Shown here: positions 1 through 63,228 of the stretch, in pieces
Layout: each line of letters starts with the position of its first letter
Numbering within the stretch: the first letter of the stretch is position 1
Assembly: GCA_964404025.1 (NCBI GenBank)
Contig: CAYOIJ010000005.1
Span: 1 to 63,228 of the forward strand
DNA length: 63,228 nucleotides
Source of the DNA: an uncultured Pseudomonadales bacterium
Lineage (GTDB): Bacteria > Patescibacteriota > Microgenomatia > UBA1400 > PJMF01
Direction of reading: 5' to 3'
Made by a program: the position numbers and the translations under genes
The notes under the pieces: generated by a model
The model's input: the letters and a program-made list of their open reading frames with translations, nothing else
Database searches by the model: none
Told to the model about the DNA's origin: nothing

Positions 1-47
1 TCATAGGTTTTTGAGACCTACGCGTCTACCAATTCCGCCATCTCGGC
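1..47 (-). tRNA. tRNA-Leu(CAA), 5' half (truncated by window edge)
   Basis: Reverse complement GCCGAGATGGCGGAATTGGTAGACGCGTAGGTCTCAAAAACCTATGA: D-loop GGAATTGGTAGAC; anticodon stem TAGGT/ACCTA with loop CTCAAAA. Confidence 0.92.
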
Positions 48-139
48 GATGACTTCTTAGTTTAAGCTTGTCTATTTTACCGTAAAAAGACTTGTTTTTG
101 TAAGCAAATTGCGTCATGATATTAAGCACAAAAGGAATA

Positions 140-373
140 ATGGATAGTATTCAAGAATTAGTTCACCTTGCCACTTCGGTCAATAGTATTTGGTCAATAG
201 TGCTAAGAGGTGTGATTTGGCTAGTCATATCTTTAATCATTATTATCAGCATGGATCATCCTAATGCTGACCTAGCTAATAAAAAACTTAAAGCCAATTT
301 GGGATTTTTCTTAATCTTTATGATTCTATCTGGAGGCTTAATTTATTTGCTCTTTGGCTTTAAACAAGGTTGA
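140..373 (+). CDS. Small membrane protein, two TM helices
   Basis: ORF 116..373; AAGGA precedes ATG at 140; two hydrophobic segments. Confidence 0.6.
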   Translation: MDSIQELVHLATSVNSIWSIVLRGVIWLVISLIIIISMDHPNADLANKKLKANLGFFLIFMILSGGLIYLLFGFKQG

Positions 374-385
374 GACAGCTAAAGT

Positions 386-1717
386 CTAGGAAAGACTTTG
401 GGTGCGACGCATTTCCATTCCGTAAAAACGAACTCTGTCCCCTCTAAAGAACAACTCAAAATCTCCTAAGCTACCATTACGATGCTTTGCAATTTTCAAA
501 GTTACAGATTCGCGTAAATCCTCATCTTTTCGATACAAAAACATCACTACATCGGCGTCTTGTTCTATAGAACCAGATTCACGTAAATCTGACAATTGTG
601 GTGATCGCTCTCCCCTTTGCTCTACCGCTCTCGAAAGCTGAGCTAAGGCCAAAACCGGTATTTTGAGCTCACGAGCAATATTCTTTAATCCTTGAGAAAT
701 TTCCCCGACTTCCTGAACCCTATTGTCACGGTTAACTCCATGAGCTAATTGCAGATAATCAACAATTAACATATCTATATTCTGCTCCATCATTAAGCGC
801 CTAGCCTTGGTGCGTATTTCAAAAATGCTAAGACCTGGCGTATCATCAATAAAAAGCTTGGCTTCGGCTAAAACACCCATTGCATCAGACAGACGACCAA
901 AATCCTCCTGATTTAAACGACCAGTTTTGAGCTTCCAAGCATCAATGTCTGCCTGGCTAGTTAGTAAACGATCAACTAGTTCTTCACGACTCATTTCCAA
1001 AGAGAAAAAGCCCACTTTTTTCTTAGCGACTACCGTTAAATATTGAGCAATATTAACAGCCATAGCAGTTTTACCAGTACCCGGTCTAGCAGCTAAAATA
1101 ATTAGGTTAGATTTTTGAAAGCCAGCTAACATTCTATCTAATTCAGCAAATCCAGAAGGCATGCCTCGTAGCTCTCCTCCACTCTTTTGCAACTCATCCA
1201 AACGATCAAAACTTTCAACTAAAGTGTGTTTGACTGGTAAGAAATCCTTACGCGCGTGAGTTTGAGAGATCTCCATCACTGATTTTTCGGCAGTATCTAA
1301 GATCTGGCCAACTTCTTTAGCATCATCAAAAGCTAAATTAGCCACATCATTGGACAGAGCAATTAATTCTCGTTTAACATATTTTTCTCTCACAACATCA
1401 GCGTAGTTTTTTACATTAGCACTAGTTGACAGTAAGTTAGATAATCTACTAATACCAGACACGCCACCAGCCTGGCTAAGTTTTTTGTGCTTTTTCAATT
1501 GATTTTTCAGAGTAATAACATCAATTGGTTGGCGATTATCATATAAATCAAGCATTGCTTGATATATGGCTCGATTAGCTGCACTATAAAAAGATTTAGC
1601 TATTAAAATTTCTGAAACTCGCAAAATTGCATCTTTATCAATTAAAATTGCTGCCAAAACTGATTCTTCAGCCTGTAAATCATGGGGTGGTGTTTTAGGG
1701 TCAATTTTATTGGCCAT
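386..1717 (-). CDS. dnaB: Replicative DNA helicase DnaB
   Basis: PPHDLQAEESVL N-terminus, Walker A ARPGTGKT, VDYLQL, SDLRESGSIEQDAD, KHRNG; no intein. Confidence 0.98.
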   Translation of the reverse strand: MANKIDPKTPPHDLQAEESVLAAILIDKDAILRVSEILIAKSFYSAANRAIYQAMLDLYDNRQPIDVITLKNQLKKHKKLSQAGGVSGISRLSNLLSTSANVKNYADVVREKYVKRELIALSNDVANLAFDDAKEVGQILDTAEKSVMEISQTHARKDFLPVKHTLVESFDRLDELQKSGGELRGMPSGFAELDRMLAGFQKSNLIILAARPGTGKTAMAVNIAQYLTVVAKKKVGFFSLEMSREELVDRLLTSQADIDAWKLKTGRLNQEDFGRLSDAMGVLAEAKLFIDDTPGLSIFEIRTKARRLMMEQNIDMLIVDYLQLAHGVNRDNRVQEVGEISQGLKNIARELKIPVLALAQLSRAVEQRGERSPQLSDLRESGSIEQDADVVMFLYRKDEDLRESVTLKIAKHRNGSLGDFELFFRGDRVRFYGMEMRRTQSLS

Positions 1718-1718
1718 A

Positions 1719-2378
1719 TTAACTACGAGACAAAACTACTAATTGCATTTCATCTGGCAAACGATCTTTTTCGACATTTAACTTTTCTTCAGCTTCAGCA
1801 GTGTTTCCATAGACCTGAAAAAAATCTTCAATTTTTTTCAGAGGAGCATCTTTGGGATAAGCAGCATCTGCATAATGCATAGGAATTAGATAACTGGGAC
1901 TAATAGCTTGAGCTAATTTTACTGCTTCTTCACCCATAATTGAGCTGGGACCACCAACAGGCAAAAACAAAACATCAATTGCCGAGATGTTTTTCAACTG
2001 CTCATCACTTAAGGGATGAGCTAAGTCACCTAAATGGCAAACAGTGATTCCATCAATTAAAATTGTAAAAATTAGGTTACTGCCCCGCTCTTTCCCACCC
2101 TGTTTATCATGGAAGGTCTTTGTACCAAAAACACTTACTCCACCGACCTCATATTCTCCAGGAAAATCTATAATAAAGGGTTTTTTGCGATTAGCTGAAG
2201 CCTTAATTTTTTCAATAGCATTATGGCCTCGGTGTTGATGAGAAACTGTTACTAAATCAGCAGTTAATTTAGGCATACTAATGCCATAAACCCCCTCTTC
2301 ACTGTAGGGATCGGTGACCACCGTGCCGCTCTTACCTTTTAACCTAAAACAAGAATGTCCATGATAAGTAATTTGCAT
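1719..2378 (-). CDS. MBL-fold Zn-dependent hydrolase
   Basis: ITYHGHSCF, TDPY, VSHQHRGHN, HLGDL, IPMHY. Confidence 0.88.
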   Translation of the reverse strand: MQITYHGHSCFRLKGKSGTVVTDPYSEEGVYGISMPKLTADLVTVSHQHRGHNAIEKIKASANRKKPFIIDFPGEYEVGGVSVFGTKTFHDKQGGKERGSNLIFTILIDGITVCHLGDLAHPLSDEQLKNISAIDVLFLPVGGPSSIMGEEAVKLAQAISPSYLIPMHYADAAYPKDAPLKKIEDFFQVYGNTAEAEEKLNVEKDRLPDEMQLVVLSRS

Positions 2379-2451
2379 ATTCGCATGTTACCGTTAAAGT
2401 TGACATTTTACAAGATTTAACATAGGATGACTCTTCAATTATAATAGTGTT

Positions 2452-2970
2452 ATGCGAAAAGAAGTTCTTTTAGCAGTTGTTATAGGCATGAGCCTAGGTC
2501 TTTTAATCACTTTTGGAGTTTATCAGAGTCGTCGTAGCCTGAGTGATGCTCAAAAAGACCAAGTTCAAGACGTCCTCAAAAATCCAGTTTTAGATGAAGA
2601 AGAAGATAGTGGCCAATTAGCTGTTACTTCTCCGGAAAACAACTTGATTACCGACACTCAGCGACTGATAGTTAGTGGCAACACCCAAGCTAATAATTTT
2701 GTAATTATTTTTGTTAATAATCAAGAAACCATCAGTAATGCTGATGAGTCTGGCAATTTTTCAAAAAAAGTTAGACTAGACCAAGGAGCTAATGTTTTGG
2801 TGATTTATAGTATTAATCAGGATGGTTTAGTTAATCAAGCTACTCGCACAGTTATTGTGGATGCTGATTTTTTAAATGAAGACTTTAGTAAAAACAGTGA
2901 AACAAATGAGGAAGAGGTCGAAGAAGAAATGGAAAAAGCAGAAGAAACAGAGAAAGTAGATAAAAATTAA
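2452..2970 (+). CDS. Membrane-anchored protein with Ig-like domain and acidic tail
   Basis: N-terminal TM; beta-rich VSGNT...ADESGNFS...LDQGANVL segment. Confidence 0.65.
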   Translation: MRKEVLLAVVIGMSLGLLITFGVYQSRRSLSDAQKDQVQDVLKNPVLDEEEDSGQLAVTSPENNLITDTQRLIVSGNTQANNFVIIFVNNQETISNADESGNFSKKVRLDQGANVLVIYSINQDGLVNQATRTVIVDADFLNEDFSKNSETNEEEVEEEMEKAEETEKVDKN

Positions 2971-3672
2971 ATGTCAAAATTAAATAAAAATAAGTTTTTT
3001 AAATCTCAAGCTTTTTACTTGGCAACTGGCTTGATAGTCATAATTTCATTATTTTTCACTATACCAATGATCAATGCCCAAACCGAATCAGAAGCTAGCG
3101 AAGAATCAACCATCTCTAACATCAAAAAAGTCATCCAAGACAAACAGCTTGAACTGGGTCAAGGCAATCAACAATCCGCACAGCTTAAACAAGCCTATCT
3201 TGCTCAAGTCAAAAGAGTAAGCGCAGAAACTCTCACTGTTCTTAACAACCAAACTAACATTGTAGTTCCTCTAAGTGAAAATTTAGAAATTCTTAAAGAA
3301 GATGAACAAATAGAAGTTGATGAAATTGCGGTTGATGATTGGATAATTGTTTACAGCGTGGTTGAAGAAGACCTTTGTATTCCCAAAAGAATTTTATTAA
3401 CAGAAAAAAACTTTACTCAAGAAGACCGCAAGATAATGATTGGTACTATCACCGAACTCTACTCTAGTAACTTACTATTTGACTCTCGAACTGGAGAAAG
3501 TGATTTAAATTTTTTATTAAATAAAAACACTCAATATTTTGATGACAGCGGAGATGAGATAAGCCTAAGGGATCTCTACTCTGACCTCCAGTGTCTAATT
3601 ATCGCTACTGCTAAAAAAGACGGTCAATGGCTGGTCAGTAGCCTTAAAGCCTTGGTCAATTTAGTTAATTAG
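2971..3672 (+). CDS. Membrane-anchored hypothetical protein (beta-rich, DUF5666-like)
   Basis: TAA-ATG abutting the previous gene; N-terminal TM; two beta-rich modules. Confidence 0.55.
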   Translation: MSKLNKNKFFKSQAFYLATGLIVIISLFFTIPMINAQTESEASEESTISNIKKVIQDKQLELGQGNQQSAQLKQAYLAQVKRVSAETLTVLNNQTNIVVPLSENLEILKEDEQIEVDEIAVDDWIIVYSVVEEDLCIPKRILLTEKNFTQEDRKIMIGTITELYSSNLLFDSRTGESDLNFLLNKNTQYFDDSGDEISLRDLYSDLQCLIIATAKKDGQWLVSSLKALVNLVN

Positions 3673-3746
3673 TGGACCTGAGGGAAATCGAATCCCTGAC
3701 CTCTGCAATGCGAATGCAGCGCTCTAGCCAACTGAGCTACAGGCCC
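3673..3746 (-). tRNA. tRNA-Ala(CGC), CCA not encoded
   Basis: GGGCCTGTAGCTCAGTTGGCTAGAGCGCTGCATTCGCATTGCAGAGGTCAGGGATTCGATTTCCCTCAGGTCCA; anticodon CGC; G3:U70 alanine identity pair. Confidence 0.96.
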
Positions 3747-3808
3747 GTTTTTTTATTAAAAAATTAAACTCAAAAGCTTAATCCAAGCAAATTATAACAA
3801 ATAATTGT

Positions 3809-3837
3809 TTGACTAATGCGCCTAAAAAACATATAAT
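3809..3837 (+). promoter_or_regulatory. Sigma70 promoter for the His leader/hisS transcript
   Basis: TTGACT (3809-3814), 17-nt spacer, TATAAT (3832-3837). Confidence 0.8.
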
Positions 3838-3846
3838 ATTCCCCTG

Positions 3847-3897
3847 ATGCAAAAATTAATTGCTCAAATTCTAGCGGTTCATCATCACCACTCGTAA
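3847..3897 (+). CDS. His leader peptide MQKLIAQILAVHHHHS (16 aa)
   Basis: ATG CAA AAA TTA ATT GCT CAA ATT CTA GCG GTT CAT CAT CAC CAC TCG TAA; four consecutive His codons upstream of hisS. Confidence 0.85.
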   Translation: MQKLIAQILAVHHHHS

Positions 3898-3964
3898 GAG
3901 GGGATGTTTTGTATTGCTTAAATGAGCAAATAATAATTAATCCCCTGACAACGGGGATTTTTTT
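3883..3964 (+). promoter_or_regulatory. Transcription attenuator with 1:2, 2:3 and 3:4 hairpins
   Basis: 1:2 CATC-A-CC-A-CTC/GAG-GG-GATG (3883-3906); 2:3 AGGGGAT (3899-3905)/ATCCCCT (3940-3946); terminator AATCCCC/GGGGATT (3939-3959) with T-run to 3964. Confidence 0.82.
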
Positions 3965-3993
3965 GTACAATAAATTATAAATAAAAGGATAAT

Positions 3994-5244
3994 ATGAAAA
4001 AAAATAATCAACTACAAACACTTAAGGGCTTTCGTGACTTTTTACCTGCGGAAGCTGATTTACGAGAACAAGTGCGCTCTATCATTCAAAATAGTTTTAG
4101 GCGTTTTGCTTTTGTGCCTTTTGAAACCCCTACCCTAGAGTATGCCAGCCTATTGCTGGGTAAATATGGTGAGGAAGCAAACAAATTACTATATACTTTT
4201 ACTGATCGAGGTGGTCGACAACTCGGTTTGCGCTATGATCAAACAGTGCCTACAGCCAGAGTATTAGCCAACTATCAAAATGAATTGCCCAAATTTTTGC
4301 GTCGCTATCAAATTCAAACCGTCTTTCGAGCAGATAAGCCTCAGCGTGGCCGTTATCGAGAATTTATGCAATGTGATGCTGATATTTTTGGCAGTCGCTC
4401 TACTCTAGCTGACGCAGAAATCCTAGCCCTTTTCTATGATATTTTTAAAAGCTTAGGTCTGACTGAGATTCAAATTGAATACAATGATCGACAGCTTTTA
4501 GTTGATAGTTTTAGCGACTTGGCTAATGATCAAATTTCAGTTTTATCTATTATTCAAAGCATCGATAAACTGGATAAATTAACACCCGAAAAAGTTGCTA
4601 ATGAACTCATGACTAAGGGTCTTGATCAAGAAGAAGTTGATAGTATTTTTGTTAGATTAGCAAATATTGATAAATCAGATAATTTAAAAGAAATTGAACA
4701 AAAAACTATAGAACTCGGAGTACCTCAAAATGCTCTAGTTTTTAACCCAAAAATAGCTCGTGGTTTAGACTACTATACTGGTTTAATTTTTGAAGGAAAA
4801 ATTACTAAATATAGCAGTGGCAGTTTGGGAGCGGGTGGTCGCTATGACAATTTAATTGGAGAACTAGCAGGCTTAGACACCCCAGCCGTGGGTTTTGGTT
4901 TAGGTTTTGATCGTATTGTTGAGATCATTAAAGAAAAAGCTCAGTTGAAACCCAGCCCTAGCGCTCAAGTTTTGATCAGTATTTTCGACGATCCTCTTTG
5001 TCAAAAAAAGGCCCTAAGATTAAGCAGTAAACTAAGATCAAGCGACATCAGCAGCGAAATTTATCTAGAAAAAGACAAAATTGCTAAACAATTTAAGTTA
5101 GCAGAAGATAAAAACATTCCCTGGGTAGTAATCATTGGCAGTGAAGAAGTAGAAAAAAACTACTTCAGCCTAAAAAATTTGAGCACAGGCCAACAAAAAA
5201 AACTTGACTTACAAGAACTAATTAAAACAATTCAAGCCAAGTAA
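3994..5244 (+). CDS. hisS: Histidyl-tRNA synthetase
   Basis: LKGFRDFLP, LRYDQTVP, GRYREFMQCDADI, ARGLDYYTG, GGRYDNL. Confidence 0.98.
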   Translation: MKKNNQLQTLKGFRDFLPAEADLREQVRSIIQNSFRRFAFVPFETPTLEYASLLLGKYGEEANKLLYTFTDRGGRQLGLRYDQTVPTARVLANYQNELPKFLRRYQIQTVFRADKPQRGRYREFMQCDADIFGSRSTLADAEILALFYDIFKSLGLTEIQIEYNDRQLLVDSFSDLANDQISVLSIIQSIDKLDKLTPEKVANELMTKGLDQEEVDSIFVRLANIDKSDNLKEIEQKTIELGVPQNALVFNPKIARGLDYYTGLIFEGKITKYSSGSLGAGGRYDNLIGELAGLDTPAVGFGLGFDRIVEIIKEKAQLKPSPSAQVLISIFDDPLCQKKALRLSSKLRSSDISSEIYLEKDKIAKQFKLAEDKNIPWVVIIGSEEVEKNYFSLKNLSTGQQKKLDLQELIKTIQAK

Positions 5245-5299
5245 AAAAATAAATCCACTGTTTGGGGATGAATTTTTTATGTTATAATCACTGTTCGTT

Positions 5300-5728
5300 A
5301 TGAAACAAAATATACATCCAGACTGGCATCACGATTGCGTAGTAACTTGTAGCTGTGGTAATAGCTTTGTTACTGGAGCAATGAGCAAAACCTTAAGTGT
5401 AGATATTTGCAATGCTTGTCACCCATTTTTTACTGGTGAAATGAGATTTGTTGACCGCCAAGGCCGAGTTGATAAATTTATTAAAAAACGAGCCACTGCT
5501 GAAGCTCTTGCTAAAGCTAAAAAAAGTGCCAAAAAAGCTACTCAAAAAACAACTGCTCCTGTTAAATCTTACAAACAAATTCTACAAGAACAACAACAAG
5601 CTATCAAAAACTTGAAAAAATCAACAATTGTTAATGAAAAAGAGGCTAACAACGATAAAAAAGCAGTTGTCACCGACACAAAAACTGCAAAAACCGATAG
5701 GCCTAAAGTCGCTAGCAAAAAAAGCTAG
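5300..5728 (+). CDS. rpmE: 50S ribosomal protein L31 with Lys/Ala-rich C-terminal extension
   Basis: MKQNIHP, CSCG...CNACHPFFTG, GRVDKF. Confidence 0.95.
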   Translation: MKQNIHPDWHHDCVVTCSCGNSFVTGAMSKTLSVDICNACHPFFTGEMRFVDRQGRVDKFIKKRATAEALAKAKKSAKKATQKTTAPVKSYKQILQEQQQAIKNLKKSTIVNEKEANNDKKAVVTDTKTAKTDRPKVASKKS

Positions 5729-5803
5729 CTCTCCCCTTTTTGATTTAAATAAAAGCCCTTCTTCAAGAAGGCTATTATTGGGTATAATGAATAACAAACA
5801 GCT

Positions 5804-6808
5804 ATGACAAAACAACTAAATCCATACAGCGCTGCCATTGAACGCTGTAAGGAACAATTAAAAAATAATCAGAACTTACTCACTGACCCAAATTTTGCTG
5901 ATCCCAAAATGCAAAAGCTCGTTCAAGAAGAAATCAGTCAACTAGAAACAGAACTAAAAACTCTTGAATCAGCCGCAACAGCGCTACAAGAAGATCAAGA
6001 GCCTCAAGCAAATGATTCGACTCAAGAGATTCAAAAATCTAACGCTATTATAGAAATTCGTGCTGGAGCTGGTGGCGATGAAGCTAAGATATGGGCTAGT
6101 GAGCTAATGCGCATGTATCAAAAATTTTGTTTCAACCATAACTTAAAAATTGAACTCGTTGACGACTTGGTGTTTAAAGTTAAGGGTAACGCTCAGTTGC
6201 CAGTTTTTCAGCTAGTAAAAGAAGATAAAACTGAAGAATTGCTTGCAACTGAAAAAACAGAGCAACTGAGTGCGTTTAATTTACTGCGCTTTGAGGCTGG
6301 AGTGCACCGGGTACAACGTGTCCCCAGCACCGAGTCTCAAGGCCGTTTACATACTTCTACTGCTTCAGTGGCTGTTTTACCAGAAATCCACGCCAAAGCC
6401 ATTGAGATTAGAGATGAAGACTTAGAATTACAATTTATGCGAGCTAGTGGTGCTGGTGGCCAATCAGTTAATAAAACTAGTTCAGCGGTTCGTCTAACTC
6501 ATATTCCCAGCGGGATAGTAGTAGTTGCCAGAAGTGAGCGTAAACAAGTGCAAAATCGCCAGATTGCCCTAGAGCTACTTAGAGCTAAATTGTGGGAAAT
6601 TGAAGAAGAAAAAAAAGAGGCAGCTCTTGGCTCTGCTCGAGAAAGCATTGGTCGCAGCATGCGCGCTGAAAAAATCAAAACTTATAATTTCCCTCAAAAT
6701 CGAGTCACCGACCATCGTATTAAACAATCCTGGCATAATTTAACTGAAATTCTAGATGGTAAGCTTGAAACTGTCATTGCCGGATTTAGAGCTTATTTAA
6801 AACAATAA
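5804..6808 (+). CDS. prfA: Peptide chain release factor 1
   Basis: EIRAGAGGDEA, GVHRVQRVPSTE (PxT), GGQ, KTYNFPQNRVTDHRI. Confidence 0.95.
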   Translation: MTKQLNPYSAAIERCKEQLKNNQNLLTDPNFADPKMQKLVQEEISQLETELKTLESAATALQEDQEPQANDSTQEIQKSNAIIEIRAGAGGDEAKIWASELMRMYQKFCFNHNLKIELVDDLVFKVKGNAQLPVFQLVKEDKTEELLATEKTEQLSAFNLLRFEAGVHRVQRVPSTESQGRLHTSTASVAVLPEIHAKAIEIRDEDLELQFMRASGAGGQSVNKTSSAVRLTHIPSGIVVVARSERKQVQNRQIALELLRAKLWEIEEEKKEAALGSARESIGRSMRAEKIKTYNFPQNRVTDHRIKQSWHNLTEILDGKLETVIAGFRAYLKQ

Positions 6809-6813
6809 ATATT

Positions 6814-8160
6814 TTAAAACTCCTCAGCCGCTCTTTGTAAAACCTCATCCTCTTCTGTTTCGTAGTCTTGTTCGACTTCAATATCAACAGCTAAGCCGTC
6901 ATCATTAATCCAATTGCCAGCTGGAGTTAACCAGCGGCCAACAGTAACATGTAAACCACCACCATTACTCAGTTCTCGTCTATCTTGAACAGTACCTTTA
7001 CCAAAAGTTTGCTCACCAATCAATTTCATAGCCAGATCATCACGCAAGGCTGCAGCTACAATTTCACTAGAACTAGCGCTACCTTTATTGACCAAAACCA
7101 CCGTGGGCACTTGTGCTAGTCTTGCCTTACCAGTAGTCGCAAAATCTCTTTGATTATATTTAGTTTTTTGTGAAACAATTACGCCCTTTTGAATAAAATC
7201 ACTAGCTATTTTTATAGAAATATCAAAATAACCACCGGGGTTGTTGCGCAAATCCAGAACTACACCAGCTATTTCTTGATTATTCCATTTACCTAAAATA
7301 GATTGCACCGCTCTATCCCACTCCTCTAGAGTACGATCGCCAAAACGGCTCAATTTAAGATGAGCTAGGGCCTTACCCTCAAACTCTGTAAACTCCAAGG
7401 TAACACTTTCGACAATAATCTCATCACGAATAATCTCCAGTTCACGACTATCATTATCTCCTGGTTGATAAATAGTTAAAGTAACCGGAGATCCTTTCGG
7501 ACCACGAATATTTTTGACAGCTTTATCTAGAGTCCAAGTATTTGTTTCTTCATCCAAGCCGTTTGCTTCGTCCTTCACTCGCAAAATCATGTCTCCAGCC
7601 TTAATGCCAGCTTTCTCAGCTGGACTACCAGCCAAAGGAGCAATCACTCCCACTACACCCTCAATATAACCAAGCTCAATCCCTACTCCATAAAAACTAC
7701 CAGCTAAATCTTCACCAGCTTTTTCATTATCTTCTGGAGGCAAATAGGCTGTATAAGGATCTTCCAAGCCCCAAACCATACCAGAAATAGCTCCATCCAT
7801 CATTTTAGAATAATCAATCTTGCTTGAATCTAAATAATCGCGCTCAACAATTTGCCAAACTTCCCAAAATATATCCATTGATACAGGAGCTTGTTGAGAA
7901 TTTTGCATTAATCTAGATAAATCCTCACTTCTCTGAGTCTGAGCTAATTGATCTAAAAAACTAAATTTCAAACCAAAGGGCAAATTGCCAATGGCGTAGC
8001 GATAACCGATAATCACTCCCAATATTAAAATTAAGAAAGTAACAGCTAGATTAGTTAAAAACTTTAGTGGAGATTTTTTTTGCTTAAACATATTATTCTC
8101 TGTATGATGGTCCAATTCTTCTAAGACTTGATAATTATTCATGGGTGACTGACAAATCAT
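6814..8160 (-). CDS. ctpA: S41 C-terminal processing protease with PDZ domain
   Basis: DPYT, PDZ GVGIE, DLRNNPGG, SASSSEI, TFGKGTVQ; start may be 8142. Confidence 0.92.
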   Translation of the reverse strand: MICQSPMNNYQVLEELDHHTENNMFKQKKSPLKFLTNLAVTFLILILGVIIGYRYAIGNLPFGLKFSFLDQLAQTQRSEDLSRLMQNSQQAPVSMDIFWEVWQIVERDYLDSSKIDYSKMMDGAISGMVWGLEDPYTAYLPPEDNEKAGEDLAGSFYGVGIELGYIEGVVGVIAPLAGSPAEKAGIKAGDMILRVKDEANGLDEETNTWTLDKAVKNIRGPKGSPVTLTIYQPGDNDSRELEIIRDEIIVESVTLEFTEFEGKALAHLKLSRFGDRTLEEWDRAVQSILGKWNNQEIAGVVLDLRNNPGGYFDISIKIASDFIQKGVIVSQKTKYNQRDFATTGKARLAQVPTVVLVNKGSASSSEIVAAALRDDLAMKLIGEQTFGKGTVQDRRELSNGGGLHVTVGRWLTPAGNWINDDGLAVDIEVEQDYETEEDEVLQRAAEEF

Positions 8161-8177
8161 TGTAAAACGAAGCTAAT

Positions 8178-8205
8178 AAAAAAGCTAGTAAAAAACTAGC
8201 TTTTT
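8178..8205 (-). terminator. Intrinsic terminator of rpsF-ssb-rpsR
   Basis: Inverted repeat AAAAAGCTAGT...ACTAGCTTTTT. Confidence 0.7.
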
Positions 8206-8224
8206 AAATTATATTAATAAAGCA

Positions 8225-8401
8225 TTATAGCGTTTGAGTAAATGGCAAAAGAGCTAAGTGACGAGCTCTTTTGATTGCTCTAGTTAACTTTTTTTGCTCT
8301 TTGGCGCTCAAACCAGTTTTGGCACGAGGTAAAATCGAACCAAAAGGGGTAATGAATTTTCGAAGCGATTCAGGTTTTTTATAAGTAAATTGTTGATTCA
8401 T
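8225..8401 (-). CDS. rpsR: 30S ribosomal protein S18 (58 aa, absent from ORF track)
   Basis: Hand translation [58 protein letters not shown]; canonical rpsF-ssb-rpsR order. Confidence 0.95.
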
Positions 8402-8424
8402 AAGAAACTTTCGTTTTAATTGCC

Positions 8425-8943
8425 TTAAAAAGGAATATCATCACTGACATCCTCTACTTCTTCAGCCTCTGCTTCAGAACCACTATCGTCTTCTGCCGAT
8501 TCATCTTTATCTTGTTTTTTGCCTTTAGCTTTTTTGCTTTTTTTATCATCACCATCCTCTTCACCCTCACCAGCTTCATCTTCTTCGCTGGGACTGTAAC
8601 CACCTCGACTGTTAAGCAACATCATGTTATCAATGATGATTTCAGTAATTCGACGTTCGGCACCATCATCGGTTTCCCAATCACGAGTCTGAATTCTTCC
8701 TTCTACATAAGTTTTGTCACCTTTGTGTAACAATTGCCCACAAATTTCTGCCAATTTACCCCAAGCAACTATATTATGGAAATCTACTCGTTCTTGTTTC
8801 TCTCCACTATCTGAATTGGTCCAAGATCGATTGGTGGCCAAACCAAAAGAACAGACGGCTGCTCCATTAGGAGTAAACCTTAGATTGGGATCTCTGGTGA
8901 GATTACCAATTAGCATGACTTTATTAAGAGATCTTACTGACAT
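8425..8943 (-). CDS. ssb: Single-stranded DNA-binding protein
   Basis: [28 protein letters not shown], acidic DDIPF tail. Confidence 0.98.
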
Positions 8944-9024
8944 TTTTTCCTTTCTCTGTAACAGAGTTGTTTTTGTTTAACTTCATCTTATTATTAATAT
9001 TTAATTGACAAAATCCGTAACATT

Positions 9025-9417
9025 TTATTCTTCACTCTCCTCATCCTCTACTTTTGCTTTTAGAGCTTTTTTATCAGCAACAACCTCATCCTCTTTTAAA
9101 ACCAATAAATGACGCATTACTTGATTGTGTAGAGTCATTTCTTTATCTAACTTCTGAGCTTTGCTTGGACTTAACTCTATTAAAAGATGGGTAAAAATAG
9201 CTTCGATATGAGCTTTGCCAGCGTGACGAATTTTGTAGGCTAAGAGCTTGCGCTCCCAATCAACTTCTTCAATAATTTTTCCCTTGAACTTCGTAATCAA
9301 ATCAGTAATTTCTTTGCGAATTTTAGCTACATCGGCATCCAAAAGATCACCTGTTACTAGGTAAGTTAATTCATATTCTCTTTTGATTGATTCTTTGACC
9401 AACTTCATCTGTTCCAT
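9025..9417 (-). CDS. rpsF: 30S ribosomal protein S6
   Basis: REYELTYL, WERKLLAYKI, VMRHLLV; upstream of ssb. Confidence 0.93.
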   Translation of the reverse strand: MEQMKLVKESIKREYELTYLVTGDLLDADVAKIRKEITDLITKFKGKIIEEVDWERKLLAYKIRHAGKAHIEAIFTHLLIELSPSKAQKLDKEMTLHNQVMRHLLVLKEDEVVADKKALKAKVEDEESEE

Positions 9418-9534
9418 TCCAGTTCGCGAAAAAAATTGTCGGAAACAATTCTTTCCTTGGATAATTGATAAATTTAGCGAACTCTTGAAGGGTATTTTAG
9501 TATAGATTCCTTGAAATTACAAGCAAAAATAAGT

Positions 9535-10668
9535 TTAGCGCCCCACCATAAACTCGACCACATCTCCATCTTGCATTAAATAGTCTCTTCCTTCTTGGCG
9601 AATTTTGCCAGCTATTTTAGCTGCCTGCCAACCCCCTAAGGAAACAAAGTCACTGAAACTAATAATTTTAGCGCTAATAAATTTATCGTAAAAATCACCA
9701 TGAATAACGCCAGCAGCCTGACGCGCGCTACTGCCTCGCTTAATTGTCCAAGCCTTAACTTCAATTTCACCTGCAGTTAAAAAACTTTGCAGTTCTAATG
9801 TTTCATAAGCAACTTGAGCTAGGCGCTCTAAACCACTTTCTTTTAAACCTAAATCCTCAAGATAAGCCTGCTGGTCTTCACTGCTTAGACTAGCTAATTG
9901 GCTCTCAATTTGAGCAGAAATAATCACTATTTGTGCCTGCGACAAACTAAGTTTATTTGCCCATTCTTTTTTTAAGGCGTCGCTGTTACTCAAGCCATCT
10001 TCGTCGACATTGATTGCAAAAATTTCAGGCTTGGCCGTTAGCAAACATAGCTCTTTAGCAACTGGGGCTTCGGTTTCGGTAAATTGTTTTATGTCTTGAT
10101 TGTTTGACTGATTTAAATTGATGAGATTCTGACCCTTTTCTAATATTTCTTTAAATTTTTCAATAATTGACCAACGCAATTTTTCTTCTTTACTGGCTGA
10201 ACCTTTAGGAGGACGTTGTTTATTGAGGGTTTCCAGATCAGCTAATTGCAATTCTGTACGAATGGTTAATAAATCTTCTTCTGGAGAAATACTTCCCTCT
10301 CGCAAAACATTATCATCACTAAAAGCGCGCAAGACATGACAAATAGCTTGAGTTTCGCGAATATTAGCTAAAAATTGATTGCCCAATCCTTCACCCTGAG
10401 ACGCGCCTTTGACTAAACCAGCAATATCGACAAATTCTACTAAAGCATATTTGATGGGTGGCAAAGATTCTAGTTTTTCACTGCTTTGAGTAATTTCAGC
10501 TAAAGTTTGCAAACGTGCATCTGGCACCTCGACCACACCAACATTAGGTTCTATGGTGGCAAAAGGATAATTAGCAGCCAGCGCTACCTGTTTTTTTAAC
10601 AGAGCGTTGAATAAAGTTGACTTACCAACATTGGGTAAACCAACAATCCCGATAGATAATTGACTCAT
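9535..10668 (-). CDS. ychF: Redox-regulated ATPase YchF
   Basis: GLPNVGKST, NYPFATIEPN, DIAGLVKGAS.GEGLGN.FL, QDGDVVEF. Confidence 0.97.
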   Translation of the reverse strand: MSQLSIGIVGLPNVGKSTLFNALLKKQVALAANYPFATIEPNVGVVEVPDARLQTLAEITQSSEKLESLPPIKYALVEFVDIAGLVKGASQGEGLGNQFLANIRETQAICHVLRAFSDDNVLREGSISPEEDLLTIRTELQLADLETLNKQRPPKGSASKEEKLRWSIIEKFKEILEKGQNLINLNQSNNQDIKQFTETEAPVAKELCLLTAKPEIFAINVDEDGLSNSDALKKEWANKLSLSQAQIVIISAQIESQLASLSSEDQQAYLEDLGLKESGLERLAQVAYETLELQSFLTAGEIEVKAWTIKRGSSARQAAGVIHGDFYDKFISAKIISFSDFVSLGGWQAAKIAGKIRQEGRDYLMQDGDVVEFMVGR

Positions 10669-10841
10669 GGCAGTTATTGTAGCATTGAAAATAATTTAAG
10701 AATGGAATAATTTAAACTGTCCTATAATATTGAATTATTTGCTGTTTTATAGTAAAATATCACAGCAGTTGTTTCTTCATTATCGAACCGTGACTAAAGC
10801 AGTTGCGGAAATTCAAACGGTAGTGAAAAAAGGAGTGGCGC

Positions 10842-11099
10842 ATGGAAAAGAGAAAATCAGGCGTCAATTGGTGGTACATAGTAATTGCATTATTGGTGGT
10901 GACAGTCATAGTACTCGCCATCATACCCTCTATGGGCAGTGCAGTCGCTGAAGACTGCCTCAGAGGCAATCAATATGCCTGCGTATATTTTCAAGCGCAG
11001 GAAAATGTCTACCGAGCTCAAGAAGAGCTCCGGTTGGCCAGAGAGGCTCTGGCTACTGCTAGGGCCGAATATAAAAATTCGGTATCGACAGAAGAATAG
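10842..11099 (+). CDS. Small membrane-anchored protein with Cys pair
   Basis: SD AAGGAG; N-terminal TM; CLRGNQYAC; followed by a terminator. Confidence 0.65.
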   Translation: MEKRKSGVNWWYIVIALLVVTVIVLAIIPSMGSAVAEDCLRGNQYACVYFQAQENVYRAQEELRLAREALATARAEYKNSVSTEE

Positions 11100-11116
11100 A
11101 TGAACAACTGCAAAAT

Positions 11117-11144
11117 AGCCCCGTCTGCAAAGATGGGGCTTTTT
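11117..11144 (+). terminator. Intrinsic terminator
   Basis: AGCCCCGTCT-GCAA-AGATGGGGCT-TTTT. Confidence 0.8.
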
Positions 11145-11166
11145 CTTGTTTATTTCACAAAATAAA

Positions 11167-11370
11167 TTATTTTTCCAAAGGCATCACAATCCAAGCAATG
11201 ATGTAGGCCAAAAGACCTGGAAAACCACCTGGAATACAAGTTAGAGCAAAAATGAGGCGCACCAGCACTGGATCAATTTCAAAATAGTTAGCGATACCGC
11301 CAGCTACACCAGCAATTTTTTTATCAGTTTTGGAGCGAGTAAGACGCTTGACTGCTTTTTTTTGAGGCAT
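11167..11370 (-). CDS. pspC: PspC-domain membrane protein
   Basis: RLTRSKTDKKIAGVAGGIANYFEIDPVLVR...YIIAWIVMP. Confidence 0.9.
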   Translation of the reverse strand: MPQKKAVKRLTRSKTDKKIAGVAGGIANYFEIDPVLVRLIFALTCIPGGFPGLLAYIIAWIVMPLEK

Positions 11371-11404
11371 TTGATCTTTCTTTATTAATTATTAATTTCT
11401 TGAG

Positions 11405-12571
11405 ATGAATTATTATACCAGATCAAGTAAAATAGGCTTGATGGAAAAATTTAGTAATTATCAAGATTCAAAGACACTACTAGCTCAATTACCAGTGTTT
11501 ATGCCCGATGCCACCCTGGGCGTAGTACGAAGTTTAGGACCTAGCGATCTCCAAGAGATCGGTCTGGATTGGCTGATGGTTAACACCTACCACTTAATTA
11601 ATCAGCCAGGAGAAAAAATATTAAAAGAAGTGGGAGGTTTAAAAAAATTAATGAATTGGAATGGTTTTTTAGCTTCTGATTCAGGTGGTTTTCAACTCTT
11701 TTCTCTAATTCAAAAAAATCCTAATTTAGGAAAAATCACTGATGAGGGGGTAGTTCTATATACTGGGCCCAAAAAACAAAAGAAAAAACTCTTTACTCCA
11801 GAAGACTCAATTCGCCTACAATTTGCTATTGGTAGTGATATTAAAATTGTTCTTGATGATTTTAGTCCGCCAGAAGCAGATGAAACACGTCTAGGACAAA
11901 GTGTAAAGAGAACTATTACTTGGGCAAAGCGTGCAAAGGCTGAATTTGATAAACAACTCCAACAAAAAAAGAGCTTGGAGCCTCGTCCCCTACTTCTCGC
12001 TCCTATTCAAGGACATGATCAACAAAAATGGCGCCAATACTGCGCTGATGCTCTACTTGAAATCGGCTTTGATATTTATGGTTTAGGTGGCTGGCCACTT
12101 GACCAAAATGGTAAATTTGATTATCAGCTTTCTCAATTTAATGCCAATTTAACACCCCAGCAAAACCTTCGTTTTGCTTTGGGTGTAGGTAGTCTAGAAA
12201 ACATAGTTCAATTGTTTTTTATGGGTTACCAATTTTTCGACTGTGTCTTACCAACCAGAGATGCTCGCCACCAGCGACTTTATGTGTTTAAAACAGACCC
12301 TCAGCAACTAACTCAGAAAGACTTAAAAAAAATCAATAACAAGAAAAAGTTTGATCAGCTTTTTGACTACTTATATATCGGACAAGGAAAACATAAGACA
12401 GATTTACGAGTAATTAGTGAACACTGTGATTGTCCAATCTGCCAAAAAAATCAGATCAGTCGCGCTTATTTACACCACCTTTTTAAGGTAAAAGATAGTA
12501 GTGCTTGGCGCTTAGCAACTTTGCATAATCTTCGGACATTTAAGTTGCTGATTGAAATCTTACGAAGATAA
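11405..12571 (+). CDS. tgt: tRNA-guanine transglycosylase
   Basis: PVFMP, NTYHL, DSGGFQ, FDCVLPTRDAR, Zn site CDCPIC...HN. Confidence 0.92.
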   Translation: MNYYTRSSKIGLMEKFSNYQDSKTLLAQLPVFMPDATLGVVRSLGPSDLQEIGLDWLMVNTYHLINQPGEKILKEVGGLKKLMNWNGFLASDSGGFQLFSLIQKNPNLGKITDEGVVLYTGPKKQKKKLFTPEDSIRLQFAIGSDIKIVLDDFSPPEADETRLGQSVKRTITWAKRAKAEFDKQLQQKKSLEPRPLLLAPIQGHDQQKWRQYCADALLEIGFDIYGLGGWPLDQNGKFDYQLSQFNANLTPQQNLRFALGVGSLENIVQLFFMGYQFFDCVLPTRDARHQRLYVFKTDPQQLTQKDLKKINNKKKFDQLFDYLYIGQGKHKTDLRVISEHCDCPICQKNQISRAYLHHLFKVKDSSAWRLATLHNLRTFKLLIEILRR

Positions 12572-12632
12572 AACAAAAAGTATTTAAAATTTCATCACGC
12601 TTAGGGTCATTTTCTCTAGCTAAAATTAAAGG

Positions 12633-13343
12633 GTGCAACAACGATCAATTCCCACTTATCGTCCGAGAGAAAAACTTAATTATTCTGGCACTACCAGCCT
12701 GAGCAACGCAGAGCTGTTGGCTATTATTTTAAGCAGTGGTCATAAAAATTTGCCTGTTTTGGATCTGGCTAAAAAAATTCTAAAAAAATTTCCCCTAAGA
12801 CTATTGCATGAATTGTTTACTCTCAAGAAGTTAAGCCGAGAACAAGAATTACTTAAAGATTTGCAAAACATACCAGGGATTGCCTTTGCTCAGGCTACAA
12901 AAATTATCGCTGCTATTGAGTTGGGTAGAAGAAGTATTTTGGAATCAAATTCCACTCCGCTGCGCTCTCCCCTTCAAGTTTTTAATCACTGTTCAGACTT
13001 GAAAAGCAAAAAGCAAGAATACTGTCTAGCTTTTTTTCTCAATGGCCAACAAGAGTTGCTACTTAAAAAAATCATCACTATTGGCGGTTTAAACTTTAAC
13101 TATCTTGAAGGCCGAGAAATTTTTGAAATTGCTTTTCAACTCCAAGCCAGCAACCTAATTTTAGCTCACAACCACCCCTCAGGAAACCTAGAGCCATCCG
13201 CTAATGACTTATTAGTCAGTAAAAAGTTAGCCCAACTAGCAGAAGCCATGGGTATTAATCTTATTGACCATTTAATCGTTTCTCGTCAAGGATATTTCTC
13301 TATAAGAGAAGAGTGTGGAGATTTAAAAAAACTAAATTGCTAA
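12633..13343 (+). CDS. radC: RadC-family JAB protein
   Basis: RPREKL, LSNAELLAIIL, AHNHPSGNLEPSANDL, DHLIV. Confidence 0.93.
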   Translation: MQQRSIPTYRPREKLNYSGTTSLSNAELLAIILSSGHKNLPVLDLAKKILKKFPLRLLHELFTLKKLSREQELLKDLQNIPGIAFAQATKIIAAIELGRRSILESNSTPLRSPLQVFNHCSDLKSKKQEYCLAFFLNGQQELLLKKIITIGGLNFNYLEGREIFEIAFQLQASNLILAHNHPSGNLEPSANDLLVSKKLAQLAEAMGINLIDHLIVSRQGYFSIREECGDLKKLNC

Positions 13344-13372
13344 ATTCAAGTAAATAAAAACCCCAGCTAAAA

Positions 13373-14899
13373 TTAGATTTTTCTTATCAGCAGCTCGTTA
13401 TTTTCCATATCTAAAAGCTCAAAACCCTGTTCTTTAATTTCTGCTCGATACTCATCAGCTTCGGCAAAATTTTTTTCTTGACGAGCAATTTGGCGCTTTT
13501 CTATCAAGTTTCGCACTTGAGCTGGCAAGTCTGCCAAGCGCAAGCCCTCTGCTTCCAGACCCAGGCTTTGAGCCAAATCCGGATCAATTGTTTTTTTATT
13601 TAAAGATTGACGTAGAGATTTTAGCAAGAACTCTTCACTCAATCCTGCCAAACCTAATCCTAAAACCTGATCAAACTCCATAATTAATCGGTATAAAATA
13701 TCAGCTTCTAAATCACTCTTAAGCAATTCCCACAGCACTGTTAGCGCTTCATTTGTTTTTAAATCATTTTCTAGAGCTGCAAAAAAATCACTACGCAACT
13801 GCATTGCTCCTGGGAAATCATTTAGTTCAATTTCTCGGTTGTCTTTGTTAGCACGCAACTTCAACACAAAATAAGTTAATTTTAAATAAGCCTTGTGAGC
13901 GGCCTGCAAACTATCCCAGGTAAAATTCTGTTCACTGCGATAATGACTCATTAAAAACAATAGGCGTAGAGCCTTAGGTAAATAGCCCCGTTCAATAATA
14001 TTGTCTATGGTATAAAAATTGTTGAGAGATTTACTCATTTTTTTTCCCTCAACAAACAAATGGTTGTGATGCACCCAATAGCGACTAAAGGGCTTTTTGC
14101 CAGTTACAGCTTCAGATTGAGCTATTTCATTACTATGATGGACGTTAATATGATCAATTCCTCCAGTGTGGATGTCGATCTGATCTCCTAAGTGCTCAAT
14201 GGCCATGGCACTGCACTCAATATGCCAACCTGGAAAACTCCGTTCATGCCAGGGGCTGGGCCAAACCATTTGTCTATTTTCTCCTGGACGTTCAAATTTC
14301 CATAGAGCAAAATCAGTTGGGTTTTTGCGCCCAGGCACTTTATCTACTCGCTCACCTTCACGTTGCGCTGTTAAAACTTGCTTAGCTAGCTGGGGATCTT
14401 GATTGATTAACTTTCCATAATCATCAATTTTGCTAGTATCAAAATATACTCCATCACCCTCTATCACATAAGTTAGCTCTTTTTTTTCAAGTGCCAAGAC
14501 CATTTCTAGTTGAGCTTGAATGTGATCTGTAGCACGACAGCTAAGACTAGGACGTAATACTCCCAACAAATCCATACTATAAAAAAAATAATCTTCAAAA
14601 CGACGAGCTAGAGCTGTTGCGTCAGTGCCATATTTTTTGGCACCTTTTTCTAATTTATCTTCACCAACATCATCGTCACTAACCAAATGGCCAACATCGG
14701 TGATATTTTGTACATGTTTGACTTCATAGCCACCATGACGCAGTGTTCTCACTAAAACATCATCTAAAACATATTTTCGTAAGTGACCTAGATGGGTATA
14801 ATCATAAACAGTTGGACCACAAGCATACAATTTAACAAAATTTTCTTCTTGTGCTTGAAATTCTTCTATCGATCGCGAAGCGGTGTTGTAAAGTTTCAT
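13373..14899 (-). CDS. cysS: Cysteinyl-tRNA synthetase
   Basis: CGPTVY, HLGH, PGWHIECSAM, DIHTGG, KMSKS. Confidence 0.98.
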   Translation of the reverse strand: MKLYNTASRSIEEFQAQEENFVKLYACGPTVYDYTHLGHLRKYVLDDVLVRTLRHGGYEVKHVQNITDVGHLVSDDDVGEDKLEKGAKKYGTDATALARRFEDYFFYSMDLLGVLRPSLSCRATDHIQAQLEMVLALEKKELTYVIEGDGVYFDTSKIDDYGKLINQDPQLAKQVLTAQREGERVDKVPGRKNPTDFALWKFERPGENRQMVWPSPWHERSFPGWHIECSAMAIEHLGDQIDIHTGGIDHINVHHSNEIAQSEAVTGKKPFSRYWVHHNHLFVEGKKMSKSLNNFYTIDNIIERGYLPKALRLLFLMSHYRSEQNFTWDSLQAAHKAYLKLTYFVLKLRANKDNREIELNDFPGAMQLRSDFFAALENDLKTNEALTVLWELLKSDLEADILYRLIMEFDQVLGLGLAGLSEEFLLKSLRQSLNKKTIDPDLAQSLGLEAEGLRLADLPAQVRNLIEKRQIARQEKNFAEADEYRAEIKEQGFELLDMENNELLIRKI

Positions 14900-14926
14900 A
14901 GCTAATTCATTTTAGCATTAAAAGAC

Positions 14927-15586
14927 TTATTCTGCTCCGGTCATGGTAGTGCGCTGGCGCTGTAAAATAGTCTTGGCTTTCTGAGAACCAGACATGCCAA
15001 CAACACCGCGAAAACCAGTTTGCCGACCCTGAGGAACTGGTAGATCTTGGGCTTTAGCTTCTTCTTCCTCTTGCTTCTTTTGCTCAAGAGCTTCTTGCTC
15101 TTGGCGCTTTTTAGTTAAACTTTCTTCATACAAGCGTCTCGCCTCAGCTTGTTCAGCCTCAGTAAGCTGTTGCCAACGAGCAGCTACTTGTTTTTGTTTA
15201 GCTTGTTCTTCTGGAGTTTTAACTTGAATATTGAGTAAACGATTAGGATCAAACATTGCCTTAAAAGTATCTAGCACGTCGGTGGCTGGTCGCTTAATTA
15301 GTTCCTGATTCAAACCAGCGACCGAGCGTGGCTGAGTAGCTACTTTGTCTGGAGTTTTGGCTAAGTCTGTTTTGTCAGCTCCTTGGGTGGCGGCCGCCTC
15401 TCTTTGTGCTCCCCCTTGTCCCAAGACACTAGCTTGTTGATTACTTTGCTTACTTTGACTACTAGCCGTAGCGGCCGCCTTATCTAAATGAGCCTCACTA
15501 ATACTACCCCCAACAGTTTGACGAAAACCACCGCTGCTAGTCAGCTGGCTTTTAACCCCAGCACCTAAACTTGATCCACCTTCCAT
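14927..15586 (-). CDS. Low-complexity/coiled-coil hypothetical protein
   Basis: Gln/Ala/Glu/Lys-rich long ORF. Confidence 0.55.
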   Translation of the reverse strand: MEGGSSLGAGVKSQLTSSGGFRQTVGGSISEAHLDKAAATASSQSKQSNQQASVLGQGGAQREAAATQGADKTDLAKTPDKVATQPRSVAGLNQELIKRPATDVLDTFKAMFDPNRLLNIQVKTPEEQAKQKQVAARWQQLTEAEQAEARRLYEESLTKKRQEQEALEQKKQEEEEAKAQDLPVPQGRQTGFRGVVGMSGSQKAKTILQRQRTTMTGAE

Positions 15587-15593
15587 AATAAAA

Positions 15594-15929
15594 TTAGTCT
15601 AATCTTTTTAATTGAGTAATTTGATTAGGCTTTTTCTTGTCTTCTTGATTCGAGATTCCATCTTGAGCCTCTTCTTGTTGCGCAAAATCATCATCAATTA
15701 CCTGAGAAAATTCTTCCCTTGTTTGAGCAATTTTTGCTTGATCCTCAAGTAATTTGGCTGCTTCTTTATCCTTAAGCTCAGCAATTCTTTTTTCTTGCGC
15801 TGCAATCTCTTCTTGAGATTGGACTTGCTGATCTTGTTTATTATCAGTATTGTTTTGTACGGGCTCTACTCCCTCTGGTGCTTCAATAATTTTTTGTAGC
15901 ATAGTTAAAGGATCCTGATTATCTGACAT
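15594..15929 (-). CDS. Acidic coiled-coil hypothetical protein
   Basis: ATG at 15929 lies 6 nt after TG-t-TATCCT. Confidence 0.55.
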   Translation of the reverse strand: MSDNQDPLTMLQKIIEAPEGVEPVQNNTDNKQDQQVQSQEEIAAQEKRIAELKDKEAAKLLEDQAKIAQTREEFSQVIDDDFAQQEEAQDGISNQEDKKKPNQITQLKRLD

Positions 15930-15976
15930 AGGATTAGGATAACATAAAAACAAGGCTAATAACTACTGGCGTTTTG

Positions 15977-16291
15977 TTAAAGCTTGTGTTGATCTAGGTG
16001 TTTTTCTTTATTTTTTCTCAGTTTGCGAGTTGCAGCGTCAATCGCATCAATAATTGCATCATAAAAATCATAACCTGCGACCTCAACCCATAAGTCTTGG
16101 CCTGGTACTTCAATTTTAAATTTTACTAAAACATTCTTGCTTTTACTACTTTTTTTGGTACTTCGTTCTAAGTAAACACGCACTGCTGTCACATTTTGAC
16201 CTAATTTATTTAATTTTTGACTATGACGCTCAATGAATTCGCGCAAAGCTCTGCTTACTTTTAAACTTTTGGCTTGAACAATCACTTTCAT
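15977..16291 (-). CDS. hpf: Ribosome hibernation factor (HPF/RaiA family)
   Basis: ALREFIERHSQKL, DFYDAIIDAIDAATRKLRK; SD GAGGA before ATG 16291. Confidence 0.85.
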   Translation of the reverse strand: MKVIVQAKSLKVSRALREFIERHSQKLNKLGQNVTAVRVYLERSTKKSSKSKNVLVKFKIEVPGQDLWVEVAGYDFYDAIIDAIDAATRKLRKNKEKHLDQHKL

Positions 16292-16492
16292 AGCTTCCTC
16301 TTCTAGCACTAAGGCTTACAACTTAATAATATTGTGTGTTTTCTTTGATTTAGTAAATAATTTTTTTGCAAAAAAACCGGCGACTCTGTAAACAAACAAA
16401 GCGCTCGGTTTAACTTTAGCAGATGCTGATCCATCTACACTTCAATATAACAAAAATAGTATTAAGAAACAAGTTTTGCTATAATGTTTTTT

Positions 16493-17065
16493 ATGACCGA
16501 AACTATTAATCATCAAATAAACAATACTTCTAAAAAAGAAGGTTTAGCACAATTTTCTCAACTTAAAAAAATAAAAGCAAAAATTTGCTTGGGTTTAGGC
16601 CTTTTGAGTTTAGCGTCTAGTCTTACTAGTTGTGATTCCTTTGCTGAGCATATGGCTCAAGATGATTTTTTTACTGGTCCTAAAGACAACAGCCCTATGG
16701 TTTTAGAAGGTCAAAGAATTTTTGCTGAGCAAGAAAATGAAGCAACTGAAGATCCTACACCATTAGCGACACATGAAGCTTTTGAGGTACCAGCTACTGA
16801 TCAAAGAATTCTACCTGGTTCGAGAGTAAGAGTAATAGAAACTGGAGGTATTGGACTTAACATTCGCTCAGAGGCTGGTGTTGATGCTCAATTAGTAGCA
16901 ACAGCTCAAGATGGAGATGTTTTTAAAGTTGTTAGTTTGGCTGGTGAAAAAGATGGTTACTCTTGGGTTTTAGTTAAACAAGAAGTAGATGATGGAGAAA
17001 GAGAAATAGTCGGTTATGCTGCAAGTGATTGGTTTCAAGTTTTGAAAGATGAACCCATCCAATAA
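16493..17065 (+). CDS. Lipoprotein with bacterial SH3 domain
   Basis: Lipobox LTSC; GLNIRSEAG...DGYSWV...GYAASDWF. Confidence 0.75.
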   Translation: MTETINHQINNTSKKEGLAQFSQLKKIKAKICLGLGLLSLASSLTSCDSFAEHMAQDDFFTGPKDNSPMVLEGQRIFAEQENEATEDPTPLATHEAFEVPATDQRILPGSRVRVIETGGIGLNIRSEAGVDAQLVATAQDGDVFKVVSLAGEKDGYSWVLVKQEVDDGEREIVGYAASDWFQVLKDEPIQ

Positions 17066-17066
17066 T

Positions 17067-17708
17067 TTATAACTTTCTTCTTCCCTCAAGGGCTCGTGCT
17101 AAAGTTACTCCATCCGCGTATTCAATATCAGCACCAATTGGCAAACCATGACCAATGCGAGTAATTGTTAACTCGCCACTGTCAATTTTTTTGGCAAAAA
17201 AACGATCATTTTTTAGCATTTCAGCAATATAAAGCGCTGTCGCCTCACCTTCCATAGTTGGATTGGTGGCTAAAATCAGTTCCTTAACCTGTAAATCTCC
17301 GGCTTTATTTTTTAAACGCTTAACAATGTCTCGCAAGTAAAGCTGATCGGGACCAATATTATTTAGGGGTGCAATTGAACCGTGTAAAACATGGTAATTG
17401 CCTAAATATTTACCGGAGTGTTCTATGGCTATCAAATCTAAGGCCTGTTCTACCACACACAATACTTCTTGATCTCGTTGTTTATCCTGACAAATATCAC
17501 AAGGATCTTGCTCTGCCACATTGTGACAAGTTTTACACATAACCGTTTCTCGTTTAAGTGCCAATAGTTTTTCAGAAAAGTCCTCTAGATGAGCTTCTGA
17601 AGTATGTAGTAAATAAAACACCAAGCGTTGAGCGGATTTTGGGCCAACACCAGGCAGAGTTTCAAATTTTTCAATTAAACGACGCAGTGCTTTAGGTAAT
17701 TTTTGCAT
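17067..17708 (-). CDS. recR: Recombination mediator RecR
   Basis: LPGVGPKSAQRL, C4 Zn finger, YHVLHG, ELILATNPTMEGEATA. Confidence 0.97.
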   Translation of the reverse strand: MQKLPKALRRLIEKFETLPGVGPKSAQRLVFYLLHTSEAHLEDFSEKLLALKRETVMCKTCHNVAEQDPCDICQDKQRDQEVLCVVEQALDLIAIEHSGKYLGNYHVLHGSIAPLNNIGPDQLYLRDIVKRLKNKAGDLQVKELILATNPTMEGEATALYIAEMLKNDRFFAKKIDSGELTITRIGHGLPIGADIEYADGVTLARALEGRRKL

Positions 17709-17711
17709 AAA

Positions 17712-18425
17712 TTATTCTGAATATTCCAAATCAAGATCTGACAGCTCATCTCGCCAAGGACTAAGCTCTTTTTTCACTAAAAAATCTTTAACAATTTGCC
17801 AAATTTTCTTTTCAACCTGTTCAATGCTGGGCTGAGCATCAATAACTACCCAACGAGCATTTTTAGCATTTTTTTTCTGATCTTTTTTTGCTAGTTCTAA
17901 ATATGATTGACGAACTTTTTGGTGAAAATCTTTGGCTTCCATATCCAAACGATTAACATCACCCGCGCCATTTCTTCTTTCAAGACCAATTTTTACTGGA
18001 ATATCAAGTAAGAAAGTAATATCTGGATAAGTTTTTTTGGTTGAAATATCATTCAATTGCTCAATTAATTCAATGCCAAAACCCCTTACCATGCCCTGAT
18101 AAACCACGCTACTATCCCGAGATCGATCCATGACGACTATTTTGCCAGCCTTCAGTGAAGGCAAAACTATTTCTCGATAAATTTGCGAACGAGCCGCTTG
18201 AAATAATAAAACTTCCGTAGTAAAAGCAATACCAATGTTTTTACTAGATAAAACTACTTCACGAATTTGCTCACTAATGGCTGTCCCGCCTGGTTCACGC
18301 AAAACCACTACATCCTTACCAGCTTCAATAAGACGATTCTTTAAACGCACAATTTGAGTAGTCTTACCGCCTCCCTCTCCACCTTCCAGAGTAATCAATA
18401 ATCCAGTTTTTTGCGCAGGCTTCAT
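17712..18425 (-). CDS. tmk: Thymidylate kinase
   Basis: EGGEGGGKTT, REPGGT, MDR, PDITFLLD. Confidence 0.96.
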   Translation of the reverse strand: MKPAQKTGLLITLEGGEGGGKTTQIVRLKNRLIEAGKDVVVLREPGGTAISEQIREVVLSSKNIGIAFTTEVLLFQAARSQIYREIVLPSLKAGKIVVMDRSRDSSVVYQGMVRGFGIELIEQLNDISTKKTYPDITFLLDIPVKIGLERRNGAGDVNRLDMEAKDFHQKVRQSYLELAKKDQKKNAKNARWVVIDAQPSIEQVEKKIWQIVKDFLVKKELSPWRDELSDLDLEYSE

Positions 18426-18486
18426 AAATTTACTTTCTATTTAGTCTTTTATTATATTTAGCAATAATTATAAAATCTTTTTTTAT

Positions 18487-18921
18487 TTAATGCTGGCCAG
18501 TACTACCAAAACCACCTCGATTTTTCTGATCATTAAAATCATCTAGCTCCTCCCACTCAACTTTTTCTCTTCTCAAAACTATCATTTGGACTACTCGCTC
18601 ACCCTTTTGTACAGTCACCGTTTTTTTGGAGAAATTGAAGACAGCTGCCCGATACTCATCTTCAGCGCCACAATAATCACTATCGCCAACACCAACCCCA
18701 TTAACTAGAAACAAGCCTTTCTTATGCAGTGAACTACGCGCTGCTACCAAAACAAAACTATCTTTAGGTATTTGTAGTGCAATATTAAGTGGTAAATAAG
18801 CAACCTGTCCAGCTTCAATTTTTACTTCTTCTCTACTAGCTAAATCCAAAGCCGCAGCGCCACTAGTTTTATAAGCTGGCAATACTAGGGTTTTATCGAA
18901 GCGCTTAATCTTAACTTTCAT
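18487..18921 (-). CDS. dut: Trimeric dUTPase
   Basis: AALDL, ARSSL, GVGDSDYCG, GERVVQ, RGGFGSTG. Confidence 0.96.
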   Translation of the reverse strand: MKVKIKRFDKTLVLPAYKTSGAAALDLASREEVKIEAGQVAYLPLNIALQIPKDSFVLVAARSSLHKKGLFLVNGVGVGDSDYCGAEDEYRAAVFNFSKKTVTVQKGERVVQMIVLRREKVEWEELDDFNDQKNRGGFGSTGQH

Positions 18922-18988
18922 TAATTTCCTCTTATTAAATTCAGCGATCATACTAACAAGTTTTTGATAAATAAGCTAGACTAAAGTA

Positions 18989-19597
18989 ATGAATTTGAGT
19001 ACTTTTACACTTGGCGATTTACAAACTAATTGCTATTTACTTGATAATAATCAAGAAGCAATGATTATTGATCCTAGTGATGATGGTGATTTTTTAAATG
19101 AAGAGCTAAGTCGAAATAATTTACAGTTAAAAGCAGTAGTCTTAACCCATGGTCACTTCGATCATTGTTTGGGTCTATTAAGCTTAGCTGTTTCTTGGCC
19201 TCAATTAAAAATTATGCTTCATCCTAAAGATAATTTCTTACTGGCCCAAGCCCATGATAGCGCTCTACATTGGTTAGGTCGCAACGCTGATCCCGTACCT
19301 AAGGCCAATCAAGAACTTAGTGATGGACAAAAAATCAAATTGGGATCAGAAGCTCTGGAAGTTATTCATACGCCAGGACATACCCCGGGCAGTATTTGCC
19401 TATTAAGTGATAAGCAAGAAAACGGAGAAAGATATTTATTTAGTGGCGACACCCTATTTGCTAATGGCGTGGGTCGCACAGATTTCAGCTATAGCAGCCA
19501 TCAAGATTTACTAAATAGCCTAGCTAAACTAAAAAAGCTTAAACAAGATAATCAATATTCACTTGTCTTAGCTGGTCATGGTGAAAGTTTTTATTAA
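18989..19597 (+). CDS. MBL-fold hydrolase (glyoxalase II-like)
   Basis: THGHFDH, HTPGHTPG, SGDTLF, AGHG. Confidence 0.9.
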   Translation: MNLSTFTLGDLQTNCYLLDNNQEAMIIDPSDDGDFLNEELSRNNLQLKAVVLTHGHFDHCLGLLSLAVSWPQLKIMLHPKDNFLLAQAHDSALHWLGRNADPVPKANQELSDGQKIKLGSEALEVIHTPGHTPGSICLLSDKQENGERYLFSGDTLFANGVGRTDFSYSSHQDLLNSLAKLKKLKQDNQYSLVLAGHGESFY

Positions 19598-19647
19598 AAA
19601 TCAAAAATGTTAGCAAAAAATATAATAATTAAGTATAATAAGAATAT

Positions 19648-19827
19648 ATGATGGAACAAAGACTAGAAGGTCAACAAAGATTAACTGAAAAAGCTCAACT
19701 AATTGAGGATGCAAAAAGAACAGCAGAGGCTCTAAGAAATAATCCACCAAAAATGCGCTTTGATGTGCTTAAAAAACAATATCCTGAACTGAGCGACCAA
19801 GAAATAAATAAATTAATCGAACAATAA
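19648..19827 (+). CDS. Small helical hypothetical protein (59 aa, not in ORF track)
   Basis: MMEQRLEGQQ...LKKQYPELSDQEINKLIEQ; TATAAT 8 nt upstream of ATG. Confidence 0.55.
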   Translation: MMEQRLEGQQRLTEKAQLIEDAKRTAEALRNNPPKMRFDVLKKQYPELSDQEINKLIEQ

Positions 19828-19842
19828 TTCTAAAACAAAATT

Positions 19843-20418
19843 TCAATCTTTGCGTAGCCAATATTGAACAAGGGTTCCTTGTTTATTGAGTGGTATCTCT
19901 TTAACTAACTGAAAATTGCCAAAAATTTTATTATCTTCAAATAGTTTAATCCCTTGACCAAACTTAACTGGTTCAATGGTGATAAACATTTCATCAACTA
20001 AATCCTGCTCAGTAAACAATTGATATAAACTTGCCCCACCACATAAGGCTACTTGCTCATAACCCTCAGTCTTGAGCGCTTGCAAAACTGCCTGAGGAGA
20101 TTTATTGGTGAAGCGTAAGTTATTAGGCAACCAATCCATTTTTAATTTTTTTCGGGCCAGCTCGGCTTGTTTTTCACTATCACGAGTTAAAACCACCATC
20201 AAACGTCCAGGTAAAGGTCGACCAATTGTGTCGTAGGTAGCCCGACCCATAATCAACACTCCAATTTCTTTAGTTTTTTCAGTAAAAAATTGATAGTCTT
20301 CCTCACTGGTCCATTTTGTTGAAGGCAATTTAACACTATCCGCTGGACTAATAAAACCATCTTGGCTGGTAGCTACAATTAAAGTGTTTTTAATTCTGCT
20401 TTTTTTTTGCTCAATCAT
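19843..20418 (-). CDS. folA: Dihydrofolate reductase family protein
   Basis: SQDGFI, LIMGRATYDTIGRPLPGR, CGGASLY, FGQGIKLF; beside thyA. Confidence 0.85.
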   Translation of the reverse strand: MIEQKKSRIKNTLIVATSQDGFISPADSVKLPSTKWTSEEDYQFFTEKTKEIGVLIMGRATYDTIGRPLPGRLMVVLTRDSEKQAELARKKLKMDWLPNNLRFTNKSPQAVLQALKTEGYEQVALCGGASLYQLFTEQDLVDEMFITIEPVKFGQGIKLFEDNKIFGNFQLVKEIPLNKQGTLVQYWLRKD

Positions 20419-21208
20419 CTTTGCCCTTTTGCCAATCAACACTCGTCAATAGTGGACCATACATATCATCTTCGATTTCAATTTCTAGTTCAGCTAATTC
20501 TTGCTCATTAAGTGGTCGGTCCATAAATTCAATCATTTTGCTATCACTTATCAGAGCTAGTGGTGTTTGCTCTGCGACCTCACCCATCTCAAACACAGCA
20601 GCTGTAGCCAGTGCTTCGGCTGCATTGACTTGTACCATTTTAATCTCTCGACCAAATAAATCTTCGTCTCCAACATGATCGTTGAGTGGTTTAAAACCAC
20701 AACTAGCTAGCGACATACCTACCACTCCCCAGCGTAGAGGAACAGAGCGACTATCAGGAATAATGACACCAACTTCTTTGACTGAAAAATCTTCCCTAAG
20801 ATTTCGCCAAATCTTTTCTGCTTCAGCATATAAATTCTTTGGCCAAAGCACATAGTGCTCATCAGCATTAGATTCATCAATCCCTGCATTAATCATTAAA
20901 GTTGCATTGGTGACGGTTAGCATTAAGTCATATTTTGAGCTATGAGGCTCAAGATAATAATCAGCTTCTTGGCGCACTAACTGGTGTTTTAAAGCCCGTT
21001 CTTCTTCTCTACTTACTTCTCTGCCTGTTTTGGCTGCTAAGGTAGGTACTAGTCGTCCTTGTTCGTAAGCAATAATTTTAGAAGTAATTACCAGTACTGA
21101 ACGCTCTGGCAGGCCATCACTAAACTGTTTTTTAATAGCAGCATTGATAATTGGTCGTAGTTCTTGACCAACAGCAATCATTGGAGTCTTTAGCGCAGTA
21201 ACTTTCAT
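20411..21208 (-). CDS. CofE-family gamma-glutamyl ligase (putative FolC2-type folate glutamylase)
   Basis: VITSKII, NAGIDESNA, VIIPDSRSVPLRWG, MGEVAEQTP; overlaps the folA start. Confidence 0.8.
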   Translation of the reverse strand: MKVTALKTPMIAVGQELRPIINAAIKKQFSDGLPERSVLVITSKIIAYEQGRLVPTLAAKTGREVSREEERALKHQLVRQEADYYLEPHSSKYDLMLTVTNATLMINAGIDESNADEHYVLWPKNLYAEAEKIWRNLREDFSVKEVGVIIPDSRSVPLRWGVVGMSLASCGFKPLNDHVGDEDLFGREIKMVQVNAAEALATAAVFEMGEVAEQTPLALISDSKMIEFMDRPLNEQELAELEIEIEDDMYGPLLTSVDWQKGKDD

Positions 21209-21267
21209 AAAAATTCTTTCAGTTCGGCTTTATTCTTTTGTTTCGGCTTTATGATATATTAGAACTT

Positions 21268-22140
21268 ATGGAAAAACAACGTTCTCAATATCAACAACTA
21301 TTAGCTGAAATTCTTGAACACGGACAAAGAGTTAAAACTCCACAAGGAGTAGACGCTCTGACCATTATTGGTCCCAAACCCATGCACTACCAATTAGCAA
21401 ACGGTTTCCCTGCCATTACTGAGCGCAAATTGAGTGAAAAAATTTGGCAACAAGCAATTGCTGAAATTATTGCTTTTATTAATGGTGCTAGAACCATTGA
21501 AGAACTAGAAAGTTATGGTTGCTATTGGTGGAAAGCCTGGGGAACTGAGGCTAAGGCTAAAAAACGAGGGCTTGAAACTGGCGATCTAGGTCCTGGATCC
21601 TATGGAGCTGCTTTTCATGACTTCCCTACTGCTGAAGGGGAAACTTACAACCAATTTGCCAGCATCTTACAGCAAATGCACGAAAAACCTCACCTGCGCA
21701 CTCATTTTATTAGCCCTTGGGTACCTCAATACACTATGCGCATTAAAAATCGCACCCAAAAAGTAGTGGTCTGCCCATGTCATGGTTGGATTCACCTGCG
21801 AATCATTGATAACAAATTAACTCTACACATGTTCCAGCGTAGTGCTGACGTCCCGATTGGTGTTCCAGCCAACATGGTTCAGTATGCTGCGCTAACAACG
21901 ATGATTGCTCAGGTTTTAGATATTGAAGCTTTCGAATTCGTTCATAGTTTTTCTGATGCTCATATTTATGTTGATCAAATTGAGGCAGTAAAAACCATGC
22001 TTGAGCGAGAACTACGCCCCCTACCCGAAATGAAGCTTAATCCTAAAGTTAAAGATTTATTTGCTTTTCGCAAAGAAGACTTCACTTTAGAAAACTATAA
22101 ACCTCATCCTGGTATTTGGAATATTCCAGTAGCAGTATAA
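21268..22140 (+). CDS. thyA: Thymidylate synthase
   Basis: FPAITERK, LGPGSYG, catalytic PCH, QRSADVPIGVPAN, DAHIY. Confidence 0.95.
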   Translation: MEKQRSQYQQLLAEILEHGQRVKTPQGVDALTIIGPKPMHYQLANGFPAITERKLSEKIWQQAIAEIIAFINGARTIEELESYGCYWWKAWGTEAKAKKRGLETGDLGPGSYGAAFHDFPTAEGETYNQFASILQQMHEKPHLRTHFISPWVPQYTMRIKNRTQKVVVCPCHGWIHLRIIDNKLTLHMFQRSADVPIGVPANMVQYAALTTMIAQVLDIEAFEFVHSFSDAHIYVDQIEAVKTMLERELRPLPEMKLNPKVKDLFAFRKEDFTLENYKPHPGIWNIPVAV

Positions 22141-22142
22141 AA

Positions 22143-22610
22143 ATGGCAAAAAAACAGAAAAATCAGTTTATCGATATCGATAACGCACGCGAAAAAGAGC
22201 AAAAACAACTCATGGAGGATATTGCTGAGGCTAAACATTGCCCTTTCTGTCGAGAAAATCTTTGTAAATATCACCGAGAACCAATTCTTAAAGAAGGCAA
22301 GTTTTGGATAGTGACTACTAACCAATGGCCATACAAACATAGTAAGCATCATTTTTTATTAATTTACAAAGTTCATGCCATCAATTTAAGTGATTTATCA
22401 CCAGCTGCTGGTCAAGAATTATTTGAACTAGTAGCAGAAATTGAAGAATCTTATAAACTTCGGGGTGGTGGCCTTGCCATGCGTTTTGGCGATACGGATT
22501 ATAGCGCTGGCACCATTAGCCACTTGCATATTCAACTAATTGAACCAGACTTAGCAGATCCAGATTTCAGTCCGGTCAGAATCAAAATTGGTAAAGATAA
22601 AACTAAGTAG
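22143..22610 (+). CDS. HIT-superfamily protein, HxHxQ type
   Basis: HCPFC, NQWPY, SHLHIQ; starts 2 nt after the thyA stop. Confidence 0.85.
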   Translation: MAKKQKNQFIDIDNAREKEQKQLMEDIAEAKHCPFCRENLCKYHREPILKEGKFWIVTTNQWPYKHSKHHFLLIYKVHAINLSDLSPAAGQELFELVAEIEESYKLRGGGLAMRFGDTDYSAGTISHLHIQLIEPDLADPDFSPVRIKIGKDKTK

Positions 22611-23463
22611 TAAGACTTTTCTTAATTAGCTTTTGTAAAAGCCAGGCTACTGCGCATTCATCATTGGAACGCTCTAACACTATTTCAGCCACTTCCTTAA
22701 CTGCTGGTTTAGCATTAGCCACAGCTACTCCCACACCCTCTACCATAGCTTCAATATCATTGTCTCCATCACCAACCATCATAATCTCTTTTGGGTCCAG
22801 TCGGTGATACTCTGCCCATTTTTTTAAACCCTTGGCTTTTGAAACGCCTGACAAAGTAATGTTGTAATAGGGTCGCTGATCAAAAGTACTTAATAATTTA
22901 TCTAGCTGAAATATCTTTTTTTCCTCTAAAGCTTGCATGTAGGCCTCCACTGACTCATTTAAATGATTGATTACAATTAAACCAGTGGTCCAATTATCAT
23001 CATTTTTTATATTTGCGTGGGGCAAATAGTCAATAGGTTCGCTACTCTGCCTACCTTCAAGAAAAGATTGTCCACAATAAAAAACCCGTCCATTACCGAA
23101 AGCAAAGCTGCCACCCAACCCCTCAATATCTCGACAGATTTTTTTTGCAATCAAAGGGTTGATTGCTTCCTGCCACAAAACCTCTGCTTTAGCATCAATT
23201 ATCATGGCTCCATCACAAACCACATGCAAAGAGTCGGGAGCAAATTCAGTAAATACTGGTAAAACTGTCTTAATTAAGGCCGCTGGATGACGAGCAGTAC
23301 AGAGGGCTAATTTGGGTAAAGAGGAGTCGTGCTGGCTTTTAATTAAATAATCTACAATGGCATCCCGATTCTCTATTGACAATTGCCGATGACTATCCAG
23401 TAAGGTGCGATCAACATCCGTTAAAACACCTCTAGGCATGGGTAGTTCTTTATTGTTTATCAT
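22603..23463 (-). CDS. Cof-type HAD-IIB phosphatase
   Basis: TDVDRTL, CTAR, GVSKAKG, VGDGDND, AVANA. Confidence 0.9.
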   Translation of the reverse strand: MINNKELPMPRGVLTDVDRTLLDSHRQLSIENRDAIVDYLIKSQHDSSLPKLALCTARHPAALIKTVLPVFTEFAPDSLHVVCDGAMIIDAKAEVLWQEAINPLIAKKICRDIEGLGGSFAFGNGRVFYCGQSFLEGRQSSEPIDYLPHANIKNDDNWTTGLIVINHLNESVEAYMQALEEKKIFQLDKLLSTFDQRPYYNITLSGVSKAKGLKKWAEYHRLDPKEIMMVGDGDNDIEAMVEGVGVAVANAKPAVKEVAEIVLERSNDECAVAWLLQKLIKKSLTT

Positions 23464-24406
23464 TCAAACTATTATCTATTATTTCTGATGATATTATATC
23501 TTGAATTTGATCGCGTAGGTTTTGTGGCAAAGTTCCTAGTTCACCTAAGATGCTTTCCATCCATACAGAATTAGGTTTTAACCATTTATGGTGAGCTGGA
23601 GTCGCATTGGTATCTGCATAATTGAAAATAAACAAATAAGCTAAAAGTAATTCTTGCTGTTGCCTATTTCCTGGTAAGAATTCTCGCCAATCTTTGAACT
23701 GTTCACAACCTAAATCAAGAGTAAAATTATAAAAAATATGGTGATTGGCTATTAAATAAGTAATTAATTCTATTTCTTTCTCTCCCAAATATTCACTTTT
23801 AAGTTGATTAGCTCTCCCTTCATAAAGACTTAAAAAGAGTAAAGCGGAAGTGAGTTGGTGATCAGGAAAAGAATTTTTTAAAACTCCCTGTTCATCCTTA
23901 GTGTCTTCGTAAGCCTGATGAGCTAAGGCTTGCTCAAGTTCTTCTCTATTTAAACCAGCTGAAATAGCCTTACCCAAATCATGGTGTAGAGCAAAAACTC
24001 TTAATATCAGTTTATGTTTGTCACCTAAATATTCTGTCGGTAGTTCATCTAAAACTTTAAAAATATGCTCAGCTGAATTGAGCCCATTTTTTTGATGAGC
24101 TTTGGTTAAAATAATTTCTGGATCAGCTAAAAATCTAAAAAGTTGAGTGTTGTCTAACAAACGCTTTATAGTGGGCAAAATATCTTTTTTAAATCTATCG
24201 TTTTCAAAGCAATTGGCAATACTTAACAAAGTCATTGCAGACTTAAAAACTTGTCGATCTAAATTAATGTTTGGCCAGAGCAAATCACAAGCATCTTCTT
24301 CTTTATCTGAATGTCGCTGACTGGCCTCTATTCCTCTATTTATTTTTTTTGGATGAGTTAGTAACTCTAAGCTAGCTAATGAAAGTTTCTCAGATAAGGA
24401 CGTCAT
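23450..24406 (-). CDS. HD-domain protein
   Basis: EHIF...ALHHDLGK...DH...ANHH...YAD. Confidence 0.7.
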   Translation of the reverse strand: MTSLSEKLSLASLELLTHPKKINRGIEASQRHSDKEEDACDLLWPNINLDRQVFKSAMTLLSIANCFENDRFKKDILPTIKRLLDNTQLFRFLADPEIILTKAHQKNGLNSAEHIFKVLDELPTEYLGDKHKLILRVFALHHDLGKAISAGLNREELEQALAHQAYEDTKDEQGVLKNSFPDHQLTSALLFLSLYEGRANQLKSEYLGEKEIELITYLIANHHIFYNFTLDLGCEQFKDWREFLPGNRQQQELLLAYLFIFNYADTNATPAHHKWLKPNSVWMESILGELGTLPQNLRDQIQDIISSEIIDNSLNDKQ

Positions 24407-24441
24407 AGATTTGTATAATCTATCACACTAGATCAATAGCT

Positions 24442-25401
24442 TCAAGAATAGCGCTTTTTAAAATTACTAGAGCGAGCTTGTTGATTTGCAAGCTCCTGCT
24501 CTTCTTCTTTAGAAAATTGCACTTTAATGATTTCTATGCCAGCACTAGCTAAAACCTTGTACCCATCCAAAAGCGAATAACCTTGGCTGTAATAAAGCCG
24601 TTTAATCCCGGCCGCAACTACTTGTTTAGCACAAACCGGACAAGGAAAAGTGGTCACAAATAAATCTGCTCCAGCTAAAGCAATGCCTTGGCTGGCAGCG
24701 CGAGCGATAGCGAGCGCCTCCGCATGAATAGAACTTGTTAATTCAATGGCTTCTCCAGAAGAAAATAAAGTGCGTGGATCACCACTAAAATATTGTTCTT
24801 GTTGGCTGGGTAAATGCTGATTGTAGGCACTCATCAATACTTGACCATCTTTAAGAAAAACCACTCCCACTTGTCTCCACCAATCATTACTATAATTAGC
24901 CTGTACAAAGGCTTTTTTCATTACTTCTTTTTCAAACTCATCCCCACTAATTACTTGATCAGCTGTTAATTTATTTTCTTTTTCTAAAACTGCTTTGGAC
25001 TGTGCTGCCCGTTCAACACTGGGTCTATCCCAGCGCAAAAAGAAAGAATCAAAACTAATCTTTTGCTTTTTCAAAAATTTTTTAGCTAAATATCTACCTA
25101 AATCATCATTGCTTAGCACCCACTCTTGCTCTTTACTTTGAAGTTTATCTAGAAAAACCTGCCAATCTTCTCGATTTTCTACTACTTTAATTTCGATATT
25201 AGGGTAAATTTTCTCCAGGATCTGCTTTACCAATTGGCTACTTAGAGCTCTAATATCTTTTTTTAAATATTCAAAATCTGGCCATTGAGATAAAAATTGC
25301 CGATCAAATAAAAACAATGATTTGGCGTCTTTATTCTTTTCTAAAAATAAACGATAACCCTCATGTATTACAGGTAAATACAGAGCTAAGTTTTTTTGCA
25401 T
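24442..25401 (-). CDS. dCMP deaminase-like domain with about 150-aa N-terminal extension
   Basis: RQVGVV, HAE, TTFPCPVCAK, GIKRLYY. Confidence 0.88.
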   Translation of the reverse strand: MQKNLALYLPVIHEGYRLFLEKNKDAKSLFLFDRQFLSQWPDFEYLKKDIRALSSQLVKQILEKIYPNIEIKVVENREDWQVFLDKLQSKEQEWVLSNDDLGRYLAKKFLKKQKISFDSFFLRWDRPSVERAAQSKAVLEKENKLTADQVISGDEFEKEVMKKAFVQANYSNDWWRQVGVVFLKDGQVLMSAYNQHLPSQQEQYFSGDPRTLFSSGEAIELTSSIHAEALAIARAASQGIALAGADLFVTTFPCPVCAKQVVAAGIKRLYYSQGYSLLDGYKVLASAGIEIIKVQFSKEEEQELANQQARSSNFKKRYS

Positions 25402-25962
25402 TTAATCCTCTTTAAATTCTGCCAATACGTCTTCTATTGTATTAATCAACTGGCTGGCCATTTTATCTTTAATTTTATTAGCAGTATTCATCTGCATTAG
25501 ACGAATTTTACCCGTAGTACTTGTAGTTGCCATTGGCTCTAAAACTACAATCTTTCCACATATTTCTTCTAGTTTGCGAATTGTTTCTATATCGTAAGTT
25601 TCTTTGGTTGCTACCAAAACATCAGGCTTAATCGTTTTAATTAAATTAAATTTTGCATCATTCAATTCTTTAAGTACTACATAATCTACACTGCGTAAAT
25701 GAGTCAGCATTTCCATTCTTTCATTTTGCGGAACAATTGGTCGATGTCGACCTTTGCGTTTTTTTACTTTTTCATCACTATCAACTCCAACAATTAATAA
25801 ATCACCATATGATTTGGCTTTTTCACAATAACGAGCATGGCCAATATGTACTAAATCAAAGGATCCCTGAGTCAAAACAACTTTTTTAGCTTTTTTTCTA
25901 GCTTGATCTACAATCTCTTTTATTTCACTGGCATTAAAGATAATGCGCACTGTTTTGTTCAT
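25402..25962 (-). CDS. HIGH-motif cytidylyl/adenylyltransferase (TagD/RfaE-II-like)
   Basis: GSFDLVHIGH, VGVDSD, RPIVPQNER, VDYV, TSTT. Confidence 0.9.
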   Translation of the reverse strand: MNKTVRIIFNASEIKEIVDQARKKAKKVVLTQGSFDLVHIGHARYCEKAKSYGDLLIVGVDSDEKVKKRKGRHRPIVPQNERMEMLTHLRSVDYVVLKELNDAKFNLIKTIKPDVLVATKETYDIETIRKLEEICGKIVVLEPMATTSTTGKIRLMQMNTANKIKDKMASQLINTIEDVLAEFKED

Positions 25963-26008
25963 AGAGAAACTATAACATAAGTTTAATTAAAGAAACAAAG
26001 CCAGATAA

Positions 26009-26320
26009 TTAGCTAGTGGGTCGTTTGATTTTTACGCCCACCATATCAATTTTAGGAAAATCCTCTCTGACTAGGTCCCAAAACTTTTGAGAGAGTTTGT
26101 CAGAGTAAACACTATAAATACCTCGGCCCATAGCTGCACATAGTCGACGATCATAATCACGAATAATATCCAAAACCTCTTTGCCTAATTGATGAAAGGC
26201 CTCCCCACCCTTTTCTTCATCTTGCTCAAATTGTTGATGAATCTTAGCAAATTGATCAAACACTGGTCGATTGTCATCAATCATTTTTTGATAATAAATT
26301 TGATATTTAGCTTGAGGCAT
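26009..26320 (-). CDS. Hypothetical protein
   Basis: 103-aa ORF overlapping the nadD stop. Confidence 0.6.
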   Translation of the reverse strand: MPQAKYQIYYQKMIDDNRPVFDQFAKIHQQFEQDEEKGGEAFHQLGKEVLDIIRDYDRRLCAAMGRGIYSVYSDKLSQKFWDLVREDFPKIDMVGVKIKRPTS

Positions 26321-26915
26321 ATAGGTTGTGTTTCACAATATACTTAATAATTCTTTGGTCAAGTAATTTTACTAAATCAGTTTCTTTGCTGGGGTTTTCC
26401 AAAGCCTCTCTGACTTGAGTGGAAGAAACAGCCACGGCTTGCAGTTGAGACAATGGAATCATTTTTTCATACAAGGGTTTCAGAGGAAAACCTACTCTTG
26501 GATAAACATAGGTTGGATAATTATTGAGTAAATAATGATAATCCCTGCCTAGTTGGTCATACCATAGATCAAATTTAGCTAAATTGTCGCTACCCATCAA
26601 AAAAGAAAACTGATGCTGCGGATAACGAGCACTTAAATAATCCAGAGTGGTCGCAGTATAACTAGTTTGAAAATAACGAGTTTCGCAATCTTCAATTTTT
26701 ATTTGATTAAAAAAATCCTCTCCTGCTTTGGGTAAAATGAGCTCGAGCATATCTAGACGCCGATCGGCTGAAACAACGCTTTTGTTAAAATCATGTTCGC
26801 CTACTGGCAAATACCAAATTTGATCAACCAGTCCCATTTCCAATACTGATTTGACCATTTGTTGATGACCAAGATGAGGAGGGTTAAAGCTTCCACCAAA
26901 AAGCATTACTTTCAT
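26307..26915 (-). CDS. nadD: Nicotinate-nucleotide adenylyltransferase
   Basis: GGSFNPPHLGH, MGSDN, VSSTQVR. Confidence 0.9.
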   Translation of the reverse strand: MKVMLFGGSFNPPHLGHQQMVKSVLEMGLVDQIWYLPVGEHDFNKSVVSADRRLDMLELILPKAGEDFFNQIKIEDCETRYFQTSYTATTLDYLSARYPQHQFSFLMGSDNLAKFDLWYDQLGRDYHYLLNNYPTYVYPRVGFPLKPLYEKMIPLSQLQAVAVSSTQVREALENPSKETDLVKLLDQRIIKYIVKHNLYASS

Positions 26916-29143
26916 GAAGATTTTTTCTTTTTACTCGCCTTCTTAGTTGTAGTTTTTTTACTTTTACCTTTAGCTCGTTTGGCTTTCCAAGCAGCCCGCT
27001 TGGCCTGAATTTCTTCCCATTCGGCCTGACTGAGCTTATATCCAGGCTCTGGCTTTTTCCAGGAAGCCCATTTACATTTTGGATAATCAGAGCAACCATA
27101 AAAAGATTTGCCCCAACGAGTATTTTTAATAACAATATCACCTTTACCACACAAAGGACAAAGTTGGTCACCCAGTGTTTCAACTAAATTTTCAGTATAT
27201 TTACAATCTGGAAAACGGCTACAGCTCTTAAATTTGCCAAAACGACCAGAGCGAATAACTATTTCACCTGCTTCTTTAGCTTCCAGTTCTCCAGCTTTCA
27301 CTAATTTAGCGCAATCAGGACAGTTTTCACCGGTTTTTTCAACTGGCACCGCCACTCTATCTGCTTCTTTACTAACTGATTCAATTTTTTCAGCTAGAGG
27401 TTTATAAAACAAATCAACTACTTTTGTCCAAACTTTTTTTCCCTCGGCTATTTTATCTAAACTCTCCTCAATCTTGGCGGTAAAATCATAATCCATCAGC
27501 ACTGTAAAGTGTTTTAATAGAAAATCGCTAACTGTCGTTCCAATTGGTGTAGCAAAAAATTTGCGATTTTTTCTTTCTACATAACCTCTTTGTCTAATCA
27601 CTGAAATAATGGAGGCATAAGTACTAGGACGACCTATACCTCTTTTTTCCAATTCTTTAACCAAAGACGCATCGTTGTAACGAGCTGGGGGTTGAGTAAA
27701 TTTTTGCATTGGACATTGGGCTAAATAATGCAAATTTTGATTAACTTTAACTTCAGGTAATAATAAATCATTTTTTTGACTAAACAAGCGCCTCCAACCA
27801 GGAAATCTCATGACTGAGCCGACAACTTTTAGCTCATATTCTTTATCACTGTTTTGCACAGTAGCACTCACTAAAATCGTAGTTTGATCATAAATAGCCT
27901 CACTCATTTGTGAAGCTAAAAATCGTCGCCAAATTAAATCATAAAGTTTAATGTGGTTGGCAGTTAACTTAGTTATTTTTTGACTAAGATTATCTTTAGT
28001 AATAGTCAGGTCCGTGGCGCGAATTGCTTCATGAGCTTCTTGAGAATTTTTACTTTTTTTACTGAAATGGCGTGCTTGACTAGGTAAATAATCTTTACCA
28101 AATTCCTGAGCAATATATTGACGTGCCGATTCAACAGCACTTTTAGCTAAATAAAAGGCGTCCGTACGATGGTAGGTAATTAAACCTTCTTCATAAAGAC
28201 GCTGAGCTAAACTCATCGTCTGGCTAGCACTAAAACCAAAACGGTTAGCCGCAGTTTGTTGTAGCAATGAAGTAGTAAAAGGCGGTAAACTTTGTCGACG
28301 CCTTTCAACTTGATTCAAGTCTTTAACTTTATAAGTCGCCTTATCTAGATCTTTGATGACTTCTTTAGCTTGAGCTTCATTGTCAATTTTTAATTTTTTA
28401 TCTTCTAATTTTTCTACTGATAATAGTAAAATTTCTTTATCTAAATCTGCCTTAGCTCTATTTTCAAGAAAAATCGCTTCTTTTTGGCGTAATTTATCCA
28501 GCTCTTCTTGCTTAAAATGGTCTGGAATTGCTAAAGCAACAGCAAACTCCCAGTATTCTTCACTCTTAAAAGCTTCGATCTCTCTTTCTCTCTCAACAAT
28601 GAGTCGCAGTGCCACTGATTGCACTCGTCCAGCAGACAAACCTCTTCTCACTTTTTTCCATAAAACTGGTGATACTTTGTAACCAACTAAGCGATCCAAA
28701 ATTCGTCGTGCTTGTTGAGCATCAACTAGGTCTAGGTTAATAGTAGTTGGCTTATTAATGGCCTTAATGACCGCTGGCTTGGTGATTTCATGAAAGGTAG
28801 AGCGCAAAAAACTTCGATCTCCCTTATCCTTTTTCTTCATTGCCCGATCATTTTCCAATAAATACTGGATGTGCCAAGCAATCGCTTCTCCTTCGCGATC
28901 CGGATCCATGGCTAGATAAACTTCTTTAGCCTCTCTAGCTAAGCTACGGAGCTTACTAACCACCTTTTTCTTATCAGCACTAACTTCATAGATTGGTTGA
29001 TAATTGTTTTCTAAATCAATACCCAGATTTTTTTTAGGCAAATCTCTAACATGACCAACAGAGGCTTCTACCACATAGTCGCTGCCTAAATACGATTTGA
29101 GCTTCCTTGCTTTTGTCGGTGATTCAACAATAACTAAATTCAT
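26912..29143 (-). CDS. topA: DNA topoisomerase I
   Basis: IVESPTKA, DPDREGE, SAGRVQS, ITYHRTD, GIGRPSTYA, Zn ribbons, Lys-rich tail. Confidence 0.98.
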   Translation of the reverse strand: MNLVIVESPTKARKLKSYLGSDYVVEASVGHVRDLPKKNLGIDLENNYQPIYEVSADKKKVVSKLRSLAREAKEVYLAMDPDREGEAIAWHIQYLLENDRAMKKKDKGDRSFLRSTFHEITKPAVIKAINKPTTINLDLVDAQQARRILDRLVGYKVSPVLWKKVRRGLSAGRVQSVALRLIVEREREIEAFKSEEYWEFAVALAIPDHFKQEELDKLRQKEAIFLENRAKADLDKEILLLSVEKLEDKKLKIDNEAQAKEVIKDLDKATYKVKDLNQVERRRQSLPPFTTSLLQQTAANRFGFSASQTMSLAQRLYEEGLITYHRTDAFYLAKSAVESARQYIAQEFGKDYLPSQARHFSKKSKNSQEAHEAIRATDLTITKDNLSQKITKLTANHIKLYDLIWRRFLASQMSEAIYDQTTILVSATVQNSDKEYELKVVGSVMRFPGWRRLFSQKNDLLLPEVKVNQNLHYLAQCPMQKFTQPPARYNDASLVKELEKRGIGRPSTYASIISVIRQRGYVERKNRKFFATPIGTTVSDFLLKHFTVLMDYDFTAKIEESLDKIAEGKKVWTKVVDLFYKPLAEKIESVSKEADRVAVPVEKTGENCPDCAKLVKAGELEAKEAGEIVIRSGRFGKFKSCSRFPDCKYTENLVETLGDQLCPLCGKGDIVIKNTRWGKSFYGCSDYPKCKWASWKKPEPGYKLSQAEWEEIQAKRAAWKAKRAKGKSKKTTTKKASKKKKSS

Positions 29144-29237
29144 AAAATTTTTCTTTTACTGCTTGTCTATTATAGTGATCAGTGCAAGCGCTAAGCCCTC
29201 ATTTTAAAAGGATTAAGGAAAAAAAAGCAACTGTAGC

Positions 29238-30398
29238 TTAAGATTTTAAGATATAATTTTGCCCTTCTTGTTTAATAATTTGTTTAATTTGTAGCTGTAA
29301 AAGCCATTCTGCTAACTCCCCATGTTTGTAAGAGCTGGATTTAGCTAATTGATCAAAAGATAAAGCTAATCCCTGGCTTTGCAGGATCCTAAGTATTTTT
29401 TCTTCTTGTATTGAAAGCTTTGCTCTAATTTTAGTTTGAGACTGAGACTGAGCTTGCTCTTGCTTGTTATTTTTCTCTGAAAATTGTTCTTTTTTATCAA
29501 TTAAATTAAGAGCTGAATAAAAATCTTCAACACTGGCAATCAAGTGAGCTCCGTCTTGAATTAGTTTATGACAACTTGAAGAATAGGGATTAGTAATAGG
29601 ACCAGGTACTGCTAAAATGGGTCGCCCCTCATCCAGGGCATGTTGAGCAGTAATGAGACTACCACTTTTTTCAGCTGCTTCAACAATCATCACCGCTTGG
29701 GCTAAGCCAGCAATAATCAAGTTTCTCTGCACGAAACTGCCCGCACTTGGCTGAGTAGCTGGAGGATACTCACTAATAAAAATAGCTCCTTCTCCAAGCA
29801 TTTTTTCCATTAAGGTTCGTTGGTGTCTTGGGTAACAATAATCAAAACCGTAACCTAAAACACCTATTGTCTGAGTTAATTGATGAGCTATTTTCATAGC
29901 TTCCACATCAACTCCATACATAAAACCAGAGACCAATTTAGCTTGACTAGATATAATAATGTCTCTCAATAAAGTTTTGCTTACTAAGCGGCCATAGCTA
30001 GTAATTCGCCTCGTGCCAACTACTGCCAAAAATAAGTGTTGCCAGAAACTTGAACTCAGTTTTTGATTAGATCTAATAAATAAAACTGGTGGCGCTTGGT
30101 CAAGCATTTTAAGTAAAGGTGGATAGTGCTTTTCTCTATCCAGCAGAACCCGAAACTTTTTGCTTTTAAGTTTTTGATAGTAATCAATAAAATTGTGTTC
30201 TTTTTTAAAGTTTTTAATTGATTCTATCTGCTTTTTAGATAGTAGTGATTTTTGCCATATCCCAGCTCTATTAAGCCAAAAACCTTCATCGCTAATTTGG
30301 TATTTTTTTTGCTCCAACAAACAACGTCTAAAGCTTACTCTACCTATTCCTTTCACTGACCACAATGCAGTTAAGTGACTTTTGCTAAATTGCAGCAT
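29238..30398 (-). CDS. dprA: DNA-processing protein DprA
   Basis: VVGTR, VSGFMYGVD, RNLIIAGL, SGSLITA, AVPG. Confidence 0.94.
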   Translation of the reverse strand: MLQFSKSHLTALWSVKGIGRVSFRRCLLEQKKYQISDEGFWLNRAGIWQKSLLSKKQIESIKNFKKEHNFIDYYQKLKSKKFRVLLDREKHYPPLLKMLDQAPPVLFIRSNQKLSSSFWQHLFLAVVGTRRITSYGRLVSKTLLRDIIISSQAKLVSGFMYGVDVEAMKIAHQLTQTIGVLGYGFDYCYPRHQRTLMEKMLGEGAIFISEYPPATQPSAGSFVQRNLIIAGLAQAVMIVEAAEKSGSLITAQHALDEGRPILAVPGPITNPYSSSCHKLIQDGAHLIASVEDFYSALNLIDKKEQFSEKNNKQEQAQSQSQTKIRAKLSIQEEKILRILQSQGLALSFDQLAKSSSYKHGELAEWLLQLQIKQIIKQEGQNYILKS

Positions 30399-30454
30399 TT
30401 AATAAAGATAGAAAATAAATATGACAATTAACTAAACATCATCAAAACAGGAAA

Positions 30455-32305
30455 TTAAAAACCAGTCATCCACTCTAAAATTTCTCTAACTATTGGAGCC
30501 GCATCAGCCGAACCTTCTTGGTATTTACTATCTTCATCGCTTTCCACCAAAACAGTGATAACTATCTCTTTGGGTAACTGATTATTAGCCAAGGCCTCTA
30601 GCCATGCTTGCTGCTCTAAGCTAGCGTTTTCTAGACCCAATTCTTGCCAATGATCTAAAACCAGTTGTTTATTTAAGCCTACAGTGCTAGAAAACCAGGC
30701 ATGTGTAGCACGATAACCACGCTGGTCAGCGCTACCAAACTCTGAAGTTCCAGTTTTACCAGCTATCATTCCGGCCCTAATCTTTTCTTTAGCACTAAGA
30801 TTTTCAAAAACCTGTTCACCTAATCGAGCTTTCAAGTTTGAAACTAAAGCTTGATTGTAATCAAATAAAGGGAAAGCTGTCCCTCCTTCTTGGGTAACGC
30901 CCAACAAAGCTCGACTAATCAAATCCAAATTTTCCTCTCTAAAAGATAAGTCTTGGCACTCTCTAACACTCATCAACAAGGTTGGCCGACACTGTACTCC
31001 ACCATTACTCAGAGTCTGAAAAACTTGAGTTAACTGTAAAGGACTAACTAACACATCTCCTTGACCAATGCCAAAATGGTAGGTGTTACCCAAAAACCAT
31101 TTTTCTCCTAAATACTCTTCCTTCCAAGTCGGATCAGGTACTAGACCTAGTGCTTCTCCACTCAATTCAATGCCCGTCGCTTTACCCAAACCCAATAGTC
31201 TGGAATAATCTGCTAATTTCTGGGGACCAAGCCATTCAGCTGCTTTATAAAAGAAAATATCATTGCTTCTTATAATAGCTCTTAAAAGATTTATCTCGCC
31301 CTCAACCCGACCATATTGGGTATAGTACCAATTGGCATATTGATATTCGCCTACTTCCAATACTCCTTCATCCAAAACCGTCGTCGATGCATCAAGCACT
31401 CCTTCTTCCAAAGCAGCCAAAGCCGTCACTAATTTAAAAATTGAGCCTGGTGGATAACTGCCACTCACAGCTCGATTAAAGAATAACTGTCTATCGTCGT
31501 CGAGTTGAACAGCTAGCTTTTTTTGGGCTTCACTATTTACCTGCTTTGCTAAACGAGCTAAACGCACTTCCTCAAATAAATTTGGATTAAAACTAGGGCT
31601 GCTAATCAAAGTTAAAATTTGGCCAGTTTGGGCGTCCATTATCACCACCGCCCCCTTTCTGTCTGCCAAGGCTTGATAGGCTACTTCTGACAACCAAGGA
31701 TCAAGACTAGTTGAGAGACTAGTTCCAGGAAAAGCCTCAGTTCTGCTCACCAATTGTTGTTTATACCCCAGTGCATCTACCTCAAAAACTTCAGTTCCTA
31801 AGCTAGCGCGAAGCGAGCTATCAAAAGATTTTTCCAAGCCTGTTCGGCCAAATTGTTCAGCAAAATTTAATTGTTTATTTTCGACTAAATCATCAGCGGT
31901 AATACCTGTTACGTAACCTAAAGCATGGGCTAAGGCCTGAGGATAAGTGTAGACTCTGGAATAATCTCGATTGAGTGAAGCACTATCCGTAGCTATCATA
32001 AATAAAGCTTGGTTGTGGTCTATTAATTCTTGCTGACTATAAAGTTGGTGAGGATCTGCCAATAAATAATAGTTAGGACGATTTTTAACTAAAGATTGTT
32101 GATAACGATCAAAGATTAGGGCTCGCTCAACTAAATAATTTTTAGAAAAATAGCGATTCTGACTTGCTAATTCGGCTAACACCTGTCCCCTAACCAACTG
32201 CAAATCAATCAGGCGAGCTAAAAGTAAAATAAAAACAAAGAGCAAAATAGTGCAGAAAAAAAATAATTTTCGCTGATCTCCATAGATAAATCTATTTTTT
32301 TTCAT
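30455..32305 (-). CDS. mrdA: Class B penicillin-binding protein 2
   Basis: PPGSIFK (SxxK), SND (SxN), GKTGT. Confidence 0.92.
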   Translation of the reverse strand: MKKNRFIYGDQRKLFFFCTILLFVFILLLARLIDLQLVRGQVLAELASQNRYFSKNYLVERALIFDRYQQSLVKNRPNYYLLADPHQLYSQQELIDHNQALFMIATDSASLNRDYSRVYTYPQALAHALGYVTGITADDLVENKQLNFAEQFGRTGLEKSFDSSLRASLGTEVFEVDALGYKQQLVSRTEAFPGTSLSTSLDPWLSEVAYQALADRKGAVVIMDAQTGQILTLISSPSFNPNLFEEVRLARLAKQVNSEAQKKLAVQLDDDRQLFFNRAVSGSYPPGSIFKLVTALAALEEGVLDASTTVLDEGVLEVGEYQYANWYYTQYGRVEGEINLLRAIIRSNDIFFYKAAEWLGPQKLADYSRLLGLGKATGIELSGEALGLVPDPTWKEEYLGEKWFLGNTYHFGIGQGDVLVSPLQLTQVFQTLSNGGVQCRPTLLMSVRECQDLSFREENLDLISRALLGVTQEGGTAFPLFDYNQALVSNLKARLGEQVFENLSAKEKIRAGMIAGKTGTSEFGSADQRGYRATHAWFSSTVGLNKQLVLDHWQELGLENASLEQQAWLEALANNQLPKEIVITVLVESDEDSKYQEGSADAAPIVREILEWMTGF

Positions 32306-32745
32306 AATTTACCTACAGCACTGATCTTAAAAAAAAGTAAAACAAAAATAATTAAGCCCTGCAAGAGCATGAAAGAGTTAAAGCTCAAGCCAGATAAGAA
32401 AAATATTACAAACTGTAAAGCAGTAAATAATAACAATTGTAATAATTGCCACTGTTGAAAATTTTTTGCAAAAATTTTATTACCAAATAAGCTTCGTAAA
32501 AAATAATAGATAGCAATAATTAGCAAGCTACTACTAATACTTAGTTGATAAAACAGGGCTATGGCCAAAACTACCAATAATAAGGCAGCAATGATTAAAT
32601 AAAAACTTTCTTCATCTCTATAATTAAATTTGTCCAATAGTCTAAAAACTAAAAACAAAGAAAAGATCGGTAAAGACAAAGTTGACTCAATACTTAATAA
32701 GAAAACTAAAAAGATAACTTGTAGCAATCGATTGAGGTAAATCAT
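32302..32745 (-). CDS. MreD-like membrane protein
   Basis: About 5 TM segments; lies between mreC and pbp2 with overlapping stop/start codons. Confidence 0.55.
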   Translation of the reverse strand: MIYLNRLLQVIFLVFLLSIESTLSLPIFSLFLVFRLLDKFNYRDEESFYLIIAALLLVVLAIALFYQLSISSSLLIIAIYYFLRSLFGNKIFAKNFQQWQLLQLLLFTALQFVIFFLSGLSFNSFMLLQGLIIFVLLFFKISAVGKL

Positions 32746-33509
32746 GGTTGAACCTCCACCAGACTCAATTCATGAAAACTAACATCTTGTTGCAGAATTG
32801 CTTCCTGAGTCGCTTTTGCTGAATCAATATCTTTTAAATTAGCAATTCTGCCGATAAAAATATCAGCAGCTATCCCCTCTTGACCCACCGTCAGCACCCT
32901 TTCGCGCAAATTAAGTGTTGCTTCACTAGCAACCTCAATTAATAAAATATTTTTGCCATCACCACGAACAATCCCTCTAGCTCCCGACTCTGTTTTAGCC
33001 ACTATCCCCTGATCAAACATGTCTTTAAGTAATAAGACTCGTGCCTGCTGATGACTAAATTCCTCAATAATGCCTAATAAACTACCCTCACCCAAAACCA
33101 CAGAGCCAACCTGAACACCGCTGTCACTACCAATTGCGAGCACTGGCTTAGCAAAAGAACTAATGGGCCGAACAATTAAATTTTTCTCTAAACCTCGATC
33201 AGTATTTTCCAAAAGTCTCTTTAGGGCTTGATTCTCTTCACGTAAAGCCTCTAGCTCAGTCAGTTGTACTGAGCTTTCACGGTAACGATACTCTAGATCT
33301 TCCAATTTTTGACGTAATTGCCAAAATTGGCGCAACTTACCCACTGGTTGAGTTAGCTTAAGCAAAACTTGATAATTATGCGCTTGCCAATGGGCCACAG
33401 CATTGCGCCAAGAACTTAGGGTTAAAAACCCTAAAAAATCTAATAAAAAAATAAAAATAAACAGTCCAGTTATAACAAGATAGCGAGTCACTTTATAATA
33501 ATTAAACAT
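32742..33509 (-). CDS. mreC: Rod-shape protein MreC
   Basis: TM, coiled coil LREENQALKRLL, beta domain with GSDSGV...GLLG...GIFIG-type motifs. Confidence 0.88.
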   Translation of the reverse strand: MFNYYKVTRYLVITGLFIFIFLLDFLGFLTLSSWRNAVAHWQAHNYQVLLKLTQPVGKLRQFWQLRQKLEDLEYRYRESSVQLTELEALREENQALKRLLENTDRGLEKNLIVRPISSFAKPVLAIGSDSGVQVGSVVLGEGSLLGIIEEFSHQQARVLLLKDMFDQGIVAKTESGARGIVRGDGKNILLIEVASEATLNLRERVLTVGQEGIAADIFIGRIANLKDIDSAKATQEAILQQDVSFHELSLVEVQP

Positions 33510-34218
33510 AGGCAGCTATTGCTTCCTGATTAAGAATGCCCTCCATTTTCAAGTGGCGACTAAGCTCTTCTAAAATCAAAGCGCTTTTTATATCTTGATG
33601 AAGAAAGAGGTAAAAGTATTGCCACTTTTGCTGAAATAAATTGATTGGCACATTTAAAACAAAAGTATCTACAGCAGATTTTAGGCGCTTAATTAAAACC
33701 ACTTCATCTAAATTTTGACTTAAGGCCAGATGCTTGCTTTTGAGTTTTTTATCGGCTAAAAATAAGGAGAGCTCAGCAAAATCTAAATTTAAGTCTATGA
33801 TAAGTTTTAGTTTTGAAAAATCTTGTTTGTTCTTTAAATAATTATTAAAGAACTCTGATCGGTTAATTATGCTCGTTGGCTTAAAAAACACTTGAGCAAC
33901 TAGATGCTTTATTGCTTCTTTTTCTAAATAAGTATTGGCACTAGCGACTAATACTTGAAGACGTTTCGTCCCTTTAAACTTGACTTCATCTGAAGCAATT
34001 TCATTCCTTAGAGTTTGCTCCAAAGCCCATTTTGATTGCAAAATACCTGCCTTCAGAGGAAAAACCAACTGCCAGTGTTCCTTGCCTTGATCTTGCTGAT
34101 ACCACTGCCACCAATCTAAAGACTCTTGACCAAAATTAATGGCTTGTTCTTTATTAGAGTCCCACAAAAATACCCAAGAGCGATGGCTAAGATCAATTAG
34201 CTCAATCCCTTTCTCCAT
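33502..34218 (-). CDS. Degenerate, shortened MreB-like actin-fold protein
   Basis: IDLS, FPLKAGIL, VLVASANTYLEKEAI and LIIDLNLDFAELSLF align in order with MreB motifs; overlaps the mreC start. Confidence 0.7.
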   Translation of the reverse strand: MEKGIELIDLSHRSWVFLWDSNKEQAINFGQESLDWWQWYQQDQGKEHWQLVFPLKAGILQSKWALEQTLRNEIASDEVKFKGTKRLQVLVASANTYLEKEAIKHLVAQVFFKPTSIINRSEFFNNYLKNKQDFSKLKLIIDLNLDFAELSLFLADKKLKSKHLALSQNLDEVVLIKRLKSAVDTFVLNVPINLFQQKWQYFYLFLHQDIKSALILEELSRHLKMEGILNQEAIAAYV

Positions 34219-34239
34219 ACATCAAAGCTTAACAGAAAA

Positions 34240-35478
34240 TTAGGCTTTATTCAAAAGTTTTACGGCAGTTTTATATCGACCTGCCTCCATCAAATCTTGA
34301 ATCTGGTCAAGATCTGCAATAAGACTTAAATTATTTTCTTCAGTAGCACTTTCTCTGAGTTTTCTTAGCCGCTCTTCAAACATTTCTTTTTTAAGATTTA
34401 GAGCTTTTTTGTACATAATCTCTTCAAGATTTGGCACAAATTTGTCTAAATAAAGCAAAAGTGCTTCTTTGCGCTCGTCTTCTGTCTTGCTACTGTCAGC
34501 TAAAATCTGATCTGCTTGATTTTTTTCTTCATTATTTAATAAAAGAGGCAACTCGACTTCTATAAAATTATTCCAAATTAACTGCTCGAGCTCCTTAAGA
34601 AATCCTTGCTTCTCTTCTTCACTGAGATCATCCAAAGCTAACATCGTGAAAATATTTTGACTTTCTAAGTCCTCCTCATTACTTTGAGTTTCAGTCTTTT
34701 CTGTACCTGAATCAGCACTATCACTTGCTAAATTAACCCCTATCTCTTGAGTTTTTTCCTCTAACTGACCATTATTTAGGGTCAGTGAGGGCGCTGTTTG
34801 CTCGGTCACTCCCGATAAGTCTAGCGACGGTCGAGCTTGATTAAAGTTTTCTTCAACAGAACCAGTGTTTTGGCTTTCTGCCGCAGTAGCGCTTGTTTCA
34901 TTTGGGCTGCTTAAGCTTGGATCTGGAATAATAGTTGGCGTCGGAATTGGTTTAACCATAGGCGCAACAGGCTCAGAACTGGGCTCATTGCTAGGCTCAT
35001 TGCTAAGCTCATTGCTAAGCTCATTGCTAAGCTCATTACTACTCTGATCAGCACCGCTCTCTTTTTCTGGCAAATCATTTTTCTGAGCAATTTTTGTTTC
35101 AAGATCGTTAATAAATTTATCTAAATCAAGGTCTGATTTTGATTCTTGAGCATTTGCTGGCAACTGAGGCTCATCACCACTCTCTATCGCAGGCTGAGCT
35201 GGGGGAGCCTCTAATTTTTCTGGTTCTTCTTTTTTATCTTCTAACTGGGGAGTAGTCGCAACTGTCTTAGCAGCTATTTCTTTATTTAAGGCTTCTAATT
35301 GACTCAATAATTCTTCAACATCGGCTTTGGCTGGAGTCGTTTTTATCGCTTGATCAGAAGAAGTGGTCGCCGAATCTGGATTTTGTGTATTAACTGTTGG
35401 TGAATCGGCTTGGTAATCATTAATGTCGGCAGCGCCAACATCTTTTACATTTGATTGATCATCTTGAATATTGGTCAT
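34240..35478 (-). CDS. Acidic disordered protein with C-terminal DUF5663-like helical domain
   Basis: Pro/Glu/Ser-rich N-terminus; NIFTMLALDDLSEEEKQGFLKELEQLIW. Confidence 0.6.
   Translation of the reverse strand: MTNIQDDQSNVKDVGAADINDYQADSPTVNTQNPDSATTSSDQAIKTTPAKADVEELLSQLEALNKEIAAKTVATTPQLEDKKEEPEKLEAPPAQPAIESGDEPQLPANAQESKSDLDLDKFINDLETKIAQKNDLPEKESGADQSSNELSNELSNELSNEPSNEPSSEPVAPMVKPIPTPTIIPDPSLSSPNETSATAAESQNTGSVEENFNQARPSLDLSGVTEQTAPSLTLNNGQLEEKTQEIGVNLASDSADSGTEKTETQSNEEDLESQNIFTMLALDDLSEEEKQGFLKELEQLIWNNFIEVELPLLLNNEEKNQADQILADSSKTEDERKEALLLYLDKFVPNLEEIMYKKALNLKKEMFEERLRKLRESATEENNLSLIADLDQIQDLMEAGRYKTAVKLLNKA
34970..35041. repeat. In-frame 12-bp tandem repeat, 5-6 units (SNEL/SNEP)
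   Basis: ggctcagaactg ggctcattgcta ggctcattgcta agctcattgcta agctcattgcta agctcattacta. Confidence 0.9.
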
Positions 35479-35550
35479 AGGCAGGCTTTCTTAACTACTC
35501 TTAATTTAACATAAATTAAAAACAAAAAGAAGAAGAAAATCAGCTATACT

Positions 35551-37689
35551 ATGCCCATTATGAGCATTAGTCGGCAAAAAATTGATCAACTTTTGCAAAA
35601 GATAATATTTGTACTACTTAATATATTGATTTTCTGCACTCCTTTTGTTTTCACCTGGTTTAATCAAGAACTTTTTGAGTTTAACAAAATGATTTTTGTT
35701 TATACTCTATCCAGCCTAATTATCGCTGTATGGACTTTGCGATCACTAGTCAGTAAACGATGTCTATATCGCAACAGAATTCATAATTACTTAATTCTTC
35801 TCTTTTTACTCTCCCAGCTGATCTCTACCATCTTTTCTATTCACCAGCGTACCTCTATTTTTGGTTATTACACTCGTTTTAATGGTGGCTTGCTTTCTGT
35901 TATCACCTACGTCGCTTTATTTTATAGTGCTCAATACAATTTAGATAAAAAACAATTAACACTACTGTTAAAAAACTTGTTATTTGCTGGTTTGTTAATG
36001 AGTCTATATGCCATTCCTGAACGCCTCGGTCATTCTTTAAGCTGCTTAATTGTCACCGGTAATTATGATGTTGCTTGTTGGGTGCAGGATGTACAAAATC
36101 GTGTCTTTGCCACTTTTGGTCAACCTAATTGGTTAGCTGCTTTTTTAATAATGCTTATTCCTTTGGCAATTTGGCAGTTTTGGCAACATTTAGAAAAATC
36201 AAAAAAACCAAAGCAATTACTAAAAACTATTTATTATGGCTTGCTCATTGTTTTGCTATCAATAGCTCTATTATTTACCAAATCACGTTCTGGATTATTG
36301 GCCCTGGGTGTTGCTCTCGTTTTTCAATTAGCTGCTCAAAAGCTGATTATCAAAAATAAAATCAAAAACATCTTCTTACTACTACCTTTTATTTTGATTC
36401 TACTGGCAACTGTCATTTTTAGTCCTAGTTTAAGCTTGAGTTCTCCTAATCAATCAATATTAAGCTCTCTAACTGATGGTCTAACTACAAACGATCAAAG
36501 CAACGAACAAGAAATAGAAATTGTTAACCCTCCCCAAGCCGGCGGTTCTAAATCTAGCGATATTAGAAAAGTAGTTTGGGAAGGAGCTTGGAAAGTCTGG
36601 CAGCGTTATCCTATTTTTGGCTCTGGAGTAGAAACTTTTGCTTATAGTTATTATCAAGATCGATTAGTTGAACATAACCTGCTTTCAGAATGGGATTTTT
36701 TATACAATAAGGCTCATAATGAATTGCTCAACTTCTTGGCTACCACCGGTATTGTTGGTTTACTTAGCTACTTAAGTTTATTTGTGGCTTTATCTGTTTA
36801 TCTCATCAGAGAGTGGCATCTCAAACAGTTAACTAGCCTACAAATTGCTCTAGCTAGTGCTTTACTAGCCATGTTTATTAGCAATTTCTTTGGTTTCTCA
36901 ACCGTCACTAGCAATCTACTATTTGCAATTTTTGCCAGCGTCTTGCTAAAACAAGACCTATCTTGGCCAAAAATCAAAAACAAGCAGCTTAATTACTTGG
37001 AGTATCTGGCAGTGATCCCTGTTTTTTTAATATTATTTGTCCTTAACATTGGTGTTTGGAAAATTTGGTACGCAGACTATCTATTTAGTCAAGGTAAAAC
37101 TCAGGTTCAACAAGGAGATTGGCAAAATGGAGTGCAACTAATACAAAATGCCATTGAAGAGTCGCCAAAAGAAGCGCTATTTTATGACGAACTAGCTAGT
37201 CAATATAGCATCTTGGCGATTGCTTTTGCTAAAGACCAACAAGCGACAAACAGCGCTAAATTTGCTCAGGCCGCTATTGAAACTAGTAATTTTGTGCAAG
37301 AACTTAACCCGGTGCATCTTAATTTTCATAAAAGTCGATCAAGAATTTTCATCAGATTAGCTCAACTTAGTGACGGGTTTTATATGGCCGCTAAAGATAG
37401 TTTGCAAACAGCTATTAATCTTTCGCCTAGCGAAGCTAAACTTTATTATAATTTAGCCCTAGTAGAAGAAGAATTAGGTAATCAGGAAACTGCCATTAAT
37501 TTGCTCAATAAAGGCATTCGATTAAAAGCAAACTACTGGGAGGCTTATTATGCGCTTGGCAAAATTTTAGAATTACAGGGTAAAACTCAAGAAGCAAGCA
37601 ATTACTATCAAGACATACTAGATAAAATTGATCCTAATAATACTTCAGCTCAAGAAGCATTGGCAGCACTAGAGAATAAAGATTTATAA
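35551..37689 (+). CDS. O-antigen ligase/oligosaccharyltransferase-like protein (Wzy_C) with C-terminal TPRs
   Basis: Many TMs, TFGQPNWLA, TKSRSG, PIFGSG, KAHNELL, TPR-like helices. Confidence 0.85.
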   Translation: MPIMSISRQKIDQLLQKIIFVLLNILIFCTPFVFTWFNQELFEFNKMIFVYTLSSLIIAVWTLRSLVSKRCLYRNRIHNYLILLFLLSQLISTIFSIHQRTSIFGYYTRFNGGLLSVITYVALFYSAQYNLDKKQLTLLLKNLLFAGLLMSLYAIPERLGHSLSCLIVTGNYDVACWVQDVQNRVFATFGQPNWLAAFLIMLIPLAIWQFWQHLEKSKKPKQLLKTIYYGLLIVLLSIALLFTKSRSGLLALGVALVFQLAAQKLIIKNKIKNIFLLLPFILILLATVIFSPSLSLSSPNQSILSSLTDGLTTNDQSNEQEIEIVNPPQAGGSKSSDIRKVVWEGAWKVWQRYPIFGSGVETFAYSYYQDRLVEHNLLSEWDFLYNKAHNELLNFLATTGIVGLLSYLSLFVALSVYLIREWHLKQLTSLQIALASALLAMFISNFFGFSTVTSNLLFAIFASVLLKQDLSWPKIKNKQLNYLEYLAVIPVFLILFVLNIGVWKIWYADYLFSQGKTQVQQGDWQNGVQLIQNAIEESPKEALFYDELASQYSILAIAFAKDQQATNSAKFAQAAIETSNFVQELNPVHLNFHKSRSRIFIRLAQLSDGFYMAAKDSLQTAINLSPSEAKLYYNLALVEEELGNQETAINLLNKGIRLKANYWEAYYALGKILELQGKTQEASNYYQDILDKIDPNNTSAQEALAALENKDL

Positions 37690-37718
37690 ACCAAGCAATT
37701 TGGGTTATAATATCCCCC

Positions 37719-38282
37719 ATGAAAGTTATTTCCGCGCCTCACCCAACTTTGCGTAGAGTGGCCAGCCCTGTCGAGAAATTTGATAAAAGGCTAGTTAAAT
37801 TTATAGGACGACTAAAAAAACAACTTTTACTCGAAAAAGATCCCGAAGGAGTCGGTTTAGCCGCTCCTCAGGTCAATAAATCTTGGCAAATTTTTGTTCT
37901 AAGAAATTCTGATCAAAAAGATAAAAAAGTAATTATTAAAGCCTTCATTAATCCCAAAATTACTGAACATAGTCAAAAAAAGACTTTACTCAAGGAAAGT
38001 GAACACTTCGAAGGCTGCCTTTCGGTACCAAAAGTTTATGGCCCTGTACCCCGCTGGGAATGGTTAAAAATCCAGTATCAAAGCATTGATGATCAGGGGC
38101 AAGTAGAACTTAGAAAAGAAAAATATTCTGGTTTTTTGGCCCGCGTTATTCAACATGAATATGACCATTTGCAGGGAGTCCTCTTTACTGATCATATCTT
38201 AGAAAATGAATTGCCAGCTTATATTATTCAAGATGAGCAATGGGTGGAAATTAAAGATCGGCAAATTTTGGAAAGCTTTTAA
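37719..38282 (+). CDS. def: Peptide deformylase
   Basis: GVGLAAPQV, EGCLS, HEYDHLQG. Confidence 0.97.
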   Translation: MKVISAPHPTLRRVASPVEKFDKRLVKFIGRLKKQLLLEKDPEGVGLAAPQVNKSWQIFVLRNSDQKDKKVIIKAFINPKITEHSQKKTLLKESEHFEGCLSVPKVYGPVPRWEWLKIQYQSIDDQGQVELRKEKYSGFLARVIQHEYDHLQGVLFTDHILENELPAYIIQDEQWVEIKDRQILESF

Positions 38283-38290
38283 AGATCAGT

Positions 38291-39373
38291 ATGAAATCAA
38301 ATTCATCTCCTCCACTCCGTTTGGCAATTGCTGGTTCAACCCAGCATAGCCAAAAAATTGCTGAGAAATTGGCTAAAAACCAAGCCCTTGAATTAGTCTG
38401 GGTGCTCACTCCACCCCCTAAAAAGATAGGTCGTAAACAACTATTAAGCATTAACCCCCTGGCCCTTTGGGCTAAAGATAAGCAAATTAATACTTTTCTA
38501 GTACCTGATAATCTAAAAAATTTACAATTAAAAAAACAAATTCGTGCACATGAAGTTGATATTTTGCTGGTAGTCGATTTTGGTTATTTTATTCCAGATT
38601 GGCTATTAGATTTCCCCAAAATAGATGCCCTCAACATCCACCCCTCCCTTTTACCTCGTTGGCGAGGCAGTTCTCCTGGTCAGTTTGCTATGCTTTTTAA
38701 AGATTTTAAGCGTCCTTGGCACGGTGAGTTGATTGGAGGCGAAAAAACTGCTGTGAGCTTAATGACCGTCAAAAAAGAATTAGACAGTGGTGATATTATT
38801 TTGCAAAAAATATTTAATATCGCTGAAGATTGGACACTGGCAGACTATTATCAAAAGGCTTTTACTCTAATCAATCAATCTCTAGCAAACAATATTTTGC
38901 AATTTATTAAGGGTCAATTAAAAGCTGTTCCCCAAAAAACTCAGTCTCCTACCCCATTTGCTCAACGCCTAGATAAGGCAGATGCTTTTGTGGCTTGGTC
39001 ACAGTTAAAAAATTTGTTGGAATTTAGCTCAGATGAAGAACTGAAGAAATTACAAAAAAATAATTCTTCTTTAAATATTAAAAAAGAAGCTTTATTAACT
39101 CAATTATTGGCTGGTCAAGGAATTTTGGGACATTATCCCCTAACTAAACTAGAACAATTAGAATTTGTTAATAATGCCTGCCAAGCTTTTCAACCTTGGC
39201 CTGGCTTATGGACAATTGCTCCTACTCACAAAGGAGAACAACGGCTAAAAATTTTGTCTTGTAAAATTGAAGAAAAAGGGGCAAGCAAGCGTTTAGTTTT
39301 GGAAAAAGTCCAATTTGCTGGGAAAAACCCTTGCTTATTTAGGGAAATTAAAAATCTGATTGACTTTAACTAG
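38291..39373 (+). CDS. fmt: Methionyl-tRNA formyltransferase
   Basis: VVDFG, NIHPSLLPRWRG, LDSGDI, FQPWPG; follows def. Confidence 0.92.
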   Translation: MKSNSSPPLRLAIAGSTQHSQKIAEKLAKNQALELVWVLTPPPKKIGRKQLLSINPLALWAKDKQINTFLVPDNLKNLQLKKQIRAHEVDILLVVDFGYFIPDWLLDFPKIDALNIHPSLLPRWRGSSPGQFAMLFKDFKRPWHGELIGGEKTAVSLMTVKKELDSGDIILQKIFNIAEDWTLADYYQKAFTLINQSLANNILQFIKGQLKAVPQKTQSPTPFAQRLDKADAFVAWSQLKNLLEFSSDEELKKLQKNNSSLNIKKEALLTQLLAGQGILGHYPLTKLEQLEFVNNACQAFQPWPGLWTIAPTHKGEQRLKILSCKIEEKGASKRLVLEKVQFAGKNPCLFREIKNLIDFN

Positions 39374-39378
39374 AAAAT

Positions 39379-39609
39379 TTATTCGCTGGGTTTTTGATAA
39401 TGGGTAGTTAAACCAGCTTTTTTAAGTTGTCTGAGTTGGCTTGTTGGAACCTTAATCTTTTTCTTTTCCCCATCTAAAACTACAGTTACTGCGTGTAAGT
39501 TATATTTAAACTTACGCTTAGTACGATTCTTGGCGTGAGAAACATTATGACCAGTATGAGACGCTCGTGGTAATTTTTTAATTAATTCACTAACCTTTGC
39601 TCTTTTCAT
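39379..39609 (-). CDS. rpmB: 50S ribosomal protein L28
   Basis: GHNVSHAKNRTKRKFKYNL. Confidence 0.92.
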   Translation of the reverse strand: MKRAKVSELIKKLPRASHTGHNVSHAKNRTKRKFKYNLHAVTVVLDGEKKKIKVPTSQLRQLKKAGLTTHYQKPSE

Positions 39610-39695
39610 AAGAAGGAATTCTAACATGATCAAGGCTTTTCTGCAATTATCTCCTGATTAAAATTAAACTTTTATCATTTGCTATATGTAGTAGA

Positions 39696-40322
39696 ATGGA
39701 ATACATGCTAATCGGTTTATTGCTTGCCAACCCCATTGCTTTTTTCTTAATCTTAATTGGCTTGTTGCTGTCAATTAGTTTTCATGAAGCAGCCCATTGC
39801 TATGTTACTGATAAATTGGGAGATCCTACTCCACGAATAAAGGGTCGTCTAACTCTTGACCCAAGGGCTCACCTAGATCCCTTAGGCACTTTATTGATTA
39901 TATTAACTGGTTTTGGCTGGGGCAAAGCTGCCCCCTACGATCCTTATAATCTAAAGTCGCCGGTGCGCGATACCGCTATCATCGCTGCTGCCGGACCCTT
40001 AACTAATATTATCATTGCTCTTTTATTGGCCCTCTTGACTCGCCTTATTGGTAGCAGTCTCATTGCGGTTTTTGCTGAATTCTTAATTTATATTAATCTC
40101 GCCCTAGCCTTATTTAATCTTCTACCTGTCTACCCTCTTGATGGGGGTAAAATTATGAGAGCTATTTTACCCAGAGAAAGTAGTTTTGAATACGAAGCTG
40201 TCATGGAGCGCTACGGTCAATTTATTTTATTGTTTATGATTTTGCCAATTTTTAATGGCCAATCAGCAGTAGCACAATTACTCGGACCAATTATTAATTT
40301 TTTAAGTAATCTTTTAATTTAA
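39696..40322 (+). CDS. Site-2 protease (M50)
   Basis: HEAAH, AAAGPLTN, FNLLPVYPLDGG. Confidence 0.93.
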   Translation: MEYMLIGLLLANPIAFFLILIGLLLSISFHEAAHCYVTDKLGDPTPRIKGRLTLDPRAHLDPLGTLLIILTGFGWGKAAPYDPYNLKSPVRDTAIIAAAGPLTNIIIALLLALLTRLIGSSLIAVFAEFLIYINLALALFNLLPVYPLDGGKIMRAILPRESSFEYEAVMERYGQFILLFMILPIFNGQSAVAQLLGPIINFLSNLLI

Positions 40323-40398
40323 CCCTGCAGCTTAGGCTTGATTTAGGCTTATTTCTCTTAATAATCTTTCTTCAATATTTTGATATATTGTATTTATT

Positions 40399-40968
40399 AT
40401 GAAAAAACACAATACAGGCATTATTGTTTTAATAATTTCAGCCATTATCGCTATAGTTATTGGCCTGGCTTGGTATAATTTAGGCCCAGGTTTTATGAGT
40501 CCAAAAGAAGTAACTGATCTTGCCAAAGAGGAACACTCAGCTGTTCCCGAGGAAGAAAAGCTAACAGGTCTCAGCAATGAAGAAACAGCAGATGATAAAT
40601 TAAGCAAAAAAGCAGAAGAAGCCGAAAAAGCTGGTTTTCAATTTGTCTTAGATTTTATTGAAGTTGGCCCACCAAGCATGGATGAAGCAGCAGCTAATCG
40701 TACCTATCAAGCTCTATCTAGCCAAGCTCAAACAAAAGTTAAGCAAGAAACTTTATCTCGTGATTTAACCACCTTTGTTGGCGTAGAAAATACGCCAGAT
40801 CAGGGAGTAAGCGTAGAAAATTTAGTTTTAGCAGAAGACGGCAGCGCCATCCTCACCATTGGGCTCAATTATTCAACTGGTGGTCGTATACTAAAAGCCA
40901 TCACCCTAATTGAAGAAGATGCTGAGTGGAAAGTAGATGCTGTGACTCAGGTGAAGGAGCTTGAATAA
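40399..40968 (+). CDS. Membrane-anchored extracytoplasmic protein
   Basis: N-terminal TM; C-terminus ending WKVDAV (NTF2-like, tentative). Confidence 0.55.
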   Translation: MKKHNTGIIVLIISAIIAIVIGLAWYNLGPGFMSPKEVTDLAKEEHSAVPEEEKLTGLSNEETADDKLSKKAEEAEKAGFQFVLDFIEVGPPSMDEAAANRTYQALSSQAQTKVKQETLSRDLTTFVGVENTPDQGVSVENLVLAEDGSAILTIGLNYSTGGRILKAITLIEEDAEWKVDAVTQVKELE

Positions 40969-40974
40969 ACTAGG

Positions 40975-41529
40975 CTAAAAGTGCTTACGATTGGTAGAAC
41001 TTGATTTGCCGAACCCAGGCCTATCTCCAAAATTTTTATCTATAATACCCTGGTCTAAATTCTGGTAAAAACGTCTCATTGGCCCTTTTCTTGACCAAAA
41101 TTCATTCAGTCCTGAACTATCAATTACCCAAGAAGCTAAAAAAATTGCAGCTACAAAAGAAATAATAATCAGTGAAAAATTCTTTTTATAAGAAAAGTCA
41201 TATTTTTTTAATAATTTAACACCGCTCCACAGTGCTAAAATAGCTAAAACTGGTATCCATAACGGCAGATTACTAAAAAGCATTTCTAAGCGCCAATAGT
41301 GTATTGGTCCCTGACGGCGCAAGACAAATAAACTTAAATTAAACAAAAAAACTGCCAAAACAATTGAGCTTACTAAACCTAAAAACAACAAGCTAGAGCC
41401 TAAAATAAAATACCACCTTGGCTTCATATTAATTTCACCAGTTTTCACCTTAGCCATAATTTCTTGACTCAAGTCAATTGTTTTTTGCTCCGTTTTGCTA
41501 TTTGTTTTTACTTTTTTTGTTTTTGACAT
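40975..41529 (-). CDS. Three-TM membrane protein, putative anti-sigma factor
   Basis: Overlaps the ECF sigma stop; Lys-rich cytoplasmic N-terminus followed by TMs. Confidence 0.6.
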   Translation of the reverse strand: MSKTKKVKTNSKTEQKTIDLSQEIMAKVKTGEINMKPRWYFILGSSLLFLGLVSSIVLAVFLFNLSLFVLRRQGPIHYWRLEMLFSNLPLWIPVLAILALWSGVKLLKKYDFSYKKNFSLIIISFVAAIFLASWVIDSSGLNEFWSRKGPMRRFYQNLDQGIIDKNFGDRPGFGKSSSTNRKHF

Positions 41530-42056
41530 ATTTTTTTCATTAATATCTTAGCTCGACTGAGTCTAGTACCTACCGTGCCAATTGCTACTCGCAAAATATC
41601 ACTAATTTCCTCGTAAGATTGTTCTTCTAAATAATAAAGAGTTAAGACTTCTTTATAAATCAGTGGCATTTGCGATAAACACTCTTTAGTGCGATTCTCT
41701 AATTCCTTTCTAATAAAATCATCTTCCAAATCAATATTGCTAGCAAAATCGACATCTTTGAGTATTGGCAACTCTTGTTTGTAGCGATTTAGTATATTCA
41801 TTGCTTCATTGTGAGTAATCCGATAAAGCCAACTGCTAAACTTTTTTTTGCTGTTAAAAGACTGAAGATTGACAAAAGCCTTAATAAAAGCCTCTTGGAT
41901 TACATCTGCAGCTTGATCATTGTCGGCTGTTAAATAAACAGCATAGCGCAAAAGTTTAGCCTGATAGCGATCAATTAAGTAGCGATAAAGCTCTTGATCT
42001 TTCTTTCTGACTAGATCTACCAACTCTTCATCACTTAACTTTTTATAATTCGGCAT
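41508..42056 (-). CDS. ECF sigma-70 factor
   Basis: DVIQEAFIK, FSSWLYRITHN, SYEEISDIL...GTVGTRLSRAK. Confidence 0.93.
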   Translation of the reverse strand: MPNYKKLSDEELVDLVRKKDQELYRYLIDRYQAKLLRYAVYLTADNDQAADVIQEAFIKAFVNLQSFNSKKKFSSWLYRITHNEAMNILNRYKQELPILKDVDFASNIDLEDDFIRKELENRTKECLSQMPLIYKEVLTLYYLEEQSYEEISDILRVAIGTVGTRLSRAKILMKKICQKQKK

Positions 42057-42130
42057 AACTATGAACAAAAACTATTATAAAGCCCATTTGACTATAAAAT
42101 AATGTATCTTTTTAATTTTACTAAAAGGTA

Positions 42131-42163
42131 AAAAAGCCCACTTAAAAATTAAGAGGGCTTTTT
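42131..42163. terminator. Bidirectional-type terminator hairpin
   Basis: AAAAAGCCC-ACTTAA...TTAAG-AGGGCTTTTT. Confidence 0.7.
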
Positions 42164-42171
42164 AAAATTGC

Positions 42172-42558
42172 TTAGCGATTGCGACGATTCATCTGTCCTT
42201 GCCCTTGTCCTTGGGCTTTATCAGCACCATTGCCAAGTCCTAAACCCAATTCTGCCCTGATTTGCTTGGCTTCTTCAATTTTTCCTTCTTGGGCTAATTG
42301 ATGAGCTTCAGCGAATCTAGCAAAATTACCTTCGTTAACTACTTCCGCTACTCGACCCTTACCCCGCATCAGTTCTTGCCAAGCTGAATAATCATTATTG
42401 GCAAAAGCAGCAGTCATGGCTTCGTGTCGCTCATCAGTGTGGTTGGGACCCTCAATACTAGGATTACCACGATAAGCATTAACTACATTGGGGAGTAAAA
42501 AAACTCCGGCAATCAATAAACTTACTATTCCTAGGGAAATTACTTGCTTTTTTAACAT
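42172..42558 (-). CDS. Secreted helical protein with Gly/Gln tail
   Basis: Signal peptide (VNA-YRG); strong SD AAGGAGGT. Confidence 0.7.
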   Translation of the reverse strand: MLKKQVISLGIVSLLIAGVFLLPNVVNAYRGNPSIEGPNHTDERHEAMTAAFANNDYSAWQELMRGKGRVAEVVNEGNFARFAEAHQLAQEGKIEEAKQIRAELGLGLGNGADKAQGQGQGQMNRRNR

Positions 42559-42661
42559 TTTACCTCCTTTCTGTTTACAATTATTATCTAACTGTAATAC
42601 CGAAAAGAAGCTATTTTTCTTTCAAGTAATTTTTTTCTTGAGAAAACTAAGTAGCTAAGGC

Positions 42662-42886
42662 TTAATCGTTTTGACCGAGCTCGTTTGATTCATTGTAAAT
42701 GCGAAGTTTGGCCTTGGTCAGTGCCCAAAAAACTTTATCAACAAATTCAGGATCAGCTAAGGTTAAACCTTGTTCTTGGCCAATTTTAATAATTGAATTA
42801 TAAATTTTACTGGCCAACACCTCAACTAATTCTAGCTTTTTAACTTCAGATTTATTAACTTTGTTCTGTCCTTTTTCTGGTGTCAT
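42662..42886 (-). CDS. Hypothetical protein
   Basis: 74-aa ORF. Confidence 0.45.
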   Translation of the reverse strand: MTPEKGQNKVNKSEVKKLELVEVLASKIYNSIIKIGQEQGLTLADPEFVDKVFWALTKAKLRIYNESNELGQND

Positions 42887-42943
42887 ATGTTGGTTATTGT
42901 ATCACAATAGATCATCAGACCCGATTGAAATTGATAGTTTAAT

Positions 42944-43153
42944 TTAAAAACCAGCCATTTTTTTAACTTCTGAAATGTCATTCTCATCTACTCGAAAACT
43001 AAGTAAAGCTGCACAAAGGATTTTTGAAATCTGATCTTGCAGTTCTTCTATTTTATTTTGATCTTGCTCTAAATCTAGTGCTGAAACAAGGGAGGAATTA
43101 ACCCCATATTTTTTAAATAATTCTTTTGATCTGCTAGTAGATGACATTAGCAA
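42944..43153 (-). CDS. Hypothetical protein
   Basis: 69-aa ORF; AGGGAG upstream. Confidence 0.45.
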   Translation of the reverse strand: MLMSSTSRSKELFKKYGVNSSLVSALDLEQDQNKIEELQDQISKILCAALLSFRVDENDISEVKKMAGF

Positions 43154-43224
43154 CTCCCTTAGCTATTAATAAATAATTAATCTGATAGTATAACATGCTC
43201 ATCATCTGAAAAATTAAATTTTAA

Positions 43225-44331
43225 TCAAAGACTATTTGGATCAATTTTAATTAAGCGATCATCTTGGGTGCTAGGATTGCCCCGACCATCTCGATTGCTG
43301 GTGGTAATGTATAAAAAACCATCTGGACCAGCAACTACTGCTCGAATACGCCCAAAGGGGCCGGAAAAATGTTTTTCAAGACTTAATTCTTGATTTAATT
43401 TTACTTGATGTAACGCTTGACCACGCAAACCACCAAAAAAAAGTGAACCGTCGATAAAAGCTAATCCCGAAGGTGCCCAGGTATCGCTGGTGCCAGACTG
43501 CAACTGAGCTGTTTCCATGTTCTCTGCCTCTTCATCTCCGGTAATAATCGGCCAACCGTAATTTTTACCCATCTCAATTAAATTTAGTTCATCTTGAGCT
43601 GAAGGACCATGTTCAGTAGCCCACAGTTGGCCAGCGCTGTCCCAAGCTAAACCTTGAGAATTGCGGTGACCGTAGGAATAAACCAAATTGTTAAAAGGGT
43701 TGCCTTCTACTACACCCCCCTCATCACTGACTCGCAGAATTTTACCAGCTAAAGAGTTAGTATCTTGAGCTAAATCAGCTTTGGCAGCATCACCAGTGCT
43801 TATATATAGATAGCCATCTGGCCCAAATTTAAGCCGACCGCCATTATGAATGTCATCTCCAGAAATATTGTCAATAATGATTTCTTCATTACTTAGTTTT
43901 CTGTTTTGGTAAGTCATTCTTACCACTCGATTGGCTAAAGCCCCATCTCTGCGATAGGTGTAATAGAGATAAACAAAAGAGTTGTCACTAAACTGAGGAT
44001 GAATGGCAATTCCCAGTAAACCACCCTCACCAATTGCTTCTACCCTATCAAGCACAAGCACTGGTTCTGCTTGCAAAATTCCATCAGCAACTAATCTGAC
44101 CCGACCCTCACGCTCAGTTAATAAAATATCTCCATCGGGTAAGAAGGCCAATGCCCAAGGCACCTCTAAACCCTCAGCTATTAATAGTGGCGACTCTAAC
44201 TGATCATCTGTTGCTAAATCATCACTGATGCTTGGTAAAAGTGTTAGCTCCTCTTCCTCTCTTGAGTTAAGCCAAAGATAGCTTCCTATCAAAGCAGCTA
44301 TTAATAAAAAAACAATTAAAAATTTTTTCAT
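43225..44331 (-). CDS. PQQ-dependent sugar dehydrogenase (soluble GDH/YliI family)
   Basis: PWALAF, GEGGLLG, HNGGRLKFGPDG, GKILR, YGHRNSQG, GRIRAV. Confidence 0.92.
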   Translation of the reverse strand: MKKFLIVFLLIAALIGSYLWLNSREEEELTLLPSISDDLATDDQLESPLLIAEGLEVPWALAFLPDGDILLTEREGRVRLVADGILQAEPVLVLDRVEAIGEGGLLGIAIHPQFSDNSFVYLYYTYRRDGALANRVVRMTYQNRKLSNEEIIIDNISGDDIHNGGRLKFGPDGYLYISTGDAAKADLAQDTNSLAGKILRVSDEGGVVEGNPFNNLVYSYGHRNSQGLAWDSAGQLWATEHGPSAQDELNLIEMGKNYGWPIITGDEEAENMETAQLQSGTSDTWAPSGLAFIDGSLFFGGLRGQALHQVKLNQELSLEKHFSGPFGRIRAVVAGPDGFLYITTSNRDGRGNPSTQDDRLIKIDPNSL

Positions 44332-44363
44332 AGCTCAATCATTGTAACAAATAATATTGTTTG

Positions 44364-45077
44364 TCATTTAATTTCCAAGTATTTCGTCAAATCTAAAACT
44401 GAGTTAATAACAATGTGAGGCTCAATTATTTTGTCTTGCTCTTGAATTAAAAAAGTAATCATCCCTAGGCTAGCAGCTGCTTCTACTTCAGATAATTGAT
44501 CATCAATAAAAATACTGGTTTCTGGTTTAAGATTAAATCTTTCCAACATTTCTTGGTAGGCAGATAAATCAGGTTTTGCTCCTTTTTTCATATCATCAAC
44601 GGCCAAGACTCTTTTGTATAAAAACTGTTCACTCAAGCTACCAAGTAGTACTTCCAAAGCGTCAAACACTCGCTTTCTGACTGATCCAGTAAAAACATGC
44701 ACCGGTAAGTGTTGCATTAATGAACTCAAAAGCTTTACTAAGTCCAAATCATAAGATAAATAATCAGCAATGGATAAAGACGAGGTAATTTCAAAATAGG
44801 CCTCTTCACTACCACCCATTACTTCAAACGATGGCTTCCAACCTATTTCTTGAGCTTGCTCAACATAAGTTTTGACTAATTTTGTTATTGTTTCTTCGTC
44901 CGGATCAGCAATCTTTTGTTTAAGCAAAACATCAGCGTTTGTTACTAATTTACGTCGCAAATCGCCCCACATTTCTTCTTCAGATTCGCCAAGACGACGA
45001 TAAAGAGTCTGATCAAAATCAAAAACTGCGGCATTGATTTCTCGACCATGGAGACTTATTGCCATAATTTCTTTCAA
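44364..45077 (-). CDS. HAD-IA hydrolase
   Basis: FDFDQTLY, KPD, FIDD. Confidence 0.85.
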   Translation of the reverse strand: MKEIMAISLHGREINAAVFDFDQTLYRRLGESEEEMWGDLRRKLVTNADVLLKQKIADPDEETITKLVKTYVEQAQEIGWKPSFEVMGGSEEAYFEITSSLSIADYLSYDLDLVKLLSSLMQHLPVHVFTGSVRKRVFDALEVLLGSLSEQFLYKRVLAVDDMKKGAKPDLSAYQEMLERFNLKPETSIFIDDQLSEVEAAASLGMITFLIQEQDKIIEPHIVINSVLDLTKYLEIK

Positions 45078-45135
45078 GGGGGCAGGAAAACACTTAAATA
45101 TAGTATAGCATAGGCAGAATTAACTAAAACATTTC

Positions 45136-46320
45136 TTAGTTTTGCTCAATTTCTTGCAGAATAGCGGCTTTGACTTGCTCATTAAAACCACTAAAGGCTT
45201 GATCATTGATAAAAATGATTGGATAGTAGCCAAAGGTCTCAGACACCCCATGACTCTGACCATATTGTTTCTGATAGCGACTCAATAAACTAACAAAATC
45301 CTCGTCAGTTACTAAATGCTCCTGAATGGGATAGTCGATACTGTCAATAAACTCTAAGAATTGCAAGCACATCTCTCCTTGACCATTATGAAAAACCTTG
45401 AGGGTGTTTTTCTGCAGTTCAGGAATAAGCTCAATTTCGTCCAGTGGTACAGCTGGCTTTGGTTCAACATATTTAACCTCATCATTAAAAGGAATTTCGG
45501 CATAAGGTTGGCTAATTACTTGCGTGTCAGCCACCCAGTCATCGAAACTCTGCCAAGCAACTTGCTTGGAATTAATAGCATCTTCATAAACATCCCACCA
45601 ACCAACTCGAGTACCACCAATATAAACATGAGAAACTAAAACCATATCTCGAGGTTGTTGATCGATACTTTCTTGCAAAACTTGAGCAAAATCTTCAGCA
45701 GTGGAACCACGCTGATATAAGCTTACATCACAAAGCGAACCCGAACCCATCTCCCCAAAGACCAAATTTGAAACTGATAAAATCCGCACTTGATACTCCT
45801 GGGGGGCATAAATCACCGCTTTAATATCGCTGCCTCGCCCAAGAATATAAGGAATACCCAAGGCATCAGCCGCCTTGAGCGTGTTCTCATCATAAGCGAA
45901 GTATTTGGAACTAAAAATCTTAATCGGCTGACCCAAAATAGTTTCAGCAGATTCTTTATACTCCTTCATAATCTCATATTGCTCTTCATAAGGCATATTC
46001 CAAAAAGGTGCTTCACCGTAACCGGTTGCCACCTCATAACCCTTACTAGCTAAATTACGAAAATATTCTGGATGTTCCTCTAAAACTGCACGTTTTGGTT
46101 TAACAATGGCTTTAAAATCTTTGGTGTCTAAAACCTCTTCCCATTTGTAATAACCAGTAATATCGCCGCTGTTTTCACTCAAAAGCAAGATGCCATTGAT
46201 ACTTGGCTGTTGATTGGGGCGCCAAAAAGTTAAAATGAGGGCGGCTATGATTAAAACTATTATGGAAAAGAAAATAGGAGCAAATGAAAATTTTTTTTGG
46301 GGGGCAGTTTTTTTGGGCAT
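45136..46320 (-). CDS. Membrane-anchored polysaccharide-deacetylase-like protein with C-terminal thioredoxin/glutaredoxin-like domain
   Basis: GYEVAT...EEQYEIM...LGIPY NodB-like segment; C-terminal VFHNG..EMC...YPIIFINDQAFSGF. Confidence 0.55.
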   Translation of the reverse strand: MPKKTAPQKKFSFAPIFFSIIVLIIAALILTFWRPNQQPSINGILLLSENSGDITGYYKWEEVLDTKDFKAIVKPKRAVLEEHPEYFRNLASKGYEVATGYGEAPFWNMPYEEQYEIMKEYKESAETILGQPIKIFSSKYFAYDENTLKAADALGIPYILGRGSDIKAVIYAPQEYQVRILSVSNLVFGEMGSGSLCDVSLYQRGSTAEDFAQVLQESIDQQPRDMVLVSHVYIGGTRVGWWDVYEDAINSKQVAWQSFDDWVADTQVISQPYAEIPFNDEVKYVEPKPAVPLDEIELIPELQKNTLKVFHNGQGEMCLQFLEFIDSIDYPIQEHLVTDEDFVSLLSRYQKQYGQSHGVSETFGYYPIIFINDQAFSGFNEQVKAAILQEIEQN

Positions 46321-46385
46321 GATATCTCTCAATTAATTACTATATATTCATAATATACTCGAGTTGTTTATTATGTCAAGTTAAT

Positions 46386-46607
46386 CTACTTGCCTTTTAA
46401 CATAGCTATTGCTTTTTTGGTAACATCAATTTTTCTTTGCCAAATTTCTGGACTAGCAAAATTATTTTGTTGCTTCTTTAAATTCTTCAATCTTGCTTTA
46501 GCATCCTTTAAACCCAAAACATATTTTTCTCCCAAACCTTCTTCGATCTGTACCTTATCATCTCCTATTTTGGAAACTCTTTCAAACAATTGTTCAGTGC
46601 CTGGCAT
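46386..46607 (-). CDS. Hypothetical protein
   Basis: 73-aa ORF downstream of 46654..47286. Confidence 0.5.
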   Translation of the reverse strand: MPGTEQLFERVSKIGDDKVQIEEGLGEKYVLGLKDAKARLKNLKKQQNNFASPEIWQRKIDVTKKAIAMLKGK

Positions 46608-46653
46608 AGCTTGCTTTCTGCTTTATAAATACTTGTTGAACAATTATAGCAAA

Positions 46654-47286
46654 TTAATTGCGTGCTGGATTGTATAAAGAGTCGTATGCAGGCGGACTAA
46701 AGGTTTTTTGGTATTTTGGGTTGGGATACCAAAGTCCCTCATCCAGGTCTGCTAAGCCATTAGGAAAATCCCTCAACAATGTTTTTTGGAAATCACTTAG
46801 CTTGAGCACCACTTTTTCTCGTTTAGCTATTTCAAGTAAGGCTAATAGCGCCTCTGCCTCACAAGCTAAGGCTCTGGTTTCAATTACTTCTTTATTGCGA
46901 CCATTAACTTGCCCACAAAAATAATCGCGGCACTGACTAATTGTTGAAGCTATTACACCGATTTGCTCTTCAGGTGAATAAGCAACCTTGCTTGTAAAGC
47001 TTTGTGGAATATACAGAGCTGGCGTTTCTACACCATTTTCAACATCAAGCATTAAAACCATATGATCGTATAGTTCTTCTTCAAAAAAGACTAAGGCAAT
47101 GTGTTCATCTTTTAGTAGACGAAACATAAAAGTACTTAATGAATTAATTGTCGAATTCGGAAAACGCTGATTGTCTTCTAAGTAAGCCAGGAAGTCATAA
47201 AAAAGATCTAAAACGGTTTTAGAATTTTTTTCATAATCTGGACTAACCCTCACTCTTTGGAACTCCTGTAAAGTTTCTTTAAGCAT
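46654..47286 (-). CDS. Hypothetical protein
   Basis: 210-aa ORF, no motif recognised. Confidence 0.6.
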   Translation of the reverse strand: MLKETLQEFQRVRVSPDYEKNSKTVLDLFYDFLAYLEDNQRFPNSTINSLSTFMFRLLKDEHIALVFFEEELYDHMVLMLDVENGVETPALYIPQSFTSKVAYSPEEQIGVIASTISQCRDYFCGQVNGRNKEVIETRALACEAEALLALLEIAKREKVVLKLSDFQKTLLRDFPNGLADLDEGLWYPNPKYQKTFSPPAYDSLYNPARN

Positions 47287-47289
47287 AAT

Positions 47290-47421
47290 TTAGTTTCTCC
47301 AAGTGCTAGTGTTATGCTTGCACTCTTTTTCTACATCAGCCTTGTGATTAGCCCCGCAAGATTTTGTAGGGACTTCGCGATCATGTTTTTCCACAATTTG
47401 CCTTACTGTTTCAATTTTCAT
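47290..47421 (-). CDS. 43-aa peptide (not in ORF track)
   Basis: MKIETVRQIVEKHDREVPTKSCGANHKADVEKECKHNTSTWRN; TG-a-TATATT 6 nt upstream; stop lies 3 nt before the next ATG. Confidence 0.45.
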   Translation of the reverse strand: MKIETVRQIVEKHDREVPTKSCGANHKADVEKECKHNTSTWRN

Positions 47422-47521
47422 GAAAGCAATATATCAAAAGAGCTCAGATTTGTAAAAAGCAAAGTAATTCTGAGAACCAGCAACTATATTTTAATCATTG
47501 CAATAATGATAATATTTTATT

Positions 47522-48676
47522 GTGAGAAAAATAGTCTTATACGTTGTTGCACTACTCACCACCACACTCTTTAGCTTGCTAATAATTGAGCTTGGTCTTC
47601 GTTTTTATGGACATCTAAAAGATATTGATTTTCGCATTTATCTCAAAGAAATAAAAAATTCTGATCGACTACCTCAAGAAATGTTTGACGAAGAAGAAGG
47701 TGGCTTTAGGGCTAATGCTAAGGTTTTGGCAGTTACTTCAGACTTCAGTGTTCAGTATTCATTTAATTCTAAAAAATTTAGAGACAAGGAATATTCTTAC
47801 AAAAAACCCCAAGATTACACTAGAATGGTCATGTTTGGTGATAGTTTTACCTTTGGGGAAGGCATCCCTTATGGCAAAAGGTTTAGCGATATTGCAGAAG
47901 AAAATATTGCCAAGCTAGAAATATTAAACTTCGGGGATCCTGGTATTAGCTTAGATGATATCGTCTACAGGGCGTTAAACGAAGGACTTTTGTTTGATCC
48001 TGATTATGTGGTGATTATTTTAAACAGATATGTAACTACCCGTGGACAAATTGATATCGAGATCCCTTATGAGGACTTCCTGCAAGAAAACCTAGAGATT
48101 AACAAGCAAAATAAAAACACCTCAGACACTGTTTATCTTAAGTACGATGACAAGTTTTTTGATTATAAACCCAATTTTATTCTCAAAAATTCTTATCTAG
48201 TCAGCTATTTGTACTATTACTTTTCAATGCTTAAATTAAGAGGAATTATGGAAGAGCATGATCAATCTTTCTGGGAAAGTGTTAATGGTTGGGATAAAGA
48301 TACGCGCAATCCGAGAAATATTAATCAAAGTGAAAGTAATGAAAAAATTCTCCTTAAAGAAAGAAATGTTTTGCTACTCAATAAACTTAATGAAATATGC
48401 CAAAAAATGGGAGTCAAGCTGGTGGCTATCAATATTGATTCCGAACCACTAACTTGCTTTTATGATGACAAACCCCCTTTCGAGTATTTTGACTTAAGTG
48501 AGAAAGTAAAAGAGGAAAGCAAAAAATACAATTTATCTTTCAAATACGACCATCACTACAATGAGAAAACAAATGAATTTCTAGGAAAAGAAATAACAAC
48601 CATCTTTAAGCTTCTTGTTTGCTCTCTACCTTCTGCTTCATGTGCTTCTCTGCATCTGAAACAAGGGTTTCCATAG
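47522..48676 (+). CDS. SGNH/GDSL-type membrane-anchored hydrolase/acyltransferase
   Basis: N-terminal TM, FGDSFTFG, NFGDPG, PDYV, YDHH. Confidence 0.8.
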   Translation: MRKIVLYVVALLTTTLFSLLIIELGLRFYGHLKDIDFRIYLKEIKNSDRLPQEMFDEEEGGFRANAKVLAVTSDFSVQYSFNSKKFRDKEYSYKKPQDYTRMVMFGDSFTFGEGIPYGKRFSDIAEENIAKLEILNFGDPGISLDDIVYRALNEGLLFDPDYVVIILNRYVTTRGQIDIEIPYEDFLQENLEINKQNKNTSDTVYLKYDDKFFDYKPNFILKNSYLVSYLYYYFSMLKLRGIMEEHDQSFWESVNGWDKDTRNPRNINQSESNEKILLKERNVLLLNKLNEICQKMGVKLVAINIDSEPLTCFYDDKPPFEYFDLSEKVKEESKKYNLSFKYDHHYNEKTNEFLGKEITTIFKLLVCSLPSASCASLHLKQGFP

Positions 48677-48803
48677 TAACATGCCTGGCATTATATCTTC
48701 CTACAATTTCTGTTGAACAGTAAAGCACAACAATATCGGTATCTGATTCATCTAAATGATAGCCTTCTGGAAGTTTTTGACTTGGTCTTTCTATTTCTGA
48801 CAT
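48606..48803 (-). CDS. Hypothetical protein
   Basis: SD AAAGGA; 65 aa; 3' overlap with the SGNH gene. Confidence 0.45.
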   Translation of the reverse strand: MSEIERPSQKLPEGYHLDESDTDIVVLYCSTEIVGRYNARHVTMETLVSDAEKHMKQKVESKQEA

Positions 48804-48887
48804 TATTTATCCTTTAAATAATAAATAAGACTTTTATTGTATCAGATTCTTAGCAAATTGAAAAAAATAATGTATCTTTTAACTTCA

Positions 48888-49511
48888 TTAGAATTTATTT
48901 TTTATAATTCCCTCTATCACAAAATCAAATTTACTCTTTGGCATTATTTCTTGAAAATAGTAATCCTCTACCCCATCCCATTTGGAGTGCCAGTCTTTCA
49001 TAAATTCTTCTCCCTCTCTTTCAACCAGCCTTTTTTTTCGTTCTTGATCCTCAAGTTCAACTAAAACAAAAATATCAATTAAATCCCAAAGCTTTTCTGC
49101 CGAATAGATGCCGTCAATAATAACTAGCGGAGCTTTTTGAAGAAAAACGCTCTCTTCTGATAAACCTCTTTCCTTCTTAAAATCAAAAGGATGATAGCTT
49201 GCATCTTTACCATGCAACAAGAGCTTTAAAACCTCAGTTCTCAATCTTTGATAGTCAATCACTTGATTAAATTTTTCTAGCACTGTCTTTTTATGCCAAT
49301 TTTTTTCATTGCCGTTTTCAGCACCAGCATAAAAATCATCACAGTTTACAATTGCTGCCTTGAATTCTTTTGCCAAAAGTGAAGATATTGTTGATTTTCC
49401 AACCCCACTTCTTCCATCAAGAGAAACAACTACTATTTTTTGCTTGACTAGTAGTTTTTCAATTTTTCTAATCAGGTCAGATAGTAAATGTTGTTTTTTC
49501 TTATTACGCAT
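48888..49511 (-). CDS. Uridine kinase-like P-loop kinase
   Basis: DGRSGVGKST, DDFY, IIDGIYS, RLVERE. Confidence 0.8.
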   Translation of the reverse strand: MRNKKKQHLLSDLIRKIEKLLVKQKIVVVSLDGRSGVGKSTISSLLAKEFKAAIVNCDDFYAGAENGNEKNWHKKTVLEKFNQVIDYQRLRTEVLKLLLHGKDASYHPFDFKKERGLSEESVFLQKAPLVIIDGIYSAEKLWDLIDIFVLVELEDQERKKRLVEREGEEFMKDWHSKWDGVEDYYFQEIMPKSKFDFVIEGIIKNKF

Positions 49512-49589
49512 ACATTATTAATACCAATCTATTCGTATTATAATAAATCAGTGAAAATTATTAAATATTTAAGAGAAAATATAAGAAAA

Positions 49590-51090
49590 ATGCTGGTTGA
49601 TTATTCTTCAAAAAAGAAAGCAAGAACTATTTTATTAGAACTTATTTTACTCATATTACTTTTAATTATATTAAAAAATAGACTAGTAAACCTTTATATA
49701 AACATCAGTTATCAATTTCAAAGAGAATATCGTGATGGAGCTATTATTGATATTGCCAACGAATTTAAAAATTTGCAAAATCCTTTTACTTTTGACCGAG
49801 GCTTACCTCATACTTATACTTACGGCCTTATACCCCCTCTTATAACTGGAATGGTGGGTCGCATAACAAACTTTAGCTTACAAGATATTCAACATGTTTC
49901 TTCATGCTTATTAATAATGTTAACATCGTTGATTATTGGCTTATTTTCTTGGAAAAACACTAAAAACTTAATAATAAGCATTAGCGCTTTGCTTATTCCA
50001 TTACTGTTTAACTCTGTAGGTCTGAGGCCAGAAGTCTATGCCATTTTTTTAACTGTTCTCAGCTTAAGCTTAGTACAAAACGATGATAAAAAATCTGCTC
50101 TGTGGGTTTCACTGGGTGTTTTGAGTATTTTACTTTATTATATTAAGCCTTATTTCGTCCTGCTGTGGGCTGTTTTTATTTTATCTATTCTTACTAAAAA
50201 AGCCCAAAAACATCATTGTCCCATTCATTGTATCTTCTATTAGCTTTGCTTTAACATCATTTTTTTTGATTAATTCTATTTTTCCGCTTTATTTTCCTCA
50301 TACCTTTATTAACCACTTAAATTTATATAGTAATCATAATTTTCATTATATGATTCGACAATTTTCTGATTTTTTTATAAATAATTGGTCAATTTCTTTG
50401 GCCTTCTTTTTTTATACTGCTTATTCATTGCTTTTTAATCCTAAAGCCTTAAAGAGTGTTTTCTTCATCTACATAATTTTTTCCTTGATCAGTCTAGTAT
50501 TTATAGCTCAACATACTGGTACATACCTCACTTACTACAATCAATTGTTAACAATACCCATAATATTATTCATTGCTTGGCAATATAAAAAACCAACAAA
50601 TAAAATATTGAATTTTATGCAATACTTTTTAATTATTGCGATTATTATTAACTATCGTTATTTTTTACAAAAAAATAGTATCGGAGTGAGGAGTAGTGAA
50701 AACTGGAATAAGGCGGTCGAGTACATACAAGCAAACAATCCAAAAACCTCCTATCTTTCACCACATTTTGTCAATCTTGCTATTGAATATGCGTGGCCAA
50801 TATATGATAACGGACAAACTGAATTTTTTATCTATAGTGAAATATCAACAAATAAAACAAAATTATTTAGATATGTTTTCCCTCAAGCTCTACTTGTTAG
50901 AGATCATTTTATCAATTGGCGGCAAGAGCTTAATGAAAAAATAGAAAATAAATATTTTTCAATCATTGTCTTGCCAAAAAACAATTATCCCTTAATAAAT
51001 GAGCGCATACTAAAAACTAATTACTATCTTGATTACACAATCGATCTACCGATTAATTTAGGAAATATATATTTCTGGAAAGCAACTTAG
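49590..51090 (+). pseudogene. Multi-TM GT-C-like glycosyltransferase, frameshifted at A6 tract (50196-50201)
   Basis: ORFs 49488..50243 and 50266..51090 join as ...ILTKKPKNIIVPFIVSSISFALTSFFLINSIF... if one A is removed; YRDG and RPE motifs with many TMs. Confidence 0.7.
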
Positions 51091-51109
51091 CATTTTTCAA
51101 CTTAGTCAA

Positions 51110-51427
51110 TATTTTTCACCTAAGTTTTCGTCTGGTATATCAGGTGTTCTAATAGTTCTTGGAAAAATTCAAAAATTGACGGCGAATTTAAGCTCTGAGG
51201 AAAACAATCTATGCGTAATAATAGCCACTAATCTGGTAGAAACAAAAGGCACAAAAACTCCCTTGCTATGGCAATATGTTTTACACAAAGATCTTCAACG
51301 AGCTGAAGAACTATTTCCTATTATCCAAAGTTTGACAACTTTGATGGCCGATCTGGTCGAAAAAAATATTGATATTGAAGAATACTCAATAATGATTAAT
51401 AATATTTTTAAAGAAAATCATAAGTAA
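51110..51427 (+). pseudogene. Probable 5'-truncated gene remnant
   Basis: Frame of the TTG-started ORF 51176 stays open back to the previous stop region with no ATG or SD. Confidence 0.35.
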
Positions 51428-51455
51428 TTTTAATACTTACTTTCTCTCAACAAAA

Positions 51456-51708
51456 TTACTTCATTTTCTCTAGGTATTTCTCAATATACTCTATTAACTC
51501 TTCTTTTAATAGAGCGGCTGAAGCGTTAATAGACTCACCTCTTTCAAGAATTCTTTTATCAAGTGATCCACTACCATTAGAACCCAAGTAGTTTTGTATC
51601 GCACATTGAGTTATGTCGTCTCCATTTGCACCCTTGAGTGAAAGCAATGTTCCCTCGATTTTTTCTGAATCACTGGTACTGGCAGCTATGATCTCATCAA
51701 AAGGAAGC
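51456..51708 (-). pseudogene. 5'-truncated remnant
   Basis: Frame extends LPFDEIIAASTSDSEKIEGTLLSLKG... back to an in-frame TAG with no ATG. Confidence 0.4.
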
Positions 51709-51877
51709 TAGATTGGCTAGAGATGAAGAAGTAGAAAGAATTCTAAATGAAGCGGGAGTAGCACTTCTTCGTATTGAAAATCGTGCTATTTTCGATAAAC
51801 ATGATCTACTAACAAGTATTAAAGAAAAACTAGGCAATCCGCCCATCTCTGAGTACTCAACGCTCAAAGGCAGTTGA
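51692..51877 (+). pseudogene. DUF2726-like C-terminal remnant
   Basis: SHQKEARLARDEEVERILNEAGVALLRI resembles the DUF2726 SH...R..RD...AG..LLR motif; preceded by in-frame TGA. Confidence 0.55.
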
Positions 51878-52027
51878 TGAATTAATTTATGAATTAAAAA
51901 AAACTGACCCTCTCCTTAAATAATTTAAAAAATATCAAAAAGATTTAAAGCATTTCTTAAATTTTTTTACACAACCCTCAAACATCTATTGCTTGCATCT
52001 TATATTTAAAATAGCTAGAATTAAAAT

Positions 52028-54511
52028 ATGCAAGAAACATCCGATGTTTCTCCCCAAATCGCTAATGAAGAATTAAATTCAAACGGTAGTGACAACAATC
52101 AACAAGCAGAACCAACAAGTCAAGAGACAAAACCTCAAAACAAAAAAAAGAAATTGCTTTTTATTCTCATTACTTTAATTCTTCTTGGTCTCTTAGTGTT
52201 TATTGTTTCATCTTTCTTTACTCCTCAAAATAAAGTTAATATCTTAACAAATAGTCGAGGGTATTCTTTTCCAAGCGATCAAGAATTACAAATTGCTATC
52301 GCTGAAACATTCGCCAATTACCCATTAGAAACTAGTTTTGTGGAGTTTCAAGTTCCGGCCTATGAAATTGGGCCAGCTAATTTAACTAACTTAGCCAACT
52401 TTGAAGAAAAAAATAAACAAGTCTTTAGTGAATCGCAAGTTGCTACTCTGACCAAGCAACATTTCTTTGTTCAAGAAAATTTAGATGTTTTTTATAGTTT
52501 AGATCCTAACGATTATGCTAGTAGACTTGATGATTGGTCAGCACTATATAGCAAAATTAGAGGTGGCTCTATTTATGATCGTGCACCAGAAAACTCAGTT
52601 TTTATTACTAGTGATTATTTATTACATATTTATTACAAATTACTATCCAAACAACTAGAATATTTGGAACAAACCCAACTTTATGCTGACTTACTAAGCC
52701 TAACTGACTATTTATATAGTAAATCTGTTGAAAATTACCAAAATAGTAATGATTCAGAAAATCAAGAGAGTTTTGCTCGATTAACAGCTTATTTTGCCAT
52801 ACCAAAAGCAATCTTGAATGCAGTTCGAGTAAATCATGAGTCAGAAATATTTATTGATGATCAGAGTGATAGTCGAGAGCAAATTGAAGCTCAATTATTA
52901 TTGCTCAGCGATCAATTAAGCCCAGAAATCTATCAATTAGCTTTAGAAGAATTAAATTTATTAATGAGCGCTGAATCAGCTCAAGCCTCTCCCCTATTTG
53001 GAGAGCTGATTAATCAAGCAAATCTTGAATACTTAACGGATTACTCACAATTCCAAGCTCGAAGTCACTATACTCGTAACGCTATTTTACGTTCTTATTT
53101 CCGGGCAATGACCTGGTATGGTCAAAACAATTTTTTGCTACAGAGTGAAGGTTTAACTAGAGATGCTATCAACATTTCACTGTTGTTTGCAAAGGCAGGA
53201 GATGAAGAAATGTATACTAAATGGGCTAATATGGGTCAAGTAATTGCCTTTTTAGTTGGCCCTCGTGATGATCTAAGCTTAGGTGAATACTTAACTAGTC
53301 TTAAAAATTTCAGCCAGAATCAACTGCAAGTTGATGAGCAATTAATTAAACAAGTACAAGATAGTTTAGCCACTGCTGATGGGCCTCAAATTATGTCAAC
53401 CCTAGTATTTGGCGATGAAGTTTTTAATTTAAAAAAGGAAGAGCTTCAAGCAAAAACAAAAGGTTTTCGCTTAATGGCTCCTCGTTTTACTCCAGACGCT
53501 TTTATTTTTACTAATCTTACCCAGGGTAACGAATTAGCAGATGAAAAAACTGGAGAAAAACTACCTAGCTACACAACACCTTTATTAGCCATGTCAATCT
53601 TCGGTAATAATTTAGCTAATGATTTAAGTAAAAAATGGATTGAGAGTAATGCCTCACAATCAAAAAATGTTCTAGCAGACCGACTTAATACACTCGATCA
53701 ATACTTTAGTGAAAAAAATGAAAAAGATTGGACGAATAACCTTTACTGGTCATGGCTTTATACTCTCAAAGCCTTATTTAAAGATTACAGTGCAGATAAT
53801 TATCCAATGTTTATGAAGAAACCAGCCTGGCAAAACAAAAACTTACAAACTGCCCTCGGCTCTTGGACTGAATTGAAACACGCTACCCTGCTTTATGCTA
53901 AACAATCTTATGCCGAAATGGGAGCTGGAGGTGATACTGAAGAAATTCCTCCCGTGCCTAAGGGTTATGTTGAGCCAGACATTGAATTTTTTGATCGTTT
54001 GCTAGCTCTTAGCAAGATGACTGTTAATGGCTTGAGTCAAAAGGGTTTAATGGATGATGTCTTTTTAGGTAGGCATGAGTCACTTATTGAAGCACTTGAG
54101 TTTTTTAGAGAAATTGCTATTAAACAGCTGGCTAATGAAATAATTAGCGATGATGATTTTGAAGAGCTAAGAACCACCGCTGATAGTTTTGTGTGGTCAG
54201 TACTCCACCCCTTACCTGGAGAAGAATACACTGAAGACCATGTCCGATCTGCCATTGTCGCTGATGTTCACACTGATGGGCTCCGCCAAAAAATCTTATA
54301 TGTAGCCAATGGCATTCCCAACTATATATATGTAGCGGTCAGTGACATTAACGGGACACGTTTGACCAAAGGTTTAACTTATTCATACTATGAATTTGAA
54401 AATGATCTAGGTAAAAGACTTACCGATCAAGATTGGCGCCAACTCAATTACACTCAAGACAAGTCTCAGCTGCCAAATATGCCTGATTGGAACTCTAGCC
54501 TAATTAAGTAG
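52028..54511 (+). CDS. DUF3160-family membrane-anchored protein
   Basis: FITSDYLLH, DYSQF.ARSHYT, YFRAMTWYG, LQTALGSWTELKHATLLYAKQ, GYVEP, ADVHTD, SYYEF. Confidence 0.85.
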   Translation: MQETSDVSPQIANEELNSNGSDNNQQAEPTSQETKPQNKKKKLLFILITLILLGLLVFIVSSFFTPQNKVNILTNSRGYSFPSDQELQIAIAETFANYPLETSFVEFQVPAYEIGPANLTNLANFEEKNKQVFSESQVATLTKQHFFVQENLDVFYSLDPNDYASRLDDWSALYSKIRGGSIYDRAPENSVFITSDYLLHIYYKLLSKQLEYLEQTQLYADLLSLTDYLYSKSVENYQNSNDSENQESFARLTAYFAIPKAILNAVRVNHESEIFIDDQSDSREQIEAQLLLLSDQLSPEIYQLALEELNLLMSAESAQASPLFGELINQANLEYLTDYSQFQARSHYTRNAILRSYFRAMTWYGQNNFLLQSEGLTRDAINISLLFAKAGDEEMYTKWANMGQVIAFLVGPRDDLSLGEYLTSLKNFSQNQLQVDEQLIKQVQDSLATADGPQIMSTLVFGDEVFNLKKEELQAKTKGFRLMAPRFTPDAFIFTNLTQGNELADEKTGEKLPSYTTPLLAMSIFGNNLANDLSKKWIESNASQSKNVLADRLNTLDQYFSEKNEKDWTNNLYWSWLYTLKALFKDYSADNYPMFMKKPAWQNKNLQTALGSWTELKHATLLYAKQSYAEMGAGGDTEEIPPVPKGYVEPDIEFFDRLLALSKMTVNGLSQKGLMDDVFLGRHESLIEALEFFREIAIKQLANEIISDDDFEELRTTADSFVWSVLHPLPGEEYTEDHVRSAIVADVHTDGLRQKILYVANGIPNYIYVAVSDINGTRLTKGLTYSYYEFENDLGKRLTDQDWRQLNYTQDKSQLPNMPDWNSSLIK

Positions 54512-54524
54512 ACTTGCTTGAAAA

Positions 54525-55424
54525 ATGAAAAAAATATTTTGGATTATTGCTCTTTTGTTACTTGGACTTGCTGGAGCTTTGGGTTTTCTTAGTTTAAAAT
54601 CCAGATTTTTTATTAAAAACGAGCCAATAATCGAATCTTTAAATCAAAAAACGGAAGTTTTCCTCACTAGTCCCTATAAACAATTAAGTTTATACGAGAA
54701 AGCATTTGCTTCCGTGGAAAAAAAAGAAAAAAAGCTGGTTTCTGCTGGCATCACTTCTCATCATTTTTTAGCTAAAAATTTCATTGCTGATTTCTTTCAA
54801 GGAATTGACAAGAATAACATTGAGCGAGTCATTCTAATTAGTCCTGATCATTTTAATTACAGCATTAACGATCAAACTCTGGCCCACTCTAGCCTACTTA
54901 ACTGGCAAACAGCATTTTCAATTTTGAACAGCGATCAAGATTTAATTGAGAAATTATACGAACAATCTTTAATTACTCTAAAAGATACAGGTTTTCGCAA
55001 TGAACATGGTATCTATACTCTTGTACCTTTTATTAAATATTCTTTTCCCCAGGCAAGCATCCTACCTCTGATCTTAAATCCAAAAAAAACTGATTTAGAA
55101 TTTTTCAGTTTTGGTCAAACTCTTAAACAAGAGCTTGACTCCTCAAGCACTCTATTAATTGTTAGTAGTGACTTTTCTCACGGCCTGAGTTTGGAAAAAA
55201 CTCAGCAAGCAGACCTACAAAGTATTGAAACACTAGAAAAACTTAGTTTAGAAAATTTAAGAAAAGTTAATTGTGATTGTCCTGCCTGCCTAGCTTTTTT
55301 ACTAGGTTATCTGGATGGTGGGGATTATCAGCTTGAGTTAATTGATAATAAAAATTCGGCTGATTTTAGTGAAAAAAATCAAGAAACTGTAACCAGCTAC
55401 GTAAACGCTTATTTTTTACCTTAG
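54525..55424 (+). CDS. MEMO1/AmmeMemo protein B-like, N-terminally anchored
   Basis: GITSHH, ISPDH, EHGI, SSDFSH, CDC. Confidence 0.85.
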   Translation: MKKIFWIIALLLLGLAGALGFLSLKSRFFIKNEPIIESLNQKTEVFLTSPYKQLSLYEKAFASVEKKEKKLVSAGITSHHFLAKNFIADFFQGIDKNNIERVILISPDHFNYSINDQTLAHSSLLNWQTAFSILNSDQDLIEKLYEQSLITLKDTGFRNEHGIYTLVPFIKYSFPQASILPLILNPKKTDLEFFSFGQTLKQELDSSSTLLIVSSDFSHGLSLEKTQQADLQSIETLEKLSLENLRKVNCDCPACLAFLLGYLDGGDYQLELIDNKNSADFSEKNQETVTSYVNAYFLP

Positions 55425-55448
55425 CTTCTATTTATTAGCTTCTATTTA
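55421..55448. repeat. Perfect 14-bp tandem duplication
   Basis: TTAGCTTCTATTTA x2, including the MEMO gene stop codon. Confidence 0.85.
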
Positions 55449-55459
55449 CTAAATAGTTT

Positions 55460-55597
55460 TTAAATTATTTTAATTGGTTCTGGACTATCTGTGTAGGTAG
55501 CTACAGTATCATCAAAAACTATTTGCGCAATAAAATCAACAAAAGAATCTGGCGAAGCTTGTTCTGCTACAAAATTTGTTTCTTTTGGCTTTGGCAT
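55460..55597 (-). CDS. 45-aa acidic peptide (not in ORF track)
   Basis: MPKPKETNFVAEQASPDSFVDFIAQIVFDDTVATYTDSPEPIKII. Confidence 0.35.
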   Translation of the reverse strand: MPKPKETNFVAEQASPDSFVDFIAQIVFDDTVATYTDSPEPIKII

Positions 55598-55660
55598 AAA
55601 TATTCTACAAAATATATCAAAATATCTTGATGTAGGGCGGGAAGGATGTTAGAACTTGAT

Positions 55661-56110
55661 TTATGTCTTCACAAATACATTTATTGTGACTCTGTGTAGA
55701 TCACCTATAGTTTCACTTTCCTCTGGGTTTGTATTTAAATTTTTGGAAAATGGTTCTATAGTCATTTCTTCAATATTCGCTCCTCCACCCAAAAGCATTC
55801 TTGTAATTTTTAAGCTTTTATAAAGAGATTCATTCCTAAATATCATTTTTTTACCCACTCTCTCAACGTACTGAAGAATCCCTTGTTTAATCAAAGTTCT
55901 TCTGGTTTCTGGCTCAATAATCGCCTGGAATTTAATTAACTGTCCAGTTCCTATAGCTTTAATAAAAGCTTCAACTAATTTTTTTCCCTGTCCGCATTGA
56001 TGTGACTCAAGCTCTTCAACGACATAACACTTATTTTTTTTATCATAATAATACTGAAGATCAGCCTGCTCAATCATAAAAATTAATGGGTAACCTTCTC
56101 TTTCAATCAT
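55661..56110 (-). CDS. Hypothetical protein between the repeats
   Basis: 149 aa; TG-c-TAAAAT 6 nt before ATG. Confidence 0.6.
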   Translation of the reverse strand: MIEREGYPLIFMIEQADLQYYYDKKNKCYVVEELESHQCGQGKKLVEAFIKAIGTGQLIKFQAIIEPETRRTLIKQGILQYVERVGKKMIFRNESLYKSLKITRMLLGGGANIEEMTIEPFSKNLNTNPEESETIGDLHRVTINVFVKT

Positions 56111-56335
56111 TGAAGTATTTTAGCAGAGTCTAAAAGTGATTAATATTTTTTATTGGAGTCTTGAAAAAATGATTATACCAAAATTTATATTTGCAGGGCG
56201 GGAAGGAATCTACGACTCGCCTATTTATATTTTCTGTAGGTTGGCTCGCATGCACTAGGCGGGTGACTCGCTTTACTCGCCACTCGCCGGCGGAACCCAG
56301 CGCTACGCATAGGCTTGATCATTCTCCACCACACA

Positions 56336-56376
56336 AAATATAAAAAAATCCAGCTCTGCTGGAATTTTTTATATTT
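56336..56376. terminator. Long bidirectional hairpin
   Basis: AAATATAAAAAAATCCAGC-TCT-GCTGGAATTTTTTATATTT, 18 of 19 positions pair. Confidence 0.75.
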
Positions 56377-56483
56377 GCAGGGAGCAATGGAAGCTATTCG
56401 AACCTATTATCTAGAAGGTAATCTCTTTCCAGTTCTTGATCTAAATAGAAAGTAATATAAAAAGTAAAAAGAAAGGAATCCAA

Positions 56484-56840
56484 ATGGGATACGATTTAAC
56501 AAACAATAGAGGGGAAGATTTCCGCTTTAGTATATATGGATGGTCTCAAATCCAAAGACTTGCTATAAAGTACGGTTGGGAGCCGTTAGGAACAGAGCCC
56601 CCAGAACATTATAAAGAAAAAGATAAGAAAGAATGGTCGGGTAATTATAATACAAATGATTGGCAATATGTAACAAAAGAAGATTCAAAAAATATGGCAA
56701 AAGCTTTAACATTTGCTTATTATGATCTACCAAAAATGGAGATAGAACCAGATCCAGTTATATTTTTTTCTGGAGATTCAAGAAATACAATAAAAGAATT
56801 TATAGAGTTTATTAAAGACGCTGGTTTTTGTATATCGTAA
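56484..56840 (+). CDS. Conserved-looking hypothetical protein
   Basis: SD AAGGA; MGYDL...YGWEPLGT...YNTND. Confidence 0.65.
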   Translation: MGYDLTNNRGEDFRFSIYGWSQIQRLAIKYGWEPLGTEPPEHYKEKDKKEWSGNYNTNDWQYVTKEDSKNMAKALTFAYYDLPKMEIEPDPVIFFSGDSRNTIKEFIEFIKDAGFCIS

Positions 56841-56925
56841 TTATAAAAATATCTGGAATTCAAATCATTTCTATTAAGGTAAATGATAGACATTGCTTTC
56901 GCTATTTTAAAGACATAGCAACTCT

Positions 56926-57768
56926 TTAAAAAACCATTTTGGCAATTTCAGTTTCATCTAAAGAATATCCTTGTAATCTTTTAGATTTCCTTAAAAAACC
57001 TGAATTAAATAACATATCACCCTGTCCTAGCAATTTTTCTGCTCCATATTCATCAAGTATTATTTTAGACATCTTTTTATCAGGTAATTTAAATGCAATT
57101 CTTCCATATATATTTGCCTTTATTAATCCCGGAACTGTAACTGTTGTTGGTCTTTGAGTCATTAACATAAAATAGATGCCAGTTGCTTTTGCCATCATTG
57201 ATATTGAAGTAATTTGACTATCAATATTTTTATCAAAATTTATAACGTCAGCCAATTCCGTGATAATAATCAAAATTGCTGGTATTTTATTGTCAGGATT
57301 ATTTTCATTATAATCACCAAAATTTCTAAAATTTCTTACTTCATTTGGTTTGTAAAGATTTAATAATCTCTTTTCTGATTCTTTTCTCGCCCATTCTAGT
57401 GATTTCTTTGCCTCTTTAGCCTCTTTGATTATTGGAAATAATAGGTATTTATCAATATTTTTAAAATCGAAAAACGATATATTAAGAGTGTCGATTAAAA
57501 TAAATTTTAAGTCTTCTGGTTCATTAAACTTTAATAATGTTGCTAATGCGACTCTCCGAAACATACCTACTCCAGAGAGAGTTTCTCCAGCAACAATGAG
57601 ATGAGAACAATCTCCTAAGTTTAAAATATGGTCTTGATTATTTTTATTCCGTCCGAGAGGTATTTGAAGGTTTTTTTCTATTTCGCCAGTTTCAAACTTA
57701 CGCCATAATCCTTTTACAGGAATATCAGCCAAATATTCTCTTTTCTTATTTACGTCTACTTTTGGCAT
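56926..57768 (-). CDS. Stand-alone FtsK/SpoIIIE-like domain with degenerate Walker A
   Basis: IPLGR, HLIVAGETLSGVG, LKFILID, ITELAD, TQRP, GAEKLLGQGDML. Confidence 0.85.
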   Translation of the reverse strand: MPKVDVNKKREYLADIPVKGLWRKFETGEIEKNLQIPLGRNKNNQDHILNLGDCSHLIVAGETLSGVGMFRRVALATLLKFNEPEDLKFILIDTLNISFFDFKNIDKYLLFPIIKEAKEAKKSLEWARKESEKRLLNLYKPNEVRNFRNFGDYNENNPDNKIPAILIIITELADVINFDKNIDSQITSISMMAKATGIYFMLMTQRPTTVTVPGLIKANIYGRIAFKLPDKKMSKIILDEYGAEKLLGQGDMLFNSGFLRKSKRLQGYSLDETEIAKMVF

Positions 57769-57897
57769 ATTCTAGTACATTATCAATTCAGATATAATTA
57801 GTTTATTAATTATTTTGACGAGTAACTAAAGATCAATATAAACAGATTAGGTAAAAATCACAAGCAGAAAGAGATAAAATAAAACAAAAAACTATTT

Positions 57898-58494
57898 ATG
57901 ACAAAAGTTCCCTACCTAAGCCTCAACAACCAGAAAAAGACCTTTACATTCAACGCCGGTGACAATAAATTACTTCAATACTTATCTGAGGATGATGCTT
58001 TATTTGTTAGTTTGTCTATTTATGAGAACATCTCTATTTGTTTTGCTAAAAATGAATTAATTGATAAAGAAATAATTGAGCAACTTGTTTTTATTGGTGA
58101 ACAATATGCTTTTGAAAGATTGAAAAAGGGCATAGAAATGAGACAGCACACCATGGAGTACTTATTAAGTTATTTAAAGAGATTAGATTTGCCAAGAGAT
58201 AGAGCCTTTATAAACAAAATTAATTTCCAATTTAGAGGCATAAATATAATCATGAGCGACTTAACATTATCCGAAAAACATAAAAATAATGAAATAGAAC
58301 GGCTATTAAAAAAATTTGACGCCTCACTTGAGATAAAGAGAGATAAAGCTAATATCTTATGTCATGTTTACATCATCGAATTTTTATTTTTAATGTTTGA
58401 ATTACGCATCAATTTAAAACCAAAATTCGGTATCAAGCTTCACAGAAAAACTCCGCCACCATATGGCAAATTGTTTAGAATTTGGAAGTTCTAA
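57898..58494 (+). CDS. Hypothetical protein
   Basis: 198-aa ORF, no motif recognised. Confidence 0.55.
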   Translation: MTKVPYLSLNNQKKTFTFNAGDNKLLQYLSEDDALFVSLSIYENISICFAKNELIDKEIIEQLVFIGEQYAFERLKKGIEMRQHTMEYLLSYLKRLDLPRDRAFINKINFQFRGINIIMSDLTLSEKHKNNEIERLLKKFDASLEIKRDKANILCHVYIIEFLFLMFELRINLKPKFGIKLHRKTPPPYGKLFRIWKF

Positions 58495-58537
58495 TATTTT
58501 TTAAATATAAACCTGTCAAAGTTGTATAATGAAAAAT

Positions 58538-60058
58538 ATGACCAATCAACCTATTTCCTCATTACAATTGTTAAAAGAATATCAAGCAAGCGATTTAAAC
58601 TACGAGCTCCCAGTTGTCCTAGGAAAAAATGCAGAGGGAAAAGCGGTATTTGCCGATTTAGTTGAGCTAGAACATATTTTAATGGCTGGCGCAACTGGTT
58701 CTGGAAAATCAACTTTTGAACTTAGCATTATCGCAACTTTCACTAAACTTTTCTCCCCCACTCAGCTTAAGTTTTTTCTAGTGGATATGAAAAGAGTGGA
58801 ACTTACTCTTTTAACAAATTCCGCTCATTTATTAGCCCCAGTTGCTGTTAGCTATAACGGTGTTTTTAAACATCTTGAATGGATTAAAAAAGAAAAAAAT
58901 AATCGACTAAAAAGTAATAAACTTGGATTAGAGACACTTCCTTACATCATTGTTGTTATTGACACTTTTTCTGATTTAATACTTCATAATTCAGCAGAAT
59001 TTCAAAAACAAATTACAGAAACAACAAAAAACGCAGCAAAAGTAAAAATTCATTTTATAATGTCCGATTCAAGATGTTGTCCTGTTAACTATACACCTTC
59101 TATCAAAGCTTCTTTTCCTACTAAAATATGCTTTAATACTGCTTCTGTAGTTGATTCAAAAACACTTATTGGTGTTGGGGATGCCGTCAATCTAAAAGGA
59201 AAAGGCGATATGTTGCTACTCTACCCCAAAAAAAAGCAAACGATAAGGCTACAAGCGCCGTTTATTTCCAGACAAGAAATTTATACCATAGCCAATCAAG
59301 CTATTTCTTTATCTAAATTATTAAAAGAATACGAAGTAAGCAATTTAAACTACGAGCTCCCCATTGTCTTAGGAAAAAATACAGAGGGAAAAACTATATT
59401 TGCTGATTTATTTGAGCTAAAACACATTTTAATGGCTGGACAAACTGGCTCTGGAAAATCAGTTTTTCTTCAACAACTGATCTGGACATTAGTTCCAAAA
59501 TTTCCCCCAGATAAGCTAGAACTTCTTTTAATTGACATGAAAGTAGTAGAATTTAGTCGATATAAAAAATTACCTCATTTAATTACAAATCCCATTACAA
59601 ATAGTGGATTGGCTGTTGAGTGGCTTACAAAGATACTTGATAAGAAAAAAAGAAGCAAAACAAAAAAACGCAATACCGTTATCTTTATTGATACATTTTC
59701 AGACATTATGTACTCTGATTATGGCGAAGAGTTTACTAAATTAGTAAATGAAATAATTCTAAAGGGTTCGAGCTTGGGAATTTATCTTTTAATGTGTGAC
59801 TCTAGAGTGAGTAAAGAAGTATTTGATAAATCATTTACTTCAGGGTTTAAAACCAAAATATGTTTTAAGGTAATGGATGAAGAAGCTTCAATTAGAATTA
59901 TTAATTCTAGTGCTGGAATAGATCTTTTAGGAAAAGGCGACATGCTGTTATTAATGGAAAATCATAAAGACCTCATTAGACTTCAAGCTCCATGGATTTC
60001 CTCTGAAGAGATTAAAGAGATTATGGAAAAAATTCATAATTATGAACATTTATCTTGA
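58538..60058 (+). CDS. Protein of two tandem FtsK ATPase domains, no TM or gamma domain
   Basis: AGATGSGKS and AGQTGSGKS; LVDMKRVEL and LIDMKVVEF; two GKGDML motifs; 750-bp period. Confidence 0.88.
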   Translation: MTNQPISSLQLLKEYQASDLNYELPVVLGKNAEGKAVFADLVELEHILMAGATGSGKSTFELSIIATFTKLFSPTQLKFFLVDMKRVELTLLTNSAHLLAPVAVSYNGVFKHLEWIKKEKNNRLKSNKLGLETLPYIIVVIDTFSDLILHNSAEFQKQITETTKNAAKVKIHFIMSDSRCCPVNYTPSIKASFPTKICFNTASVVDSKTLIGVGDAVNLKGKGDMLLLYPKKKQTIRLQAPFISRQEIYTIANQAISLSKLLKEYEVSNLNYELPIVLGKNTEGKTIFADLFELKHILMAGQTGSGKSVFLQQLIWTLVPKFPPDKLELLLIDMKVVEFSRYKKLPHLITNPITNSGLAVEWLTKILDKKKRSKTKKRNTVIFIDTFSDIMYSDYGEEFTKLVNEIILKGSSLGIYLLMCDSRVSKEVFDKSFTSGFKTKICFKVMDEEASIRIINSSAGIDLLGKGDMLLLMENHKDLIRLQAPWISSEEIKEIMEKIHNYEHLS

Positions 60059-60461
60059 TATTGACGGCGTAATTTTAACTAAAAACCAACAACCAGCCCC
60101 ACATCTTGAAAAATTTTTGTCTTATTTAACTAAACACCACCCCACCCATTGGCTGACTACCCACTGTAAAGGAGATGCAAATCACACCATTAATTATCTC
60201 AGTCAGTTTCTAGATACCGAAACAGTCCAGATCTTAGAGAGAGTTCAAGCTACTAATTGGCAAACAGCTAAAACGGAAGCAATTGATTTCAGCAAGCCAT
60301 TTTTATGGTTTGATGATCAAATCTTTGACTTTGAAAAACAAGTCTTAATAAAACACCAATGTTTAGATTCCTTTGTAAAAGTAGATTTAAGAAACAAGCC
60401 TAATCAGCTCAAAACTATTTTATCTAGATTAATTCCTCAAGAGCCGCTCCATAATACCTAA
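60042..60461 (+). CDS. Minimal HAD-fold protein (RNA-repair 'Swiss army knife'-like)
   Basis: IYLDIDGVI, WLTT, KTEAI, LWFDD; overlaps the FtsK stop. Confidence 0.7.
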   Translation: MNIYLDIDGVILTKNQQPAPHLEKFLSYLTKHHPTHWLTTHCKGDANHTINYLSQFLDTETVQILERVQATNWQTAKTEAIDFSKPFLWFDDQIFDFEKQVLIKHQCLDSFVKVDLRNKPNQLKTILSRLIPQEPLHNT

Positions 60462-60987
60462 AATTATCCCAGTTCATAACAAAATATACATGATTTATTT
60501 CAGGATGAGTTGTTAAAAATGAGACAACAGTCTTCATTGCAATTCTGCAAGCTTTGATTACTGGAAAACCAAAGATACCGGTTGAGATGCTAGGGAAAGC
60601 AAGCGTTTTTATCTTGTGTTTAACTGCAAGCTCAAGACAACTTTGGTAGCTTTGAGCCAATAGTTCTTCTTCCTGGTTGTCTCCGCCAGTCCAAATGGGG
60701 CTAACTGTATGAATTATATGTTTAACAGGCGAATTATATCCCTTAGTAAGCTTAGCTTGCCCTGTTTCACAACCATTCAACTGCAAACATTCTTGTTCTA
60801 ATTCAATACCAGCTGCAGCATGAATTGCTCCACTTAGACCTCCACCAGGAGCAAGTTCGCTATTGGCAGAATTCACAATCGCATCAACTTTTAACAAACT
60901 TTGTTGATTGTCTTTGACAACTTTTAAAGTAACAATATCCCCCATACAAACCGTAATCCGATTTTTAACATTAGCTGTAATTGTCAT
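60424..60987 (-). CDS. Macrodomain (O-acetyl-ADP-ribose deacetylase/ADP-ribosylhydrolase, YmdB-like)
   Basis: GDI, VDAIVNSAN, GGGLSGAIH, IHTV, AFPSISTGIFGFP. Confidence 0.93.
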   Translation of the reverse strand: MTITANVKNRITVCMGDIVTLKVVKDNQQSLLKVDAIVNSANSELAPGGGLSGAIHAAAGIELEQECLQLNGCETGQAKLTKGYNSPVKHIIHTVSPIWTGGDNQEEELLAQSYQSCLELAVKHKIKTLAFPSISTGIFGFPVIKACRIAMKTVVSFLTTHPEINHVYFVMNWDNFRYYGAALEELI

Positions 60988-61089
60988 TGATAAGTAATTA
61001 TATATAAATAAATTAAAATATATCTAGTACAAAAGCTAAACAATAAAAAAATCTTGATAAGAATAGTTTAGAGGTGTATAACAAAATCT

Positions 61090-61227
61090 ATGGCAAAACA
61101 GAAAACACAAGTCAACTTAGTAGACCTGAAGAAGGAGCTGAAGGGCAAGGAGTGGAACGAGATGCCCAAAGAAGAACGAGTCAAGCTCTGTCAAAAACTG
61201 GTGGACAAAATGTTTCCCAAGCAATAA
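61090..61227 (+). CDS. 45-aa basic peptide (not in ORF track)
   Basis: MAKQKTQVNLVDLKKELKGKEWNEMPKEERVKLCQKLVDKMFPKQ; GAGGTG upstream; hairpin at 61245-61273 downstream. Confidence 0.55.
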   Translation: MAKQKTQVNLVDLKKELKGKEWNEMPKEERVKLCQKLVDKMFPKQ

Positions 61228-61347
61228 ATTTTTCCAAATGATAAAGCAAAATCCAGTTAGTACTGGCTTTGCTGTGTCCTGATAAATAAAGCTTATTAGC
61301 GGTAAAAATAATCTAATCACCAATGCTATAATTTTATTAAATCAATC

Positions 61348-61707
61348 ATGCTGTTTAACCGCGGAGCCATTATTTTGGAAACACAAAGCCGTTATTTTCG
61401 GCTGCGAGCGAGGTTTTGGAGCATCTACACCATCATTTTGAACCTCTTTGATCCAGCTCCACCACTCAAAAAAAATGAAAGTATCCCCACTTATATCTTA
61501 AGACTCAATAAACGCCAGGCACTAAGACAATTAAATTTCTCCATTGGCATTATCCATTCATATGACATCGGTGGCATCAATTACATGCTTGGTAGAAAAG
61601 ATTTATCTAAAGAAGGCAGAGAGTTTTTTGAGTACTTAAAAGAACAAAGCGAATTGAAAAAATTGTATATTTATTTAAGAGAACAGATTAGAAATAGTGG
61701 AAATTAA
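61348..61707 (+). CDS. Hypothetical protein
   Basis: 119-aa ORF; TG-c-TATAAT upstream. Confidence 0.4.
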   Translation: MLFNRGAIILETQSRYFRLRARFWSIYTIILNLFDPAPPLKKNESIPTYILRLNKRQALRQLNFSIGIIHSYDIGGINYMLGRKDLSKEGREFFEYLKEQSELKKLYIYLREQIRNSGN

Positions 61708-61964
61708 GAATTAGATAAACGATCCATAAATTTTTTAAATAAGGAGAATTTAGATTTCTTGTGATCTTTTCTTTGTTTTTTTTGTTCCATTTTGTATGAA
61801 TAATCATAAAGAGGACTGCCATTTTCCCAAACCTTGACAATAGGAAGCCTACTGCCATCTTTTCTTTGAAAATAATTGCCAACATCTTCAATTATTTCAT
61901 CTTCATACTTCCAATATTTAGGAGGCACATCATAGTCTATTTTTGGATTTGTTTCTTTAATCAT
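61704..61964 (-). CDS. Hypothetical protein
   Basis: SD AAGGA; 86 aa. Confidence 0.5.
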   Translation of the reverse strand: MIKETNPKIDYDVPPKYWKYEDEIIEDVGNYFQRKDGSRLPIVKVWENGSPLYDYSYKMEQKKQRKDHKKSKFSLFKKFMDRLSNS

Positions 61965-61974
61965 AAAGTTCCTT

Positions 61975-62580
61975 TTATTTCTTTTTGCTTTTTTTATTAA
62001 TTAAAAAACGATAATCTTCTAACAATATTTTTAATTCTTTAACTATTGAGTTTTTTAGTCTTTTTTCTATAATTTTCGTCACTTCTGTATGAAACCAGAG
62101 TTTTTTCTCTTTACTTGTGTTAAAAGCTTTCCAAATTTCTTCCCCCTTTACTTGATAAGCGTCAATAGTTGATTGCATATTATGAATTTTATCTGCTGCA
62201 CAAACCATTAAAGAGCCTTTTGAATCTTCCTCTAAGTTTTTAAGATATTTCTTTTTGCGCTCAATCCATGTCCTTTTTTCTTCAGCTTTAGACATTGAGG
62301 CATCCTTTTCTTCTGAAACTCCTTCAACTATTTCCACCACTCTTGGGCTAAAATCTTTTTTCATTTGTTTTTTTGAGTATATTTTTTCAGAAACATCTTC
62401 TAAAACATCATGGAGTAAAGCAGCGCAAATAATATCCTCATCATTTGTATACTGAGCTACAATCATGGCTACTGCAAAAGGATGGGATATATAAGGTGTA
62501 CCATCACCTTTACGAATCATATTTTTATGACACACAGCGGCCACTTGAATGGCCTTATTAATTTTGGGTGTAAATTTCAT
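61975..62580 (-). CDS. Small alarmone hydrolase-like HD protein (RelA/SpoT HD, Mesh1-like)
   Basis: H..RK.DGTPYISHP, AALLHDVLED, V..ADKIHN. Confidence 0.88.
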   Translation of the reverse strand: MKFTPKINKAIQVAAVCHKNMIRKGDGTPYISHPFAVAMIVAQYTNDEDIICAALLHDVLEDVSEKIYSKKQMKKDFSPRVVEIVEGVSEEKDASMSKAEEKRTWIERKKKYLKNLEEDSKGSLMVCAADKIHNMQSTIDAYQVKGEEIWKAFNTSKEKKLWFHTEVTKIIEKRLKNSIVKELKILLEDYRFLINKKSKKK

Positions 62581-62638
62581 AATAGGAGTTTTTTAAAAAC
62601 CTTTCTTTAAAATAAATCTTAAACACTACATAAATTTT

Positions 62639-63166
62639 CTATCTTGATTGCTGGTTTCTAGCTTTTTTTTCAAAATAATCTTTTACCACTTTGCTATTAC
62701 AGTCTGGATCATTTTTGACAGATTCAAATAAACCATCTGCTGTTAAATTATTAAAATTATTTTCATGGCATATTTTTTCAAGATATTCTTTAAAATAAAT
62801 ATCCCAAGATAGAATTTCTTGAATTGTAAAAACAATTGGATTTTTAGATTTTTTGGATTCTCTTTCGGCAAAAATTAAAATATTAATTGGATGTGAACCA
62901 TAAATACAAATCTGATCAAGCATTTTGGGAGCAATCTTTTTCCATTCGTCAAAGTCAGAACGAAAATGAGTATATATAACCTGATTTATTAGATTAAGTT
63001 CATATTGGCAAAGAATAAAATTTTTAAGATTTAGAAAATTCAATTTATCTTCATCTTTAAATAATGAGCTATATATTCTTCCACATAGGTGATCTCCAAT
63101 ATTCAATGATTTAAAATGTTCCAAGTCTTTTAAATATTGTTCTGAAAAATAGTCTTGTGGTTGCAT
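62639..63166 (-). CDS. Hypothetical protein
   Basis: 175-aa AT-rich ORF. Confidence 0.55.
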   Translation of the reverse strand: MQPQDYFSEQYLKDLEHFKSLNIGDHLCGRIYSSLFKDEDKLNFLNLKNFILCQYELNLINQVIYTHFRSDFDEWKKIAPKMLDQICIYGSHPINILIFAERESKKSKNPIVFTIQEILSWDIYFKEYLEKICHENNFNNLTADGLFESVKNDPDCNSKVVKDYFEKKARNQQSR

Positions 63167-63228
63167 ATTAATGGTTTTTAAAAACCTTTCTTGTGAATAA
63201 AATTAGACAGTAAGTGGAAGAAAAATAA

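Follow-up and report, generated by a model that had tools for sequence, protein, structure and literature searches.

The question raised by this locus is how expression of hisS, encoding histidine--tRNA ligase, is controlled in a bacterium assigned to the candidate phyla radiation (CPR), and whether a short ORF carrying four tandem His codons, located between a promoter-like site and an intrinsic terminator in front of the gene, could serve as the sensor. CPR bacteria include few cultured representatives, have small genomes and encode few regulators, and to our knowledge almost nothing is known about gene regulation in them. The window considered here is the whole stretch of 63,228 nucleotides that was analysed, and all coordinates refer to it.

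Setting, promoter and leader ORF of hisS

The initial annotation had attributed this DNA to a probable CPR bacterium, and the assignment was supported, as every close HisS relative came from a Patescibacteria/Microgenomates-type MAG; Pacebacteria, Roizmanbacteria, Woesebacteria, Shapirobacteria and Beckwithbacteria were among the groups represented. The features of the region are listed below in the order of their coordinates.

3672-3746, minus strand: tRNA-Ala(CGC) gene, the upstream neighbour of the hisS leader region
3747-3993: intergenic region between tRNA-Ala(CGC) and hisS
3809-3814 and 3832-3837, plus strand: promoter P1, -35 TTGACT and -10 TATAAT separated by a 17-nt spacer, 11/12 matches
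3847-3897, plus strand: leader ORF MQKLIAQILAVHHHHS, 16 codons from the ATG at 3847, followed by UAA (3895-3897)
3855-3934, plus strand: helix 1:2, the anti-antiterminator, in which 3855-3893 pairs with 3898-3934 in the MFE fold and sequesters AGGGGAU
3880-3891, plus strand: four tandem His codons CAT CAT CAC CAC, as read from the sequence, the proposed sensing codons
3899-3905, plus strand: AGGGGAU, 5' strand of the antiterminator and core of segment 2, pairing with 3940-3946
3907-3910, plus strand: U-tract immediately 3' of the 1:2 hairpin, which may act as a hairpin-dependent pause signal
3939-3964, plus strand: intrinsic terminator, AATCCCC (3939-3945) and GGGGATT (3953-3959), with a 7-bp stem and a 7-nt loop
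3940-3946, plus strand: segment 3, AUCCCCU, with 3899-3905 (antiterminator) or 3953-3959 (terminator) as alternative partners
3984-3989, plus strand: Shine-Dalgarno sequence of hisS, AAAGGA, unpaired in the MFE fold of the full leader
3994-5244, plus strand: hisS, histidine--tRNA ligase of 416 aa (TIGR00442, 383.9 bits against a cutoff of 286.75), the proposed regulated gene

P1 was the best promoter-like site within 3000-5500, and it is conserved in the related loci L001, L002, L003, L004 and L081. Transcription is predicted to start at ~3844-3845. The leader ORF begins 9 nt 3' of the -10 hexamer and is separated from hisS by 96 nt; its ATG has no recognisable Shine-Dalgarno sequence in front of it, and the ORF would apparently be translated without a leader or with one of 2-3 nt. 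The near-consensus promoter, the ATG 9 nt further on, the 16-codon ORF and its four tandem His codons, all described in the initial annotation, were recovered at the positions that it had given. Four consecutive CAY codons (CAYCAYCAYCAY) occurred twice in the 63-kb window against 0.03 occurrences expected from shuffles.

The synthetase gene may belong to an organism that does not make histidine. No His biosynthesis enzymes were found among the 38 scanned of the 62 ORFs of >=120 aa present in the 63-kb window; the scanned ORFs encode housekeeping functions (dnaB, ssb, rpsF, recR, tmk, dut, thyA, topA, mrdA, cysS and others). Published Microgenomates genomes are without amino-acid biosynthesis pathways (PMC7143001), and given this literature, the absence of His biosynthesis in this organism is plausible. 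Within the window, the terminator of the hisS leader was the only clear terminator in a 5' untranslated region, and no codon-run ORFs were found before tgt, 47522, 56110 (minus strand) or prc; cysS (13373-14899, minus strand) is separated by 27 nt from the ORF before it and lacks a leader.

Alternative RNA folds and the proposed mechanism

The RNA spanning 3844-3966 folds with an MFE of -36.9 kcal/mol (z = -5.2), and none of 200 shuffled sequences folded as well. In the MFE structure, the His codons pair with GAGGGGAUG (3880-3893 with 3898-3906), and the terminator is formed alongside. Helix 1:2 had initially been placed at 3883-3893/3898-3906; this pairing is present, but it is only part of a much longer helix (3855-3893 with 3898-3934) that takes in most of the leader ORF. 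When the 3' part is folded alone, AGGGGAU (3899-3905) is paired to AUCCCCU (3940-3946), and an inner hairpin of UUGCUU (3914-3919) with GAGCAA (3924-3929) shortens the antiterminator loop. The claimed 1:2, 2:3 and 3:4 pairings, together with the terminator before hisS, were all found by folding where they had been described. The T-run of the terminator (7 T, 3958-3964) ends 29 nt from the hisS ATG at 3994, and the terminator is conserved across the close clade of relatives. In the MFE fold of the full leader of the window, the Shine-Dalgarno sequence and the AUG of hisS are both unpaired. According to these folds, helix 1:2 is also a probable pause hairpin.

To model a translating ribosome, a footprint of 13 nt was masked, beginning with the first nucleotide of the codon in the A site. 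When this mask was placed at the first or second His codon of the window leader, the antiterminator formed and 0/7 terminator pairs remained; when it was placed at the stop codon, or when the RNA was left free, 7/7 terminator pairs were present. The start of AGGGGAU is 19 nt away from the first His codon and 4 nt away from the first base of UAA. A stall at the fourth His codon would already cover part of this strand. The logic of these masked folds is that of a classical attenuator. The locus thus presents a promoter-proximal ORF, tandem cognate codons, an intrinsic terminator and a mutually exclusive antiterminator, and in silico, a stalled ribosome frees the antiterminator strand, while a ribosome at the stop codon occludes it.

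On this basis, we consider with good confidence that the element is a functional His-sensing leader-peptide attenuator, which would control the transcription of hisS through the position of the ribosome. RNA made from P1 would carry the AUG 2-3 nt from its 5' end, and a ribosome would load without a Shine-Dalgarno sequence and translate the 16-codon ORF. When His-tRNA-His is plentiful, the ribosome would reach UAA (3895-3897), with its footprint over AGGGGAU (3899-3905); AUCCCCU (3940-3946) would then pair with GGGGAUU, the terminator would form and polymerase would stop near 3962-3964. When His-tRNA-His is scarce, the ribosome would stall while one of His codons 1 to 3 occupies its A site, melting the 5' half of helix 1:2 and leaving AGGGGAU exposed; the latter would pair with AUCCCCU as soon as this is made, no terminator would form and transcription would proceed into hisS. 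In the absence of translation, helices 1:2 and 3:4 would both form, and transcription would terminate. For this scheme, we infer where transcription starts, that initiation is leaderless, that the ribosome stalls, that polymerase pauses at the U-tract and terminates, and that the system responds to histidine. The proposed mechanism is the same as that of the enterobacterial hisL and trpL attenuators.

Related hisS loci and competing explanations

A comparison with relatives, which the initial annotation had proposed as a check on the His run and the helices, was carried out on hisS loci collected by searching the window HisS against genome contigs and against metagenome contigs, and by searching a 17-sequence HisS alignment and the HisS of locus L007, each against genome contigs. 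The last of these searches added only two closer relatives (L242 and L243), both without a leader. Among ~97 Patescibacteria-type hisS loci, 19 distinct ones (~1 in 5) have, close to the promoter, a short ORF that contains a His run and, after it, a terminator; the HisS proteins of the leader-bearing loci share from 85% down to ~39% identity with that of the window. The check was passed, the sequences of these loci being divergent and their geometry conserved.

In the close clade (70-85% HisS identity), the entire leader is conserved, and the orthologous ORFs encode the peptides MQKLIAQTLATHHHYS, MQKLIAQTLAVHHHHS, MQKTIAQLLVAHHHLC and MQKTIAQVLVAHHFPI, with the common N-terminus MQK[LT]IAQ; the leaders of L004, L006 and L084 contain two His codons only. 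The distant loci (~39-60% HisS identity) have unrelated short ORFs with the His run near the C-terminus, followed by a hairpin and a T-run before hisS. The leader peptides of the loci outside the close clade, listed below by locus, have only the His run in common.

L007: MSVIFRNSSVAHHHSHILCEGFCVVS
L036: MIENIVVKRSCENHHHQLIKELAVVLCR
L163: MQKQNAKVSAFHHNLSI
L164: MKDTKTKLITHHHSHMQGS
L165: MLQNTILLATHHHSHI
L169: MKRFIIVPSHHILHHNLR
L174: MLLSNATTQVHHHTLL
L180: MNTFLHTHHHHHYFRGLCF
L182: MSNNSTQPVAAHHHHA
L183: MQYKTTKNTESHHHPLSRGL
L184: MLGLNLITTVIHHPHVFRRG
L189: ..FHHPRHTVRG
L191: MDTLSQVKHHHART
L196: MKITVIKNNHHNLP

Of these loci, L164 is located on a contig of 1.17 Mb, BOKR01000001.1. The number of His codons per leader ranges from 2 to 6. 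The start codons in all 19 loci lie 6-13 nt past a -10-like hexamer, from which transcription starts are predicted, and no Shine-Dalgarno sequence is visible before them; the description of the leader peptide as essentially leaderless would thus extend, on these predicted starts, to the relatives. In L036, the His-leader device is followed by tRNA-His(GUG) and then by hisS; at L172, where tRNA-His also adjoins hisS, there is no His leader.

The association is specific for histidine and for hisS. Small ORFs of 8-40 codons containing HHH were present in 10 of 82 upstream regions of hisS (250 nt each) against 0.02 expected from shuffles and 0/82 on the opposite strand, and no other amino acid showed an excess like that of His in the small ORFs of these 82 regions. 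In the 1.35 Mb of fetched loci, scanned on both strands, the combination of an HHH small ORF with a terminator was found only upstream of hisS and on its own strand (16 matches, corresponding to 12 distinct loci). Over all loci, there were 12 distinct His-run peptides with a terminator versus 21 instances without one, and for other amino acids with many cases of runs, a terminator followed in roughly 4-8%. A rough neighbour-joining tree built from HisS places 16 of the 19 leader loci in one clade of 38 sequences, mixed with loci in which the leader is absent; this scattered distribution suggests an old element that has been repeatedly lost.

The spacing of the parts is conserved more closely than their sequence. 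In 19/19 loci, a G-rich strand whose complement is the terminator's 5' arm begins 17-28 nt downstream of the first His codon, and it is found either within the 3' part of the ORF or with its start at most 6 nt beyond the first base of the stop codon. The ORFs continue for 1 to 13 codons past the last His, so that their length does not account for this spacing. In 14/18 loci, the complementarity is greater than in shuffled controls (p <= 0.022). The antiterminator strands differ between loci (AGGGGAU, GGGAGUUGAU, CAGAGGGUU, GCGGCUUGUGU, AGGAGGG and others), and each is matched by its own partner, as in AGGGGAU:AUCCCCU, GGGAGUUGAU:AUCAAACUCCC, CAGAGGGUU:AACCCUCUG, GCGGCUUGUGU:ACACAACCCGC and AGGAGGG:CCCUCC. 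The distant loci thus keep the pairings with different sequences and are not alignable column by column. In an alignment of seven close-clade sequences, the core helices are invariant, and 4 pairs with two-sided changes were counted against 3.0 in shuffles, which is no convincing excess; the variable part of this alignment aligns poorly. All 19 loci have a GC-rich hairpin directly followed by a T-run, at 26 to 115 nt from hisS.

Masked folds of the 19 loci gave a uniform result for a ribosome at the stop codon, with the terminator formed in 19/19. With the ribosome at the first His codon, the equilibrium fold was free of the terminator in 10/19 loci, and the terminator stayed in the other 9/19, where kinetic control would therefore be needed. 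When the 3' arm of the terminator had not yet been made, 5-8 nt of its 5' arm were paired upstream in 19/19 loci with the ribosome at this codon, and because the 5' arm would already be engaged in this way, co-transcriptional antitermination is plausible throughout. Additionally, TTTT occurs within 12 nt after the antiterminator strand in 12/19 loci (background 0.11), and a U-tract after the 1:2 hairpin was recognised by eye in three more loci (L007, L165 and L169). To judge from its sequence and place, this tract resembles a hairpin-dependent pause signal that may synchronise polymerase and ribosome.

Two relatives, L003 and L083, present a natural variant in which a clean deletion of ~82 nt has removed the leader ORF and the antiterminator strand and left P1 and the terminator in place. 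Expression of hisS therefore cannot depend on antitermination alone, and in these two loci, it must result either from polymerase leaking past the terminator or from a second promoter. Located 3' of the terminator, the invariant block TTTTTTGTACAATAAA includes a conserved -10-like TACAAT (3965-3970 in the window), for which no convincing -35 and no properly spaced TG were found; a second promoter at this place is a possibility.

The same variant can be read in favour of a different device, an attenuator acting through RNA alone or through a factor, or a small RNA gene, which would work with the small ORF untranslated, for example by the leader being bound by HisRS, tRNA-His or another factor, and with His codons that are incidental. 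The very stable fold (z = -5.2) and the retention of promoter and terminator without the ORF in L003 and L083 fit such a device, and E. coli thrS, which is regulated by the synthetase bound to its own leader, offers a precedent. Nevertheless, in-frame His runs right after a -10 hexamer recur in 19 loci with differing RNA and are His- and strand-specific, the spacing between His codons and antiterminator is conserved, the peptide outside the His run is not conserved, as would be predicted for a sensor ORF, and neither a T-box nor any other Rfam family was detected, all of which makes such a device improbable. In the window region and the 18 related loci, only tRNA reached the Rfam gathering score. 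Membership in the T-box family (RF00230) was rejected for the window and for these 18 loci, which gave no match; membership in His_leader (RF00514) was rejected likewise, with no match at E <= 10 in 3600-4100 and none at the gathering score in the 18 loci. Note that the window leader gave a weak full-length match to Phe_leader (23 bits against a gathering score of 55, E = 0.15), which reflects shared architecture and not membership.

If stalling at the His codons is accepted as the signal, its output might still be something other than intrinsic termination, namely Rho-dependent termination, mRNA decay or control of hisS translation. The leaderless poly-Cys short ORFs of mycobacteria, which act on a sequestered ribosome-binding site (bioRxiv 10.1101/834739), and the 9/19 loci where the terminator is thermodynamically dominant at any ribosome position could be cited in its support. 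Against this, every locus has a GC-rich hairpin with an immediate T-run, and it is the terminator's 5' arm in particular that the antiterminator strand complements, so that we give an output of this kind little credence. Sequestration of the hisS ribosome-binding site in particular was ruled out, as this site is unpaired in the window and the distance between terminator and hisS varies from 26 to 115 nt; on the same two grounds, the folds point to an output that is transcriptional. It is least of all to be expected, and in our view very improbable indeed, that the small ORF encodes a functional His-rich micropeptide merely co-transcribed with hisS. Metal binding would be possible for a His-rich peptide, and the N-terminus MQK[LT]IAQ is conserved in the close clade; however, the codons for this N-terminus fall on the 5' strand of helix 1:2, beyond the close clade only the His run is shared, and the ORF is associated exclusively with hisS and with the terminator/antiterminator pair. 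The reading as a ribosome-mediated attenuator, as put forward in the initial annotation, is thus supported at the level of sequence by the alternative folds, the recurrence and the fixed geometry in relatives.

Relation to known attenuators and significance for Patescibacteria

The enterobacterial hisL system shares with the present element a short leader ORF, tandem His codons, the 1:2/2:3/3:4 helices and an intrinsic terminator, as well as, by proposal, the sensing of charged tRNA-His through the position of the ribosome. It controls biosynthesis genes, contains 7 His codons and has a Shine-Dalgarno sequence, whereas the leaders described here precede a synthetase gene, contain 2-6 His codons in an ORF starting 6-13 nt after the -10 hexamer and have no Shine-Dalgarno sequence; there is no detectable homology between the two. 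Classical attenuators on synthetase genes are known or predicted for gamma-proteobacterial pheST and for trpS and leuS of Streptomyces (PMC1262725); for Streptomyces, PMC4787780 refers to Vecchione and Sello (2010). In these attenuators too, a leader peptide containing much of the amino acid that the synthetase handles is combined with terminator and antiterminator structures, low charging leading to more synthetase, but they respond to other amino acids, occur in other phyla and have no sequence relationship to the hisS leaders.

Another parallel is a His leader predicted upstream of a hisS paralog (hisS*) and of hisZ in bacilli (Naville and Gautheret 2010, PMC2965389), where a His-codon ORF and a premature terminator likewise precede a gene of the hisS family, as predicted, in that case too, by comparative genomics only. 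It is found in Firmicutes that make histidine, on an extra paralog and the biosynthesis regulator hisZ, with the main hisS under T-box control, while in the present case, the gene is a full-length hisS with the anticodon-binding region, in a lineage generally without amino-acid biosynthesis. His-leader attenuators of his operons have also been reported in several Firmicutes (PMC9413887). The T-box of Firmicutes hisS acts on the same gene, uses tRNA-His charging as its signal and chooses between terminator and antiterminator, but it binds uncharged tRNA directly and does not need translation. The mycobacterial poly-Cys ORFs, cysteine sensors acting on translation, start at or next to the 5' end of the transcript, as is predicted for the hisS leaders, and resemble these in lacking a Shine-Dalgarno sequence and in carrying a run of the sensed codon; they serve Cys metabolism by unmasking a ribosome-binding site, whereas the hisS leaders end in an intrinsic terminator and the ribosome-binding site is unpaired.

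The initial annotation knew of no such element in Patescibacteria, and full-text literature searches found no description of one in Patescibacteria or the candidate phyla radiation. The claim of novelty is tempered by the attenuators of synthetase genes and the hisS* leader of bacilli, which were known or predicted before (PMC1262725, PMC2965389). The element is thus new for this lineage and non-homologous to known members of a type of attenuation that is itself known. What makes it noteworthy is its lineage, together with initiation that appears to be leaderless, a synthetase gene as the target in a presumed auxotroph and the one variant that also covers tRNA-His.

The natural variants form a ready-made mutational series, in which there are 2-6 His codons, the antiterminator strand falls within the ORF or beyond it, and the sensor can be missing through a clean deletion. 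Moreover, the ratio of terminated (~120 nt, predicted) to readthrough transcripts in metatranscriptomes would report histidine sufficiency in situ.

If the conserved attenuator is real, classical ribosome-coupled attenuation operates in the CPR, apparently with leaderless initiation, and a presumed auxotroph monitors charged tRNA-His to set the level of its synthetase and, in one lineage, that of tRNA-His as well. For the broader proposition that hisS has long been regulated by leaderless His-codon ORFs across the Microgenomates-type Patescibacteria, and that these ORFs control a tRNA-His-hisS unit in at least one lineage, we regard the chances as evenly balanced. If it is true, the candidate phyla radiation would have its first described cis-regulatory device for sensing an amino acid, and this device might belong to a larger group of leaders that are sensed by ribosomes and control other synthetase or transporter genes. 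It would also imply tight coupling of transcription and translation in these cells, and it would mean that bacteria which have to import histidine tune their charging capacity, rather than biosynthesis, to the pool of charged tRNA.

Flanks of the probable attenuator and the divergent tRNA gene

The block immediately 3' of the terminator (TTTTTTGTACAATAAA, window 3958-3975) shows no variation across the window clade of close relatives. Within this block, TACAAT at 3965-3970 could be the -10 element of a second, unregulated hisS promoter; a search for its -35 partner gave none that was convincing. On the other side of the leader, hisS is divergent from a tRNA gene:

3672-3746, minus strand, tRNA-Ala(CGC), divergent neighbour of hisS

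The same layout was also found in the hisS loci of relatives L001-L004, L006, L081, L163, L173, L174 and L182. Because the reverse complement of window positions 3791-3799, TGTTATAAT, reads as an extended -10 and is suited as a promoter element driving tRNA-Ala(CGC), the hisS and tRNA-Ala promoters would lie back to back.

Variation within the leader among relatives

Directly 3' of the hairpin formed by helix 1:2, a U-tract occurs at window 3907-3910 and at the equivalent sites of relatives, 12 of the 19 distinct Patescibacteria-type loci with a His-run leader ORF and a terminator carrying it on a strict count (background 0.11), with three further loci of the 19 judged by eye to have it. This arrangement resembles a transcriptional pause signal of the hairpin-dependent type. 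In two relatives, L003 (2895-3003) and L083, aligned to window 3840-3940, a natural deletion of approximately 82 nt takes out the leader ORF together with the antiterminator strand; despite this loss, the promoter is retained, as is the terminator, located 30 nt 5' of hisS.

The window holds one other run of four CAY codons, at 19077-19088 on the minus strand. It lies antisense within an MBL-fold hydrolase ORF (18989-19597) and is not a leader.

Genes downstream of hisS

The rpmE ORF (5300-5728) encodes 142 aa, of which only residues 1-67 are matched by L31 profiles; the ribosomal protein L31 of the window carries a C-terminal extension of approximately 75 residues. In the release factor 1 ORF (5804-6808, 334 aa), prfA profiles aligned only from profile position ~45-54 onward and scored below the curated cutoffs; this RF1 is shortened or divergent.

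Taxonomy of the relatives and tRNA-His beside hisS

In HisS searches and the tree, HisS of L001, L002, L004, L005, L196 and many other loci groups with Patescibacteria. Many such third-party-assembled MAG records are titled 'uncultured Pseudomonadales', 'Gammaproteobacteria' or 'Enterobacteriaceae', and on HisS placement these titles are unreliable as taxonomy. HisS of the contig represented by both L036 and L249 falls with Woesebacteria/Microgenomates sequences in the tree; its record title names Gammaproteobacteria.

In L172, a Patescibacteria MAG locus, tRNA-His(GUG) (886-958) lies immediately 5' of hisS, and a His-codon leader ORF sought before hisS at this locus was absent. In L036, region 2600-3000 has the order His leader ORF (..ENHHHQLIKELAVVLCR), terminator, tRNA-His(GUG), hisS:

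2777-2850 (L036), tRNA-His(GUG) gene, between terminator and hisS
from 2968 (L036), hisS, 3' of tRNA-His(GUG)

In L036, both tRNA-His and its synthetase appear to be under attenuator control.

What the first reader, a model, noticed from the sequence alone, without database searches (positions are those of the whole stretch)
17712..26915. Thymidylate super-cluster with an unexplained nucleotidyl-transfer module
Seen: within 9 kb lie tmk, dut, folA, the cofE-like gene, thyA and a dCMP deaminase, the expected route dCMP to dUMP to dTMP to dTDP. Interleaved and translationally coupled are enzymes with no known role in that route: a HIGH cytidylyltransferase (stop abuts the deaminase ATG), an HD protein, a Cof HAD phosphatase, an HxHxQ HIT protein coupled to thyA, an MBL hydrolase and nadD. 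Inference: an undescribed pathway or control circuit that adds and removes nucleotidyl groups. It might harvest (d)NMPs from host-derived conjugates (CDP-alcohols, NAD, Ap4N), or make a dinucleotide signal that regulates dTTP/dCTP balance in an organism lacking de novo synthesis.
Basis: partly seen in the sequence, partly recalled or inferred. Interest (0 to 1): 0.7.

Follow-up and report, generated by a model that had tools for sequence, protein, structure and literature searches.

The report
Conserved transferase–deaminase–HIT–ThyA gene block
In this ultra-small (Patescibacteria) bacterium the genes that make the DNA base thymine sit with a nucleotide-attaching enzyme, a two-domain cytosine deaminase and a nucleotide-removing HIT enzyme; these four genes stay together across the whole phylum, pointing to an undescribed step or control in thymine supply.

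Summary
All 13 genes are at the stated coordinates and the stop/start junctions are as described.

tmk, dut, a DHFR-like reductase, a FolC2-type CofE-like glutamate ligase, thyA and a Zn dCMP-deaminase form an ordinary thymidylate locus. The HD, Cof-HAD and MBL genes are lineage-specific inserts, found in 4, 6 and 16 of 83 related loci. nadD is a syntenic neighbour.

Four genes form a real conserved core:
- Transferase and deaminase are adjacent in 81/83 loci.
- thyA→HIT converges on that pair (HIT in 75/83 loci, thyA in 74/83).
- A search started from HIT finds thyA in 50/53 loci, the deaminase in 46/46 and the transferase in 45/46.
- In at least 16 loci the four genes are inverted in place as one unit.

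The deaminase carries an uncatalogued N-terminal domain. Its predicted fold is closest to HIGH-type nucleotidyltransferases, and the family lacks the canonical dCTP/dTTP allosteric motif. The transferase fails the curated cut-offs for heptose and glycerol-3-P enzymes. The HIT has the transferase-type HxHxQ motif.

My best guess, which is inferred and untested: a cycle that attaches and removes a nucleotidyl "handle", coupled to cytosine deamination, supplies dUMP to ThyA. I found no description of this block in the literature searched.

The parts
17712..18425 (-). tmk, dTMP kinase. Part of the ordinary thymidylate route.
   Evidence: TIGR00041 175 bits against cut-off 83; PF02223 E=4.9e-45. 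Found near the core in 40/83 loci.
18487..18951 (-). dut, dUTP diphosphatase.
   Evidence: TIGR00576 106.3 bits against cut-off 102.55. Found near the core in 54/83 loci.
18989..19597 (+). MBL-fold hydrolase of unknown substrate. A lineage-specific insert, not part of the core.
   Evidence: PF00753 E=1.4e-31. Best NCBIfam match is GloB at 96.6 bits, below its cut-off of 200.8. Present in only 16/83 loci.
19843..20442 (-). Divergent DHFR-like reductase. It would recycle the dihydrofolate made by ThyA.
   Evidence: PF00186 E=1.1e-16 and RibD_C E=2.7e-14. Found in 60/83 loci.
20411..21208 (-). CofE-like, FolC2-type putative folate gamma-glutamate ligase.
   Evidence: TIGR04132 229 bits (cut-off 350), well above the F420 CofE model at 112 bits. 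Chlamydia CT611, a CofE homologue of the same COG1478 family, complements E. coli folC (PMC1971073). Found in 24/83 loci.
21238..22140 (+). thyA, thymidylate synthase (a likely ATG start lies at 21268). Core gene.
   Evidence: PF00303 E=1.3e-66; TIGR03284 194.6 bits against cut-off 108. The alignment to solved bacterial TS (E=3e-51) keeps the catalytic PCH motif and QRSADV..GVP.N..YA. Found in 74/83 loci.
22143..22610 (+). HIT-superfamily protein with CPFC, N-Q-W-P-Y and H-x-H-x-Q motifs. Core gene, 2 nt after the thyA stop.
   Evidence: PF01230 22.6 bits. Homologues are 45-88% identical. The motif reads HxHxQ in 25/32 and HxHxH in 7/32 aligned members. Only weak sequence matches to solved HIT proteins, best E=4.5e-4. 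Junction read. The thyA-to-HIT gap is <=30 nt in 50/74 loci.
22603..23463 (-). Cof-type HAD-IIB phosphatase. A lineage-specific insert between the deaminase and HIT.
   Evidence: PF08282 E=3.6e-31. TIGR00099 102.6 bits, below its cut-off of 137. Present in 6/83 genome loci.
23450..24406 (-). Orphan HD-motif protein ('HHDLGK'). A lineage-specific insert.
   Evidence: Only weak Cas3_HD-type matches (18-22 bits). No sequence match to solved structures. Present in 4/83 loci.
25027..25401 (-). N-terminal domain of the deaminase (residues 1-125). An uncatalogued Rossmann-like domain with invariant P10 V11 H13 Y16, K48, R51 and F-L-R-W-D 121-125 (Y8 and G15 nearly invariant).
   Evidence: No Pfam match in 30/30 members. 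No PDB sequence match. AlphaFold2 pLDDT 91.6, pTM 0.85. The top eight Foldseek PDB hits are all HIGH-type nucleotidyltransferases (NMNAT, GCT 1coz with TM 0.60 and prob 0.99, PPAT), but E is only ~0.04. 580 representative clusters carry it; in the top 150 it lies at or near the N-terminus of proteins of 101-333 aa, most of them 250-333 aa.
24442..24939 (-). Zn-dependent dCMP-deaminase domain (residues ~155-295) plus a C-terminal tail.
   Evidence: PF00383 E=4.7e-18. The HAE and PCxxC motifs are present. About 30% identity to phage dCMP deaminases; Foldseek E=1.7e-9 to 1vq2 and 2.6e-9 to 4p9c. The canonical allosteric motif G(Y/W)N(A/G) is degenerate: position 4 is never A or G in 38/38 members (motif from PMC12088426).
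25402..25962 (-). HIGH-type nucleotidyltransferase ('CT'). Motifs GSFDLVHIGH, RKGxxRPIVP and TTSTSAKIR, plus a ~45-aa conserved C-terminal helical tail. Core gene; its stop abuts the deaminase ATG.
   Evidence: PF01467 E=8e-24. rfaE_dom_II 126.8 bits against cut-off 181.5; TagD model 46 bits against cut-off 165.4. Closest solved relatives are ECT 3elb and HldC 5x9q. The HldC 'KGGDY' segment is replaced by 'ATKETY'. At least 544 species representatives encode it. Junction read.
26009..26320 (-). Small conserved hypothetical protein (103 aa) between nadD and CT.
   Evidence: No match in Pfam, NCBIfam, PHROGs or PADLOC. Homologue at the same position in 26/83 loci.
26307..26915 (-). nadD, nicotinate-nucleotide adenylyltransferase. 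A syntenic neighbour that belongs to the dprA-topA-nadD(-nadE) block, not to the core.
   Evidence: TIGR00482 117.8 bits against cut-off 112.45. Found in 48/83 loci. It lies on the far side of the core where the core is inverted.

Best explanation
The 9-kb region is the thymidylate-supply locus of a Patescibacteria genome.

**Ordinary part.** dCMP deaminase makes dUMP, ThyA makes dTMP and Tmk makes dTDP. Dut, a DHFR-like reductase and a FolC2-type folate glutamate ligase support them.

**Unusual part.** A four-gene core is conserved across the phylum. It is two convergent, tightly coupled pairs: [HIGH-type nucleotidyltransferase → two-domain deaminase] facing [thyA → HIT].

**Proposed mechanism (inferred, not shown).**
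1. The transferase uses an NTP or dNTP to build a pyrophosphate-linked conjugate that contains a (deoxy)cytidylate. This could be dCTP + phospho-acceptor → dCDP-X + PPi, or ATP + dCMP → an NAD-like AppdC.
2. The deaminase carries a transferase-like N-terminal nucleotide-binding domain in place of the usual dCTP/dTTP allosteric site. Through this domain it docks on the transferase, as the tandem domains of ethanolamine-phosphate cytidylyltransferase (ECT) do, or it binds the nucleotide handle.
3. The HxHxQ HIT enzyme, translated together with ThyA, removes the handle by hydrolysis or phosphorolysis.
4. dCMP/dUMP is thereby released to ThyA.

The net effect is a gated route from the cytidine-nucleotide pool to dUMP. 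It would do the job that the dUTPase-fold dCTP deaminase Dcd does in other bacteria.

**Confidence.** I put about 0.65 on the weaker claim that the four genes are functionally linked. I put about 0.35-0.4 on the handle mechanism as stated. The HD, HAD and MBL genes and nadD are not part of the core.
For: **Shown.**
- Gene identities.
- CT and deaminase are adjacent in 81/83 loci from different species representatives. The gap is within -23 to +31 nt in 78/82.
- HIT is present in 75/83 and thyA in 74/83, convergent on the pair. The thyA-to-HIT gap is <=30 nt in 50/74.
- The reciprocal metagenome search from HIT finds thyA 50/53, deaminase 46/46 and CT 45/46.
- The four genes are inverted in place as one unit between nadD and dhfr/dut in at least 16 loci, for example L024 compared with L022. 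They persist in about 20 loci with no topA or nadD within 10 kb.
- The deaminase N-domain occurs in 580 representative clusters; in the top 150 it lies at or near the N-terminus of proteins of 101-333 aa, most of them 250-333 aa. The 120 full-length homologues listed are 272-335 aa with deaminase Pfam domains.
- Its confident model is closest to HIGH-type nucleotidyltransferases. The invariant H-x-G-Y follows strand 1 and R-W-D follows strand 5. By my knowledge of the family, that is where HxGH and RTEG sit.
- The classical allosteric motif is lost.
- A second HIT paralogue sits inside the core in 17 of 163 related loci, on either pair's strand.
- CT fails the curated cut-offs for HldC and TagD and has a different acceptor-side motif.

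**Inferred.**
- HxHxQ is the motif of the transferase/phosphorylase (GalT/Apa) branch of HIT enzymes. This rests on my own knowledge of the family.
- The cultivated Saccharibacterium Southlakia has tmk-dcd-dhfr-thyA. It has no annotated Zn dCMP deaminase, no 187-aa CT and no HIT next to thyA. This fits the core being an alternative to Dcd (PMC10633639 supplement).
Against: - No substrate is known for CT or HIT. The chemistry is inferred only from superfamily membership.
- The fold match of the N-domain is weak (Foldseek E ~0.04). Other HUP-class proteins such as USP also appear among the hits.
- The profile comparison of the N-domain with CT is not significant.
- Conserved adjacency alone is weak evidence in these streamlined genomes. 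The unrelated genes dprA-topA-nadD are just as syntenic.
- In many lineages CT lies directly after nadD-nadE, which could instead tie it to cofactor synthesis.
- A one-step dCTP pyrophosphatase would be simpler than a two-enzyme cycle.
- The Dcd replacement argument rests on a single genome.
- No fusion of CT with the deaminase, or of HIT with ThyA, was seen.
Confidence: 0.4

Rival explanations
1. Incidental synteny. CT is a housekeeping cofactor or envelope nucleotidyltransferase, for example a RibL-like FMN adenylyltransferase, a PPAT-like enzyme, or a TagD/HldC-like enzyme. It is co-transcribed with nadD-nadE. HIT is a generic Ap4A/Hint-type housekeeping hydrolase. Their position next to the deaminase and thyA is a frozen gene order in a streamlined genome and has no shared chemistry behind it.
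For: - The order nadD-(nadE)-CT-deaminase is seen in distant lineages. nadE lies near the core in 70/163 loci.
- Clearly unrelated genes (mreC, PBP2, dprA, topA, nadD) share the same conserved order.
- CT has weak matches to archaeal PPAT (47.6 bits) and FAD-synthetase models.
- CT and HIT show housekeeping-level conservation, with median 57% and 54% identity, similar to TopA at 58%.
Against: - The four genes stay together when the nadD/topA block is on the other side or absent, and they invert as one unit.
- The CT stop and deaminase start are coupled in 78/82 loci.
- The deaminase has a CT-superfamily-like domain found only in this architecture.
- A second HIT paralogue is inserted specifically inside the core.
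- The reciprocal association from the HIT side is nearly complete.
- CT fails every curated equivalog cut-off tested.
Confidence: 0.25
2. Regulatory reading. The N-terminal domain is an allosteric nucleotide sensor. It replaces the lost dCTP/dTTP site of classical dCMP deaminases. CT and HIT respectively make and destroy a small nucleotide effector (an NDP-X or a dinucleotide) that tunes the dC→dU→dT flux. They do not carry the flux themselves.
For: - The canonical G(Y/W)N(A/G) allosteric motif is degenerate in all 38 aligned family members (motif definition in PMC12088426).
- The N-domain has a HUP-class nucleotide-binding fold. Universal-stress-protein-like regulatory domains also appear among its structural neighbours.
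- CT and HIT have opposite chemistries, as a writer/eraser pair would. This point is an inference.
Against: - No effector is known.
- The invariant H, K, R and R-W-D residues look like a retained catalytic-type site rather than a simple binding site. This is an inference.
- Translational coupling of HIT to ThyA is not obviously needed for a signal eraser.
Confidence: 0.2
3. Flavin/deazaflavin reading. The deaminase would be RibD-like, the 'DHFR' a RibD_C-type pyrimidine reductase, CT a RibL-like FAD synthetase and the CofE-like gene an F420-type ligase. The cluster would then serve flavin metabolism rather than thymidylate metabolism.
For: - The reductase ORF matches RibD_C (E=2.7e-14) as well as DHFR_1.
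- RibD/RibG deaminase domains appear among the fold matches (E~5e-7).
- CT has a weak FAD_syn match (E=5.8e-4).
- The ligase is of the CofE family.
Against: - dCMP deaminases are the best sequence and fold matches (~30% identity, E~1e-9).
- The ligase scores 229 bits on the folate-type model and 112 bits on F420 CofE.
- thyA, dut and tmk are bona fide and linked.
- In one sublineage a classical FolA sits between thyA and HIT.
Confidence: 0.03
4. Anti-phage defence reading. The two-domain deaminase would be a dCTP-depleting defence deaminase, with accessory enzymes around it.
For: There are partial matches to the anti-phage dCTP deaminase models: NF041025 at 76.6 bits and PADLOC dCTPase at 70.7 bits.
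Against: - The matches cover only 59-65 residues of the shared catalytic core and are far below the cut-off (400 bits).
- The N-domain is not the kinase-like domain of those systems.
- The gene sits in a phylum-wide housekeeping locus beside thyA.
- No relatives were found in viral contigs, and no other defence-model matches were found.
Confidence: 0.02

Closest known systems
Classical Zn-dependent dCMP deaminases (DCTD; T4 Cd, cyanophage S-TIM5, S. mutans, human)
   Same: Same catalytic domain with the HAE and PCxxC zinc motifs. About 30% identity to phage enzymes. These are the best sequence and fold matches. The pathway position upstream of ThyA is the same.
   Different: - It carries an extra 125-aa N-terminal Rossmann-like domain that has no Pfam family.
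- The G(Y/W)N(A/G) allosteric motif is not conserved.
- It is always encoded directly after a nucleotidyltransferase gene.
HIGH-signature nucleotidyltransferases of the RfaE-domain-II/HldC, ECT, CCT and TagD (GCT) group
   Same: It has PF01467, the HxGH motif, a KG..RP motif and a (T)STS..R motif. The closest solved relatives are ECT 3elb and HldC 5x9q.
   Different: - It is below the curated cut-offs for HldC (127 against 181.5 bits) and TagD (46 against 165 bits).
- The acceptor-side 'KGGDY' of HldC is replaced by an invariant 'AT..TY'.
- It has a conserved ~45-aa C-terminal helical extension.
- Its context is nucleotide metabolism, not envelope genes.
Ethanolamine-phosphate cytidylyltransferase (two tandem CT domains forming a pseudo-dimer)
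   Same: It is the best-scoring solved relative of CT. It offers a precedent for a canonical CT domain pairing with a second, divergent CT-like domain (the domain pairing is from my own knowledge).
   Different: Here the second CT-like domain is on a separate polypeptide, fused to a deaminase. Pairing between the two is inferred and was not tested.
HIT superfamily, GalT/Ap4A-phosphorylase (HxHxQ) branch
   Same: It has the HIT fold signature, a CxxC motif, N-x-(W/Y)-P-Y and H-x-H-x-Q. JGI names some members 'ATP adenylyltransferase'.
   Different: - It has only weak sequence similarity to any solved HIT (best E=4.5e-4; Ap4A phosphorylase 3ano E~1).
- 7/32 aligned members have HxHxH instead.
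- Its fixed position after thyA has no described precedent that I could find.
Dcd (dUTPase-fold dCTP deaminase) route, as in the Saccharibacterium Southlakia epibionticum (tmk-dcd-dhfr-thyA)
   Same: The locus type and the end product are the same: dUMP for ThyA.
   Different: The enzyme fold is unrelated. That genome has no annotated Zn deaminase, no 187-aa CT and no HIT next to thyA. The core described here may be its functional alternative, but this is an inference from one genome.
FolC2 (Chlamydia CT611), a CofE-like folylpolyglutamate synthase
   Same: The window's CofE-like gene scores best on TIGR04132 and sits between DHFR and thyA, as expected for a folate ligase (PMC1971073).
   Different: Its score is below the curated cut-off (229 against 350 bits). 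The gene is present in only 24/83 related loci.

Membership tests
HldC / RfaE domain II (heptose-1-P adenylyltransferase) | Score at or above the curated equivalog-domain cut-off of TIGR02199 | tested here: not met
   126.8 bits against a cut-off of 181.5.
HldC / RfaE domain II (heptose-1-P adenylyltransferase) | Conserved acceptor-side 'KGGDY' segment | tested here: not met
   In the alignment to HldC 5x9q, 'LVKGG-DYD' is aligned to 'LVATKETYD'. A118, T119 and Y123 are invariant in the family.
HldC / RfaE domain II (heptose-1-P adenylyltransferase) | Genomic association with heptose pathway or LPS genes | tested here: not met
   The neighbours are nadD/nadE, the deaminase, HIT and thyA in ~160 loci. 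No heptose genes appear in the gene lists.
TagD (glycerol-3-phosphate cytidylyltransferase) | Score at or above the cut-off of TIGR01518 | tested here: not met
   46 bits against a cut-off of 165.4.
HIGH-signature nucleotidyltransferase superfamily (PF01467) | HxGH motif after strand 1, a C-terminal (I)STS..R-type motif, and Pfam gathering score | tested here: met
   For CT: 84.8 bits against a cut-off of 21; H39-I-G-H42 and T147-S-T149..R154 are invariant.
HIGH-signature nucleotidyltransferase superfamily (membership of the deaminase N-domain) | Sequence-profile match or significant fold match with the HxGH motif | tested here: inconclusive
   - No Pfam match.
- hhalign against the CT profile is not significant.
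- The top eight Foldseek hits are all family members, but E~0.04 and TM 0.5-0.6.
- The motif is H-x-G-Y, not H-x-G-H.
Zn-dependent dCMP deaminase (DCTD) | HxE and PCxxC zinc/catalytic motifs | tested here: met
   HAE at residue 226 and PCPVC at residue 253. H226, E228, C254 and C257 are invariant.
Zn-dependent dCMP deaminase (DCTD) | G(Y/W)N(A/G) allosteric-site motif (PMC12088426) | tested here: not met
   Position 1 is G in 14/38. Position 2 is Y in 21/38 and never W. N is invariant. Position 4 is never A or G, in 38/38.
Zn-dependent dCMP deaminase (DCTD) | dCMP (not dCTP or CMP) as substrate; homohexamer | not testable with these tools
   This needs an enzyme assay and a measurement of oligomeric state.
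Anti-phage dCTP deaminase | Full-length match (NF041025 cut-off 400 bits) with an N-terminal kinase-like domain | tested here: not met
   76.6 bits over 65 residues of the catalytic core only. The PADLOC match covers 59 residues.
HIT superfamily | Histidine-triad motif H-x-H-x-(H/Q) and Pfam HIT gathering score | tested here: met
   22.6 bits against a cut-off of 21.5. H127 and H129 are invariant. Position 131 is Q in 25/32 and H in 7/32.
GalT / Ap4A-phosphorylase branch of HIT (transferases) | Gln in place of the third His, plus transfer to phosphate or a phospho-acceptor rather than to water | tested here: inconclusive
   Gln is present in the window protein and in most of the family but not all members. 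The sequence match to Ap4A phosphorylase 3ano is at chance level (E~1). Activity is not testable here.
Thymidylate synthase ThyA | Curated equivalog score; catalytic Cys-His; Asn that selects dUMP | tested here: met
   TIGR03284 194.6 bits against a cut-off of 108. The 'PCH' and 'GVPaNmvqYA' segments align to those of solved TS.
FolC2-type folate gamma-glutamate ligase (TIGR04132) | Score at or above the curated cut-off | tested here: not met
   229.1 bits against a cut-off of 350. It is still the best-matching model, and the match covers the full length 1-241/241.

The most novel reading that the evidence does not exclude
Patescibacteria would make dUMP for ThyA through a 'nucleotide-handle' pathway that has no described precedent.
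1. A dedicated nucleotidyltransferase converts a deoxycytidine nucleotide into a pyrophosphate-linked conjugate.
2. A deaminase reads the handle through its own transferase-derived domain and deaminates the conjugate.
3. A transferase-type HIT enzyme coupled to ThyA removes the handle, possibly regenerating NDP or NTP.

The result would be that dU intermediates never enter the free nucleotide pool.
Probability: 0.15. Interest if true: 0.85.

Novelty: new variant of a known kind. Interest (0 to 1): 0.6.

Why it matters
Thymidylate synthesis is one of the best-known pathways in biology and a classic drug target.

Here a huge, mostly uncultivated bacterial phylum keeps three extra components welded to ThyA and the dCMP deaminase:
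- a distinct nucleotidyltransferase;
- a new nucleotide-binding domain on the deaminase;
- a transferase-type HIT enzyme.

If these act together, they define either a new way of drawing dUMP from cytidine nucleotides or a new way of controlling the dCTP/dTTP balance. That matters in organisms that live on salvaged nucleotides.

It would also assign functions to three protein families that are present in at least 544 species representatives but are annotated only generically, or wrongly as 'heptose-1-P adenylyltransferase'. The hypothesis can be tested directly with three small soluble proteins.

Tried and rejected
- **N-domain sequence searches.** No significant match in PDB (best E=0.16). No Pfam family in any of 30 members. 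No PHROGs match.
- **N-domain against CT.** The profile-profile comparison is not significant (probability 0.1). The only aligned stretch is LHeGY against VHIGH, so common ancestry with CT is not shown.
- **Full-length deaminase fold search.** It returned only deaminase-domain hits. A separate model of the N-domain was needed.
- **Viral contigs.** No relatives of the N-domain, so I dropped the phage-origin idea.
- **Defence models.** Only partial catalytic-core matches, so I rejected the defence reading.
- **RNA elements.** Rfam found no riboswitch or other RNA family in 16000-30500.
- **Promoter and terminator scans.** Not enriched over shuffled sequence, so I drew no operon boundaries from them.
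- **HD protein.** No solved relative and only weak Cas3-HD matches. Its function is left open, but it is lineage-specific.
- **Literature.** Searches on HIT/ThyA/cytidylyltransferase/dCMP deaminase in Patescibacteria found no description of the block.
- **Flavin reading.** Considered and rejected; see the rival explanations.

Full report
**1. What is there**

The window is a low-GC (about 36%) housekeeping stretch of a Patescibacteria genome. It also encodes DnaB, HisRS, RF, CysRS, TGT, YchF, RecR, TopA, DprA and an MreBCD/PBP2-type block. Its closest relatives are MAGs labelled Pacebacteria, Woesebacteria or Paceibacterota.

Between 17712 and 26915 lie 13 tightly packed genes.
- tmk, dut, thyA and nadD all score above their curated equivalog or superfamily cut-offs.
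- The other genes are an MBL-fold hydrolase, a DHFR-like reductase, a CofE-like ligase, a HIT protein, a Cof-type HAD, a weak HD protein, a dCMP-deaminase-domain protein, a HIGH-type cytidylyltransferase-like protein (called CT below) and a 103-aa hypothetical.

- The CT stop codon TAA is followed at once by the deaminase ATG.
- The thyA stop is followed by 2 nt and then the HIT ATG.

**2. What is ordinary**

- dCMP deaminase, ThyA and Tmk, with Dut and a DHFR-like reductase, make up the textbook route to dTDP.
- The CofE-like gene matches best the NCBIfam model for a 'putative folate metabolism gamma-glutamate ligase' (229 bits). It matches F420 CofE much less well (112 bits). A Chlamydia CofE homologue (COG1478) was shown to complement E. 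coli folC (PMC1971073). This gene therefore fits the folate side of the ThyA reaction and needs no new explanation.
- ThyA aligns end to end with solved bacterial thymidylate synthases. It keeps the catalytic Cys-His and the Asn-containing segment.

**3. Which of the 'extra' genes are really linked**

I built an alignment of CT homologues and scanned one genome per species of the GTDB collection. At least 544 species representatives, essentially all Patescibacteria, encode a relative. I fetched the 80 best loci with 10-kb flanks. tblastn of every window protein against these loci, plus three more loci, gave a clear split:

| Gene | Loci with a homologue (of 83) |
|---|---|
| deaminase, both domains, directly after CT | 81 |
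| HIT | 75 |
| thyA | 74 |
| dhfr | 60 |
| dut | 54 |
| topA | 50 |
| nadD | 48 |
| tmk | 40 |
| cofE-like | 24 |
| MBL | 16 |
| HAD | 6 |
| HD | 4 |

Further points on the linkage:
- The gap from the CT stop to the deaminase start is within -23 to +31 nt in 78/82 loci.
- The gap from the thyA stop to the HIT start is <=30 nt in 50/74 loci.
- A reciprocal scan of metagenome contigs starting from HIT found thyA immediately upstream in 50/53 loci with enough flank. It found the deaminase in 46/46 and CT in 45/46 downstream on the opposite strand.
- Two major arrangements differ by an in-place inversion of exactly these four genes. One is dprA-topA-nadD-[CT-deaminase><HIT-thyA]-dut-dhfr, as in L022. 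The other is dprA-topA-nadD-[thyA-HIT><deaminase-CT]-dhfr-dut, as in L024 and at least 15 others.
- About 20 loci have the four genes with no topA or nadD within 10 kb.

So the core is two convergent pairs, CT→deaminase and thyA→HIT. HD, HAD and MBL are inserts confined to the window's close relatives. nadD belongs to a different syntenic block.

**4. Anatomy of the three unexplained proteins**

*(a) CT.*
- The family is highly conserved: 59 invariant columns in 22 sequences that are 58-96% identical to the window protein.
- Motifs are GSFDLVHIGH, RKGxxRPIVP and TTSTSAKIR, followed by a conserved C-terminal helical tail.
- Its closest solved relatives are human ECT and Burkholderia HldC.
- It fails the curated cut-offs for HldC (126.8 against 181.5 bits) and TagD (46 against 165.4 bits).
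- HldC's 'KGGDY' segment is replaced by an invariant 'AT..TY'.
- JGI's automatic name 'heptose 1-phosphate adenylyltransferase' is therefore not supported.

*(b) The deaminase.*
- It is a two-domain protein. Residues ~155-295 form a Zn deaminase with HAE and PCxxC. They are about 30% identical to phage dCMP deaminases, which are the best fold matches.
- Classical dCMP deaminases bind dCTP and dTTP through a G(Y/W)N(A/G) motif (PMC12088426). That motif is degenerate here. Only the Asn is invariant, and the fourth position is never A or G in 38/38 sequences.
- Residues 1-125 have no Pfam, PDB-sequence or PHROGs match.
- They nevertheless have invariant residues: P10, V11, H13, Y16, K48, R51 and F-L-R-W-D 121-125, with Y8 and G15 nearly invariant.
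- AlphaFold2 predicts a five-stranded Rossmann-like domain with high confidence (pLDDT 91.6, pTM 0.85).
- Its eight best Foldseek matches in the PDB are all HIGH-signature nucleotidyltransferases: archaeal NMNAT, B. subtilis glycerol-3-P cytidylyltransferase (TM 0.60, probability 0.99) and PPAT. The E-values are only about 0.04.
- The H-x-G-Y motif follows strand 1 and R-W-D follows strand 5. By my own knowledge of the family, that is where HxGH and RTEG sit in cytidylyltransferases.
- A search of 1.84 billion representative proteins found this domain in 580 clusters. In the best 150 it lies at or near the N-terminus of proteins of 101-333 aa, most of them 250-333 aa. The 120 full-length homologues listed are 272-335 aa and carry deaminase Pfam domains. 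I saw no other architecture.
- A profile comparison with CT itself is not significant.

*(c) HIT.*
- The family is 45-88% identical across the phylum.
- It has CPFC, N-Q-W-P-Y and H-x-H-x-Q motifs. Position 131 is Gln in 25/32 aligned members and His in 7/32.
- It is only marginally similar to any solved HIT protein (best E=4.5e-4).
- By my own knowledge, HxHxQ marks the GalT/Ap4A-phosphorylase branch. That branch transfers the nucleotidyl group to phosphate or a phospho-acceptor rather than to water.
- In one sublineage (17 of 163 related loci) a second HIT paralogue of 190-225 aa, with HxHxH, lies between the deaminase and HIT. It can be on either pair's strand. In the same sublineage a classical FolA often lies between thyA and HIT.

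**5. How it most likely works**

*Shown.* The four genes are kept together, coupled and moved as a unit across a phylum. The deaminase has lost the usual allosteric motif and gained a nucleotidyltransferase-like domain found nowhere else. CT makes nucleotidyl-phospho bonds and HIT breaks or transfers them, so their chemistries are complementary.

*Inferred.* I propose the following sequence:
1. CT builds a pyrophosphate-linked conjugate containing a (deoxy)cytidylate. Either dCTP reacts with a phospho-acceptor, or ATP reacts with dCMP.
2. The deaminase's N-domain docks on CT, as the tandem CT domains of ECT pair, or it binds the nucleotide handle.
3. HIT, made together with ThyA, removes the handle.
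4. dCMP/dUMP reaches ThyA.

The outcome would be a gated route from cytidine nucleotides to dUMP.

One cultivated Saccharibacterium, Southlakia epibionticum, has tmk-dcd-dhfr-thyA with a dUTPase-fold dCTP deaminase. It has no annotated Zn dCMP deaminase, no 187-aa CT and no HIT next to thyA (PMC10633639 supplementary tables). That fits the core being an alternative to Dcd, but it is a single data point.

I put about 0.65 on the four genes being functionally linked. I put about 0.35-0.4 on the handle mechanism.

**6. Rivals**

- **(i) Incidental synteny, 0.25.** In many lineages the order is nadD-nadE-CT-deaminase. nadE is near the core in 70/163 loci. Unrelated genes such as dprA-topA-nadD are equally syntenic. 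CT could therefore be a cofactor adenylyltransferase that merely shares an operon. Against this stand the unit inversion, the persistence of the core without nadD, the CT-like domain on the deaminase and the HIT paralogue inserted inside the core.
- **(ii) Regulatory reading, 0.2.** The N-domain would be a nucleotide sensor replacing the lost allosteric site, with CT and HIT writing and erasing an effector. This is compatible with all the data and hard to separate from the main model without biochemistry.
- **(iii) Flavin reading, 0.03, and (iv) anti-phage dCTP deaminase, 0.02.** Both are rejected on scores and context.

**7. Comparison with what is known, and novelty**

Each protein belongs to a known superfamily, and the surrounding locus is the known thymidylate/folate route. 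Four things are not described, as far as three literature searches show:
- the phylum-wide CT-deaminase-HIT-ThyA block;
- the N-terminal domain family of the deaminase;
- the distinct CT subfamily;
- the fixed ThyA-HIT pairing.

I rate this a new variant of a known kind of system. It is of moderate to high interest because it attaches three uncharacterised, highly conserved proteins to a textbook pathway and can be tested directly.

**8.

The proposed linkage test is positive for transferase, deaminase, HIT and thyA, and the refutation condition is not met. HD, HAD, MBL and nadD do not belong to the module, and the CofE-like gene already has a plausible known role. The specific mechanistic guesses remain untested.

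Noticed in passing
window 26009-26915 compared with L001 7041-7814 and L002 7196-7993: In many related lineages an NAD synthase gene (nadE) lies between nadD and CT; it is near the core in 70/163 loci. The whole 63-kb window has no tblastn match to nadE. nadD is therefore present here without a nearby nadE.
   Followed up: partly
L050 11419-11997, L061 11469-12047, L079 11419-12009 and 14 other loci: A second HIT paralogue (190-225 aa, CPFC plus HxHxH, with a conserved C-terminal extension) sits between the deaminase and HIT in one sublineage. It can be on either strand. The window has only the one HIT gene.
   Followed up: partly
L050 12527-13018, L061 12612-13097: In the same sublineage a classical ~163-aa FolA-type DHFR lies between thyA and HIT, giving the order thyA-folA-HIT-HIT2. 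The window's reductase is instead a divergent 199-aa DHFR/RibD_C-like protein elsewhere in the locus.
   Followed up: partly
L001 14817-15425 and 15504-16570; unnamed JGI locus: Other lineages carry a YfbR-like HD 5'-deoxynucleotidase-type gene (near the core in 20/163 loci) and an HD-thymidylate kinase fusion at the edge of the same cluster. HD phosphohydrolases are thus repeatedly recruited to this locus, although the window's 318-aa HD protein is a different, orphan one.
   Followed up: partly
window 26009-26320: A 103-aa protein with no family match is conserved at the same position between nadD and CT in 26/83 loci. In L002 it is accompanied by a DUF5652 protein.
   Followed up: no
L001 13526-14800; unnamed JGI locus (11904-13265): A 424-453-aa protein with only a PF27218 (MJ0043_C) domain follows the DHFR gene in some lineages' thymidylate clusters. 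It is absent from the window.
   Followed up: no
record titles of L004, L005, L008-L010 and others: Many 'MAG TPA_asm' records that carry this Patescibacteria-type locus are titled 'uncultured Pseudomonadales bacterium' or 'Gammaproteobacteria'. L013 is titled 'TM6'. These organism labels look unreliable.
   Followed up: no
window 48001-52000 and 56001-60000: These stretches have a lower GC fraction (0.30-0.31) than the rest of the window (0.34-0.41). They flank a large DUF3160 protein gene (52028-54511, 827 aa).
   Followed up: no
window 35551-37689 and 38291-39373: There is a Wzy_C (O-antigen-ligase-like) protein with C-terminal TPR repeats, and a 360-aa formyltransferase-domain protein, which is another folate-dependent enzyme, about 11 kb from the thymidylate locus.
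   Followed up: no

Follow-up and report, generated by a model that had tools for sequence, protein, structure and literature searches.

CIMEs are att-flanked units without recombination genes of their own; they stand beside a larger element, in a tandem array at a gene 3' end, and in the CIME/ICE accretion known from the ICESt1/ICESt3 family of Streptococcus a related integrase could mobilise them in cis or in trans. The pdif (Xer-dependent) modules of Acinetobacter plasmids and IMEX are also small modules that are bounded by short sites and whose recombinase is encoded elsewhere.

Gene gain and loss in uncultivated Candidate Phyla Radiation bacteria, whose genomes are small, is very poorly understood. 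The locus analysed here belongs to an uncultivated Microgenomates-like bacterium and is anchored at the 3' end of a tRNA-Trp gene just beyond a contig of 63,228 nt, the whole of which is referred to below as the window. It resembles the CIME arrangement in that recombinase-less units with att-like flanks stand in tandem with a larger element, here termed E1, at a gene 3' end; however, no helper ICE or integrase was seen, the FtsK-like genes of E1 are accompanied by neither an integrase nor a relaxase, the host is of a different kind, and the cassettes are far smaller. As in pdif modules and IMEX, small gene modules are bounded by short sites and the enzyme is presumed to be elsewhere, whereas the sites are, on inspection, not of the 11-6-11 type with inverted arms, have the same orientation, and are located at a tRNA gene rather than at dif.

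In Dehalococcoides, islands have accumulated in tandem at ssrA, each bounded by a 20-bp direct repeat of the 3' end of the gene; in sixteen of them attL is adjoined by a serine-recombinase module (DsiB/DsiA), some units have no integration module and were read as cis-mobilisable, and the islands measure several kb or longer, with a cargo of about 7 kb being mentioned (PMC3146451). The present locus shares with them a single-copy small-RNA gene as anchor, tandem units with strongly strain-variable content, and direct repeats of the gene 3' end as unit boundaries (20 bp there, 7-19 bp here). In contrast to those islands, most units here are 0.2-1.3 kb long with one or two genes, no unit has a recombinase, and the repeats are not exact but have diverged, including by indels. 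The locus is also similar to an integron, since cassettes, most of them with a single gene, are stacked in order and in the same orientation at one fixed site, with strain-variable sets and with each cassette closed by a short motif resembling a recombination site. Unlike in integrons, no intI lies beside the site (the neighbouring gene encodes an ATP-grasp enzyme), the anchor is the end of a tRNA gene, the end motifs have no attC-like hairpin, and the cassettes appear to carry their own -10 boxes instead of depending on a common Pc promoter.

Accretion linked to tRNA genes is thus already known, and what is novel here is the combination of a particular host lineage with tiny, apparently self-promoted cassettes, a diverged end motif of ~30 nt, and ~75 kb in which no recombinase was found. 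Among strains with flanking genes of 99.8-100% identity the locus turns over, with well-defined joints and with cassettes that may consist of a single gene.

The tRNA-Trp gene and the repeats of the window

The right-most ORF of the window (175 aa) was used to find longer contigs from other samples. One of them (L003) is 99.9% identical to the last 736 nt of the window, and two more (L001 and L002) are 98.2% identical to it from 63228 down to exactly 56376, in L001 over 6.85 kb. An intact tRNA-Trp(CCA) gene is present at 9351-9422 of L001 and 789-860 of L003, on the minus strand of the window and equivalent to window positions 63745-63816, that is, ~520 nt past 63228; the preliminary description had predicted an intact minus-strand tRNA-Trp to the right of the window. 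The gene terminates with ...GAGGGTTCGATTCCTTCCCGCCCTGCA at window-equivalent ~63744 and is followed by GAAATGG. Its 3' end, GGTTCGATTCCTTCCCGCCCTGCA, is matched by one repeat of the window (copy B) at 19/19 and by another (copy A) at 15/16 positions; the last 17 nt of the tRNA together with the next 2 nt are exactly copy B. The acceptor stem, GGGGCGG/CCGCCCU, was read both in the Rfam alignment of the orthologue in a related species (contig L131; 63 bits) and in the same-species sequence; it has a G1.U72 pair and the discriminator G73, and the A1-U72 pair that had been ascribed to this tRNA is therefore incorrect.

The gene adjoining the tRNA upstream (295 aa) is 100% identical on 42 contigs. 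Its product is, as judged from the modelled structure, an ATP-grasp enzyme (pLDDT 76; D-Ala-D-Ala ligases, E about 1e-5), and this fold rules it out as a hidden recombinase. The 11 kb past the tRNA contain the genes for this enzyme, DUF6938, rpmG, tRNAs, secE-nusG-rplK, and similar genes. The features of the window, from left to right, are as follows:

52028-54511, DUF3160 gene next to the Memo-like gene, part of the conserved boundary
54525-55424, plus strand, Memo-like gene, conserved chromosomal boundary of the variable region
55460-55619, minus strand, distal flank: -10-like box TGATATATT 14 nt past copy A, then a 45-aa ORF
55631-55657, minus strand, copy A in extended form, AAGTTCTAACATCCTTCCCGCCCTACA, end motif of the 149-aa cassette
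55661-56110, minus strand, 149-aa ORF, cargo of cassette 3, between copies B and A
56172-56180, minus strand, extended -10 box TGGTATAAT, its TATAAT hexamer starting 14 nt past the core of copy B
56192-56210, minus strand, copy B, GATTCCTTCCCGCCCTGCA, exactly tRNA-Trp positions 57-73 plus 2 nt 3' of the gene
56211-56335, no strand assigned, GC-rich non-coding segment with four GCGAGT, one GCGAGC and a central GCATGC
56336-56376, no strand assigned, two-way intrinsic terminator hairpin with 19-nt arms that are 95% complementary
56376-56405, minus strand, copy C in extended form, AGGTTCGAATAGCTTCCATTGCTCCCTGCA, right-end motif (attR-like) of E1
56376-63228 and on to window-equivalent ~63744, minus strand, E1, ~7.37 kb, abutting the 3' end of tRNA-Trp

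In a repeat search of the window, copies A, B, and C formed a single family of three members, spaced 561 and 184 nt apart. Copy A (TCCTTCCCGCCCTACA, 55646-55631, minus strand) and copy C (TTCCATTGCTCCCTGCA, 56392-56376, minus strand) were verified along with copy B, so that all three tRNA-Trp-like copies have the sequences, strand, and coordinates first reported for them, and the prefixes described for A (GTTCTAA) and C (GGTTCGAA) are both present. In copy A the T-loop-like GTTCTAA precedes the stretch that matches the tRNA-Trp 3' end at 15/16 positions, and the core reads CCCTACA. When up to 3 mismatches are allowed, the window contains two occurrences of the 16-mer TGCAGGGCGGGAAGGA, with 0.12 expected; 1 of 100 shuffled sequences reached this number. 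No tRNA cloverleaf and no other known RNA was found at 55300-56900 by ARAGORN or Rfam, even at E<=10, and the sole tRNA detected in the window is a tRNA-Ala (3672-3746). With no cloverleaf and no 5' tRNA halves beside the copies, the repeats are most unlikely to be tRNA genes or pseudogenes.

Copies B and A bracket the 149-aa ORF, as had been noted, together with a promoter-like box: the extended -10 sequence TGGTATAAT is predicted to be the cassette's own promoter. The same 14-nt spacing between core and box recurs after copy A (TGATATATT, 55619-55611) and after the cores of L001, L139, and L144. No fitting Pfam or PHROG family was found for the 149-aa protein, and its assignment to the GNAT fold was dropped, the match being too weak and non-significant (E 0.4-0.9, TM 0.37-0.43). 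A distant homologue of this protein (P0046) is encoded in an ordinary operon without the motif. Beyond copy A, the distal flank reaches the convergent Memo-like gene and does not vary among the seven contigs with its ORF.

The unit between copies C and B became interpretable by comparison with L131, in which a flanking protein is 64% identical and the synteny is the same (ATP-grasp gene, tRNA-Trp, variable slot, Memo, DUF3160). There, the tRNA is followed by a near-identical terminator hairpin, a GC-rich segment of ~130 nt, and a second exact copy of GATTCCTTCCCGCCCTGCA, beyond which come a promoter, a P-loop kinase gene, and a decayed end motif. Since L131 has the hairpin directly after the tRNA, the hairpin behind copy C is the native terminator of the tRNA, displaced by E1, and the unit that had been presented as a non-coding palindrome is in fact this terminator plus a small GC-rich insert. 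Terminator, GC-rich segment, and 19-mer together make up an insert of ~185 bp; if E1 is notionally removed, this insert is bounded by a 27-nt direct repeat, consisting of the 19-mer and AATATAAA, and its identity block begins inside the T-loop. The insert is probably the remnant of a different element family with its crossover in the T-loop, which would explain why it restores all 19 nt of the tRNA end.

The GC-rich segment forms the interior of this insert, which copy B closes, and peaks at 62% GC in a region of ~33%. No Rfam family was matched by the segment of the window or of L131. Single-sequence folds reach z about -4 on both strands in both copies, while the consensus fold, for which there are two examples only, is weak on both strands (-7.5 and -9.4 kcal/mol), and the L131 counterpart aligns at the ends and GCATGC only. 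SRP, 6S, a tmRNA piece, and an intron-bearing tRNA were each considered for the segment and discarded, there being no Rfam match and no conserved fold.

Strain variation at the joints

The copies coincide with the positions at which strains diverge. L001 and L002 part from the window exactly after 56376, the final A in the CCCTGCA of copy C, and continue with a leader, a 225-aa gene, and the end CAAGTTCTAACATCTTTCACCAATCCCTGCA (motif D). The leader starts with CTGACACATTATGATATAAT, followed by a hairpin and then GAAAGAAAAAATG. This joint between copy C and the 225-aa cassette is found in L148, L149, L153, and L154, which represent four independent samples (L148 and L149 being the contigs L001 and L002 themselves). 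Two more variants of the 8 nt that follow the core are present in L150 and L151, and the arrangement of the window itself recurs independently in SRR8925721, SRR8925811, and JGI 3300044603.

An even wider variety exists directly behind the tRNA. Among ten places read, all with a 100% identical 295-aa gene, six different sequences follow the ...CCCTGC(A) of an identical tRNA, and three more contigs stop at or within the tRNA end. The six forms are:

E1 (L136, L138)
the 225-aa cassette without E1 (L144)
a 252-aa cassette whose leader is 90-95% identical to that of the 225-aa cassette (L139)
a two-gene unit of 235 and 158 aa (L140)
a fusion into the middle of the Macro gene of E1 (L141)
a truncated YgjP-like gene (L143)

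The presence or absence of E1 is precise. In L144 the tRNA is joined directly to the leader and the 225-aa gene, and in L136 the order is tRNA, E1, copy C, leader, and 225-aa gene. Upstream flanks are 99.8-99.9% identical among the compared strains (99.8% between L144 and L136), and E1 is therefore a precise insertion of 7.37 kb. A variant of E1 with 89-92% identity, which has kept the motif of copy C with 1 mismatch, is present in L155 and related contigs. The genes of E1 encode proteins of 118 aa, 280 aa (FtsK-like), 198 aa, 509 aa (double FtsK), and 139 aa, a Macro protein, proteins of 119 and 86 aa, an HD protein, the 175-aa protein, and, just past the window edge, a DUF6994 fragment. The 280-aa protein is an FtsK motor. 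The 198-aa and 175-aa proteins were examined as possible recombinases and rejected, with no Pfam or PHROG family and no PDB chain by sequence.

Deletions were also found to be anchored at the tRNA. L141 equals L136 minus 11038-14229, with one deletion end at the tRNA core and a 7-nt overlap between the joined stretches, and in L143 another truncation is likewise anchored at this core. The DUF6994 fragment, which lies in E1 beside the tRNA and consists of 92 aa covering profile positions 1-83 of 226, suggests an earlier tRNA-anchored deletion of the same kind, and such a deletion could have taken out an integrase gene. In many samples the assembly breaks exactly at the tRNA end or at cores (L010, L137, L142, and L152), in keeping with what repeated and polymorphic joints would produce.

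The 225-aa and 252-aa cassettes have a leader of ~85 nt in common, and their proteins and ORFs are unrelated. This suggests that some exchange has occurred inside units and not at the cores alone, which counts against a reading by accretion only at the cores. The main proposals of the preliminary description withstood the comparison of strains: the array is a stack of units that were inserted or exchanged separately, the repeats coincide with strain breakpoints, and cassette content varies among strains instead of being identical.

The shared end motif and the search for a recombinase

Different one- and two-gene units have in common a tRNA-derived end motif of ~30 nt, GTTCTAACATCTTYCAYCARTCCCTGCA. 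In the form GTTC(T/G)AA...CTT(Y)C...CCCTGC(A/C) it closes unrelated cargos, namely at D of L001, in L139 and L140, and at copies C and A of the window. Its versions outside the window are:

D (L001), AAGTTCTAACATCTTTCACCAATCCCTGCA
L140, AAGTTCTAACATCTTCCATCAGTCCCTGCC
L139, ACGTTCTAACATCTTCCACCAGTCC, where the contig stops
C (L155), as copy C of the window with one change
L131, decayed, after the kinase gene, TAGTTCTAACCTTTGCCACCAGTCCCCAGA

The 7-nt core and the GGTTCGA and CTTCC blocks are common to C, D, and the tRNA end. Compared letter by letter, the series from the tRNA through A and D/L140 to C looks like one sequence diverging by substitutions and indels of 2-5 nt, and it is on this series that the derivation of the end motifs from the tRNA is based. 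Relative to the tRNA end, C- and D-type ends have 5 extra nt and copy A has 2. The C and D ends cannot form an acceptor stem with the 5' strand GGGGCGG and hence are no tRNA alleles, and the earlier view of the repeats as different tRNA-Trp alleles had to be abandoned in light of these extra nucleotides and the missing acceptor pairing. If exchange takes place at or beside the last 7 nt (CCCTGCA), the tRNA itself is never altered.

The motif belongs to the cassette, because it is retained by the 149-aa gene in another context: an 87%-identical copy of this gene (L164) has the beginning of the motif immediately behind its stop codon, with a different upstream neighbour and no core. In ssDNA folds of four end-motif regions, no attC-like hairpin was apparent (z = -1.06, +0.62, -1.16, and -0.61). 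A Xer/dif-like site was rejected on inspection, as the arms are not inverted, and AAGATACATTAT was dismissed as a signature of cassette starts, being non-significant and found at two unrelated intergenic positions as well. When the 16-mer TCCTTCCCGCCCTRCA was searched genome-wide, the matches were mostly due to chance and in unrelated phyla; of use were only L060 and L070, by which the organism is placed near Candidatus Microgenomatus. Viral contigs scanned with the 19-mer and the end motif gave no genuine match, and no attP or circle was seen among them; the match of the cassette-end pattern to one viral contig (L135) lies inside a coding region and is probably due to chance.

A recombinase was sought by several routes. 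No tyrosine or serine recombinase, transposase, integrase, or resolvase was detected by Pfam or PHROG among the 56 ORFs scanned in the window, and neither an integrase nor a resolvase or transposase was found in this way among the genes of E1, the cassette genes of other strains, or the genes past the tRNA. A scan for recombinase motifs in all six frames of the window and in the same-species loci was also negative. No integrase gene was thus found within 11 kb of the tRNA on one side or 63 kb on the other (about 75 kb in total), and the recombinase that had been expected to the right of the window is not among the genes in the 11 kb past the tRNA. The left 47 kb of the window are occupied by housekeeping genes (DnaB, HisRS, RF, SSB, TGT, CysRS, RecR, Tmk, ThyA, DprA, MreC, Def, Fmt, and a sigma factor). 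The enzyme may reside elsewhere in the genome or on a transient helper, or may have been lost.

Possible origins of the array

We consider it likely that the array has grown by site-specific accretion at the 3' end of tRNA-Trp, mostly of recombinase-less, CIME-like cassettes. The hot spot would extend from the Memo-like gene (55424) to the tRNA-Trp gene ~520 nt past the window edge, and foreign segments would have been stacked there by successive insertion right at the 3' terminus of the tRNA gene, each unit closing with a motif that derives from this terminus and has the 7-nt core CCCTGCA (CCCTACA in A) as its last part. In the sense of the tRNA, the order in the window strain is tRNA-Trp, E1 (7.4 kb) with C, the native terminator with the mini-insert of ~185 bp and B, the promoter-bearing 149-aa cassette with A, and finally the 45-aa ORF and the conserved flank. 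The joints would be made by a site-specific recombinase acting at or beside CCCTGCA; since no observed unit encodes one, the enzyme would act in trans or have been lost, and most units would be cis-mobilisable passengers similar to CIMEs. Because all cores have the same orientation, cassettes could also be deleted and re-inserted, resulting in an integron-like turnover. Some observations fit this accretion less well. Breakpoints at the tRNA end are also expected from a homologous swap of downstream DNA, so that the six post-tRNA forms alone are no proof of site-specific exchange; the C and D motifs are 5 nt and A is 2 nt longer than the tRNA end, and a single binding geometry is not obvious; and C is the most diverged copy yet the nearest to the tRNA, which agrees poorly with simple serial displacement.

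A more far-reaching interpretation, which we regard as possible but rather doubtful, is that the tRNA-Trp 3' end serves as an attI-like docking site and the end motif GTTCTAACATCTTYCAYCARTCCCTGCA as its attC-like partner, with self-promoted cassettes and a recombinase elsewhere that possibly belongs to an unrecognised family. If this were true, the locus would be a gene-capture platform in the Candidate Phyla Radiation that evolved independently of integrons, whereas an ordinary phage-type integrase encoded elsewhere would make it a tidy but ordinary stack of tRNA-linked islands. Discovery of the enzyme would show whether integron-like cassette capture arose more than once, and would equip a group without genetic tools with a recombination signal and a defined docking site.

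The main rival to accretion is a replacement island, in which DNA taken up from relatives is exchanged by homologous recombination, through the conserved tRNA and upstream genes at one side and through conserved downstream sequence at the other; the repeats would be old, inert scars, with no dedicated recombinase active at present. DprA and RecR are encoded in the genome, breakpoints are to be expected at a conserved and selected tRNA end, the 225-aa and 252-aa units combine a common leader and tail with a different ORF, and no recombinase was found in the scanned regions, all of which is in accordance with such replacement. We judge it unlikely, as it does not account for the same-orientation, tRNA-derived motif with its 7-nt core at the end of unrelated cargos, for the precise, core-bounded insertion of E1, for two independent deletions (L141 and L143) that end exactly at the tRNA core, or for the movement of the motif with the 149-aa gene to another context. 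Target-specific transposition at the tRNA-Trp end, with the repeats as 7-bp target-site duplications (CCCTGCA) rather than att sites, would be compatible with E1 and the D-type cassettes, where the uninterrupted identity to the tRNA before the joint is just 7 nt, and with the short inverted AATGGA common to both termini of E1. It is very unlikely, however, given that the identity of A and B to the tRNA extends over 15-19 nt and so exceeds a target duplication by far, that T-loop-like GTTCGA and CTTCC blocks are common to the motifs and the tRNA beyond these 7 nt, that the terminal inverted repeats are not convincing, and that the scanned ORFs include no transposase.

The placement of CGCCCT in A and B, 17 nt upstream of TATAAT/TATATT with a TG extension, and the repeated 14-nt spacing from core to -10 box in L001, L139, and L144 raise the question of whether the repeats are a regulatory GC-rich box at -35, such as an operator or an alternative sigma site, with an incidental likeness to the tRNA. 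Although compatible with accretion, this is highly improbable: B matches the end of the tRNA gene at 19/19 positions, including 2 nt past the gene, copy C of the window precedes a terminator and not a promoter, strain breakpoints fall at the cores, and the sequence would make a poor -35 element, which extended -10 promoters do not need. It is hardly conceivable, finally, that the repeats are remains of tandem tRNA-Trp duplicates or products of chimeric assembly joins. The copies lack 5' tRNA halves (negative by ARAGORN and Rfam), which speaks against pseudogenes, and the frequent ending of contigs at repeat sites, as would be seen with assembly artefacts, is opposed by the finding of the window arrangement in SRR8925721, SRR8925811, and JGI 3300044603 and of the alternative arrangement in four samples.

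Genes on the chromosomal side of the variable slot

A gene for a 207-aa P-loop kinase (48888-49511, minus strand) shares 80% DNA identity with the gene occupying the slot behind the tRNA-Trp gene in L131, a contig of a related species with the same synteny. One gene thus occupies the variable slot in the L131 lineage, whereas in that of the window it lies 6 kb away from the slot. The block that extends from the Memo and DUF3160 genes, which bound the variable region, down to ~47 kb may itself vary among lineages, since in L155, a strain with a diverged copy of the ~7.37-kb inserted element E1, a homologue of the gene for a 398-aa protein (45136-46332 in the window) is reached no more than 2.6 kb after the E1 right end; positions 3-620 of L155 correspond to 45779-46384 of the window. 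The region 47000-52000 has a low GC content (28-32%), encodes several membrane proteins and proteins of unknown function without Pfam match, and may represent another acquired block.

Proteins of E1 and of the cassette

A 509-aa protein of E1 (58529-60058, plus strand) contains two FtsK/SpoIIIE motor domains in tandem. Its gene probably underwent a recent internal duplication, as judged from the 85% identity between two of its 170-nt segments (58542-58711 and 59292-59461). Both FtsK-like genes of E1 are missing from the E1 variants of L155 and L156.

The 149-aa cargo protein of the cassette (55661-56110, minus strand) has a high-confidence predicted structure (pLDDT 91), but no match in the PDB was better than E 0.2. 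Its family comprises ~38 representative proteins of ~150 aa, all without a Pfam domain.

Repeats of the GC-rich unit and bases next to the core

The non-coding GC-rich unit carries different repeats in the two species.

Repeats in the GC-rich unit
Window, 56211-56335: GCGAGT x4 and GCGAGC
L131, 1385-1527: CCGAGCGA x2 and a hairpin with an 11-bp stem

These could be protein-binding repeats (putative arm sites) or function as RNA. Both units have a central GCATGC, which is the exact break point of two assemblies.

The 8 nt that follow the core (CCCTGCA, with which the tRNA-derived end motifs close; CCCTACA in copy A) differ sharply among L139, L144, L001, L150 and L151 (AAGATACG, AAGATACA, CTGACACA, CTGACTTA and (CCCTGC)TCGACACA), whereas the leaders between core and cassette gene are otherwise 90-95% identical; the variable bases may mark the strand-exchange region. 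Within the E1 left end of L001, ~55 nt past the tRNA, TAGGTTCGAACTTAGCTAAAGTGCTAGGTTC (9477-9505) resembles the beginning of the C-type end motif, the type present at the E1 right end, and may be a decayed additional joint.
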